Origin: Paraspadella gotoi | Lineage: Eukaryota > Animalia > Chaetognatha | Reading direction: 5' to 3' | NCBI GenBank assembly: GCA_051294375.1 | Contig: CM119263.1 | Span: 16,284,532-16,348,531, forward strand | Length of the DNA stretch: 64,000 nucleotides | Part shown: piece by piece, positions 1 to 64,000 of the stretch | Layout: each line of letters starts with the position of its first letter | Numbering within the stretch: the stretch's first letter is position 1 | Notes under the pieces: model-generated | The model's input: the letters and a program-made list of their open reading frames with translations, nothing else | Databases searched by the model: none | What the model was told of the DNA's origin: nothing | Translations under genes and position numbers: made by a program

Positions 1-748
1 CCGTGACAACATATTCACGATGTTCCTGCTTCATGTCATGTCCGTCCCTTCTCTCGTGCATCACATAGAAACCATAGCGCCGGACGCATTGAAGACTCTT
101 CTCGCTACGGGGAACTTCACAAAATCCCTTGATTTGCTCACTAATGATCAGGCAATTTTCAAAGAAGAGCAAGTATTCTAATGATTAATTTATAAATACA
201 ATTATACATGATTGAGTTTTCCTTTGGATGTTCATGAAAGTTAAAACACTTTTTTTATATCGTCGCAATCGCTTTGCGTTTGCGACAATATTGCTGTGGT
301 TTTGCACATAAGTGGCGTTGTCGTTTATATACAGCTTCTCATCATCGATGTGCTTAAAATTGAGTCTGGACAGTTATTAAATATGTTTTTTTTACGTTTT
401 ATCAAAACAAACAAATTTTTTTTCTTTTATTTTTATATTTCTTTCTCTCTCTCTTTTCTCTTTTAATTACATGTCTCTCTCCCTCTCTCTTTTCCCTATT
501 CACTGATTCATATCATAGACAACTTTAGGGAAAAGGAAAAAGGAGTCTGCAGCTGGCTCTGCAGGGGCTTATTCTTTTTCTCTCTTTTCTCCTGCTGCTG
601 CCTTTTGATTTTTTTCTCTGCAGCTGGTTCTGCAGGGCTCTTTCTTTTTCTCTCTTTTCTCTTGCTGCTTCTGCTGCTGCTTTTTATTTTTTTTTTTCTG
701 GGTGCCTCTGCTGCTGCCGCTGCTGATTCGTCTGAAAACGATTTGGCT

Positions 749-845
<97 letters not shown>

Positions 846-3800
846 ATCGCCATTTATTCCAAATTTACATCCGAGATTTTCGTGGATTTTTTTCCCTAAA
901 TATTCTAAATATCAATCGGAATAATATTTTTTTCAATATATATTTATTTTATTATTTTATTTTACTTTACTTCATTTTACTTCACTTTAGTCTTTACTTC
1001 ACTTCGTCAGTCTGATTCAAGTTTTACTTCGTCTTTTGTCTGGTAATGTGACAGTGTTTAGAGAGGTCGCATTCGATCAAACTGCTAAAAGTAAAACAAA
1101 AGTACCTTCAATAATGTCTATCCAGACTTAGCACTTGCTAAAAATTAAACTTGAAAAGAAGTTATTTTACTGTTTTATATTTATTATTCTTTTTTTTTTC
1201 TTTTTCTTTCTGTTTATAAACTAATTTTCTTTTCTCAAATTTGATTTTTTTAATATCAAAATTTGTCATCAATCCAGATTTTTCTTATGCGATTGCGACG
1301 ATCCTTATGCTTTTAAGATTTTTTTGCTCTACTTCAGAACACCCGCATCGTGTTTAACTCTTTAGAAGGCAACTACGCCCTCTGCCTCTTGGCCAACTTA
1401 GTGCATTTGGCGGACTTAGACAAGCCTGCCCTCCGTTTGCACCGAACGGCCTTCACGAATGTTGTTACCAAACTTCTTGAATCCTGCCGTAAATATGTAC
1501 TCCTAAAAAAGTCAAACCTGACTCATTGGCACCCTGTGTTGGGTTATTTTGCACAGTCAACTGATTCCGGCCTCCACGAGGTCATGCCATTTGTCAAACT
1601 CCAGCTGCAGCGTTTGTGGAGCCTGCCGATGATTAAAACTCTTTTCGAGCCTTTGTTTCAAAAGAGATCAGCAGTTGAGAAAAAAGAAAGGGTAAATGGC
1701 GCGGCTGCGGGCGGTAGCGCCATCGAAGGTTCATCAACCGAGCTTCCGCCGCCGCCCTCGTATCATCGCTTGTCGCCTCCTGGGGCGCGAGCCAAGGAAA
1801 CCAAAAATATCTTGAAAAAAGCCCTAGAGAAAGTCGAGGGGAAAGCCTCTTCTATTCGCGGTGGGTCAATATTGACTGGACAGCGAGGCGGCATTGCTCC
1901 AGACAAACTTGAATCCCCGGAATTGTATTCTCTGTGCGCTATTTGCGGCTTGTACCAGATGGCGCTGCTCACTTTGACTCAGATGCGCCTCGACATTCTT
2001 ACTGGTAAAAATGATAGGTTTTTATACAATTTTCAGTGTAGTCTTGTATACTTCGTTTTCGCCCAGGATTGTGTGCTCAGGACATTTTGTTGCCCTTGTT
2101 GTGGGAGTATGTCAACAACTTGGGTCCTTCTTGTGGAATCAAAACTTTGCTCGATCTTCTAAGTCAAAGCCCCAACAATGCAAAGGTATGCATATGGAAT
2201 TCTTTAATTATGAGAAAATATACTTTATTCGTCGTCTTCAATTCCTTTAACCGGTTATTGCCTCCAGTTGCCCGTATTTCAACTGTTGATGCTATTTTGT
2301 GACTGCGCTTCGCACGTTATCACCATTGTGGATGACATCGAGTTGTACGAACAGAATAAACCTTTTTCCTGTAAGTTCGTTATTTATGAATTGTTAGTTG
2401 CGCTGCGAGTACTCTCAGAGAAACTCTATAACTAGTAAATACGTCGGTATGTCTTTCTGTGGGCTTGTTGCCCTTACGTTTTAAATGCTCACAATTTTAA
2501 TCTTTTTAAATAAAATTTTGTAGAAGCCATATATAATAGATGATGCATATTTTGGAAAGAGAGAAAGAAAGAGAAAGATAAGTTTATTATCATAATAAAT
2601 GTACAGAGAAGCGCTGGTGGAAGAAAATGATAGAAAGAGAAAGCAGGGAAGAACGAGGTCGCCTCCTGCCTCCTTCAAATTTTTGAGGGTCATACCCAAT
2701 ACAAGTTTCCATAAGTTTTCGCGATGAACCTTTGTTTGTTGTTTACAGGCGATAGTCTTGTGGCCATTAGTTCTTTCCTCAACGTCTTCGTGTTTCGCCT
2801 GATTTGGAATCAGTTGTTGGAAGTGTCAGACCCCCTCTTCACATCTACCTACCTCCTTCTTATGCACGTGTACGACCGCGACTGTCGTCGCCGTTTCGCA
2901 CGCCCCCACCACTGGCTCATCAAGGAAATAAAGCCCGTTGCGTTCATCGCCGACCTGGAAAAGGGCAAAAAGCATGCCAAAACAGTTTTGCAGCACGTTC
3001 CTCACGTCGTGCCGCACAAGGACGTAAGGACCATTGTTATTGTCTGATTCTGTTAGGACTTTCCCAACCTTTATCTTCTATCTTGTCTCTTTTTTCAACT
3101 TAGAGAGTAGTTCTTTTCCGCAAACATGTTTACAACGAGAAGTCGTCTCTCGGTCTCTTGGCACATCACGAATCTGGCTCACCGCCGCCTTCTACTCTTA
3201 TAAGTGTTCACAGGTAGTTTTTTTAGTTCTAGTTCGTTTCGAAACATTAAGGTATTTTCAGAAAATTACATTTATCAGATCACGTCTCATTGAAGATGGG
3301 TATCGCCAATTGGCAGCTCTTCCTAACCAAAGTCTCAAGGGAGTCATTAGAGTTAAATTTATCAATGAACAGGTTCGAAGCCACGTTTTTTATAGTCTCC
3401 CTTATAGCCTATCTTTTCAGTTTTCGATGCGATTTAACTTTAGGGTCTTGATGAGGCGGGGATCGATCAGGACGGCGTATTCAAAGAATTTCTGGAAGAA
3501 ACCATTAAAAGAGTTTTCGATCCTTCGCTTAACCTCTTCCGGATTACGAACAATCAAAAGCTTTACCCGTCTACTACATCCCATTTACAGGTGAGCGCGA
3601 TTGATGATTGCCAAAAATAAACGGTGGATCTATTTTCCAGCTTATGTGCTATCGGGGATGTTAGTCATACATTATGGCGGTATATTCACAACGCCTTAAA
3701 TCCATCATCGTTCAGCCAATCCCATTGGCTCGGGGGGGGACGCACCATCCCAAGCGTTACGTTCCATCAACACTCCTAACAACTTCCCTCTGCGAGACAG

Positions 3801-5352
3801 TCCAAGGGTAACCGCGCCAGTGACAGAAGGCGTCACTGAGGGTGGGAAGCCCCCAAAGCCAACAGTGAGATGCCCCATCCCAATGGGCATCACAGTCAAC
3901 CCAGCTGTTGCCATAACATACTTTTTTTTATTTTAAGTGCCACAAATTTCCTTCGCAGGACAATCACCTCCTCCTTTTTGAGTTTGTCGGAAAAATGCTG
4001 GCAAAGGCCGTCTACGAAGGTATCGTTGTTGACGTTCCATTTGCCACCTTCTTTCTTACGCAAGTTATGGGTCGACATAGATCGCATGGCTTTGGTCAAA
4101 ACTACAGGTGATTATGTGGTTGGTCGCATTCCTATGACGACTTGACGAGAACTGTTTTATTGCAGTTAAAGAGCTATAAGTGGTCTTGAGTCATGATCCG
4201 TATTCTAGTAATGTTTTATAGTTCCATCGACGAATTACCTTCTCTGGATCCGGAACTGTACAAATCCTTATCGTTCGTTAAACATTATGAGGGCGACGTG
4301 GAGGACCTCGACCTGACTTTTTCCTACGACGAAGATCTCATGGGTCGACTTGTCACCCACGAACTTATGGCCGGTGGAAAGTCGATCCCTGTCAACAACG
4401 CAAATAAGTGGGTTCCGACGTTGCTGTTTCTTTTCCCTCACTTTCTGTCAACTATCTCGCGTTACAGAATCAGCTACGTTCACCGAATGGCCGACTTTCG
4501 AATGCGGGTGCAGATTCGCGATCAAACTAACGCTTTCGTTCGCGGCTTCAAGTCCCTCATTAACCCCGAGTGGCTAGAGATGTTCTCGGCGCCGGAGCTG
4601 CAGAAGCTAGTATCCGGAGATGCCGACGGTCTTGACATAGACGATCTCAAGTGAGATTCACGTTTTATGCCATTTCTTTAGAATAATAAAAAACATTATT
4701 TACTTATGTATCCAGAAAACATACTCAATATTACGGCGGATTTCATGGAAATCACCGGGTCGTTCAGTGGCTCTGGGAAATTTTGGAAGAAGATTTTAAC
4801 GCCGAAGAAAAAGTATTATAAATTGTTTAGATTAATTTTTCCCCCGTCTTTCATTTATTTACTGAACTATACTAAATCATGTTATATAGAAGGCTGTATA
4901 GTATATATGGATACATAATTACATATTGTTCTGAATAATTCTCAACATTTTCCTCCCAACGTTTTCCTCCTAGGCACTTTTTCTAAAATTCGTGACTTCT
5001 TGTTCGAAGCCTCCTTTGTTAGGGTTTGCCCATCTCGAACCCTCGTTTTCTATTCGGTGCGTCGAAGTCAGCGACGACCAGGTGAGGTTCCAGGAGGAAC
5101 ATTGGGCTTTCGCGTCGTACGCACTAACTGCTGAATAATCACCTCCAAATGACTTAGGACACGGGAGATACGTTGGGAAGCGTCATCAAAGGGTTCTTCC
5201 ATATCCGTGGACGGCGCGAGCCCGTCGGACGGCTCCCGACGTCGTCGACATGCTTTAACCTCCTCAAACTGCCTAACTACTCTAAAAAAGCAACGTTACG
5301 AGAGAAGCTTCGTTACGCGATAAATAGCAACACGGGCTTTGAGCTCTCATGA
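1..5352 (+). CDS. UBE3B: HECT-type E3 ubiquitin-protein ligase E3B, 5'-truncated by the window edge, 14 exons visible
   Basis: Phase-consistent exons: <2-151, 1338-2004, 2067-2185, 2268-2370, 2749-3023, 3104-3213, 3279-3372, 3444-3590, 3959-4107, 4222-4407, 4468-4650, 4716-4812, 4974-5081, 5158-5352 (TGA). Spliced peptide has [65 protein letters not shown] and ends [40 protein letters not shown] (HECT catalytic Cys, UBE3B-type C-terminus). Confidence 0.95.
259..1325 (+). mobile_element. Non-autonomous Helentron/DINE-1 (HINE)-like element in UBE3B intron 1 (family R1, full copy)
   Basis: 14-nt subterminal inverted repeats ATCGTCGCAATCGC (259-272) and GCGATTGCGACGAT (1289-1302). A partial inverted copy follows the left one; a short hairpin ATC(C)TTA...TAAGAT follows the right one. 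T-runs at both ends, no TSD seen, internal (CT)n microsatellite. Same family recurs at ~24905-25435, 32753, 48839-49941 and 50791-52649. Confidence 0.7.
748..841. repeat. (CT)n/(AG)n microsatellite inside the R1 element
   Basis: Nearly perfect CT dinucleotide run; source of the spurious poly-RE and poly-SL ORFs. Confidence 0.95.
3673..3915. repeat. ~240-nt GC-rich dispersed repeat with several hairpins (family R2, copy 1, UBE3B intron)
   Basis: Homologous to 8122-8355 (shared TATATTCACA.CGCC, CATCGTTCAGCCAATCCCATTGGCTC, ACTTCCCTCTGCG, GGGTAACCGCGC, GCTGTTGCCA). Confidence 0.75.
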
Positions 5353-5850
5353 ATTGTTGCTTCTTTTCTTGCCAAGCAATTTGATCTAGTCGTAAAAATG
5401 CGCAAAATCGTCTGAGGCCCGATCATATTATAAACGTTTTTAAATGTTTTTCTTATGTCTTTTTGATTTATCTACTTAATTAGCCATTGTCATTTGACAC
5501 CCCAGAGATATCTAGATCTGAAAACTATAAAGAACACATTTAAAAAGTTTGCCAAAATAAGAGTTCTCATTGACAATTTTAAATAAAATGTAGTGAACTA
5601 ATTATCATCTCAAACTACACACAATATATCTAGACACAACATATCTACGTAGAACAGCTACATTGTTATAAAAGATTATTTAAAATGGATGGAAAATAAA
5701 TATTTTACTTATCAGCTAAACCATGCGAACCATGATTTTCAAATTCATTTCGTCGACTTTTTACAGCCATAAATTTTGGTTTACAAGGTGATACACGACT
5801 GAAAATTTTTTTCTGTAGTAAAAACTTAAATCATTTATATATCCAAATTT

Positions 5851-6526
5851 TATATTGATTGGTTTTGATTTGACCTGACAATGAGCGGAGCAAAGTTGCC
5901 TTCAAAATCGTGTTTCATTTTTTTTCTTCAATCTGTTTGTCTAACTTTTTAAACAGGTATAAATATTAATATCTTCTGAAAGCTCTTAAAAATATAAAGA
6001 GAATGGCATAATTAAAAATACTGTAATATAAAAATTAACCTATCCAGCTTTAAATAAGAAAAGGTAATCAAAACTAAGATAATTATTAATTTAAAAATTC
6101 TTAAAGAGCAATTTTGGAATAATTATTAAATTATTGATAGCCATTTTAATTTAGTTTTTCTTAAGCTTTTTTCTGATACCTATAAAAACAATAATTCATG
6201 AATACATTATAATGAAAATAGCTCAGATATTTGAAAAAATATATTTTAGGATTTTATTATTTCAATTTAGATTATCTTGATTAAACTGAAGCTGGTTAGG
6301 CTTATTTTCATGTTACAATATTCTTAAATATGTCATTTTCTTCAAATTTTCAAGAGCTTTCAGAAGATATTAATCTTGATATCTTTTTATGTAAAAGTTA
6401 TTAAAAAAATTTTCATAAAGTTAGACAAAAAGATTGAAAAAAAACGACTTGTTTTAAAATGAAAGACGATTTTTAAAGCAACTTTTTCCCGATCATTGCC
6501 AAGTCAAATCATAACCAATCAATAAA
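5851..6526. mobile_element. Degenerate foldback/MITE-like element upstream of the lipase gene
   Basis: Long imperfect inverted arms: ATTGATTGGTTTTGATTTGAC...ATTAATATCTTCTGAAAGCTCTT (~5853-5987) versus AAGAGCTTTCAGAAGATATTAAT...GTCAAATCATAACCAATCAAT (~6352-6523). Confidence 0.65.
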
Positions 6527-6579
6527 TGTACTTGTATTACAAATGAATGTCTATTTTAATAGATAAGGGTTAAACGTCG

Positions 6580-7782
6580 ATGCAGACCGATAACGTGGCA
6601 ATGTTTTCAAAAAAGAGCGCGCTTCTTTTCGCTGCATTGGCCATGGTTGCTTTCCTGCTGTACGAGCCAATGCCCCAAGACGTCGCCGATCCTTTAACTA
6701 TTTGGCTTACGGCCAAAATCCGCGACCTCGTTCGAACCTTTAACCGTATAAGAGGTCGGGCCGAGTTTGAAATGGATTTGCTCGAAGCGTTGCACTCCCC
6801 GGTGGGCGACGACCCTGATATCAAAGTTTACGACCACCTCGATGGTCCCGTCAAACTTCGCGTCTATGAGCCTCGACGACGAACCTCTGGCGTACCTGGT
6901 CCCGCCGTGATCTTCGTTCACGGGGGCGGTTTCGTGCTCGGTAGCACTCTCTCTTATGATCTAACCGTCCTAAATCTTGCCAAACGCCTCCAAATGATTG
7001 TATTTTCGGTGGAATATCGTAAAGCGCCTCGATTCGTGTTTCCAGCTCAGATTGAAGACGTTGAAGCAGCCACTCACTATGTCATTGACAACGCCTCCTT
7101 CTTTAGAATCGACTCGAAGCGAGTGGGCCTCATGGGCGACAGTGCTGGCGGTGCCCTGACCGCCACCGTGGCCATAAAAATGCGACCGACCGATCCGGCG
7201 CGTCGTCATCCTTTGGCGCTGATTGTGCTGATTTACCCGGGCGTGCAGTGTTTCAATTTTCAGAGTCCCGCATACTACGCACCCTCGACTCAATCTTTTC
7301 TTCGTGCCCTGGATGTCGGCAAGTTTCTCTCTCTTTATTTGACGGGGAGCGACAGGCATGCATCGACGATAATCGGAAATATGCATACCTCGCCCGAGAC
7401 GAAGCGCGGACCCGGGCGTATCGCCTTCAAGACTTCCTCAATCCCCGAAAATCTTAGGCCAAAGACATTCTCGCCACCCTCGATGGACGTGGGATCCGAC
7501 GTGGAAGAGTTGCGCGCCGTGACCGATTGGAGAGTGTCGCCTCTGATCGCCGACTTATCTCATCTTCCCAAAACTATGGTCGTCGCCGCCCAGCATGATA
7601 TTCTGCGGGATGACTCCTTTCTATTTCACGATCGTCTGAAAGAAAGCGGCGTAGAGTCTACGTTAAAATTCTATCCACGGGCCTATCACGGAATTATTTG
7701 GTTGTCGAACATGATTCCGAGGAGCGATTTGGCCCACCAGATATTGGATGATGTTAGCAATTATATTATCGAAAGACTGTAA
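6580..7782 (+). CDS. Arylacetamide deacetylase / neutral cholesterol ester hydrolase-like GDXG (HSL-family) alpha/beta hydrolase, single exon
   Basis: 400-aa uninterrupted ORF. Likely start is ATG 6601, giving a signal anchor MFSKKSALLFAALAMVAFLLYEPMP like animal AADAC. Has the HGGG oxyanion motif, nucleophile GDSAG, LIYP..Q, HDILRDD (Asp) and YHG (His). Confidence 0.92.
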   Translation: MQTDNVAMFSKKSALLFAALAMVAFLLYEPMPQDVADPLTIWLTAKIRDLVRTFNRIRGRAEFEMDLLEALHSPVGDDPDIKVYDHLDGPVKLRVYEPRRRTSGVPGPAVIFVHGGGFVLGSTLSYDLTVLNLAKRLQMIVFSVEYRKAPRFVFPAQIEDVEAATHYVIDNASFFRIDSKRVGLMGDSAGGALTATVAIKMRPTDPARRHPLALIVLIYPGVQCFNFQSPAYYAPSTQSFLRALDVGKFLSLYLTGSDRHASTIIGNMHTSPETKRGPGRIAFKTSSIPENLRPKTFSPPSMDVGSDVEELRAVTDWRVSPLIADLSHLPKTMVVAAQHDILRDDSFLFHDRLKESGVESTLKFYPRAYHGIIWLSNMIPRSDLAHQILDDVSNYIIERL

Positions 7783-8121
7783 CTTGGATTTAACAAAATT
7801 AAAAAAAAAAAAAAAAAAAAATTATCTAAATTAACTTGGATGCTAATTTACAACCTAAATTTGGGCGACATTAAATAATTTAATTGGTTCGTATTTATAT
7901 CACGTCTTAATTCTTTTGAGATTTTAATTACCATGACTTGATTTTTGATCATTTACACAATGAAATTAAAAGCTAGTGTTGTTATCTTTATAATTTTTGG
8001 TTATCGATTATTTTTTTTATTTAGATTTTTGAATTCTTATAAAGACAATTTGCATGGAAGATTTGATAATGAACTTATATATTTTTCCCCGATTTTTATC
8101 TTGAATTGCTTTATGTGATAG

Positions 8122-8355
8122 GTGTTGCGCTATATTCACACCGCCTCACATCACCATCGTTCAGCCAATCCCATTGGCTCAGAGGGGGAACAAACCATCC
8201 AAAGCGTAACGTTCCATCCACAGTCCTAACGACTTCCCTCTGCGTTGGCAAAGCGAGACCGTCCTAGGGTAACCGCGCTTGTGGCAGGCGGCGCCATTAA
8301 GGGTCGGAAGACACTAAAGCCAATGGGCATCGCAGGCAACTCGGCTGTTGCCAAA
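8122..8355. repeat. Family R2 repeat, copy 2, ~190 nt upstream of the Schlafen-like ATG
   Basis: Diverged homolog of 3673-3915 in the same orientation. Confidence 0.7.
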
Positions 8356-8541
8356 TAGGCTTCTTTCTTTCATATGACTAAATGAGTTTATAAGGTTTTT
8401 TGAAGAAATGATGAAATTTTTTAAAGTATGCTTTTTAGGCCGATAATTTTGACCTTCTCGATGCTAGCAACTTCTGATCTTTTTTAACCTGCTTATCTAA
8501 AAAAATTTTGAATGACGCGTTAATTACCGTTTCTATCAATA

Positions 8542-11500
8542 ATGGTGCCTGAGCAAAACTATTATCCTCGCCTGGAGTCCGGCTACGACACTGGCAAGGA
8601 GGAAGAGTACGAATATTTTCGCCCAAGGTCCGTTAAAATTATTCGCAAAGGCTCCCAGTTTGCATCTGTTGAAAGGCAACATCCGGAGCAAGTGAGCCCT
8701 CTGCCGAGAGATGATCAGGAACCAGAAAGTCATGCTCGATTGCAATCTGGACATGGGTTTTACGCTAAAACCGCACCAAAGACAGTCGCGCCACTTTGCA
8801 TGGATGAAACTGAAACTAATAGATTATTATTAAAAGCTGAGCTCGTGGAAGAAAGCGCTTCTCAGCCTCCACCGATCGAAAAAAACAAAGGGGAAGAAAA
8901 GCTCAAACGGGCCAGCGGGAGACGTCCGTGGATTCTCGACTCGGTTGTCGAGGCCCCAGAGTCTCTAAACGAATTCTGTCCATCGCTGACATTAGACCAG
9001 ATTGACGCTAAGATTGAATTTAGCGTCGCGCCTATCATCGCCGGATTTCTTAACGCTCGCCTTGATGGCTCCGTGATTTTCGGGTGCTACGGGGTCTTTC
9101 AACGTCTCGTGAAAGGAATCGCCTATGACTGCCTCGCTCAAGAGCAGGATTTTAAGGCGAGTCTTCGTTACTATTTCCTTGATTCGAGGATTTTAGGAGG
9201 CTTCCAGAATTGAACCAATTTTATTTTAATCCTTGTAAACAACAACGTTCACAAACTTGATGAACCTAGAGATGGTAAATTTTCTACGTTCTGAAAAAGG
9301 TGAAGGCTTTGGCGCGTCTTCGTCGAGCTTTTGGTGAGGCCCAATCTTCATTTGAGGACTTTGTCTCCGTCGAATTCTGTCCCGTGTTTCCGCCTCCAAG
9401 CTCCGGTACACATTCCTTTCAAGCCGAAGACGAATCGGTGAAGAATCTCGCGGTTGTCGAGTTTCGGGTCAACGGTGGCGCGAACTCGAACGTCTTCAGA
9501 TTGAAAACGTGGAAAAGGCATGGAAGGTTAGCAATTGCGATTGATAGGTTTTCAATCTGTTGAATTGATTACTTGAATTTTGGATTCCCCAGTAAATTTT
9601 AATTGTATTCTGCTTCGGTGTTAGAACTATCAACGGCTTCCCGTGGCGTCGTGTTACGCCAGAAAACTCAGCTTTCACTCATTGGTTTGAAACGGAGGAG
9701 GATATTCTAAGGTCGAGAGAGTGTGGCCGACGCAACCAGAAAGAGGTATCACATTCGATTGATCTTCTTTTTGTTCAGAAGGTTAGCAACTGATCACTGC
9801 TTTTTGATCAATATCTTCCCTAAAGATGCGCGCTTTGGAAAAACGAATCCATCAGGTCTGCGTCCCTGACGCGCCGCCAGCCGTGTCAGCCCCCGGACCC
9901 ACCGAAACGTCACCAATTTCGCAGACACGACGCCCTATTCCGATGCAGTTCTTCGTCCACGGGGATCCCTCTCCGTTTTTTAACAATCAAACTACCATAG
10001 TTCATCGAGAAGTAGGTGTCGCAATCAGCTTTGAATTTTTAGTCAGTTTTTTTCCGTGACACTTTGGCTTGCGTTGGTCTGTCATGGTGGGAAAAAAAAA
10101 TTGTCGCGTTTTGGTTAATTTCATTGTCAAATATATTTTTTGGCCGGTAAATAAGTTTTAATATGACTTTCCTAGGACTGAATATAAAAATTATTTCTTA
10201 ACAGCATAAAATGATTTAATACATCCAAATACTTCCAAAAGAGGTTGTTTCCAACTGTTTTCATATTTTTTTAATCAAAAGGATTATATTATTGTTAATA
10301 TTATATCTCTGACATGATATTTTTTATCAGATTTAGAGCAAAAAATTGTTTTTGGCAAGCAGTGAAAAAGATTGATCCCCTATAAAGAAAACTAAGCTTT
10401 TTTTACTTCAACAAAATCTTTGATTTTTTTTTATTTGGACTTGTTTGATACTTGGTTCTGATAATGCATCCAGAGGTAAATAAAAATGATAACTTTGCTC
10501 TCAGAATATTCTGGAGCATTTATGACACAATGAAAAATGGCGTAACGTTACTGTTCCGTGCATAAAAAAAATTCACTGTTCAATATTATTATATTTCTTT
10601 TTATTTTTTGAAACGTTATAGTTTCATATGTTGATATCCAAAATATCAATGCAAAATCTTTTTTTGTTTTTTAGATATGACTGAATATAGGGTGAAAGAT
10701 GATAAATTTTTTTAAAAAGTTACTTATTCATATTTATTCATAGAATTGTAATATTGTAATTGTACCAGTTTCATAAAAAATAATAGTACTAATAGTTAGT
10801 GTTTGTTCAATAGATGGAAAAAAACCTCATTTAAAAATTCGATCGGGAAGTGGGGTAACTAAGGCTTACCAATGGCATCCTCCACGCCGATTGTTCTCTC
10901 AAATAATTTTTTTTATTTAATACATTTGAAAGGAAAAAAAAGAAAATTTGGAATGCAGGTTGCAGAAAGGGTACAGATAATCTGGACTTATTGACATGAT
11001 AACCATAACCTTTTATATCTTGTGAAATGGGGGCAATAAAAAAATCTAAAAAATTTTATCATTAAGTCAGTCAATGAAACCTTTCCAATGGGCTATTACG
11101 AGAAATATTTTTTCTTAATTAAAATGGATAATAAATAATAGAATTAAATTCCTTGCTATATTTAAAAAAAATTATCAATACAATTTAACACAATGATGTT
11201 TGCTTTGTCAAATATGTTACCAGCTATAAAATTTTTTACAACTTTATTATGATAAACAAGCAGTGTGTCAAGCTTTTAGTTTGCAGCTAAAGATAATGAA
11301 AAATGACGATTTTTTTTTTCACAGACAAGAAGGTAAGATGTCCATATCTTTTATATCAAGCTGAAAAAATTTTATATTATCATTTTTAATATTTAAAATA
11401 CATTTTATCAAGCTACAATAGAAATTTTTGCTTGTTTTTTACTTTAACTGAAAAATATAAGCAATTTTATGGAATAAAGAAAATTTAATAATAAACAAAA

Positions 11501-14500
11501 TGTAATTCAGTCTTTCCTTTTTCAAATTAAAAAGAAAAAGAAAAAAATTTCATATGCCTTCATTCAAATTTTTAAAGCAAAAAACTGTTATACTTTTAAC
11601 TCTGATTTAAACAAAAGCTGTGTAAAGATTTATGGATTTAATTTAATAAAATCTTTTAGAAAGGTGTCCCATGATTAGGGCTTTAATTTGTTACCACATC
11701 CACCTTGCTACCTCTTTTCTTTCAAAAGTTATTTAAAAAAAAACTTTTTTTAAATTACGCAGTACAAATCTTTAAAATAAAAATTTCGGCAAAGCGGGAG
11801 TATCTCACTTATTTCTATGGTACAATACTTAAATTTCAAATAAAACTTGAAGAAAATTTTTTTGTCATTTAGAAACATCACTTTCAGATGTACCCATCGT
11901 ATAATAATTTATTTATTTATTTCCCCAAAAAAGCCTAATTAGAAAATTTGAAATTTTTTTAAATTGTTGGAAAAAAAATTTTGTCCGACCTATGCTCATT
12001 GAGAATAATGGTTTTGCATAGAAAATCAAAATATCAAAAAAATAAAAAAATCAGCCTCTAGAAAAATCGAAAGGCTAGAGGCTGATTTTTTTAGAATTGC
12101 AAAATTTTTTTCCTGACTCATAATCCATTATTGTCAAGTTTTCAAATATTTTTCAAAATCATTCAATCAATTTTTTTTTATTAATTTAAAATGTTTTTAT
12201 GATGTTGTTTTTGTTTGAAAGAATTGAAAAAAAATGAAAAATATAGTAATTATATAAGGTTTTTGAAAATACCTTTAAAATATAATAATTAGACACAAGG
12301 GGAGTAAGCAGAGAAAACTTTCATTCATAAAGAAAATTGAAAATGAATTTGTCATATTGTTATTTAGATTAATGACTAATTACAAACAAATGATTCATAT
12401 AAATTGAGGAAATGATGTGTAAAAAATATTCATCTTGGTCTCGGTTATCTATTAGGTTATTGTTAAAGTTTTGTTTTAATAATATTAATATTTTTTTTGC
12501 ATTTATAAAAGCAATGGTCTAAAATTTTGTAAGCGTTTCGAGCTATATTGCTTCATCTTTTTTACTATTTTTGATCTAGTTAGCTTTTTTGTTGATGGTC
12601 AAGGGTTATGGTCAGATACAGTAATGTCCAGTAGTGTATATCGCACATATTACCAAAAGTAATGATCAATTAATTTGGCTCAGAAACAATTTTAAAGGGA
12701 CAAAATCAGCACGAAACCGTTTCGCCACGTTATTTTTCATTGTCTTATACTATCAATGTATTTTTAATATCGTTCTTTTTTTGATTTATGAATTAAGAAT
12801 TATCCTTGAATCTATCCTAATGAAAATGATGTAATAACCATTTGACATGAGACAGAAAAAAGGCAGGGATTTTGAATAGTAACGGTTTAATTTAAAAAGT
12901 AATAAAAAAGAACCGGATATTAATATAAATAAAAAATGTAAATATGGTGGACTAAAATCCACCAACCGTTCATCAACGGCCATTGGTGCCGGAGGCAAGT
13001 CATTCGCCTCCCAACTCAAAGGTCCGGGGTTCTAGCCCGGTGGTTGCCTAACAGTTAAGAGGGACGGGGCGCTAAACCCGCCTGTAACATGGTGTTACAG
13101 CCTGGTCCGAAGCTCAGGGACTGCTTATATAGAACGGTTCAGTCACTAACACATAACAATAATTACTGTCTCTTCACCATCTATATTTCAAATAAGTTTA
13201 ATGAATTATACTTAATTGCGCTTGCAAACTCGTTTTTAAAATGATAAAATAAAAATAATAAAAATAATATTATGAATTAATTTAATTACTTATTGGAGAA
13301 AGCAGTACAGTCCAAAAAAATATCTTTCTTAAATATTTCTATACATGAATAGTATCAAAAAATTTTAGTGATGCATCCTCGCTATTGTCAAAAAGGTCAA
13401 CAATTGACACAATTTGTCAATTCGTCAATTGATTGTGAAAATTCCCGAGCTTATTAATTTGTGGTTTTAAAATTATTTTTTTTATATTTGGGTATTAATT
13501 TTTAAAAAATGAAGTCCTGTCCAAAAAATGTGACAGCCAAGTATAATTATAATTCTAAATCATAATGAATTTGGATTAAGTATGCTATGCGTATTTAAGA
13601 CTGACCGACCAATTTATTGGTAAAAAATTAAGTTAGAGTTGGAAAAAAAAATCTATGTTCTCCTCCTTAAAAACAATTCTTAAATGTAGAATTTTGAAAA
13701 TTTCAGGTTTTAGCTAGTTTATACTATATATTATTATTATTATACTATTTACTTTAAGCCTGCCCTATCTTTTGCTATTTTTTGCATCAGCAATTTCTGC
13801 CTAATTTTAATAATATATATTATCTTAATCATTTTATGTCAAAACTTATCTGCTTGTAAAAAAGCTTATTTTTGACGACCAGACTCCCTCACTTTAAACT
13901 CGTGGAGGGTTTTATTCCGGTCAATTTTTTTTTTTTTTTTTTAGTGTTTTAACATGTTGTAGGGACAAAGTGAAACCAAAGGGAAAAAAGTCGTTTGGCG
14001 ATTATAAGGGTAATTTGCGAGTTTGATTATGTTTAATGAACAAGGTAGTAGATAATTTTAAAAATAATGTTTACTTCATTATAAAAGCTCTGGATTCTGG
14101 AGCTAAAAATATGAGGTAGTTTTTTACTGTCCTGCATCTAAAGAAAAGATTTAAACCATTATTTAATCAATATTATAAAAATATTTGATAAATATTAAAA
14201 AATATATAATTTAACATTTAAAAAAAAATCACTGAAAAAAAATTTTTAACAATTAGTTTATGTAATAACTACAGGAGTTTGCTTTGTTCAGTTTTTAAAA
14301 TTTAGGTATCCTATAAAATGGTCCATGAATTAAAGTTTTTCGATCTGGTATAGGAGCAGATATCTTATATATACTATCTTAAAAGATAGTACCATAGAGC
14401 TTTACTATTTAATTTATGTTATTTAATTACATAATTATATATATTGCTTTGTCATTATCTAATAATTCATTTCTCATTCATTTTTATCTTTTTTTTTTTT

Positions 14501-17470
14501 TGCAGAAGGAAAAGGAGGAACTACAAATACAGTGAAAGCGATGAAAATAGATGAAGTTTTTTTAAGAAATATAAATGGCGAATAAAATGAGATTTTTTTT
14601 TTAAAAACTTGTACTCAAGAGGGTTTGTAAACTTCTGTAGAAGTTTTGTTACTATCAAAATATGTTTTGCCATATTTATCGGTGCTAATATTTCATTTAA
14701 TTACAAGTGCTTCTCGCCATTTTAGAAAATTTTGGTCCATTGAAAGTTTTCTCAGAAATGTATAAAGTTTCATTTGGGAAGGTTCCCAAATAAAATTTCT
14801 GACCCTCCCCATTGACAAAGTTTGGCTCTATTTTTGAAATTTTAATGATTTATCTATAAAAATTAATAAAAACTCTAAAATTTAATGAATGATAATGATG
14901 ATGATGATTTTTTAAGGTTTTTTTAAATTTTCGCCTCTTTATCATTAAAATTTTTGAAATTTGTAGTACTAACCTTTATCTAACTTTTTATCTTTATAAG
15001 AATCCATTTTTAAATATTTAAATTTCTTAAAAAAAATTTTAAGCATTTCTTATATGCGTTTTATTTCGAATTCAACAAGGTTGATTCGGTACATACAGGA
15101 GCATCAAAACAAAGCTAAGTCTAAAGACAAAATAAAGTTAAAGATTGCGTGAAAACTACCACTATAGATAAAAAAGGTTCAAATTATTGATTAAAATATT
15201 TCAATCATTAAAGAATGCGATTATTCTTTTGAGAACTAAATTTGGTAAATAATTTAAAAATAATTCAAAATAAGGTAATTTTGCGACCGGTGTTTGAACA
15301 GAGGGAGCAAAACAATAGGCATTGGAATTTATAAAGAATTCGTTTGGCGATTTTATTTCTTATATTATAATTAATAATTAATCCAGTTTATCCACTAAGT
15401 CTGACTCGAGAGCATTTAAAAAGTTGAGAGAAAATACGACTTGGCTTTTGTTTGTTTCTGTCGAAATCATTTCGGGCTCGGCTTTCCGTTCAGTGGTTTC
15501 ACTCATTTACTTTTTTTTATTGGGTTGATAACAAAGACATAAGACCATCTTTTATTCAAAACTTAAATACAAGTTTTCTAAAAATTGTAAAACTAAGGCA
15601 ATACTACGTTAATAGCATAGCAATGTTGATCTCCTTAATAAATGCGGTACCTGAAAACTGGCTTTTTATAAATCCGAATTAGTAGGTATTAAGGCGGGCC
15701 AGAATTTAACATTTTTTACAATATGAAAAAGTCTTTTATCCTTTTATAACCAAATTGACTTATAATGTTAGATTTTGATGAAATTAATTTTCCTCATGCA
15801 TGGAAGCATTTTAATATTTAATAATATAAATAAGAAATGCTTAAAATTTTTTTTCGGAAATTTAAATTTTTAAAAATGCTTTCGGATAAAGATTTAAAAT
15901 ATAAAGGTTAGTACTACAAATTTTAAAAAAATTAATGATAAAGGGGCTAAAATTAGAAAAACTTTAAAAAATCATAGTTTTCATTTATTAAATTTTATAT
16001 TTTTTATTAATTTTCATTGATAAATCATTAAAATTTCAAAAAGTTGACTTCACATTGTTGGTCCGCCCCCCCCAATCTTGTCGGGAATTCACTTTTATCA
16101 TGTCATAACATCGAATAATGATAAATTATGCAAACAAAATGATGTCCGTCCATCCCACCTTCGCAAAAAACACCAATTACACGTGATTTGATGGATGGAT
16201 TGGAATGAAATTTTGTGTGTGGGTAGGGAAGTGTGTGATTGAGCTGGAAATCGAGTTTCGCTGGAATCGTCCGAGTGGAAAAGGGTTAAAATGGAAAAAA
16301 CAAAAAAATATATTTCACTATTTGGATCGCCAATTACTCATGAGTGAATGGGACGATTGACTTCAAATTTTTGTATGTGGGGTAGGAAAGCTTGAATTTA
16401 CATTTAATATAAAAATAAAAGAAGCATAATCAAATAGTGAAATATTTTTTTTTTTCATATTAACTCATTTCCACTTGGACGATTCCATCGAAACTTTATT
16501 TCCTGCTCAATCATACACTTTCCTACACACATATAAAATTTGAAGTCAATCGCCCCATTCACTCAATTGGAATATTGGCGTTCAAATAGTGAAATTTTTT
16601 TTTTTCCATTCGTCTGGACTTTACACTAATACATTTACGAACTACTTTTCAGCTATTCCTCGACAAAGTGATGGAGGACGACCTGGCTCCCAGTATCGTG
16701 GCTCTCTTTAACTCTAACGTCAGCGGAACCATAATTTTCGGCATTTTTAAGCCACCGTCGAGCCTCAACCACCACCAGGGCGCTCGCATCGAAGGTGTCA
16801 AAATTTCGCGTGACGAACGCGACTCTTTTCGACTCTCCATCGATCAAATGGTGCTCCGTCTCAAACCGATGCCCAATCCGCGCCTTTTTCAAGTGTATTT
16901 CCATCCAATTGTGAAGAGAACCGAGCCTGGTTTGATAATTGAGAGAAGTTGGCCTGGCAAGCAAACGAGTAATCGAGCAAACTATCTTTTCTCGTAATTC
17001 TCTCCCGTTTAGGCCGTCCACACATGGTTCTACCCGACACATTCATCGTCCGTTTGGAAATTCAACCCCATGACTCTGAGAATTTCTTCGAAACGGTCTC
17101 CACGCGCAGGACCGAAATCTCTTACCCCGTGCCGGTTGCCTTCACAGACGCGCGCGAAGTCGAGAGGCGACGCAGAATTTATATTCGAGTCGGCGACAAA
17201 ACGCTCAACGTTACCGTCGACGAGGTGTTGAACAAAGCAGTAGAGTAAGTTAAAGATTAGGTCAAGCTTAAATCTAAATTGCATTTTCGGTGACTGATGA
17301 ATCTATTATAAGTTATGATGGAAGGTTTGAAACAAAGTTAAACTTTTTACAGACAGAGAAATGACGAGTGGAGGAGTTTATTGTCTCGACCGGAGTGGAA
17401 GAGACGGTTGCTGCTTTATGACATTGGAAAAACAACCACGGCCGATATTTTGAAGAGATTTTTGGACTAG
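8542..17470 (+). CDS. Tandem double Schlafen/AlbA_2 (SLFNL1-like) domain protein, 7 exons, ~591 aa
   Basis: Phase-consistent exons 8542-9156 (GC donor), 9300-9526, 9625-9745, 9826-10011, 16653-16929, 17013-17244, 17353-17470 (TAG) sum to 1776 nt. Domain 1: WILDSVVEAPESLNEF...IIAGFLNARLDGSVIFG...VKGI...VSVEFCPV...LAVVEFRV. Domain 2: FFVHGD...IVALFNSNVSGTIIFGI...IEGVKISRDERDSFRLSIDQMVLRLKP...FQVYFHPI...FIVRLEI...IYIRVG. Both follow the AFLNxxGGxhhhG / V.GI / D..RL.hD / FhPV / hhR.G pattern of the Schlafen AlbA_2 fold. Confidence 0.8.
12942..13176 (+). mobile_element. tRNA-related SINE-like repeat (family R3) in the long intron of the Schlafen-like gene
   Basis: tRNA-like head ~12976-13048 with A-box-like TGGTGCCGGAGG and B-box-like GGTTCTAGCC. 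A second copy lies on the minus strand at ~25452-25685 (and in the duplicate at ~41542-41775). Confidence 0.6.
14830..16043. mobile_element. AT-rich foldback/MITE-like element with ~200-nt degenerate inverted arms
   Basis: TTTTGAAATTTTAATGATTTATC (~14832) versus GATAAATCATTAAAATTTCAAAA (~16019-16041); TTTGTAGTACTAACCTTTAT (~14960-14979) versus ATAAAGGTTAGTACTACAAA (15901-15920). Confidence 0.65.
16140..16620. repeat. Dispersed repeat family R4 (GAAAGTGTGTGATTGAGCTGGA...GATGGAATCG units, often tandem)
   Basis: Units here in both orientations; further copies at ~18890-19390, ~19960-20170 and ~50280-50790 (mirrored at 37420-37920). Confidence 0.65.
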
Positions 17471-18346
17471 CTCATGGTCTGACTGAGAAAAAAATTTGCA
17501 ATATTTTCTTTTTCATAATTTTTGTATTCATTATTTTAATGAATGTATCGTGCATCAGCACAAAACAATTCGAGTAGAATTGACGTTCTTATTATACAAA
17601 GTTGTTTTCCAAATGCTTTTTTCCTATTCGACTGTTATTTACGAAAGAGCACAAAAATTTGTAAAATCTGACTAGTTTCATTTAGCAGAGGCGGTAATTT
17701 ACAATTTAAAAGAAAAAAATATCGTTAGTCGGTATTTTCTTTGGCCTATGCAATACAAAAATAAAATGTTATATCAATTCAATAATATTTTCCAAAAAGA
17801 ATACCGAGCAGGATACAAGTAAATTAACACCGTTTGAATTATCACTGTCATTGATAACGCGACACTGTGATTCGATTTTGACTCACTCTCGCGAGGCACA
17901 ATCGTCTTCATACTCCATAGCTTTTGAGAACGCCAATGGAGAGGAAAGGGTAAATTATAAATTGATATTTTGATGAAATTAGGAGGCACTACAGAACCTG
18001 ATAATCGTGGCAAATAAAGTTTTTTGTAGATACGATTTTTACCTTTTCCTGCCATGAACGAGTACATAATAAATGCGAATTAACAAGGCATAGAGGGGTG
18101 ATTCTGGGGTCTTTTTTTAAGAAATTTCCAAAGTTACCTGCGGCACGGGTCGTTTCAGAGAGATTAAACAGAGACGTTTAGCGAAGTGTGGTTAAACGTA
18201 AAGAAATAAAAATTCTGCTGGAACCCCTTATGGATATGACCGGTAAACCACTTTTTGCTATTCTGTGCTTTCCGCGCTAAATTTTTTTAGTTCGCTGTCG
18301 TTAATTTGGCACTTCATCGTTACGAGGGACCGGAAACTATGGCGAG

Positions 18347-21300
18347 TCATTCGTCAACGCCGTGCTGCTCCGGTTTTAAATCAACCATTGCGTGAAGTTC
18401 CTCGGGGGTGTAACCCAATAAACTTTGAAGATCACAGACGAATCGGTAAACGTACCTGTTATTAATTGTTTAGATATTTTTGTAACACGTGCGAACATGT
18501 TAAAGGCTCAAACTTTACCTTTTTCCGGCTGTTTTATGAATTATATTTTTGTCATAGTAGTATCGAAGTCCTCTAGAGAGTTTTTCATAGTTCATTTTTG
18601 GTTTGTTCTTCCTGATACCCCAGCGACGAGCAACCTAAAAAGTTTTAAAATTTAATTTTGTTTTTAACTTTGCTTCTATTCACAAAAGTTCTTAAATTTT
18701 TATCAGGATTGATTTCAAATAACCTCATCGGGATCAGTAAGTTTAAACTCCCATCCGTCTCCCGTCCAGCTGATAAATGCTTGACAACTTTTATCTGTGA
18801 GAAGTTCTAGTAAAAATTGCCACAATTGTATGGGGCCAGAACCTTATAAAAAAGTAAATTGATTAAAAATTGATATAAAAAAGTAAATCGAATTATGATA
18901 AATTATGAAAAAAAAACTGTCTGTTCATCTGTCTGTAGGTCCATCCATCCGTCCCCCCTTAGCAAAAAAATCCAATTACTAGTGATTGGAATACGAAAGT
19001 GTGTGATTGAGCTGGAGTCGTGTAAGTGGAAATGAGTTTAAATGGAAAAAATATAAGTCACATTTACTTGAATCTTTTTACTAATTTTTAACAATATTAC
19101 ACTAATTAATAATAATGCGATAGATAGATTGAGATGAAATTTTTGTGTGTTAGGATAGTGTGTGACGAGGCTGGAATTGGTCGAGTGGAAATTAGTTTAA
19201 ATGAAAAAATCATAATTCATATTTACTTAAATCTTTTTACTAATCTTAACTCATAATTACTCAAATAATTCATAAGTGATTAAGTGTATTCATAAGTGTG
19301 TTATTGAGCAGAATATAAAGTTTCGATGGAATCGAGGAGAGAAAATGGTTTTGCATGAAAAAAAATCTAAGTTGACTTGAATTTTTATTATTTATGCTTT
19401 TATAAACTAAAAAAAATGGTGCGAAATTTTTGTTTTTAACAATTGCATAGACGTTTACTCTTCCACAAAAATGTATTTATTACTACAAAAAATTACCTTA
19501 ATTTTTAGCATCATGAACACAAGCGGTTGAAGTCAGATTTGGAATAATTGTGGAAAATTGGAAGTAAAACGATGAACCATGCATCTTCAAACTATGCTTA
19601 ATTAACGGAAATATATCGTTTTTAGTTCTATAATGTAAAACGCCAATGTACTTGATGCTACTCAAAAATTTTAAAAATAAAAATATTTTTAGCTTTTTTT
19701 GGACCACCAGGGGTCCACCCCCAGGGCCCTGTATCTCTTGTTAGGGGTTGAATATCAAAATTTGCCTCTATAGTGCCATTTATATTGTCATTAGAACTCT
19801 AAATGTAAAATTTCATGAAATTCGATCGGGTAGTTTGGTTGGGACAGATTCTGGTCACAAAAAAGGGGTACCTCATTTTATAATATGAAGCTTTCTGCAA
19901 TTGTTTTAAATTTCTTTTATATAATGCTTTTTTGATGCAGCAAAAGTTTTTTTCGCGCGGTTTGTGTGATTGAGCTGGATATGAAGTTTCGATGGAATCG
20001 TGCAAGCCAAAATTAGTTTAAATGGAAAAAACCAAAAAAATTATTTCACTATTTGATTGACTTGAAATTTTGAATCTGGGTAAGAAAGTGTGATTAAGAT
20101 GGAAATGAAGTTTTGATGGAATCGTCTGAATGGAAATAAGTTTAATAGGAAAAAACAAAAAACCTGTTTTACTAATTGATTATGCATCTTTTTCTTTTTA
20201 TATTAAATTTGCAAGATGTATTAATTAATCAAATAATTAATCAGTTAATTAATTGATTAGTCAATTAATTAATTAGTCAACATAAATAAATTGATTGAAT
20301 AATTAATTAATAATTAACTAATTATTCAATCGATCAATTTTTTTAACAATTAATAAATTATTTAAACTATCAATCAATCAATTAAGTCAATCGTTTTCAG
20401 CATTATTGCCGTCGTCGTCATTGCTTTTGTTAGAGATGCGCATCTTTGAATCGAAGCTCCGATCAAGTTTCCTTTATATTTCACTTCTATTCAAACTGCA
20501 TAGTCAAGGCCAAAACAAATTATGTCAATATGGGCAGATTTTGAAAGCTTGGCGTCTTGGGAAGCCAATGGAGGTAGAGCGCGATCAAAATTCTCATTTT
20601 ATCATGCCCAAAAATGGTATTTAAATGGATTGGTCAGGCCGTTTTTTCCCTATTCCAAGAAAACCTCCTGGCTCTTGAGTAAAAAAGACCAAATCATACA
20701 TATCAGTACAGTTTCCGAAACCTTATTGTTTTCTCTACATGATGAAAAAAAGGAAAATTAAAATTCTTGCAATCTCAATTGCTTGATAAAGCAATCAAAT
20801 GAACTGGTTTTTTAGGTGAAAACTGCATAGTCAAGCCTTCATTTTTTTTCAATTTTGAACACAATTGACAGAAACTGTATTGATTTTACTATTCAAATCA
20901 AGTAGAGCGCGGGCTTAATTCAAAAGCGTTTTCTCAATATAATGCAAAATTTAAAAAAAGTCCAATAAAAACTTATTAAAAACAAAAATTGTCGCACAGT
21001 GTTGCTTGTGAGTCCCAAATGCTAAAAAAATAATTTTTTTTAATTTTTTATATTATTATATAATATATAAAAATATTTATATAAATATAATTATAGTATT
21101 GAGAATGAATTTTTTTATTCAATCTGAGAAGGTAGTACTATATATTAAAAAGTATATATGTTTAAAAATTATATTTTACAATAAAATTAGTTAATTTTTC
21201 TAAACTGCGACAATTTTTTTTATCATGGTATAATTAAAAAATATAAAATAAAATTTTAATTTTTATAATATATAATAATTATATTAATATAATAAATCCA

Positions 21301-24300
21301 AAAAAAAATATTTTTTTTATTTTAATAATAATAAAAATAATAATAATAATAATACTAATAATAAAATAATAATATTAAATAAAATATAAATATTTTTTTT
21401 TATTTTCTTAATTATTATTTTTATTATTATTATTTAATTATTATTATATAATCTGATAATAATATATATTTAATTTTATTTTATTTAAAATTATATAAAA
21501 TTATTTTTTAATTATTTTAATATTTAAATAAATTTTTAAAAAAAATATTTTTATAATATATAATAAAAAATTATTTTTAACTGAACGGATTTTTCTGAAA
21601 AATTCAGGCCCAGGATCTCACTGTGCGATGGTTCTAAAGCTTAGTACTACGCATAGTACTAATCTTTGTTGGATCAAAACGAGCTCGATTTTAAGCAAAG
21701 TTGATCGGTTTGAAGAGCGATTTTTGCGATTGCTTTTTGGCGATTACTTTTGAACGGATTGTCGGATTATGATGAAATTATGCATGTAGATAATGTTTGC
21801 AATTGTCTATCGAACGCTACCAAATTTGATAGAAAACAATGAGTTGTTTAGAAACGATGCTCATCCCCACTTTTGTCATGGTCAGTAACGAAAAATTAAA
21901 ATGAATGGATAATTTTGGGGGGGTTTAAGTTTATATTGTAAGATTTTTTTTTATCATAAGGATAAGATTACCTTATAGATTCGTATGTTCTGAAAAAACA
22001 AATCACCGACCTCAAAATAAAAAATAAATGGAAACTCACCAGACATTCCGGAATATCCCGCCAAGGCGGAGGCTTGAATAACTGGTTTGCTCTCTAAATT
22101 GTGAATGTTGCTGATAGATCCTTCCGCGTGATTATTGAGACTTCTGTTTGGAGGCGCCACACTTCCCACATGGGTTCTAAAATTAGTTCCGTGCGCCATG
22201 CTTACCGACGGGGGCAGCAATCCTCCCCCGGCAAAGCTTTCGTTGCTTCCCCAAGAATCGCTCAGCGTCGGAGAAGTCGATCCGCACGGAACTATAGGAT
22301 TACGAAAGGTTGCCAAGCTCGATTCTTCTTGTTTAATTTTTTTCCCTTTTTTGTTTCATTCCTTTATAAACGTTTTTACTTGGCTTACCAGGTGAACCTG
22401 CATTCTGTAGAAATGTCCCCGGTCCACTATGATTTAGAGATCTATGGGAAATTTGTGAGGTGGATGGTCGGGTGGCCAAAATTCCGGAAGAGTTAGTGAC
22501 AGAATAGTGCGGTTCATTCAATTGATCTTGATTGACGCTCATTAACAGTGTATTGGTCGAGTTGTAAAACTTTCCTTCAGGATTAAGTCTGTAAGCAAAT
22601 AAAAAAAAAATTCTATCATGCCAGCTGCTTTTTTTTCCCTAACTTTTGTCATTGTAATTGCTTATTACATTAAAATTTTATTTTCATGTCATTTTACAAA
22701 TATTCTTTCGCTGTTGATATTGAGTTCATATGAAATATGCAGAGAAAAATATTAACCTCGAATTCTTTTCGTTTGACGAAGTAGTTGCGTCAGCAGTACT
22801 TCCATTGTGCGTGTGATCGGTATATATAGAACTATAATCGTTCAGACTTATAAAAGGAGATGGATTCTGAGGCGACCGATCATTTTGAAATCTTGTTTCT
22901 AACCCGTGAGAAAGTGGTCTGATTCCATATTCATCGATATGAGGGTAAGGATGATGATGGATATTGTTGCCATAGTTGGAAGAAAACTCCTGAATGTCAA
23001 AAATAATATAATTATTATTTTAAGGTCCAATAGCAGATTAACCTCACGCATTGTACCTGCTTTAAAATTGTCGGGTAGGAGTTATTTTGTGTTATTGGAA
23101 TATTGGAAGTTGATAAAGTAGGACCATGACAGATCTGAGAAAACTGTTGTCGATTTGCGGCCTGGTACGTTTGATTATTTCCGTTGTGACTTTTTGAATT
23201 AGAAGTTTGGTGAAACTCTCGTTCCGATAAAGAGCGTAGCAAAGGCGAAGCTTCTTTCAAGTTATTAGTTTGATCTGGCGACGAAATTATTCCATATTCT
23301 TGTTTGAGTGGAATTGCTAAAGAAAAAAAGTGAAATTTCACTTTCACCGAATGGGGTTTCTGCTTCTTTTAAAAAAATGTAAAAATACAGATATTTTAAA
23401 AATTTATTATTTAATTACCTTAACCCTAAAGCCCCTTAACCCTAATCACCCCTAACTCTAAACCACCCTAAACCCACCACCCCTAACCCCAGTCGCTGAA
23501 AGTAAAATTATGCCGGTAACCCTTTTTTCATTTTTTTACGTGCATATTATGCCTACTAAAGATATAACCATATAAAGTACATAATGACAATGTGATTATA
23601 CTACTGAATAAACTTAATCTTTTTGACTCTAGTTGCGCTTAAAAATGATTTGGCGATTATTAAAATATCAAATATAAAAAGAGAGATATTTTTACTTAAA
23701 ATGTACATATTTTTGAATAACGTAAAAAGATTTCCAGTTTTCAAATCATAACGAAAGCAGAGAAAAAGACAAGCTTTTTCGAAGTTTGCACATGAGTGTA
23801 ATTAATGAAGGCATTAATATTATTTGTTATAAAAACTGGCTCCTGCTATCTTATCTATCCACCATTTCCTGTCCAAAATTAGCGGCAAGATAGCTTATTT
23901 AATTAATGAATAGACGGTATGAATTTGGTACAATCAAAATAAAAATTATTTTATTATGTTTGTTTTAAGTTTTAGCTTTACAATTTCGACTGCTATTTAG
24001 TATTCAGTGATACTTTTATCAGTATCAATTTTATATTTTAGGATAGTCAAAATCAGCTTACAATTAAAATGTAAAATGTAAAAACCCAAAAAAAATTACT
24101 TTACTAATTAGAAAATCCAAACTTTTTAAATATTACAATTTCCTACACTGCGGCGCAAAAAAAAGTGGTCACTACAGAAGGCTTCATATTTTAAAATGAG
24201 ATACTTCTTACCAAATTAACCGATAGAATTTCATAAGATTTTACATTTAAAGTTTTAATGACAAATGGAACTATCGTGGGGAATTTTGATATTCAACCCC

Positions 24301-27300
24301 TGACAAGAGATACAGAGCCTTGGGGGTGAACCCCTGGGGGGCCAAAAAGAACCAATTTTTTTTAAAAAATTTTTTAGTAACATCAAGTGCATTGATGTTT
24401 TAAACATATAAAACAATTTTAAAAAATAAAATTGATAAATTTTCAATAATTAAGCATAGTTTGAAGAGACATTGTTCATCATTTTCTTTCTTATTTTTTA
24501 AAATTATTCCAAATCTGTTCATGAAGCTGAAAATTAACAAATATTTTTGTGGTAATAAATACGTTTTTGTGGAAGAGTATAAACATCCATGCAACTGTTC
24601 AAAACAAAAACAATAAAAAAATTTAAAAACAATTTTTGACAATTTTTTGCCCCTATGGGTGACCTCTCCGGGGCCCCATATCTCCACTCAGGGGTCAAAT
24701 ATTGAAATTCGCCTCGATATTGTATTTGCATAATGATCGTTCATTCCAAATTTCAATAAATTTGGTCCTGTAGTTTTTTCGGAACATGTTCTGGTCACAA
24801 CAAACGGGTACCTCATTTTATAATATGAAGCCTTCTGAAGTAAGCTTTAAGTATATCATTATTTTTCTTTTTTAATTTTGAGAAAATATATGTGAAAAGT
24901 ATAGCTCTTATAAAGAAAGAATAGAAAAGAAAGAAAGAATAGAAAGGAAAGAATAGAAAGGAGAGAGAGAGAGAAGCCAAATCGTTTTCGAACGAATCAG
25001 CAGCGGCAGCAACAGAGGCGCACCCAGAAAAAAAGAAATCAAAAGGCAGCAGCAGCAGGAGAAAAGAGAGAAAAAGAATAAGCCCCTGCAGAGCCAGCTG
25101 CAGATTCGTTTTTTTCCCCTATGAATCAGTGACAAGGGAAAAGAGAGAGGGAGAGAGACATGTAATTAAAAGAGAAAAGAGAGAGAGAAAGAAATATAAA
25201 AATAAAAGAGAAAATTTGTTTCTTTTGATAAAACGTAAACAAAACATATTTAATAACTGTCCAGACTCAATTTTAAGCACATCGATGATGAGAAGCTGTA
25301 TATGAATTTTCAGCTTCATACACCCAAATTTAATCATAAAAAAGGCGATCTATAATTTGGAACGACGACGACAACGCCACTTATGCGCAAAAGCGTTACA
25401 ATATCGTCGCAAACGCTAAGCGATTGCGACAAAAAATTAATTTGTTCTTATTGAAGAGATAGTAATTATTGTTGTGTTAGTGACTGAACCGTTCAATATA
25501 AGCAGTCCCTGAGCTTCGGATCAGGCTGTAACACCGTATTACAGGCGGGTTAAGCGCCCCGTCCCTCTTAACTGCGAGGCGACCCCCGGGCTAGAAACCC
25601 GGACCTTTGGGTTAGGAGGTAAATGACTTGCCTCCTGCACCAATAGCCGCTAATAAACGGTTTGTGGATTTTAGTCTACCATATTATCATATTTTCTGTA
25701 CTAATCAACTTTGACGTCCTATAACTTTCGAACGCTTTGCTTGATTTTAATAGGATTTGAACCAATCGCTTCATCTTTCAATAAGCTTTGTTTTATGCTT
25801 CTATATCTTTGAGAAAAACAATATTGGATGGCTGAATTTTACAGAGTGATAAAAGTGGCTACTTTTTTTGCGCCGCAGTGTAATAGGTACATATGGAATA
25901 TAGTAGTAGTATGTAGAGTATGTAGCATATTTCAATTGTTCATTTTAATAAGAGTGTTAACCTGGATATTCTTGTTTGATCACAACTTGTTGCATGTCAT
26001 CATGAGAGTTTAGTTGATAAGGAAGCTGTCTTTTAGAGGAACTTTGTTCTTCATTTAAATCCGTTTCTATAGAAAATTTTTTATTTAAAGAATTTCAAGT
26101 TAACAGATGAAGACTTCATTGTTAGGATATATTTACTACGCTATAAACCACTAACATACCAGGATTGCCTCGATGTAATTGTGGCGGTAGCGGTGATTCC
26201 ATCGCATGGGTTGATTCATTCTTTATTGCATTATTGGTTGTGCTATACAGTGATGATGGATTGGTTGTTGAATCTTGCATACAGGATAATTGAATTTTTA
26301 ACATTAATTTAATGTCACGAGTAATAATAATCTAAAAATATTTTAAAACATAACTTACCTTGCATCATAAATTCTGAGGAACAAACGGTTTCATAGATAC
26401 TAGAGGGCAAATTGATCAGTGATGTTCGTTCTTGGTCCGCATCTGAAAGATAACATTTTGTATTACAAAAAAAATTATTTTCTCCTCTGTTCGTTTTAGA
26501 GGCTCTCAGTTGAAGATACTACAGGGACTTTAATTTGGACTGATTCAAAAAACTTGTAATATTCGGGTTATACAATTTTTTCATACCAAATAAAAAAATA
26601 TTGATTTTTTTCCCGCCAATTCATAATATTATAGTAAGGATAGTTGCTGTTATAAACATTTTCTTCCGAGGGTAAATTTCTGAAGAAACATTTTTTACTT
26701 TAAAATTTTTACTTTGAAAGTGGATCTTACAGTTACCATTAAAAAAATAAACATTTTTTCATGCTTCATTTTTATAATTAATAAGACACTGTACTGTAGT
26801 CAATGTATCATGAACTAGAATAAAAAAAATTATAATATGAATAATACTTAATAATAATCATCACGTTTTCTTTTTAAAATCTATTAAAAATAAAAATTTC
26901 AGCTGGGGGGGGAATTACGGAAAATGACTGTTAATAAATAATAGTTACCATAGTAAATAAGTTAGGTTTTATATAAGATTTTTTTTTCATAATAACAAAT
27001 TATCAAACTGACTTTTTATCACAAATTTTTTTTATTTTATGCAGATTAACTTCACAATCAGCGTTAATACTTATTAAATTGTTAAAAACTGTTAAAATTT
27101 GGATGAAAAAAATGAAAAGCGACTCCGCGCTTGAGAGATACTTATTATACTTTTAAGAAATTTGAACATTTTTTTAGTTCAAGTAGTTTTCTAATTAATA
27201 AATATTATAAAATAATATACAGTGAAAGAATTACGAGTTTAATCATATCTTTTTGTATCGGTCCAGATTGAAGTCCGTGTCGATAGTAAGGTTTAACTTT

Positions 27301-30300
27301 TTAAAACTTTCGTCGCTTTTTTGCTTAGCAGTACGGTACTATAATAGAGCCCGGATTGCGTCTGTATGGATCTTCGTACATTAAAAACTAACCGTTTTTG
27401 ATAAATAAAAATCGTTTAAGTATTATAACTATGGTTAAAGCCAAAGCCGAAAATGTGGATCTTCGTCACTAATCTTTTTCCGTCTGGGTTTTAGTTACTG
27501 CGACGCCGAGAGAGACACGCGTCTCTTATGAAGAGAGTTAATCATGAATCTTGTCAGATCCAGAAGCTGACGATAATTAGAAAACCATAGTTTTAGAGCA
27601 AGTTAAACACAAAAAATGAAGCGAACCGTAAATTGCGCTCAATAATTACATTCTTTTTCTTGATTTAAGTTTTTTATTTTAGTAAAGAGATGTGGGGGGA
27701 GGAGAATTTTTGTCAGCTAAATTTCAAATTTCTGTTTACTTAGTACAAAATTACCAGATTTAACTTTAAGATCTGAAATTTGAAGAGTTGAAAATTATAA
27801 CACCTCAACTTCCTTCCGGACCAGATTTTCGGTGGTCAGGCTTTCTCCTATCTCGTGCAGGACCCTTTTTTATATTCCTCCAGTTTATCATAGGAACCTT
27901 GAAAGAGAAAAATCCACCGACGACATAACATGGCAATAGTCAATCAGAATCCCGACCTCGCAGCCATTTTTTGACCCTTGGGATCTCGAAGCAAAGTAGG
28001 CTGGGCGCGCAACAGCTTTCGACTGGCCTTCAACCTTCAACCTCTTTCAAGGTTCATGGATTACTTTCTTTTTCTTTCTTTCGGTTTGGGCAAATCGAGT
28101 AATTGCGAACACGAGGCCACATGAAATTTATACCATACCTTTTTGCAACATGTCCAGATGCTCCCACAAAATATCGCCCATGAAGGGTGGAACGCGAGAG
28201 AGAAAGTCCTCTTTGGATAAATCGCAGAGAATCTTTCCTTTCATGGTTACTTTGGATAATTCAACTCCTTCGAGACTGAATTCTTTGATTGCCCAACACA
28301 ACCATTTGACGACTTGAATTTCGGCCCATTCTCGTGGATCTAAAAAGATTTTTAAACGGCGGTCATGAGACATATAGATTAGACTTTTTATCAGATTACA
28401 AATTTTTCAGTTTTAAATGGAAGCCACAATCATATTTTTCTCCTTTCCTTTACTAACCTTTCGGGATGCCGTGTATTAACTGTTCTTTTTCAAAGCTAGA
28501 GAATGAAGCCCTCAAAGCGGCCGTCATTTTTTGATTGGTACCCGGAGTTAGTGGAGGTATCGAGCTCGAAGTTGAAGGCACGTGGGGCTCTATTAAAGTC
28601 GTATTCATTAATATTTCACCTTTTGGTGTTTATTAAATTATTTATATAGGTATGTTATGCAAGGTTTACTAATTCTGCAACATGCTAATAATTAACCTAT
28701 AACCTATTTCCATACTTAGATGATATTAGATTGACTGGAATATTTTTTGATGGAACCTTAACCATTTTAGGTCATAATCTAATTTATTATAGATAGAGGC
28801 CATATGTTTTTTTTCTTTCATTGCCACGCAAATTGATATTGTTTAACTGTTCTATTCTGTAACAGAATTCGTTAAAAAAGTTTCTTTGTACTTTGAAAAT
28901 GGCCCTAGAATCGGGCGCTCTCGCTTTCTCTTTCGCTTCTTTTCCCCTGCTGTTTCCTCGCTATATCTAATTCACACTCTTGTGCTACAAAATCCAATCG
29001 AAAACTTCCATACGCGACGAAGTTTTGGCGAAGCGAAAACATTCATTTGAATTTCAAATGATGATCGTGACTGGGATAAAACGATATATTGGCTAGGAAT
29101 TTAGAAGTACCTTCTGAATTTGTTTCGAGATCATTTTTTTCAACTGCAGGACAGCCATAATTTAAATTCTCTTTATTTCTATTCTTTCTATTCTCCAATT
29201 TTATAATTCTTAACATTACTGATTAAGAGGCTAGGTTCCCCGATAATTAATATAAACTGGACAAAAGGGTGGAGCAATAAAAAAATGGAGACCTGTTATT
29301 TATTGCGTCTGTATATGAAAATGATAAAAGTTCAACCTTTTACAAGTTTTTTGCGGGCAGCAACAGAAATTGTGTTTTCTTTATAGTAATATCCTTAATA
29401 CATAAAATTTAAAAATAATAAAAAATAATTTTGAAGGCCAGGGATCAGTCAATTTAAACATTATATATATAACATTATTTAAACTTTATATACTATATTA
29501 AATACCCCTTTGCCTCTCTCTCGAAAGTATTTCAGAAAAAATGAATGGTTTTTTTTGCCCAAAATTTTGAATATAAATATTTTTTACTTTTTTTCTCGGT
29601 AAACCGAGAATTTCGAGTAAAAACGGATTCTTAGGGGTATGCTCAATTTTTTTCTTTTGGTAAACCAAGATTTTTAAGTAAAGACTGATTCTATAGCTAA
29701 AGTCAAAAGTTAGATACCTCATAGGGGAGCTAATTTTAAGTTATATTTTGTGTATAGACTTTCGATTTCGTTGTGTTTCGAATTTAGAGAGGAAAACAGT
29801 TTTTGTTTCAACGAGTCTTTAGGACATTTTTCGGACATGTTTCGACTCTACAGTTAGTCTTCATGAGCATTGTGACTATCAATAATTTTTCTCTTTTAAC
29901 ATTAAGTTAAAGAAAAGGAGAGAGAGAGAGAGAGAGAATTAAGAAAGGGATAGTGGTCAGATGTGAGGACAGGTGAAGGCAAGGACAGGGAAGAAGAAAG
30001 TCAGTTGAAATTTGAAATTGAGGGAATTAGAGAGAGAGAGAGAGAAAGAGAGAGAAAATCTTTACATTTGGTAATGTACAACAATGAAAAATGAAGATAA
30101 TTTAGCAAACTTAAAATTGAAGGTTAAACTAATAGTAACAGAATAAATAATAATACACGGTAGGGCAGAGAGGATGTTAAAGAAACAAAAAAAGTGCCAT
30201 CTCTGAAACCTATAAAATCTTAAAGTATACCCATGAGACACTTAATGTGGTAGGTCAGTAAAATTCGATAAAGGCAGGTTTTTTTTTAAATGCTCATTAA

Positions 30301-32222
30301 AGTTTTTGAAAATTTTTTATAAAAATTTTTAAGTAGTTTAGTGAATATGCTTACAATTTTATTGCCTATACATCTATCATTATCTACAGAGCATAAGCTT
30401 TTATTTGAGACTTCTCCCAACTTGGTACAATTTTTTTTTATTGGATTATAAGTAAAAATCATAATTTAAAAAAAAATATTTATCAATCAGTTCTTTCAAA
30501 CAGATTATTTCTTAAAAATAAAAGTACAAATATGTTCTCAAAATGCAGTACTACTTATTAGGCTTTAAAACAAATTTAAAAAAAAATTGATTTAAAATTA
30601 TTATAAAAATAAATAATATAAATAATTATTTTTTTTTTTTAATATGTAATATTTAATTAAAACTTAATCTCAAATAAAATAACAGATAAATATTAGCTGA
30701 GCACTTTAATTCAAAATCATATCTAGTAATTATATATTTTATTACTTATAAAAAATTTATATATAAAATTATATTATAATAATTGCTTACTTAATATTTG
30801 ATATATATTATTATTAGACAAAAGTATAAAAATATTAACAAACATAATGCTTTAACTTTTAATACTTAATTAGAGTATATATTAATATTTTTTTAAATAT
30901 TTTTGTAATTTTTAAACTTTTATATATTAAAATTATTTAATAAAAAAAACCTTATTTTGAAGCCTAATAAGTAGAACTGCATTTTGAGAATATTTATATT
31001 TTTTTAAATAAATAATCTGTTCAAAGGTACTAATTGATTAATCTTTAAAAAAAAATCTAATTTTTATTTATATTTCAATAATGAAAAGTAATAGAAAGTT
31101 GGGAAAGGTTTCAAATTAAAGCTTATGCTTTGTAGATAATGATAGACATATAGACATTCAAATTTTAAGCATATTCACTAAACTACTTAAAAATTGTTAT
31201 AAAAAATTTGAAAAACTTTAATTAGCATTTAAAAAAAATCCTGCCTTTATCGCATTTTACTGACCTACCACATTAAGTGTCTCATGGGTATACTTTAAGA
31301 TTTTATAGGTTTCAGAGATGTCACTTTTTTGTTTCTTTCACATCCTCTCTGCCCTACCGTGAATATATATTATATATATATTATATATATTATTTATATT
31401 TTATTCAAGTTTGAAATAGTAATTGCAGAGCAATATATTTGATAATTTATTTATATAATTAAATAATTTACATTATGGTGTCTATAATTATTAATTATGT
31501 CTAAAAATCTATCGTCCGTTTTATTATTTTGAATTCATGTAACACTTTGTTATTACGTTAACTACGTTTTGTTTGTAAAGTAGTTAATACACATTAATTA
31601 AAGATAAACAACGACTTAATTCTTTGTGACGATCTCCAAAATAATTAATCAATAAATGGAAAAAAAAAATCAGTAAATGGAAAAATGTTAATTGAACTGC
31701 TAGCGAAAAAGTTTTGGTTATTAATTGCCCCAGAGTTAGTGAATGACCTATGTATACTATTATATAGTTTAAAAACTTACCCTGGACTACGCTTTCTTCG
31801 TTCGATAAATCCCCCAAGGACGGAACTCTTCTGACGTGACGCTTTGCATCCTTCGCGACTGACGGGACGGTCACTGAGGGGGTAAAGTCTCCCTCGCAAG
31901 AATTATGTCGCTCGAACGTGACGCGCAAATTAGAGCGCGGCGCGCCCAGAACCTCATTCACATCGGAGGAGGAGGAGGAAAGGGATCGAGCGTCACAACG
32001 GTTTTTCGCTAAAGTTCTGGAAGCGGAGGGGCACGTAGGAGATGCCGACGAGAGCGGCGTCCTATCTCGCTCGCTTAATTTGTCATAGTGCGAAGGATCT
32101 GAAACTGAGCGGTAGAAGCGAGATCCGTTGGGATTTTGCTCGTTAACTGTCAGGTCGCCGACCCCAAGGTTTGACATCATCGACGTCGAAGACGTCGTAG
32201 TCAAGACTGGCGTCGTTTTCTC
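18347..32222 (-). CDS. ETS1: ETS-family transcription factor of the Ets1/2 (pointed) class with PNT/SAM and ETS domains, 12 exons
   Basis: Minus-strand exons 32222-31781, 28589-28458, 28339-28139, 26442-26359, 26273-26160, 23316-23057, 22989-22757, 22588-22389, 22327-22040, 18842-18724, 18634-18519, 18455-18347 (TGA), all phase-consistent. Motifs: [10 protein letters not shown]; MAPK site PPLTPGT; PNT domain DPREW...WAIKEFSL...[17 protein letters not shown]; ETS domain [35 protein letters not shown]...[57 protein letters not shown]. First in-frame ATG at 32180; true 5' end uncertain. Confidence 0.95.
21040..21580. repeat. Extremely AT-rich low-complexity tract in an ETS intron
   Basis: Almost only A/T, with (TAA)n and (TTA)n runs. 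Confidence 0.8.
23335..23510. mobile_element. Small inverted-repeat element carrying degenerate (CCCTAA/TTAGGG)n repeats
   Basis: Ends TTTCACTTTCACCGA ... GTCGCTGAAAGTAAAA surround CCCTAA variants. Better copy at 53422-53548 (TTTTACTTTCGCCGACC / GGTCGGCGAAAGTAAAA); another at ~56850-57000. Confidence 0.6.
24146..25880. mobile_element. Tc1/mariner-type non-autonomous element with TA target duplication, hosting nested insertions
   Basis: TA|CACTGCGGCGCAAAAAAAAGTGG ... GGCTACTTTTTTTGCGCCGCAGTG|TA. Confidence 0.8.
24175..24837. mobile_element. MITE nested just inside the left TIR of 24146-25880
   Basis: TIRs CAGAAGGCTTCATATTTTAAAATGAG / CTCATTTTATAATATGAAGCCTTCTG; a related partial copy ends at ~19897. 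Confidence 0.7.
29833..29868 (-). ncRNA. Degenerate minimal hammerhead ribozyme motif (Penelope-like element relic)
   Basis: Minus strand reads CTCATGAA-GACT-AACTGTAG-AGTC-GAAAC-ATGTC: perfect stem II and palindromic ACATGT stem III region, but the core is CTCATGA instead of CTGATGA. Confidence 0.45.
30156..31361. mobile_element. ~1.2-kb foldback MITE with inverted arms several hundred nt long
   Basis: TA|CACGGTAGGGCAGAGAGGATG...GGTAGGTCAGTAAAA versus TTTTACTGACCTACC...CATCCTCTCTGCCCTACCGTG. A related single arm lies at ~49960-50110. Confidence 0.85.
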
Positions 32223-33074
32223 CTAAAGAAATTTCACAAAATCTGTATAATGGAGACAATTTCATGCCGAAGATAATCTAAAGCCTCATTGATTACCTAT
32301 TACTTTAACCACGAAATATTAGTTTAGTCATAAATGTTCTGTAGTAGATTAGTAGTAGATAAGTTTGCTCAATAAATTTATCCGTCATACATCAGTGCCA
32401 ACGTTCGAGTCATGTTTACAGAACCGTGGGAATATTTTGACGAAGAACCGGTTTTAAACAGAATTCATTTTAAAAAAGCTGTTATTATTCGTACCGCTTG
32501 ATATTTTATAATGCGATTAGATTACAAACTTACAGGAATTCAAATGAATATTCGGTGTACTTGTGTAGTTATATTATTGTCTGTCGTTCGGTATCAAAAT
32601 CTCCCACTTAAAATGCGTTTAATTTTATCTCTGTTTCATCTTTTCTTTTATCTTTGTTAGGTGAAATCAGCTAAATTTAACTTTTTAGTCGGATCTGCTT
32701 ATGACACGATGAAAGTTAACGTGGCGAAACTTTCCCATACAACATATTTTTTATCGTCGCAATCGCTTTGCATTTGCGACGATTTTGCTGTGGTTTTGTA
32801 CATAAGTGTCGTCGTTCTCGTCGGCGTTCCAAATTATAAATCGCCTTTTTCATGATTAATTTTGGCTGTTTGAAGCTAAAAATTTATATACAACTTCTTA
32901 TCATCAAGGTTATTGAAATTGGGTGAGGACAGTTATTAAATGTTTTGTTTACGTTTTATCAAAACAAACAAATTTCGTCTTTTATTTTTATGTCTCCTTT
33001 TCTCTTTCTTTTCTCTTTTAATTAGATATAGCTTTCTCTCTCTCTTTTCCCCAGGCTGATTCATCAAAAAAAAC

Positions 33075-33099
33075 NNNNNNNNNNNNNNNNNNNNNNNNN
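33075..33099. other. Assembly gap (25 N)
   Basis: 25 consecutive N; the sequence before it (…CTGATTCATCAAAAAAAAC) continues naturally at 49160. Confidence 0.99.
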
Positions 33100-36000
33100 A
33101 CACCCACCACGACCGCACGACGCATCTGCAGGCAAAAACACAATTCGTTAAACGGAACGAAATTGAAAAGAGATAAAAAGATATTATACTAAGACCTATA
33201 CATAGACAAAAAGGGAGGCTAATTGCTTTTTGGGTGTGAGTTAATATAAGCTACAGGCCCTGTGAAAAATCTTAATTTTCGCACGTTTTATGTATGTTTT
33301 TTAAAAAAGAGATCAAATGTGTAAGTTAAAAAATATATATATGTTAAAAAATGAATCGCGCATCTTGCCCACAAAGTTCTCCTAACTCACCCCAAACTCG
33401 AAAAACCTCAGTATTAAAATAAAAACAAAAATGATATATATTTTATAAATTAATATTTTGCAAAAAGCCCAGTCAATTACTAAAATCTGTCATTGACGGA
33501 GATCTTAATCAAATTAAACAAATGTTTGCAAACTAATTGTTTTTTATAAATTTCAAATCAACAAAGTTACTCTTTTAAAGCGAGGTATTATGACATTTCG
33601 TACATTTCTTCGAAACTATTACTTTTTCCAAACACTAGTGCTTAAAATGGTGTAAAAAGTCTCAAAAAAATAGAAAAAATCAAATCTTCTTGCGTCTTGA
33701 TTCAGTGACTTGCCAAAGCTCGGTTTTCCATAGCGACTACTATTCATGCCTAATAACTCAATTTTAAATTTTCAGTTGAAGATTTGAACTGCGATGAAAG
33801 ATAATATTTTTTTTAGCGACAGAAAGAGGTAGGGGCCATCGAAAGAGAAATTCATCGATATCTCAGTAAGATGAAGAAGAGTAAAATGAGGTCCGAAGAG
33901 GAGGAGGACAAACGAAGAGGAAAAGGCAGCTGCGTCGGAAGTACTCAGCGTCCGCTTTCTTCGCCGCGGCGTCGAGCAGATTTCCGCGACGCTGAGGCCT
34001 TCTCGATGGAGAGTGAGGACTAGAAAAAAATGGTTTGTCGAGAGCTAGTAAAGTCCACGAATCGGTCGGAATTAACTTTTAAAAGAAACATGACAAAAGT
34101 TAGTGCATTAGTTTATTTTTTATGTTAGTTTTAATGTTTTACTTTTTAAAAATAATCCTGCTTTTATTCACTAAAATCTTATATGCCACATGAATTTAGC
34201 TTCCTTTAATTTCATGATTACAGAATAGGATCCCAAATAGAGCAGGTCGAGACAAAACTGACCTCAAACCAACCTTAACTCAACCGGGTAAGCACATTGC
34301 TCCTAAAAAATGTTTGTTGCAAATCTAAAGTTTTCCCTTCGAAGCTCGGGGCTGCTCTTTCTCTTTCTCTCTCGCTGGGGCTCGTCTTCTCGGCTGTCGT
34401 CGTCGTTGTTGTTGTACTCTTTGTTTGTAGAGACTCGATGTTGCTCTTTTAATCACACACACACTCACACACACAACAAATGAATGAATGGACGAATCTC
34501 TTACTCTCTTTCGACAAAGTTTTCTTCGAAACTACGAAAGGTTCAATCTCGTCTAAAAACTGGCTTTCGACAAAGAATTAACGAAAACCTTTGTGTCCTC
34601 GTGTTCACCATTGAAGTCCGACAAGGGGATGGATTTTAATCCGACTTTAAATTCCGCTACGTTGCAGATAAGTAAGTAAAGTTGCAGCGGTCCGCTAAAT
34701 TTTACTTTCGCCGACCGCGCGTTATGGCTTTTTTGTGAAATCATTTTAAAAATACTTATTTAAAAAAAAATTTAAAAAATATTACTTAATTACCCTAACC
34801 CTAACCCGGGTCGGCGAAAGTAAAAGTACCCCGTCATTATTAATGAAATAAAAGTTTTACAATTCATTGTGCAATTAAAAACAAAAATAAAATAAAACTA
34901 ATAAATATAAAAGTTTTATTAAATTGCAAGTTCATAAAAAGGGATTGATAACGATGGTAAAAGCAAACAAGAAAATCAAATGACCAAATTAGGCGTTTCT
35001 CGGAAAATATACTGATATTGATAAAAGTACAAACAAGAGATGCAAAAATAGAAATCATTAAAGTATTTTCATTTCTTAGAGTTCGGTTCAAAACGCTCGT
35101 GACGGAATGGATACAACTTCGAAACCGACAACTTTCACTTCGATAAAACTAAGAACGTTATCTCAGCGACAAAATAAAACTAACAGCGATAAATTTTTAA
35201 TTAATAAACCTCGGCAAGGTAATCTGGCAATCTCAAACGAAGACAAAGAGGACAGCGGGAAAAGCGGCAACACAATTTCAAAATGAGGATTCTACGAACG
35301 CGAAAAACAGAAAAAAGAATAAACGACCCTTTCTATTGAAAAATACAACACATTGTATTTTAATAATTATACACAGGTGGCAAAAACTGTAGGTTAGGTT
35401 TTAAGGGTTTGTTATTATTATTGTTAGTAATCGAAATTTAACAAGTTTGAGCAAACAAGTCGATCAGCCCACGATAATTTAGCGGTAAATCGATAAGGAA
35501 TCTATAAATCAATCATTCAATAAACTGATCAATCAGCCAACCAATCATTTCAACAGAGGAGAGAGAAAGGAACTTTAAAATTAAAAAAAAAATCTTAAAA
35601 GCATAAAGATCGTCACAATCGAATAAGAAAATCTGGATTGACGACAAATTTTGATACTAAAAAAATCAAATTTGAGAAAAAAAAAAATTATAACAGAAGA
35701 AAAAAAAAGAATAATAAACATAAACAGTGAAATAACTTATTTTCGAGTTTAATTTTTAGCAAGTGCTAAGTCTGGAGAGACATTATTGAAGGTACTTTTG
35801 TTTTACTTTTAGCCCGTATAAGCGAGCAGTTTGATCGAATGCGACCTCTCTAAACACTGTCAACATTCCCAGACAAAAGACAAAGTGAATCTTAAATCAG
35901 ACATTATTGAAGGTACTTTTGTTTTACTTTTAGCCGTATAAGCGACCTCTCTAAACACTGCTCATTTCCCAGACAAAAGACAAAGTGAATCTTAAATCAG

Positions 36001-39000
36001 ACTGACAAAGTGAAGTAAAGACTAAAGTAAAGTAAAATGAAGTAAAGTAAAATAAATAATAAAATAAATATTTAAAAAATATATTATTCTGATTGATATT
36101 TAGAATATTTAGGAAAAAAATCCACAAAAATCTCGGATGTAAATTTGGGAATAAATGGCGATAATAAAAGTTTTTAGAGAAAAAAAATTAATCAGAGAGA
36201 GAAAGAGAGAGAAAGCCAAATCGTTTCAGACTAATCAGCAGCGCAGCAGCAGAGGCACCCAGAGAAAAAAGAAATCAAAAGGCAGCAGCAGAAGCAGCAG
36301 GAGAAAAGAGAGAAAAGTAAGAGCCCCTGCAGAGCCAGCTGCAGAGAAAGATATCAAAAAGCAGAAGCAGCAGGAGTAAAGAGAAAAAGAATAAGCCCCC
36401 GCAGACTGCTGCAGACTCATTTTTTTCCTCCTTTCTCTATAAATCAGTGATTAGGGAAAAGAGACATGTATTAAAAGAGAAAAGAGAGAGAGAAAGAAAT
36501 ATAAAAATAAAAGAGAAAATTTGTTTCTTTGATAAAACGTAAACAAAACATATTTAATAACTGTCCAGACTCATTTTTAAGCTATCGATGATGAGTAGCT
36601 GTATATAAATTTTCAGCTTCATACACCCAAATTTGATCATAAAAAAGGTGATCTATAATTTGGAATGCCGACGACGACGCCACTTATGCGCAAAAGTGTT
36701 ACAATATCGTCGCAAACGCTAAGCGATTGCAACAATAAAAATCTTAAAAGCATAAGATCGTCGCAATAGCATAAGAAAAATCTGGATTGACGACAAATTT
36801 TGATAAAAAAAAAAAAATTTGAGAAAAGAAGATAAATTATAAACAAAGTAAAAATTCTATTTTGCAATTGTCAATAAAAAAAAAAATAATAAAGTATGGA
36901 AGAAAATTAAAGTTAGTTTCTGAAAAATAGCAAAATGATAACATGCACGAATGCGATGCTTAATTTTACGAGTTCAATCCTAATTCAAATTTTTTTAAAA
37001 ATAAAAACGGAGAGAGAGAGAAAGAAAAAAAAAAGAAATCAAAAGGCAGCAGCAGAAGCAGCAGGAAAAAGAGAGAAAAAGAATAAGCCCCTGCAGAACC
37101 AGCTGCAGACTCGTTTTTTTTCCCTATGAATCAGTGACTAGGGAAAAGAGAGAGGGAGAGAACATATAATTAAAAGAGATAGAGAGAGAGAGAAAGAATA
37201 TGAAATAAAAGAGAAAATTTGTTTTGATAAAATGTAAACAAAACATATTTAATATCTGTCCAGACTCAATTTTAAGCACATCAATGATGAGAAGCTGTAT
37301 ATAAATTTTCAGCTTCATACACCCAAATTTAATCATAAAAAAGGCGATCTATAATTTGGAACGACGACGACGCCACTTATGCGCAAAAGCGTTACAATAT
37401 CGCCGCAATCGCTAAGCGTAAAAATTATGTCCATCTGTCTGTCCATCCCCTTAGGAAAATTCCTCGTGATTGGATGGTTGGATTGGAATGAAATTTTGTG
37501 TGTGGTTAAGAAAGTGTGTGATTGAGCTGGATATAAAGTTTCGATGGAATCGTGCAAGTGGAAAGAATTTTAAATAGAAAAAACATAAGTCACATTTATT
37601 AAAATCTTCTTACCAGTTTTACCCATAATTATTATAATTAATTATTATTGGATGGATAGATTGAAATTTGATTTTGTGTGGGTGGAAAATATGTGACGAA
37701 GCTGGATATAATGTTTCAATGGTATCGCGCAAGTGGAAATGAGTTTAAATGGAAAAAATATATGTCATATTTACATGAATCTTTTTACTAATTTTAACTC
37801 ATAATTTCTCGAATTAATCATAATTGGATGGATAGAATGAGATGAAATTTTGTGTGTGGTAGGAAAGTGTGTGATTGAGCAGAATATAAAGTTTCGATGG
37901 AATCGAGGAGTGGAAATATGTCACTGATAATATTTTAATTAATTAATTAAAGTAAAAAATTGATGCAAGTTGAAAAAATGATGCAAGTTGAAAAAAATGA
38001 TGCAAGTTGAAAAAATGTCAAGTTGAAAAAATGATGCAAGTTGAAAAAAATGATGCAAGTTGAAAAAAATGATGCAAGTTGAAAAAATGATGCAAGTTGA
38101 AAAAAATGATGGACAAGTTGAAAAAATGATGCAAGTTGAAAAAATGACAAGTGAATACAATAAAAATCACTAAAATACTAAAATTTTTTAAAAATATATT
38201 CAAAAATTGTAATTAGCATTAAAAAAAAAACTGCCTTGATCGGATTTTATTGACCTACCATATAAATGTCTCATGGGTTTACTTTAAAATATTATAAGTT
38301 TCAGAGATAACATTTTTTTATTTTTTTCAAATCCTCTCTGCCTTACGGAGTTCAAATTTAGCTTACAGATAAAAAATCTTAAAAGCAAATGGATCGTCGC
38401 AATCGCATAAGAAAAATCTGGATTGACGACAAATTTTAATACTAAAAAAAATAAAATATAAGAAAAAAAATTAATTTATAAATAGAAAAAAAAGAAAGAA
38501 TAATATAAGAAGGAATAAAAAGGAAAGAAAGAATAAAAAGAAAAGAAAGAATAGAAAGGAAAGAATAGAAAAGAAAGAAAAACAATTTTGATACTAATTA
38601 AAAAAATCAAATTTGAGAAAAGAAAATTAATTAATAAACAGGAAAATTTATTTTGCAATAGTCGATTAAAAAAAAAATACCGAGAAAATTAAAGTAGTTT
38701 CTGAAAAAAAAATTTTTTTAGTTGTCAAATAAACTGATCAGCAGTCGCAGCCCCTGCAGAGCCATCTGCAGAATCGTTTTTTTTCCGGATGATCAGCACT
38801 AGGGAAAAAAGAGAGAAAGAGCTACAGATAATTTAAAGCGAAAAGAGAGAGAAGGATACATAAAAATAAAAAGAAAGAAAACAAAAGGCAGCAGAAGCAG
38901 TAGGAGAAAAGAAAGAAAAAGAAAAAGCCCCTGCAGAGCCAGCTGCAGACTCGTTTTTTTTGATGAATCAGCCTGGGGAAAAGAGAGAGAGAGAGAGCTA

Positions 39001-39125
39001 TATCTAATTAAAAGAGAGAGAAGGATACATAAAAATAAAAAGAAAGAAAACAAAAGGCAGCAGAAGCAGTAGGAGAAAAAAAAAGAAAAAGAAAAAGCCC
39101 CTGCAGAGCCAGTGCAGACTCGTTT
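33100..39125 (-). repeat. Inverted near-identical copy of ~49160-55130, probable assembly artefact
   Basis: Reverse-complement match across unique sequence (e.g. 33212-33290 versus 54967-55041; 34201-34300 versus 53950-54058). Differences are mostly 1-nt indels and are densest near the gap at 33100. Confidence 0.9.
37960..38150. repeat. 18-19-nt minisatellite (TGATGCAAGTTGAAAAAA)n
   Basis: About ten tandem units here, about five in the mirrored copy at ~50146-50245; no unique spacers. Confidence 0.9.
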
Positions 39126-39231
39126 TTCTTTCTTTTTATTTTTATGTATCCTTCTCTCTCTTTTAATTAGATATAGCTCTCTCTCTCTCTCTTTTCCCCA
39201 GGCTGATTCATCAAAAAAAAAAGAGAGAGAT

Positions 39232-42200
39232 AAACCTCTCGTCCGATAAAGAGCGTAGCAAAGGCGAAGGTCTTTCAAGTTATTAGTTTGATTCTGGGCG
39301 ACGAAATTCATATCATATTCTTGTTTGAGTGGAATTGCTAAAGAAAAAAAAGGAAATTTCTACTTTCCAGCCGAATGGGGTTTCCTGCTTCTTTTTAAAA
39401 TAAAATGTAAAAATACAGATATTTAAAAATTCTATTATTTTAAATTACCTAACCCTAAAGCCCCTTAACCTAAACACACCCTAACTCTAAACCAACCTAA
39501 ACCACCACTCCTAACCCCAGTCGCTGAAAGTAAAATTATTGCCGGTAACCCTTTTCATTTTTTTAACGTGCATATTATGCCTACTAAAGATATAACCATA
39601 TAAAGTACACTAATGAACAATGTGATTAATACTAACTGAATAAACTTAATCTTTTTTTGACTCTAAGTTGCGCTTAAAAATGATTTGGCGATTATTAAAA
39701 TATCAAATATAAAAAGAAGATAATTTTACTTAAAATGTACATATTTTTGAATAACGTAAAGATTCCAGTTTCAAAATCATAACCGAAGCAGAGAAAAGAC
39801 AAGCTTTTTCGAAGTTTGCCATGAAGTGTAAATTAATGAAGGCATTAATATTATTTGTTATAAAAACTGGCTCCTCTATCTTATCTATCCACCATTTCCT
39901 GTCCAAATTAGCCGCACAGATACTTATTAATATAATGAATAGACGGTATGAATTTGGTACAATCAAATAAAAATTTTATTTATTATGTCTTGGTTTTAAG
40001 TTTTAAGCATTTACAATTTCGTTACTGCTATTTAGTATTCAGTGATACTTTTATCAGTATCAATTTTATATTTTAGGATAGTCAAAATCAGCTTACATTA
40101 AAATGTAAAATGTAAAAAAACGCCAAAAAAAATTACTTTACTAATGTAGACAAATCCAACTTTTTAATATTACAAATTTCCTACACTGCGTGCGCCAAAA
40201 AAAAGTGTCACTACAGAAAGGCTCATATTTTAAAATGAGATACTTCTACCAAATTAAACCGCGATAGAAATTTATAAGATTTTTTACATCTTAAAGTTTT
40301 AAATGAAATGGAACCTATGTGGGGAATTTTGATATTCACGCCACTGACAAGAGATACAGGCCTTGGGGGTGAACCCCTGGGGGGCCAAAAAGAAACCATT
40401 TTTTTAAAAATTTTTTAGAACATCAAGTGCCATTGATGTTTTAAAACATATAAAACAATTTTAAAAAAATAAAATTGATAATTTCAATAATTAAGCATAG
40501 TTTGAAGAGACATTGTTCATCATTTTCATTTCTCTTATTTTTTTAAAATTAATTCCAAATCTTGTTCATGAAGCTGAAATATTAACAAAATATTTTTGTG
40601 GTAATATAATAACGTTTTGTTGGAAGAGTATAAACATCCAGTGCAACTGTTCAAAACAAAAACAATAAAAAAATTTAAAAACAATTTTTGACAATTTTTT
40701 GCCCCTATGGGTTGACACTCTCCGGGGGCCCATATCTCCACTCCAGGGGTCAAATATTGAATTCGCCTCGATATTGTATTTGCATAATCGATCGGTTCAT
40801 TCCAAATTTCAATAAATTTGGTCGCTGGTAGTTTTTTCGGAACATGTTCTGGTCACAACAAACGGGTACCATCATTTAATAATATGAAGCCTTTCTGGAA
40901 TAACTTTCAAGTATATCATTATTTATTTCTTTTTTAAATTTTGAGAAATATATGTGAATAAGTATAGCTCTTATTACAAGAAAGAATACAGAAAATGAAA
41001 AGAAAGAAATAGAAAGGAAAGAATAGAAAGGAGAAGAGGAGAGAGAAGGCCAAACGTTTCGAACGAATCAGCAGCGGCAGCAACAGAGGCGCACCCAGAA
41101 AAAAAGAAATCAAAGGGCAGCAGCAGGAGAAAAGAGAGAAAAAGAATAAGCCCCTGCAGAGCCAGCTTGCAGATTCGTTTTTTTTCCCTATGAATCAGTG
41201 ACTAAGGGAAAGAGAGAGGGAGAGAGACATGTAATTAAAAGAGAAAAGAGAGAGAGAAAGAAAATATAAAAATAAAAGAGAAAATTTGTTCTTTTGATAA
41301 AACGTAAACAAAACATATTTAATAACTGTCCAGACTCAATTTTAAGCACATGCGATGATGAGAAAAAAAAAGCTGTATATGAATTTTTCAGCTTCAATAC
41401 ACCCAAATTTAATCATAAAAAAAGGCGAAATCTATACAATTTGGAACGACGACGGACAACGTCCCACTTATGCGCAAAAGCGTTACAATATCGTCTGCAA
41501 ACGCTAAGCGATTGCGACAAAAAATTACATTTGTTCTTATTGAAGAGATAGTAATTATTGTTGTGTTAGTGGATGAACGGCGTTCAATATAAGCAGTCCC
41601 TGAGCTTCGATCAGGGCTGATAACAACGCGTATTACAGGCGGTTAAGCGCGCCCGTCCCTCTTAACTGCGGGCGACCCGCCGGGCTAGAACCCGGACGCT
41701 TTGGGTTAGGAGGTAAATGCTTGCCTCCTGCACCAATAGCCGCTAATAACGGTTTGGATTTTAGTCTACCATATTATCATATTTTCTGTACTAATACAAC
41801 TTTGACGTCCTATAACTTCGAACGCTTTGCTTGATTTTAATAGGAATTTGAACCAATCGCTTCATCTTTCAATAAGCTTTGTTTTATGCTTCTATATCTT
41901 TGAGAAAAACAATATTGGATGGCTGAATTTTACAGAGTGATAAAAGTGGCTACCTTTTTTTGCGCCGCAGTGTAATAGTACATATGGAATATAGTAGTAG
42001 TATTAGAGTATGTAGCATATTTCAATTGTTCATTTTAATAAGAGTCGTTTAACCTGGATATTCTTGTTTGATCAACAACTTGTTGCATGTCATCATGAGA
42101 GTTTAGTTGATAAGGAAGCTGTCTCTTAGAGGAACTTTGTTCTCATTTAAATCCCGTTTCTATACGAAATTTTTTTATTTAAAGAATTTCAAGTTAACAG

Positions 42201-45200
42201 ATGAAGACTCATTGTTAGAGAATATATTTACTACGCTATAAACCACTACATACCAGGATTCCTTCGATGTAATTGTGGCGGTAGCGGTGATTTCCATCGC
42301 ATGGTTGATTCATTCTTTATTGGCATTTATTGGTTGTGCTAATACAGTTGATGATGGATTGGTTTTGTTGAATCTTGCATACAGGATAATTGAATTTTTA
42401 ACATTAATTTAATGTCACGGAGTAATAATAATCTAAAAATATTAGTTAAAACAGTACTTACTGGTGCATCATAAATTCTGAGGAACAAACGGTTTCATAG
42501 ATACTGAGGGCAATTGATCAGTGATGTTCTTCTTGTCCGCATCTGAAAAGATAACATTTCGTATTACAAAAAAAATTATTTCTCCGTCTGTTCGTTTTAG
42601 AGCTCTCAGTTGAAGATACTACAGGGACTGTTAATTTGGACTGATTCAAAAAAACTTGTAATATTCGGGTTATCAATTTTTTTCAAATACACAAATAAAA
42701 AATATTGATTTTTTTCCCGCCAATTCATAATTTTAGTAAGGATAGTTGCTGTTATAAACATTTTCTTCCCGAGGGAAAATTTCTGAAGAAACATTTTTTT
42801 ACTTATAAAATTTTTACTTTGAAAGTGGATCTACAGTTACCATTAAAAAAATAAACATTTTTTCATGCTTCATTTTATAATTAATAAGACCACTGTACTG
42901 TAGTCAATGTATCATGAACACTAGATAAAAAAAAATTATAATATGAATAATATTAATAATAATCATCACGTTTTCTTTTTAAAATCTATTAAAAATAAAA
43001 ATTTCAGCTGGGGGGGGAATTACGCGAAATGACTGTTAATAATAATAGTTACGCATAGTAAATAAGTTAGGTTTTATATAAGAATTTTTTTTTCAATAAT
43101 ATACAAATTATCAAACTGACTTTTTTATCACAAATTTTTTTTTTTTATGTCAGATAACTTCACAATCAGCGTTAATCCTTATTAAATTTTAAAAACTGTT
43201 AAAATTTGGATGAAAAAAATGAAAAGCGGACTCCGCGCTTGAGAGAATACTTATTATACTTTTAAGAATTTGAACATTTTTTTAGTTCAAGTAGTTTTCT
43301 AATTAATAAATATTATAAATATAATATACAGTGAAAGAAATTACGAGTTTAATCATATCTTTTTGTATCGGTCAGATTGAAGTCCGTGTCGATAGTAAAG
43401 GTTTAACATTTTAAAACTTCGTCGCTTTTTTGCTTAGCAAGTAACGGTACTATAATAGAGCCCGGATTGCGTCTGTATGGATCTTCGTACATTAAAAACT
43501 AACCGTTTTTGATAAATAAAAATCGTTTAAGTATTATAATATGGTTAAAGCCAAAGCCGAAAATGTGGATCTTCGTCACCTATCTTTTTCCGTCTGGGTT
43601 TTAGTTACTCGACGCCGAGAGAGACACCGTCTCTTAGAAAGAGAGTTAATATGATCTTTGTCAGATCCAGAAGCTGACGATATTAGAAAACCATAGTTTT
43701 AGAGCAAGTTAAACACAAAAAATGAAGCGAACCGTAAATTGCGCTCATAATTACATTCTTTTTCTGATTTAAGTTTTTTATTTTTAGTAAAGAGATGTGG
43801 GGGGAGGAGAATTTTTGTCAGCTAAATTTCAAATTTCTGTTTACTTAGTACAAAATTACCAAGTTTAACTTTAAGATCTGAAATTTGAAGAGTTGAAAAT
43901 TATAACACCTCAACTTCCTTCGGACCAGATTTTCGGTGGTCAGGCTTTCTCCTATCTCGTGCAGGACCCTTTTTATATTCCTCCAGTTTATCATAGGAAC
44001 CTTGAAAGAGAAAAATCCACCGACGACATAACATGGCAATAGTCAATCAGAATCCGACCTCGCAGCCATTTTTTGACCTTGGGATCTCGAAGCAAAGTAG
44101 GCTGGGCGCGCAACAGCTTTCGACTGGCCTTCAACCTTCAACCTCTTTCAAGGTTCATGGATTACTTTCTTTTCTTTCTTTCGGTTTGGGCAAATCGAGT
44201 AAATTGCGAACACGAGGCCACATGAAATTTAATACCATACCTTTTTGCAACATGTCCAGATGCTCCCACAAAATATCGCCCATGAAGGGTGGAACGCGAG
44301 AGAGAAAGTCCTCTTTGGATAAATCGCAGAGAATCTTTCCTTCATGTTACTTTGGATAATTCAACTCCTTCGAGACTGAATTCTTTGATTGCCCAACACA
44401 ACCATTTGACGACTTGAATTTCGGCCCATTCTCGTGGATCTAAAAAGATTTTTAAACGGCGGTCATGAGACATATAGATTAGACTTTTTATCAGATTACA
44501 AATTTTTCAGTTTTAATGGAAGCCACAATCATATTTTTCTCCTTTCCTTTACTAACCTTTCGGGATGCCGTGTATTAACTGTTCTTTTCAAAGCTAGAGA
44601 ATGAAGCCCTCAAAGCGGCCGTCATTTTTTGATTGGTACCGGAGTTAGTGGAGGTATCGAGCTCGAAGTTGAAGGCACGTGGGGCTCTATTAAAGTCGTA
44701 TTCATTAATATTTCACCTTTTGGTGTTTTATTAAATTATTTATATAGGTATGTTATGCAAGGTTTACTAATTCTGCAACATGCTAATAATTAACCTATAA
44801 CCTATTTCCATACTTAGATGATATTAGATTGACTGGAATATTTTTTGATGGAACCTTAACCATTTTAGGTCATAATCTAATTATATTATAGATAGAGGCC
44901 ATATGTTTTTTTTCTTTCATTGCCACGCCAAATTGATATTGTTTAAACTGTTCTATTCTGTAACAGAATTCGTTAAAAAAGTTTCTTTGTACTTTGAAAA
45001 TGGCCCTAGAATCGGGCGCTCTCGCTTTCTCTTTCGCTTCTTTTCCCTGCTGTTTCCTCGCTATATCTAATTCACACTCTTGTGCTACAAAATCCAATCG
45101 AAAACTTCCATACGCGACGAAGTTTTGGCGAAGCGAAAACATTCATTTGAATTTCAAATGATGATCGTGACTGGGATAAAACGATATATTGGCTAGGAAT

Positions 45201-48200
45201 TTAGAAGTACCTTCTGAATTTGTTTCGAGATCATTTTTTTCAACTGCAGGACAGCCATAATTTAAATTCTCTTTATTTCTATTCTTTCTATTCTCCAATT
45301 TTATAATTCTTAACATTACTGATTAAGAGGCTAGGTTCCCCGATAATTAATATAAACTGGACAAAAGGGTGGAGCAATAAAAAAATGGAGACCTGTTATT
45401 TATTGCGTCTGTATATGAAAATGATAAAAGTTCAACCTTTTACAAGTTTTTTGCGGGCAGCAACAGAAATTGTGTTTCTTTATAGTAATATCCTTAATAC
45501 ATAAAATTTAAAAATAATAAAATAATTTTTGAAGGCCAGGGATCAGTCAATTTAAACATTATATATATAACATTATTTAAACTTTATATACTATATTAAA
45601 TACCCCTTTGCCTCTCTCTCGAAAGTATTTCAGAAAAAATGAATGGTTTTTTTTTGCCCAAAATTTTGAATATAAATATTTTTTACTTTTTTTCTCGGTA
45701 AACCGAGAATTTCGAGTAAAAACGGATTCTTAGGGGTATGCTCAATTTTTTTCTTTTGGTAAACCAAGATTTTTAAGTAAAGACTGATTCTATAGCTAAA
45801 GTCAAAAGTTAGATACCTCATAGGGGAGCTAATTTTAAGTTATATTTTGTGTATAGACTTTCGATTTCGTTGTGTTTCGAATTTAGAGAGGAAAACAGTT
45901 TTTGTTTCAACGAGTCTTTAGGACATTTTTCGGACATGTTTCGACTCTACAGTTAGTCTTCATGAGCATTGTGACTATCAATAATTTTTCTCTTTTAACA
46001 TTAAGTTAAAGAAAAGGAGAGAGAGAGAGAGAGAGAGAGAATTAAGAAAGGGATAGTGGTCAGATGTGAGGACAGGTGAAGGCAAGGACAGGGAAGAAGA
46101 AAGTCAGTTGAAATTTGAAATTGAGGGAATTAGAGAGAGAGAGAGAGAAAGAGAGAGAAAATCTTTACATTTGGTAATGTACAACAATGAAAAATGAAGA
46201 TAATTTAGCAAACTTAAAATTGAAGGTTAAACTAATAGTAACAGAATAAATAATAATACACGGTAGGGCAGAGAGGATGTTAAAGAAACAAAAAAAGTGC
46301 CATCTCTGAAACCTATAAAATCTTAAAGTATACCCATGAGACACTTAATGTGGTAGGTCAGTAAAATTCGATAAAGGCAGGTTTTTTTTTAAATGCTCAT
46401 TAAAGTTTTTGAAAATTTTTTATAAAAATTTTAAGTAGTTTAGTGAATATGCTTACAATTTATTGCCTATACATCTATCATTATCTACAGAGCATAAGCT
46501 TTTATTTGAGACTTCTCCCAACTTGGTACAATTTTTTTTTATTGGATTATAAGTAAAAATCATAATTTAAAAAAAATATTTATCAATCAGTTCTTTCAAA
46601 CAGATTATTTCTTAAAAATAAAAGTACAAATATGTTCTCAAAATGCAGTACTACTTATTAGGCTTTAAAAACAATTTAAAAAAAAATTGATTTAAAATTA
46701 TTATAAAAATAAATAATATAAATAATTATTTTTTTTTAATATGTAATATTTAATTAAAACTTAATCTCAAATAAAATAACAGATAAATATTAGCTGAGCA
46801 CTTTAATTCAAAATCATATCTAGTAATTATATATTTTATTACTTAAAAAAATTTATATATAAAATTATATTATAATAATTGCTTACTTAATATTTGATAT
46901 ATATTATTATTAGACAAAAGTATAAAAATATTAACAAACATAATGCTTTAACTTTTAATACTTAATTAGAGTATATATTAATATTTTTTTAATATTTTTG
47001 TAATTTTTAACTTTTATATATTAAAATTATTTAATAAAAAAAACCTTATTTTGAAGCCTAATAAGTAGAACTGCATTTTGAGAATATTTATATTTTTTTA
47101 ATAAATAATCTGTTCAAAGGTACTAATTGATTAATCTTTAAAAAAAATCTAATTTTTATTTATATTTCAATAATGAAAGTAATAGAAAGTTGGGAAAGGT
47201 TTCAAATTAAAGCTTATGCTTTGTAGATAATGATAGACATATAGACATTCAAATTTTAAGCATATTCACTAAACTACTTAAAAATTGTTATAAAAAATTT
47301 GAAAAACTTTAATTAGCATTTAAAAAAAATCCTGCCTTTATCGCATTTTACTGACCTACCACATTAAGTGTCTCATGGGTATACTTTAAGATTTTATAGG
47401 TTTCAGAGATGTCACTTTTTGTTTCTTTCACATCCTCTCTGCCCTACCGTGAATATATATTATATATATATTATATATATTATTATATTTTATTCAAGTT
47501 TGAAATAGTAATTGCAGAGCAATATATTTGATAATTTATTTATATAATTAAATAATTTACATTATGGTGTTCTATAATTATTAATTATGTCTAAAAATCT
47601 ATCGTCCGTTTTATTATTTTGAATTCATGTAACACTTTGTTATTACGTTAACTACGTTTTGTTTGTAAAGTAGTTAATACACATTAATTAAAGATAAACA
47701 ACGACTTAATTCTTTGTGACGATCTCCAAAATAATTAATCAATAAATGGAAAAAAAAAATCAGTAAATGGAAAAATGTTAATTGAACTGCTAGCGAAAAA
47801 GTTTTGGTTATTAATTGCCCAGAGTTAGTGAATGACCTATGTATACTATTATATAGTTTAAAAACTTACCCTGGACTACGCTTTCTTCGTTCGATAAATC
47901 CCCCAAGGACGGAACTCTTCTGACGTGACGCTTTGCATCCTTCGCGACTGACGGGACGGTCACTGAGGGGTAAAGTCTCCCTCGCAAGAATTATGTCGCT
48001 CGAACGTGACGCGCAAATTAGAGCGCGGCGCGCCCAGAACCTCATTCACATCGGAGGAGGAGGAGGAAAGGGATCGAGCGTCACAACGGTTTTTTCGCTA
48101 AAGTTCTGGAAGCGGAGGGGCACGTAGGAGATGCCGACGAGAGCGGCGTCCTATCTCGCTCGCTTAATTTGTCATAGTGCGAAGGATCTGAAACTGAGCG

Positions 48201-49158
48201 GTAGAAGCGAGATCCGTTGGGATTTTGCTCGTTAACTGTCAGGTCGCCGACCCCAAGGTTTGACATCATCGACGTCGAAGACGTCGTAGTCAAGACTGGC
48301 GTCGTTTTCTCCTAAAGAAATTTCACAAAATCTGTATAATGGAGACAATTTCATGCCGAAGATAATCTAAAGCCTCATTGATTACCTATTACTTTAACCA
48401 CGAAATATTAGTTTAGTCATAAATGTTCTGTAGTAGATTAGTAGTAGATAAGTTTGCTCAATAAATTTATCCGTCATACATCAGTGCCAACGTTCGAGTC
48501 ATGTTTACAGAACCGTGGGAATATTTTGACGAAGAACCGGTTTAAACAGAATTCATTTTAAAAAGCTGTTATTATTCGTACCGCTTGATATTTTATAATG
48601 CGATTAGATTACAAACTTACAGGAATTCAAATGAATATTCGGTGTACTTGTGTAGTTATATTATTGTCTGTCGTTCGGTATCAAAATCTCCCACTTAAAA
48701 TGCGTTTAATTTTATCTCTGTTTCATCTTTTCTTTATCTTTGTTAGGTGAAATCAGCTAAATTTAACTTTTTAGTCGGATCTGCTTATGACACGATGAAA
48801 GTTAACGTGGCGAAACTTTCCCATACAACATATTTTTTATCGTCGCAATCGCTTTGCATTTGCACGATTTTGCTGTGGTTTTGTACATAAGTGTCGTCGT
48901 TCTCGTCGGCGTTCCAAATTATAAATCGCCTTTTTCATGATTAATTTTGGCTGTTTGAAGCTAAAAATTTATATACAACTTCTTATCATCAAGGTTATTG
49001 AAATTGGGTGAGGACAGTTATTAAATGTTTTGTTTACGTTTTATCAAAAACAAACAAATTTCGTCTTTTATTTTTATGTCTCCTTTTCTCTTTCTTTCTC
49101 TTTTAATTAGATATAGCTTTCTCTCTCTCTTTTCCCCAGGCTGATTCATCAAAAAAAA
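39232..49158 (+). repeat. Direct near-identical copy of ~23213-33074 (ETS 5' exons with frameshifts), probable assembly artefact
   Basis: Collinear match including all repeats and ETS exons. Many 1-nt indels at the left end fade to near identity by ~45000. The PNT exon copy (~44240-44440) is frameshifted. Confidence 0.9.
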
Positions 49159-49642
49159 CGAGTCTGCAGCTGGCTCTGCAGGGGCTTTTTCTTTTTCTTT
49201 CTTTTCTCCTACTGCTTCTGCTGCCTTTTGTTTTCTTTCTTTTTATTTTTATGTATCCTTCTCTCTCTTTAATTAGATATAGCTCTCTCTCTCTCCTTTT
49301 CCCCAGGCTGATTCATCAAAAAAACGAGTCTGCAGCTGGCTCTGCAGGGCTTTTTCTTTTTCTTTCTTTTCTCCTACTGCTTCTGCTGCCTTTGTTTTCT
49401 TTCTTTTTTTTTTATGTATCCTTCTCTCTCTTTTCGCTTTAAATTATCTGTAGCTCTTTCTCTCTTTTTTCCCTAGTGCTGATTCATCGGAAAAAAAACG
49501 ATTCTGCAGATGGCTCTGCAGGGGCTGCGACTGCTGATCAGTTTATTTGACAACTAAAAAAATTTTTTTTTCAGAAACTAACTTTAATTTTCTCGGTATT
49601 TTTTTTTAATCGACTATTGCAAAATAAATTTCCTGTTTATTA

Positions 49643-49667
49643 NNNNNNNNNNNNNNNNNNNNNNNNN
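49643..49667. other. Assembly gap (25 N), overlapping/negative gap
   Basis: GTTTATTA occurs on both sides of the gap, and the mirrored copy (~38625-38650) is contiguous across it. Confidence 0.95.
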
Positions 49668-50790
49668 GTTTATTAATTAATTTTCTTTTCTCAAATTTGA
49701 TTTTTTTTAATTTAGTATCAAAATTGTTTTTCTTTCTTTTCTATTCTTTCCTTTCTATTCTTTCTTTTCTTTTTATTCTTTCTTTCCTTTTTATTCCTTC
49801 TTTATATTTATTCTTTTCTTTTTTCTATTTATAAATTAATTTTCTTTTCTTATATTTTATTTTTTTTTAGTATTAAAATTTGTCGTCAATCCAGATTTTT
49901 CTTATGCGATTGCGACGATCCATTTGCTTTTAAGATTTTTTATCTGTAAGCTAAATTTGAACTCCGTAAGGCAGAGAGGATTTGAAAAAAATAAAAAAAT
50001 GTTATCTCTGAAACTTATAATATTTTAAAGTAAACCCATGAGACATTTATATGGTAGGTCAATAAAATCCGATCAAGGCAGTTTTTTTTTTAATGCTAAT
50101 TACAATTTTTGAATATATTTTTAAAAAAATTTTTAGTATTTTTAGTGCATTTTTTCAACTTGCATCATTTTTTTCAACTTGCATCATTTTTTTCAACTTG
50201 CATCATTTTTTTCAACTTGCATCATTTTTTTCAACTTGCATCAATTTTTTACTTTAATTAATTAATTAAAATATTTATCAGTGAGCATATTTCCACTCCT
50301 CGATTCCATCGAAACTTTATATTCTGCTCAATCACACACTTTCCTACCCACACACAAAATTTCATCTCATTCTATCCATCCAATTATGATTAATTCGAGA
50401 AATTATGAGTTAAAATTAGTAAAAAGATTCATGTAAATATGACATATATTTTTTCCATTTAAACTCATTTCCACTTGCGCGATACCATTGAAACATTATA
50501 TCCAGCTTCGTCACATATTTTCCACCCACACAAAATCAAATTTCAATCTATCCATCCAATAATAATTAATTATAATAATTATGGGTTAAAACTGGTAAGA
50601 AGATTTTAATAAATGTGACTTATGTTTTTTCTATTTAAAATTCTTTCCACTTGCACGATTCCATCGAAACTTTATATCCAGCTCAATCACACACTTTCTT
50701 AACCACACACAAAATTTCATTCCAATCCAACCATCCAATCACGAGGAATTTTCCTAAGGGGGATGGACAGACAGATGGACATAATTTTTA

Positions 50791-52649
50791 CGCTTAGCGA
50801 TTGCGGCGATATTGTAACGCTTTTGCGCATAAGTGGCGTCGTCGTCGTTCCAAATTATAGATCGCCTTTTTTATGATTAAATTTGGGTGTATGAAGCTGA
50901 AAATTTATATACAGCTTCTCATCATTGATGTGCTTAAAATTGAGTCTGGACAGATATTAAATATGTTTTGTTTACATTTTATCAAAACAAATTTTCTCTT
51001 TTATTTTCATATTTCTTTCTCTCTCTCTCTTATCTCTTTTAATTATATGTCTCTCTCCCTCTCTCTTTTCCCTAGTCACTGATTCATAGGGAAAAAAAAC
51101 GAGTCTGCAGCTGGTTCTGCAGGGGCTTATTCTTTTTCTCTCTTTTTTCCTGCTGCTTCTGCTGCTGCCTTTTGATTTCTTTTTTTTTTCTTTCTCTCTC
51201 TCTCCGTTTTTATTTTAAAAAAAATTTGAATTAGGATTGAACTCGTAAAATTAAGCATCGCATTCGTGCATGTTATCATTTTGCTATTTTTCAGAAACTA
51301 ACTTTAATTTTCTTCCATACTTTATTATTTTTTTTTTTATTGACAATTGCAAAATAGAATTTTTACTTTGTTTATAATTTATCTTTCTTTTCTCAAATTT
51401 TTTTTTTTTATTATCAAAATTTGTCGTCAATCCAGATTTTTCTTATGCTATTGCGACGATCCTTATGCTTTTAAGATTTTTTATTGTTGCAATCGCTTAG
51501 CGTTTGCGACGATATTGTAACACTTTTGCGCATAAGTGGCGTCGTCGTCGGCATTCCAAATTATAGATCACCTTTTTTATGATCAAATTTGGGTGTATGA
51601 AGCTGAAAATTTATATACAGCTACTCATCATCGATATGCTTAAAATTGAGTCTGGACAGTTATTAAATATGTTTTGTTTACGTTTTATCAAAAGAAACAA
51701 ATTTTCTCTTTTATTTTTATATTTCTTTCTCTCTCTCTTTTCTCTTTTAATTACATGTCTCTTTTCCCTAATCACTGATTTATAGAGAAAGGGGAAAAAA
51801 ATGAGTCTGCAGCAGTCTGCGGGGGCTTATTCTTTTTCTCTTTACTCCTGCTGCTTCTGCTTTTTGATATCTTTCTCTGCAGCTGGCTCTGCAGGGGCTC
51901 TTACTTTTTCTCTCTTTTCTCCTGCTGCTTCTGCTGCTGCCTTTTGATTTCTTTTTTTCTCTGGGTGCCTCTGCTGCTGCCGCTGCTGATTAGTCTGAAA
52001 ACGATTTGGCTTTCTCTCTCTTTCTCTCTCTGATTAATTTTTTTTCTCTAAAAACTTTTATTATCGCCATTTATTCCCAAATTTACATCCGAGATTTTTG
52101 TGGATTTTTTTTCCTAAATATTCTAAATATCAATCAGAATAATATATTTTTTAAATATTTATTTTATTATTTTATTTTACTTTACTTCATTTTACTTTAC
52201 TTTAGTCTTTACTTCACTTTGTCAGTCTGATTTAAGATTCACTTTGTCTTTTGTCTGGGAATGTTGACAGTGTTTAGAGAGGTCGCTTATACGGGCTAAA
52301 AGTAAAACAAAAGTACCTTCAATAATGTCTGATTTAAGATTCACTTTGTCTTTTGTCTGGGAATGTTGACAGTGTTTAGAGAGGTCGCATTCGATCAAAC
52401 TGCTCGCTTATACGGGCTAAAAGTAAAACAAAAGTACCTTCAATAATGTCTCTCCAGACTTAGCACTTGCTAAAAATTAAACTCGAAAATAAGTTATTTC
52501 ACTGTTTTATGTTTATTATTCTTTTTTTTTCTTCTGTTTATAATTTTTTTTTTTCTCAAATTTGATTTTTTTAGTATCAAAATTTGTCGTCAATCCAGAT
52601 TTTTCTTATTCGATTGTGACGATCTTTATGCTTTTAAGATTTTTTTTTT
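50791..52649 (+). mobile_element. Two head-to-tail tandem copies of the R1 HINE-like element
   Basis: At ~51450-51510 the 3' end (TTGCGACGATCCTTATGCTTTTAAGATTTTTT) runs directly into a new 5' end (ATTGTTGCAATCGCTTAGCGTTTGCGAC). Confidence 0.7.
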
Positions 52650-55600
52650 AATTTTAAAGTTCCTTTCTCTCTCTCTGTTGAAATGATTGGTTGGCTGATT
52701 GATCAGTTTATTGAATGATTGATTTATAGATTCCTTTATCGATTTACCGCTAAATTATCGTGGGCTGATCCGACTTGTTTGCTCAAACTTGTTAAATTTC
52801 GATTACTAACAATAATAATAACAAACCCTTAAAACCTAACCTAACAGTTTTTCGCACCTGTGTATAATTATTAAAATACAATGTGTTGTTATTTTCAAGT
52901 AGAAAGGGTCGTTTATTCTTTTTCCTGTTTTTCGCGTTCGTAGAATCCTCATTTTGAAAATTGTGTTGCCGCTTTTCCCGCTGTCCTCTTTTGTCTTCGT
53001 TTGAGATTGCCAGATTACCTTGCCGAGGTTTATTAATTAAAAATTTATCGCTGTTAGTTTTATTTTTTGTCGCTGAGATAACGTTCTTAGTTTTATCGAA
53101 GTGAAAGTTGGTCGGTTTCGAAGTTGTATCCATTCCGTCACGAGCGTTTGAAACCGAACTCTAAGAAATTGAAAAATACTTTAATGATTTCTATTTTTGC
53201 ATCTCTTGTTTTGTACTTTTATCAATATCAGTATTATTTTCCGAGAAACGCCTAATTTGGTCATTTGATTTTTCTTGTTTGCTTTTACCATCGTTATCAA
53301 TCCCTTTTTATGAACTTGCAATTTAATAAACTTTTATATTTATTAAGTTTTATTTTTATTTTTGTTTTTAATTGCACAATGAATTGTAAAACTTTTATTT
53401 TCATTAATAATGACGGGTTACTTTTACTTTCGCCGACCGGGGTTTAGGGTTAGGGTAATTAAGTAATATTTTTTAAATTTTTTTTTAAATAAGTATTTTA
53501 AAATGATTTTTCAAAAAAAGCCATAACCGCGGTCGGCGAAAGTAAAATTTAGCCGGACCGCTGCAACTTTACTTACTTATCTGCAACGTAGCGGAATTTA
53601 AAGTCGGATTAAAATCCATCCCCTTGTCGGACTTCAATGGTGAACCGAGAGGACACAAAGGTTTTCGTTAATTCTTTGTCGAAAGCCAGTTTTTAGACGA
53701 GATTGAACCTTTCGTAGTTTCGAAGAAAACTTTGTCGAAAGAGAGTAAGAGATTCGTCCATTCATTCATTTGTGTGTGTGTGAGTGTGTGTGTGATTAAA
53801 AGAGCAACATCGAGTCTCTACAAACACAAGAGTACAACAACAACGACGACGACAGCCGAGAAGACGAGCCCCAGCGAAGAGAAAGAGAAAGAGCAGCCCC
53901 GAGCTTCGAAGGGAAAACTTTAGATTTCGCAACAAACATTTTTTAGGAGCAATGTGCTTACCCGGTTGAGTTAAGGTTGGTTTGAGGTCAGTTTTGTTCT
54001 CGACCTGCTCTATTTGGGATCCTATTCTGTAATCATGAAATTAAAGGAAAGCTAAATTCATGTGGCATATAAGATTTTAGTGAAATAAAAGCAGGATTAT
54101 TTTTAAAAAGTAAAACATTAAAACTAACATAAAAAATAAACTAATGCACTAACTTTTGTCATGTTTCTTTTAAAAGTTAATTCCGACCGATTCGTGGACT
54201 TTACTAGCTCTCGACAAACCATTTTTTTTCTAGTCCTCACTCTCCATCGAGAAGGCCTCAGCGTCCGCGGGAAATCTGCTCGACGCCGCGGCGAAGAAAA
54301 GCGGACGCTGAGTACTTCCGACGCAGCTGCCTTTTCCTCTTCGTTTGTCCTCCTCCTCTTCGGACCTCATTTTACTCTTCTTCATCTTACTGAGATATCG
54401 ATGAATTTCTTCTTCGATGGCCCCTACCTCTTTCTGTCGCTAAAAAAAATTATCTTCATCGCAGTTCAAATCTTCAACTGAAAATTTAAAATTGAGTTAT
54501 AAGGCATGAATAGTAGTCGCTATGGAGAAACCGAGCTTGGCAAGTCACTGAATCAAGACGCAAGAAGATTTGATTTTTCTTATTTTTTTGATGACTTTTA
54601 CACCATTTTAAGCACTAGTGTTTGGAAAAAGTAATAGTTTCGAAAGAAATGTACGAAATGTCATAATACCTCGCTTTAAAAGAGTAACTTTGTTGATTTG
54701 AAATTATAAAAAACAATTAGTTTGCAAACATTTGTTTAATTTGATTAAGATCTCCGTCAATGACAGATTTTTAGTAATTGACTGGGCTTTTGCAAAATAT
54801 TAATTTATAAAATATATATCATTTTTGTTTTATTTTAATACTGAGGTTTTTCGAGTTTGGGGTGAGTTAGGGAGAACTTTGTGGGGCAAGATGCGCGATT
54901 CATTTTTTTTAACATATAATATTTTTTTAACTTACACATTTGATCTCTTTTTTAAAAAACATACATAAAACGTGCGAAAATTAAGATTTTTTCACAGGCC
55001 TGTAGCTTATTAACTCACACCCAAAAAGCAATTAGCCTCCCTTTTTTAGTCTATAGTATAGTCTATAGATATAAAATAGTCTTTCTTTTCTCTTTTCAGA
55101 ATTTGTTTTTCCTGTGATTTAACAGATGTCGTTTTGCCTTGTCATATTGACAATTGCTTTTTTGTTTTTTCTATTGTCCCGTTTCCTCGCCGTCTTTTTA
55201 CCAGCTGGGTTCGCGGGAGGGTGTTTCGGCGTCAACTCTGAATATTCGTCTCCCCTCACCTCGCCCGACCACCCACATCTATGGTTGCATCTTTTATTTT
55301 TAGCTGAGAGCTATGTATTATTTGCTCGTTCTTTTGTTTTGTTTTGTTTTGTTCAACAAAAACATGACTCATTCTTCGTTTTTTAGGCATGCTGGCGATT
55401 GAAGGGAAATATGATCCTAACTTCAAAAATTCTAAAACTGATTAAAATCCGTATTGTATTATTTATTGCTTTCTTCGTTGGTACGCTTTTCAAAACCCTT
55501 ACTGAAGTAGGTTATAACCTCAAGTCCAGGGTTATAACATTTTTTTAAGCATTTTTTAAAATTTATTCCCAAAAGAGCTGGACCTCCCTTGACAAAGATT

Positions 55601-56414
55601 TTCACACAATTATGGCCCACATTTATTTACAAAAGCGCGCGCGATAAATTTGGATAACTTTATTATTAGACGTCCGCAACCATCTTTAGCTACTACCGCC
55701 GGTAGGGGGAGACAAACTCAATAAGGTAGTTAAGAAATTGAATTAAGCACCTACTCAAACGAAAATTTAGACATTTTTTTACAAATTTGAATAGACAAAA
55801 TTTTTTTATATTACTCCATACTCCATATATTAATTTTTTAATATTTATTTATAAATAGGAAAGGCTAAAATTTTTTTTTGGATTTTTTGATTTTTAAGAT
55901 CAGATTCAGGTAGCTTGCAAAAAGTTGTCTACACAAAGTATAATTCTTTTTTCGATATTTTGATCATAAGTATGTGAAAAATATGAAAAACTATTTATAA
56001 TCATCATCATCATTTTTCGATAATTTTATTATTTTTTCTTAATTTTGACCAAGAAAACATAAATATTTTCGAAAGTTGTAGTTAAATTTTTTATTTAACT
56101 TTTTATGCTCTATCAGAATCCATCAAAAAAAGTTAAGATTGATTAAAAAAATTTCTTATCATTATATAGTAATATTGTAATTTTAATAGAAACAATAAAA
56201 GCATTAAAATCAAACTTTTTTAAAAAATTCTTTTTTTACCTAAAAGTAGACTTCAAGACTAAAGTTTTGAACCCCCGCCCCTATTGAATTTAATTTCATA
56301 GTAGATTTTTACTACCGGTCGGTGCTTTGTTAATCCATTTAATTTTGTTTTCCCTCTAGTGTCGAGTATCAGTTTGCGAAATAATATACATTTTTTGTTC
56401 AGTAATATAAATTT

Positions 56415-57128
56415 GGGTAACTACTATTCGACGTCCGCAACCAACCTTAGCTACCAAAGGTCTGTTGTTTGTTAATCCATTTTATTTTATTTTCCCTCTA
56501 GCATCGAGTTTAGGCTTTTTTTTGCAGAAATATAATTTTTTAAATTTTATAATTAATAATAATTGTTTTAAATTTACTTTAATTACTTTTTTTTATGTTT
56601 GAGGTACAAAATGAAACATAAATTTTGGACATGTTTCAGCTTCAATTTAAGCCTACATCAGCGCAAAAATGAATTGATTTGTGAAACAAATGTTTTTACA
56701 GACTCTCTCTTTTCAAACTTCAAAGTCTGTGAAAATATTTGTTTCACAAATCAATGTTTTTGTGCTGACTGAAGCCGAAAAATGTTTATACTTTGTTTCT
56801 TAATAAAACTTGTACGTAAACAAACAATTAATTTTCCACCTCAATAAATAAGGGTTAGGGTTGAGGATGGTTTAGGGGTGGTTAGGGTTAAGAGGGTTTA
56901 GGGTAATTGGGTAATTTTTTTATTTATTTTTTTTTAAATAAATATTTTAAGTGGATTTTCAAAAATCGCCAAAACCACGGTCAGCGAAAGTAAAATTTAG
57001 CCAAAAATTGTATATTACTGCGCAAACTGAGACTTGACGCTAGAGGGAAAACAAAATTAAATGGATTAACAAAGCACCGACCGTTGGGAGCTAAGGTTGG
57101 TTGCAGACGTCGAATAGTAAAGTTACCC
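56415..57128. mobile_element. TIR element (~100-nt arms) containing a hammerhead-motif palindrome and a TTAGGG-bearing insert
   Basis: GGGTAACTACTATTCGACGTCCGCAACCAACCTTAGCT versus AGCTAAGGTTGGTTGCAGACGTCGAATAGTAAAGTTACCC. Confidence 0.7.
56623..56790. ncRNA. Inverted pair of decayed minimal hammerhead motifs (Penelope-like pLTR relic)
   Basis: Minus strand 56669-56623: CTGATGTA-GGCTT-AAATTG-AAGCT-GAAAC-ATGTC. Plus strand 56761-56787: internally deleted CTGA...GAAGCCGAAA. A ~33-nt-arm palindrome separates them. Confidence 0.45.
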
Positions 57129-57654
57129 AATACTATTTTATTCAAAGTTTTTTAAAAAGCTTACTTAGTCGGAGAAAAAAAATTAATATAAAAAGAGTGA
57201 GTTTAAAAATGAAAGATGGTTTTCAAATCTATCTTCCTGCTATCATTGCTAAGCCATATCAAAATCGATTCATCTATAATTTGCACATATAAATAGTTTT
57301 GGTTTTTATTTTTAAATTAGTATTTAATATTGAAAAAATCTTTACTGGTTTGCAAATGGTAGCGTTTTTCTAGAGGCAGGTTCAGAATTGTCCCCATGTA
57401 TTTGAATTAAAGAACGATTAGAGAGTAAATTTACTAAAAGGCAACTCAACTGCTTAAGTCCGAATACAGCTTTTGGTGTTCGCTGTCGGATTAGCCAGTT
57501 TTTGTAAATCGATTTTAAATATTTTTAATTCGGAATTATTGTTAGTACTATAACTACTTTAAAGCTTATAACCTATATAAACTTGACTTTATATATAAAT
57601 TCAATCTCTGCCTTCCTGCCAATTTTAAAGGAATTACTTAATTTTTGGTATACA

Positions 57655-58114
57655 TAATAAATGGCGGCGATTTTCGGTTCCTTATTTCCCTTTGATTTCC
57701 CGACTTTCACCCGGTTTATTTCGGTTTTCCCGGCGGGAAGAGTCGCGTGACAGACGTAAACACTGAGAAAGGACTCCAACCTCCTCTCTTTTTTCGGCCT
57801 TCTTTTCAGAGCCTTGCATCAGTTGACTTTGCTATCTCGTTTCGTCCAGTTTCATTCTTCCCTGGTTGTGAATTTCGAACTTCTTTCCTCGCTTAAATAT
57901 AACTCATTTTATGTACGTATTACGATTTACTTCATCAATTACTATAAAAGCAATTCTAATTTTTCAAGTACCAATGCTTTTTTTAACTGTGAACAATAAT
58001 TCGACCCCTATCTAGATTTTGTTTTTTATCATTTCTGATGTTTTTTTACCGATGCCCGTATATATCAAATCACATTTCTAAGTTTTAATATGTTGAATGT
58101 TTTTTTTCTTTCAG
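57655..58114 (+). promoter_or_regulatory. Candidate promoter/5' UTR region of the MAP1-family gene
   Basis: GC/CpG-enriched patch starting with YY1-like AAATGGCGGC (~57659); strong acceptor TTTTTTCTTTCAG ending 58114, 77 nt before the ATG. Confidence 0.35.
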
Positions 58115-58190
58115 ATTGTCCCGCATATTTTTTGGGGGCTCCATCAAAGAGGGTGCAATTTATATTTTAAGCAAATTGTTTTATAAAAAT

Positions 58191-61100
58191 ATGGCATCAG
58201 ATATGGAAGCGGATTGTTGCCACTTGTTGGTAATCGTGGGCGAACCTCAGCAAGGTGGAGTGCGCCAGTCAACGATCGAATTCGCGAAAAAGGGACTTCG
58301 CCATTGGGACGCCGGATTTGTCGGCGTTGGAGACTTCAGCGCTGCCTTGGACGCTGCCGCCGCAGCGAAGCCGGAACCCACGCAAATCGGCCAAAATGCC
58401 GCCGGTAAGTCGGAGTATGGGTAGTTAGTATCAGTTACTTAAAGTATAAACTGCAAAAAATGTTTAATTGTACGTAATTTATATATAAATAAGTACATGA
58501 GTATTATTTCTAATTTGTAAAAGCGTTTCTAGTGTTTTTCTTTTATTGAAATAGCAGTCGTAACAAAAATCAAATTTGAACTAACTGTCGCTCTTGGGAT
58601 GGGTTCGGAAGTGAACTCGCATGCGAACCGGTTAATATCTGATGCTGGATGAAAATATCAGCCAACGCCTGTTTTATGGGTATTATTTCTAAAAGATATG
58701 CTTTATTATCTATTTTTGTTATTATTAATCGTACAGAAGTTCCTTGCCGCTTGATGACGTAAGCTTGCAAGTATTTAATTTTTTGTATCTTGGGCTAAAT
58801 GGCCACCAGAATTTTTTCGGTGATTCCGAGTATTTAGTCAATTTTTTGTTTTAGTCGGAAAAAGAGACGTAAGTTTTTGGTGTGAGATTTTTAATTGGTG
58901 CGTCATCGCGACTCTGACCGACCGCAAAACTTTTCACTGTACTTGTTCTCCTTTTCTCCTTTTTCTTCTTTTCAGTCTTCTTTTGTTTTTGTTCTCCTTT
59001 TTTGTCTTTCAAATTTGGAGGGCTCGTTTAATCTTTCGCGGTTTTTACCGATTGGTGATTGGCTTTCTTTTGTGCACCGTATTTTCTTGCACATTAGTCT
59101 AAATTTTTTTGTGAGTGAAGCTGATTAAATTTTTAATTCCTTACAAAAACTCAGTAATCACTTTGATCTTTTAAACGCGCTTTTCTGGCTTCTGTAATGC
59201 TACTTTTTTTTTCCCTCAACCTTTCTTCACTCAAGTCCTGCAGCTTTTTTTTTCTCTCTCTTCAAATCCTCTTTAATTTCTTCATCGCGCAAATCCTCTG
59301 GCGTCGGTGGTTGATTAAATATTCGTCCAATCGAGATGACGATGTGAAAACTGCTTATTTTTTTGGTTTTTTCAGTCTATTATTTTATTATACTACTTCT
59401 TTAAAAATCTAAAACCTTCCCAAATTCTCGTTGATACTCTTGCTTAACAAATGTTTTTAAAATGACTGATAACAATTTTTTTCGGCCCTTACTGAAACTC
59501 CAGTCCTTTTGGTTGGGCTTTTCTTTATTTTTCTCTTTTCCTCCGTCAGGTACGGAATCCATCTCTCGCTTCTCGGGTTTCGGCGTCAACGTCACCCTTG
59601 TTTTCAACGCCCGGCAGTCAAGCGTAAAGCGTTGCCTTGCCTCTGCATCCGTCCGGACCTCGCCCTATTCTCTCGTCATCTACGCCGGCGCTTGTGACGT
59701 CGACAGTGGCGCGTGGATCCTGAGCGACGGCGTGTTCGGCGCTGCAGAATTTGCTCTCGCATGTCGTGTCGGTTTTGCTGCTTCTTCGGGCGCCACTTCC
59801 GCGGATCCCGAACCTTCGCTCCCATCGTCGCGCCTGCTTCGTCTCCACTTGCCGTTCAAGGGGAATTTCGCTTCCGTCGTCGTCGTCGGTCTAGAAGTGC
59901 GGACGACAGACGCGGCAGACGCGACGCCATCTTTTGACACCGGGTTCGAACTCGGGGCTGGTCTCGCAGAAGCGATGGAGCGGGAGACGAGAGTGCCGCA
60001 TGAGGATTCCCTCCTTCCCGCGCCCGTTACCATCGGAGCTTTGGAGAGAAAGGGCGCTGCCGTGTACGCGTTTCCGGCCGAAGATTCAGACTGCTTCGTG
60101 TTTGCCGCCGGAGGATACACGATGCTCGTAGACGGAGGTCACGGAGTCAGGTTTGTGAGTTTTGTTTTTTTTACGTGAACTAAAATGCATTTACATTTTA
60201 CAATCATTACAATGTAAATACATGCATACATTTATCCATATAAAAATTACTTTTCTTCCGTCACAACTACGTTACCATTCGTTTTACGGAAATGATCTTC
60301 AGGTCATGCTTTTGGCCGATGATTGGAAATCTAGGATCTTTGGACCTCCTCGCCATCACGCATATTGGGCATAATAACATTCAAGGTAATAATAAGGCAA
60401 TAATAATAAGTAATAATAAGTAATAGGTAATCTGTATTGATGTTTGAACAAACGATTTGACTTGTGATTGTACAAAAAACTAAAAAAATAATAAGAAACA
60501 GAAAAAAATATCTTGAAGCGTTATTATGACAGATGTTGTTTTATCAATCACAATAAATCCCTTTTATCAGGCATATCTACCTTCCTCTCTCGCAAAATCA
60601 AAGATGGCGCCTCCTCTCACCCAGAAATCGAGCATCTTCTATTTAACGCCGTTGAACCCTCGAAGGGTGGGGAGGGTGAGGTCAACGGTGGCGAATCTCT
60701 TCTTAACGGCCTCGGCGTCTCTCTGGCTTCTGAGGCCGACAAGCTTGTGGAGCGTCTGGCCCAGCTCAACCTCCAACCAACGGCTACAACTCGCGGAGCC
60801 AAGACGCAGCCAGTAATGCTTTACTTCAAGGTAGGCCTAGGGCGCCTTGATCTTTATCCGATCCACCCGGCAGAGGATGGCAAAGAGCTGAGGACTTTCC
60901 TCACCCAGTGGAAGGAAGGAACCTTCGGCGTCGACGAACGCGGGTTTCCAGTGCCGGACCAAGCCTCTCTTGCTTTTGCCCTTGTTTGGACGCCGGCTAA
61001 TGTGAAAAAGCCCCCTGTCCGTTTATTGTATCCCGGCCGCTGCTCCCCCGATCTATTGGCGGAGGGTCTCGACCTTCTCAAAGAAGTTCCCGTATTTCGC

Positions 61101-64000
61101 GGCTTTGACGGAAAGGCGCCTGTATCTCCACGTGCACCTACCAAGGGTGCGACCGGAAAACTAGCCCCCGGAGGTCGAGGAGACGTGAAGGAAAAATCGC
61201 CGCGGTCCAATGCGCCGCCGTCTCGTCGCCCGGCCCCGGGCGCTAAGAGGGCTCCCATTGAAGCATCTTCGTCGTCGACAGTGACCAAAAACGTCAAACC
61301 AACAACCAGCGCTTCTGCTCCCATTGCTTCGTCCACATCCGGCCCCTCCGTCGCTTCGAAAAAACCCACTGCGACCAAATCCGTTCCCCAAACAAATCCC
61401 GCCGTTGGTTCAACCGCGCTAAAGCCTGGAGCAGCGGGACCTGTGGCCGAGGGTTCCATGGAGTCTTCCAAAGCCGCGCCGAAAAAGGCGCCTACGAAGA
61501 AAGAAGCCGGTGTGACCGAAAATTCTAAAAAGGAAGCTAAAGAGAAAAAAGAAGCCAAAGCTGTCTCCGCCTCTTCGGGTTCTTCCGTTTCGGGGCTTGT
61601 TGCAAAGTCGAGGTCGCCTCGACCGGCCGCTTCTCCTTTGAAGGCTAACTCCCCTAGAGCCGCGGCAGCCTCCAAGACTGATTCTCCGCGACAGGGGGCT
61701 AAGAATATCAAAGGTGACGTAAAGAAACCTGGAAAAACATCCAAGGCGGACGTTAGCAGCAATGGCGGTAACAAGAAAGGAAGCAGTCCCACGGCAACGG
61801 CCGCGGCAGACCTCTCTGCTAAAACGCCACCGGTCGTGACACTTTCATTTGAACCAGACAACACCGCAACTTCTGGCACGATGGTAGAGGCTGAGGATAT
61901 ATCTGACCCATCTGTAAATCCACCCAACGCCGAGAACAGTCTCACTTTCGACATTACTGCTAAAGCTGGCTCGTCCACTGAACCAAAAGTCGATAAATTA
62001 CCAAAAGTCAAGATTGATGAAACGATGGCAGAGCCAGCCTCGAACTTTGATTCAATGGCTGCGACTGGCTCAACCTCTGACCCAATAGCAAAGATGGGCT
62101 CGACGGCTGATGCAAAAGCAAAGACGGGCTCGATTTCGGACGCAATGGCGGATACTGGTAAAACCTCTGATGCAGCGGCAGAGCCCGTTTTAATCTCTGA
62201 CTCCATTGCCGCGATAACAGAGACTGTCACTCCTAATGAGATGTCAGCGGAAGTCTTGACTGAGAGCTGTATTTCCGAAAAAGAGATTCTTAAGTCGGAA
62301 AACGACGATAAATCCGAGGTGTCACTGTCAAATATCTTGTCTAAGATGGAAACTGATGAAGTCGCTGTGGTGATCTCGGCCGGACCCGATACTGCTGCGA
62401 AGAATAATGATAAAGAAACGGTCAGCTCTGACGTTCTTGTCAATGGCGACGGCTCTGTCGGCGCATTGGTGCACGGTTTCGCCGATTCTATCGTCGACGA
62501 TGCAATGATTGCCGCTAAAAAGGAAACGGACGAAGATCTCGCCGCTCGTGCTCGCTCGGCGCTCATTGACGTGGAATCAAAAGGCGAGTCGGTTGTCAAT
62601 TTTTAATTGATTTCTGCTTGGAAACTTCGTTGAAAAGTGTACTGTATGGCAATGGGAAGACATGCCCGGGGTGTGAGGCGTATTTATTTTAATCAGCGTG
62701 ACCGTGTGGGGATTTAACTCAAGCTGTCCAAGCTAATGGGATGAGCTGAGTTTCACCAAGCAATAGATACGGGAGGCAAATTTAGGATTCGCCACAAGTC
62801 TTTTTATCTCGCCAGACGGCCCTAGGCCCATCTTGGGCGAATTTTGTTTTATTATTGCTTCTTAGTGACGTTGTCGTCGTCGTCGTCATACTTTTTTACA
62901 ATTAGAAATTGTAAAAGTATATATTTTTAAAAAATAAATAATTTAGATATAGCTTTTTGTTATCAAGACGTTTTAAAATGGTAAGTTTCATATGGATACA
63001 AGTATTGTATAATGTATATGTATAATATACAAATTAATATATATATATAAACATTTTTTTAAATTATATTACTTTTTTTTCTCAGTCGCTGCTTCTTCTG
63101 ATTCGTCTAAAAACGAGTTGAACTCTGCAGCGGCTGGACTTCTCTCTCTCTCTCTCTCATTCTGTCTCTTTGTTTTTTATTAAAAAAAGTTATCAGGATC
63201 GAACTCGTGACGTTTATCGTTTCAGTCATGCGTGAATTGAATTTTGTTTACTTTGCGCTAATGAAGGCTTACATTGAAGCCAAAACATGTTCATTTTTCA
63301 TGCTAAATAAATTTGTTGTTCAAAATAAAAACAAACTATTCTCTTTTAGTTTATACTTTAAAATTTTGTATTTTTATTTATCTAAATTATTTTATTATTT
63401 TAATTAAATAAATTAAATTTCATTCAGTCAAATCATTTCGTTTTATTGATTCATTGCATTTTTTAAACGTTTTCCTATTAATCATTCCTTATCATCGCAT
63501 CTATAATTGGTTATCATCATAATTCATTCAATCGGGGTTTTTTTTCTGGATAAATATTGAGGGATGGATCATTGTAATTTTAAGATTTTTTCATTAATTT
63601 TTTTAGATAGTAAGTCTGTCTAGATCACTATACTTTTTAAAGATTTTTTTCCCCTTTTTTCCACTTAGATACCAAACCTCTAGTCATCCCTTTAGTCCGG
63701 ATCGACACGGTTTCCAGCCATTCTGATACGGAGTCGGAACCCGAAGAAATTGATCCCTTCAACGAGGAGGAGAAGCCGCCGACAAGGACCCGTTTTCATT
63801 TCGACGATATTTCCGACGATGACTCAAAGGACGACGATATCGACATAAAAGCTTTTGAAAAGGATTCGGAACCCAGAGAAAAGTTGAATGTTGCCATAGT
63901 TATGGCTAATTCTGCAGACGAATCGACCAATGGACCTCCTGAAGCCTCTGACGTGAGCCTTCATGAGAACGACGTCAATAGCGCGATTCTGGAAGGTGAC
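58191..64000 (+). CDS. futsch: Microtubule-associated protein 1 family (MAP1A/B/S, futsch-like), 3'-truncated by the window edge
   Basis: Exons 58191-58404, 59550-60150, 60303-60385, 60571-62583 (GC donor), 63669->64000. MAP1 N-terminal motifs HLLVIVGEP, KGLRHWD, LVIYAG...SGAWILSDGVFG, VYAFP...FAAGGYTMLVDGG, SCFW...LAITHIGHNNIQGI, LYFKVGLGRLDLY, LVWTP...RLLYPG, then a K/P/S/A-rich basic region and an acidic region. Confidence 0.9.
63252..63292 (+). ncRNA. Degenerate minimal hammerhead motif, same family as 56623-56790
   Basis: TTTGCGCTAATGAA-GGCTT-ACATTG-AAGCC-AAAAC-ATGTTC: perfect stem II, two core substitutions. Confidence 0.4.

What the first reader, a model, noticed from the sequence alone, without database searches (positions are those of the whole stretch)
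8542..17470. Invertebrate gene with two fused Schlafen/AlbA_2 domains: a possible single-chain PUCH-like RNA-processing factor
Seen: four exons at 8.5-10 kb and three at 16.6-17.5 kb splice in phase across a 6.6-kb intron into one ~591-aa ORF that the ORF track shows only as fragments. It has a low-complexity N-terminus, then two complete SLFNL1-type domains, each ending in a helical tail (GRRNQKEMRALEKRI; AVEQRNDEWRSLL), joined by a Pro/Ser/Thr linker. No helicase, RRM or transmembrane segment is evident. Known: vertebrate SLFN11/13/14 have a bilobed core that cuts tRNA/rRNA, and the C. elegans piRNA-precursor nuclease PUCH is assembled from separate single-Schlafen-domain proteins (TOFU-1, TOFU-2, SLFL-3/4). 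Inference: this tandem arrangement could form an intramolecular Schlafen heterodimer acting in small-RNA biogenesis or antiviral/anti-transposon defence in a lineage where none is described.
Basis: partly seen in the sequence, partly recalled or inferred. Interest (0 to 1): 0.8.

Follow-up and report, generated by a model that had tools for sequence, protein, structure and literature searches.

The report
Twin dead-looking Schlafen domains, one chain
This spliced animal gene encodes one protein with two Schlafen-type domains in a row, neither of which has the usual RNA-cutting motif, so it is likely not a self-sufficient enzyme but a scaffold predicted to pair with a separate active Schlafen, as the non-cutting subunits of the worm piRNA nuclease PUCH do.

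Summary
The gene is real. One spliced contig of a public run carries all six introns, including 10011→16653, and the seven exons give a stop-free 591-aa frame. Domain 2 is clearly Schlafen/AlbA_2. Domain 1 is a strongly diverged second copy: its core beats all 5000 shuffles, its C-half is only weakly supported. Neither domain has the catalytic Ex4(E/D)xK motif or the Asp of the SLFN13 triad; domain 1 keeps two Glu one residue short of canonical spacing. Among the sequences I retrieved, the best-scoring relatives are the motif-less C-terminal Schlafen domains of an uncharacterised Armadillo–Tudor–Schlafen family (cnidarian, annelid, nemertean), which this scan had already noted on other DNA. 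Here ARM and Tudor are absent. A self-sufficient 'single-chain PUCH' is therefore unlikely: PUCH is a trimer needing catalytic TOFU-2, and two lobes in one chain is the ordinary vertebrate Schlafen plan. Best reading (0.4): a two-lobed pseudo-nuclease that clamps RNA and recruits a separate active Schlafen. The tandem form is seen in this genome only; no partner, germline bias or piRNA link was shown. New variant of a known kind; interest 0.45.

The parts
8249..8541 (+). transcribed 5' leader (contig start; true start unknown)
   Evidence: contig piece begins at 8249; in-frame stop just upstream of the ATG (frame opens at 8524)
8542..9156 (+). exon 1, aa 1-205: low-complexity N-terminus (aa 1-125) and core of Schlafen domain 1
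8917..9861 (+). Schlafen domain 1 (aa ~126-333, across exons 1-4), strongly diverged; core aa 130-196 significant, C-half weak
8959..8973 (+). residual acid pair of domain 1 (E140, E144; spacing x3, then Phe-Cys where Phe-Lys is canonical)
9091..9093 (+). G184, at the position of SLFN13 Asp248 in domain 1
9157..9299 (+). intron 1, GC-AG type, 143 nt
9300..9526 (+). exon 2, aa 206-281
   Evidence: colinear but weak match to the family beta-hairpin (P=0.14)
9625..9745 (+). exon 3, aa 282-321
9826..10011 (+). exon 4, aa 322-383: end of domain-1 tail helix, Pro/Ser/Thr linker (9862-9936) and first strand of domain 2, whose motif position (9982-10005) holds no acid pair
10012..16652 (+). intron 4, 6641 nt, AT-rich with dispersed repeats; it interrupts domain 2 itself
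16653..16929 (+). exon 5, aa 384-476: core of Schlafen domain 2; K416 (16749-16751) at the Asp248 position
17013..17244 (+). exon 6, aa 476-553
17353..17470 (+). exon 7, aa 553-591 and stop: tail helix of domain 2
17471..18457 (.). 3' untranslated region covered by the same contig; likely overlaps the 3' end of the convergent Ets-family gene

Best explanation
The gene makes one spliced 591-aa protein with two Schlafen-fold domains that lack the canonical catalytic motif, so it is likely a pseudo-nuclease whose two lobes are predicted to pack together, hold RNA and recruit a separate, active single-lobe Schlafen protein to form a three-lobed nuclease. Shown: splicing, domain 2 identity, domain 1 core homology, loss of the motif. 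Inferred: descent from the ARM-Tudor-Schlafen family with loss of ARM and Tudor and gain of a second lobe; lack of catalysis; lobe-lobe packing; RNA binding; the partner; any role in small-RNA biogenesis or defence. My odds: no own catalysis about 0.8, partner model given that about 0.5.
For: All six joints in one contig. Ex4[ED]xK is in 8 of 9 prokaryote-type control domains, 0 of 4 animal family domains and 0 of 2 domains here; the register is anchored on SLFN13 through P0009, and E205A/E210A are inactive and D248 mutation lowers activity in SLFN13 (PMC5862951 passages). Domain 2 scores best against the animal family (55.0, 50.6, 45.5 bits for P0017, P0012, P0005) and shares Lys at the Asp position with 3 of 4 of them. 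The family is ARM-Tudor-Schlafen in Tubulanus and Hydractinia. A family profile hits SLFN13/11/12/14/5 and SAMD9, and the model of relative P0005 (pLDDT 81) matches SAMD9 at Z 14.6, rmsd 2.6 over 145 residues and SLFN13 at Z 12.3, rmsd 2.5 over 123. Domain 2 is conserved: three unrelated clusters hold 59-69% identical fragments, which argues for function without the motif. Precedent: PUCH has one catalytic and two further lobes, and TOFU-1 has a low-complexity N-terminal region plus a SLFN fold without catalytic residues (PMC10567574); the vertebrate N-lobe is also non-catalytic.
Against: No partner was identified (no genome held; no other Schlafen copy in the window). Both domains are charge-neutral (K+R 28 vs D+E 27; 27 vs 27), which gives no support for RNA binding. 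Domain 1 keeps two Glu near the motif position. The tandem form was seen only here: the close relatives are single-exon fragments. One bacterial domain (P0009, 36.8 bits) outscores one animal family member (P0018, 22.5) against domain 2, the relatives were found with domain 2 itself, and no SLFNL1, SAMD9, TOFU or vertebrate SLFN sequence was in the tree, so family assignment is provisional. The full-length protein was not folded. No transmembrane helix like that of SLFL-3/4.
Confidence: 0.4

Rival explanations
1. Stand-alone non-catalytic clamp or decoy: the two lobes would bind structured RNA or sequester an active Schlafen as an inhibitor, with no composite nuclease formed.
For: Same motif loss; strong conservation of the domain-2 core in other organisms; vertebrate cores clamp base-paired RNA between two lobes (PMC5862951).
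Against: No basic charge excess. Cannot be told from the best reading by sequence.
Confidence: 0.25
2. Active single-chain RNase with reversed polarity: domain 1 would be the catalytic lobe (E140, E144) and domain 2 the dead lobe, opposite to vertebrate SLFNs.
For: E140 and E144 align with the two motif positions with a one-residue gap. The two Glu are the pivotal residues in SLFN13. SAMD9 uses other spacing (E184, E196, E218, D241; PMC10246899), so spacing can vary.
Against: Gly at the Asp position with no acid within four residues, Cys for the motif Lys, Ala where 7 of 8 scored prokaryote-type rows have Asp in the helix. All four acids are essential in SAMD9. Domain 1 is the more diverged half, unusual for a catalytic lobe (inference).
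Confidence: 0.15
3. Lineage-restricted relic: only domain 2 matters, as in a truncated ARM-Tudor-Schlafen protein, and domain 1 is a decaying duplicate or an unrelated spacer built on a Schlafen core.
For: Domain 1 has no Pfam hit, its C-half alone is not above shuffles, it has the longest branch (3.12), and no orthologue shows the tandem.
Against: The frame is intact over four exons; the order of elements is kept over 172 columns; the real C-half beats 1225 of 1278 shuffles when the core is fixed; the C-part of domain 2 itself also scores weakly with this shallow profile (P=0.089). Domains 1 and 2 share no intron position and only 17% identity, so the pairing is not a recent duplication.
Confidence: 0.15

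Closest known systems
C. elegans PUCH (TOFU-1, TOFU-2, SLFL-3/4; PMC10567574)
   Same: Separate single SLFN folds, some without catalytic residues; TOFU-1 has a low-complexity N-terminal region before its fold and binds an eTudor domain, which echoes the Tudor fused to Schlafen in the relatives found here.
   Different: PUCH is a trimer of three genes with a catalytic TOFU-2 and a TM helix on SLFL-3/4. Here two folds are in one chain, no canonical site, no TM, no SPRY. Orthology was not tested.
Vertebrate Schlafen core (SLFN11/12/13/14/5; PDB 5YD0)
   Same: Two SLFN folds in one chain; family profile matches both lobes.
   Different: The C-lobe has Glu-Glu-Asp and a CCCH zinc finger; domain 2 has no triad and no Cys. 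No SWADL or helicase region. Each domain here ends in a long helix and the pair spans about 438 aa.
Uncharacterised metazoan ARM-Tudor-Schlafen proteins (XP_074653860 Tubulanus, XP_057308842 Hydractinia, KAI0243123 Lamellibrachia)
   Same: Best-scoring relatives of domain 2; motif-less Schlafen domain with C-terminal helix; Lys/Asn at the Asp position.
   Different: They have one Schlafen domain after ARM (and Tudor in two of the three by Pfam); this protein has two domains and neither ARM nor Tudor.
SLFNL1 and SAMD9/9L AlbA_2 domain
   Same: Single-lobe Schlafen fold; SAMD9 is the top structural match of relative P0005.
   Different: SLFNL1 has one fold with reported conserved catalytic residues; SAMD9 needs four acids and is a large STAND protein.

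Membership tests
Schlafen/AlbA_2 fold (PF04326) | profile match, domain 2 | tested here: met
   Pfam E=1.7e-4 on one exon (under cut-off); 33.1 bits with prokaryote-type profile and 63.2 with mixed profile
Schlafen/AlbA_2 fold (PF04326) | profile match, domain 1 core | tested here: met
   14.9 bits vs best 5.2 of 5000 shuffles; hhalign E=3.5e-4 on exon 1 part; no Pfam hit
Schlafen/AlbA_2 fold (PF04326) | complete fold of domain 1 | tested here: inconclusive
   C-half alone not above shuffles; 53 of 1278 with core fixed; not folded
Active Schlafen RNases | Ex4(E/D)xK motif (PMC13056530) | tested here: not met
   Only match in the protein is at aa 113 in the low-complexity N-terminus; 0 of 2 domains, 8 of 9 controls
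Active Schlafen RNases | third acid (SLFN13 Asp248) | tested here: not met
   G184 and K416
Active Schlafen RNases | RNA cleavage activity | not testable with these tools
   needs assay
Vertebrate SLFN family | two SLFN folds in one chain | tested here: met
   (domain 1 weaker)
Vertebrate SLFN family | CCCH zinc finger at C-lobe | tested here: not met
   domain 2 has 0 Cys
Vertebrate SLFN family | common ancestry with the vertebrate core | not tested
   no vertebrate sequences in the tree
PUCH | catalytic TOFU-2-like lobe | tested here: not met
PUCH | transmembrane anchor (SLFL-3/4) | tested here: not met
   top hydropathy 1.55, inside the domain core
PUCH | three-lobe complex; m7G- and U3-specific cleavage; germline piRNA role | not testable with these tools
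   no genome, contigs only
SLFNL1 | single C-terminal SLFN fold with conserved catalytic residues | tested here: not met
   two folds, no motif; direct sequence comparison with SLFNL1 was not possible
ARM-Tudor-Schlafen family | motif-less Schlafen domain most similar to this family | tested here: inconclusive
   top three scores for domain 2 and tree group 99/97 on long branches without outgroup families
ARM-Tudor-Schlafen family | ARM repeats and Tudor domain | tested here: not met
   none in the protein or elsewhere in the window by tblastn and full-length profile; contig starts at 8249

The most novel reading that the evidence does not exclude
The protein is a natural fusion of the two non-catalytic subunits of a PUCH-like three-lobed Schlafen nuclease outside nematodes. 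With the Tudor-fused relatives in cnidarians, annelids and nemerteans, it would mark an ancient, overlooked animal RNA-processing complex (dead lobes plus a separate active lobe, tied to Tudor-based small-RNA machinery) of which C. elegans PUCH-PETISCO is one split version.
Probability: 0.2. Interest if true: 0.8.

Novelty: new variant of a known kind. Interest (0 to 1): 0.45.

Why it matters
PUCH is known only from C. elegans in the papers I could search (listings), and whether multi-lobe Schlafen nucleases process small RNAs in other animals is open. A chain that fuses two motif-less lobes is a Rosetta-stone hint that such lobes pair, and it gives a two-component instead of three-component system to test. 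It also shows the two-lobe plan in an invertebrate, possibly reached independently of vertebrates. If domain 1 is a relic and the tandem is private to one lineage, the value is small.

Tried and rejected
Two separate genes: rejected, the joint is in a contig and the first strand of domain 2 lies before the long intron. Word-index search with exon 5, longer proteins: 0 of 20 candidates; with alignment A1: 2 of 7993 scored, both ARM-type single-Schlafen proteins, only 413-2000 aa searched; with the P0012 domain: only its own isoform among 272. These blanks are weak evidence; no tandem relative and no relative of domain 1 was retrieved. Metagenome scan: 2 of 96 stretches, 35% identity, not orthologues; viral scan: none. 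Single-sequence fold of exon 5: pLDDT 47, not used. PDB sequence searches with single exons or P0005: nothing meaningful. NCBIfam: no relevant hit. Two-copy complex prediction of relative P0005 as a stand-in: no answer, score 0.20 against a mark of 0.32, alignment not used; no evidence either way. An N-terminal motif resembling the linker of P0005/P0018: E about 1, rejected. Atlas gave no answer for the window's exon or for P0018. No holder on record as RNA was listed. The second read-laying run gave no result, so the last 1483 nt of the contig are unplaced. Rfam 6000-21000: no hit. Tree (14 rows, L001 left out): long branches and no vertebrate, SLFNL1, SAMD9 or TOFU rows, so not used for ancestry. 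PMC7685563 not held.

Full report
Gene structure. The run search listed one holder, X1, guessed to be RNA. Laid on 6300-18500, one 4539-nt contig covers 8249 to 18457 in pieces with zero mismatches in the listed pieces and shows six joints: 9153->9297, 9524->9623, 9743->9824, 10011->16653, 16928->17012 and 17244->17353. With cuts placed at splice signals the exons are 8542-9156, 9300-9526, 9625-9745, 9826-10011, 16653-16929, 17013-17244 and 17353-17470; intron 1 is GC-AG, the rest GT-AG; the frame is 591 aa with one terminal stop. This is one study and may be the sample behind the window, so it shows splicing, not tissue or level. Neighbours are a HECT ligase, an alpha/beta hydrolase, an Ets/pointed-domain gene on the minus strand and a MAP1B-like gene: an animal locus. 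I did not determine the lineage; no genome is held.

Domain 2. Exon 5 hits Pfam SLFN_AlbA_2 at E=1.7e-4, below the cut-off. The search of 1.84 billion representatives gave 9 hits at E<=0.001: three unnamed fragments at 59-69% identity over about 45 residues, a nemertean ARM-Tudor-Schlafen protein, and more distant domains. A profile search added an annelid and a hydrozoan member. A 10-row alignment hits SLFN13, 11, 12, 14, 5 and SAMD9 in PDB at E 9e-8 to 5e-4. The model of relative P0005 (pLDDT 81) matches SAMD9 (Z 14.6, rmsd 2.6, 145 aligned) and SLFN13 (Z 12.3, rmsd 2.5, 123 aligned) well above unrelated rows at Z<=4.8; it ends in a long helix like the tails here. These are results for the relative, not for the window's protein.

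Domain 1. No Pfam hit at exon level. I built profiles from 4 animal and 9 prokaryote-type domains (14 locus hits reduced to 8 unique plus P0009; L001 is of unknown origin). Domain 1 scores 14.9 bits against a best of 5.2 in 5000 shuffles and aligns over 172 columns with score 31.0 against a best of 25.6 in 715 shuffles and 19.0 reversed. Against: -0.3 bits with the prokaryote-type rows alone; the C-half alone scores 11.7, within the shuffles; with the core fixed, 53 of 1278 C-half shuffles reach the real score. So the core is established and the complete fold is likely. Domains 1 and 2 are 17% identical and share no intron position: an old duplication or a fusion of paralogues.

Catalytic site. 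The motif is Ex4(E/D)xK (PMC13056530, passages); in rat SLFN13 the triad is Glu205, Glu210, Asp248, only in the C-lobe (PMC5862951, passages). P0009 aligns to these positions in 5YD0 and anchors my alignment. The motif is in 8 of 9 prokaryote-type rows, 0 of 4 animal family rows and neither domain here. Domain 2 has Asn374, Ile379 and Lys416 at the three positions. Domain 1 has Glu140 and Glu144 one residue short of canonical spacing, Cys for the Lys and Gly184 for the Asp. Two control rows also lack the Asp but carry the motif, so the Asp alone is not decisive. SAMD9 needs all four of E184, E196, E218, D241 (PMC10246899, passages). I put lack of catalysis at about 0.8.

Mechanism. Shown: one mRNA, two Schlafen-related domains, no canonical site, no ARM/Tudor/helicase/TM. 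Inferred: the lobes pack on each other as in the vertebrate core, and the pair serves a separate active Schlafen, as TOFU-1 and SLFL-3/4 serve TOFU-2. In PUCH all three subunits are needed, catalytic residues were found in TOFU-2 but not TOFU-1, and TOFU-1 binds the eTudor of TOFU-6 (PMC10567574; I read parts 1-3 of 12 of the text, the Discussion and passages; figures and supplements, including the Extended Data alignment, were not seen and bear on which subunits lack acids). The Tudor fused to Schlafen in the relatives fits this analogy but is absent here. The partner idea was strengthened by an unreviewed scan note (e1-9997177), which I did not test for pairing. No partner, RNA binding or germline link is shown, and both domains are charge-neutral.

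Comparison and novelty. Two SLFN folds in one chain is the vertebrate norm, so the layout is not categorically new. The vertebrate survey found no significant homologues outside jawed vertebrates by tblastn (10.1101/2024.01.12.575368, passages), yet invertebrate AlbA_2 proteins are common in the Atlas (query P0005) and are mentioned in mussel transcriptomes (PMC7772429, passage). I saw no paper on ARM-Tudor-Schlafen proteins or on invertebrate tandem Schlafen proteins in the listings; the library lacks most subscription journals. PMC12680541 and PMC9256597 were read as passages. The scan had noted the ARM-Tudor-Schlafen family on other DNA but no look-alike of this stretch.

Verdict. Observation largely right, domain 1 weaker than stated. 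Interpretation half right: PUCH-like at most as the non-catalytic part. New variant of a known kind, seen as a tandem in one genome. Interest 0.45; 0.8 if the three-lobe complex outside nematodes (probability 0.2) is shown.

Noticed in passing
window 18350-18457 (-) and 17471-18457: The spliced contig stops matching at 18457, at a minus-strand acceptor; the minus strand below it encodes a 35-aa end that I recognise from memory as an Ets1/pointed C-terminus (no Pfam hit on this short piece, SAM_PNT at 28128-28403). The two convergent mRNAs likely overlap at their 3' ends.
   Followed up: partly
window 9157-9299: Intron 1 uses a GC donor, supported by the contig joint.
   Followed up: yes
window 12931-13176; copies 25452-25695 and 41541-41785: About 245-bp dispersed repeat inside intron 4, very high contig depth; looks like a tRNA-derived SINE by eye, no Rfam hit.
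   Followed up: partly
window 14831-15053 and 15830-16042: Inverted repeat pair of about 220 bp, 84% identical, inside intron 4.
   Followed up: no
window 6574-7782 (+): Intronless alpha/beta hydrolase gene (Abhydrolase_3 E=8e-49) followed by an A-rich run near 7800, with its own contig; possibly a retrocopy.
   Followed up: no
window 31584-32222 and 48081-48311 (-): The same Ets-gene-region reading frame appears twice, and parts of 28000-28317 recur near 44006-44359; local duplication or assembly artefact amid low-complexity repeats.
   Followed up: no
P0012, P0017, P0018: All four animal family Schlafen domains examined lack Ex4(E/D)xK, suggesting an old, widespread pseudo-nuclease family fused to ARM and Tudor.
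   Followed up: partly
L003-L006, P0009: Bacterial SMC-like ATPase fused to an intact AlbA_2 domain.
   Followed up: no
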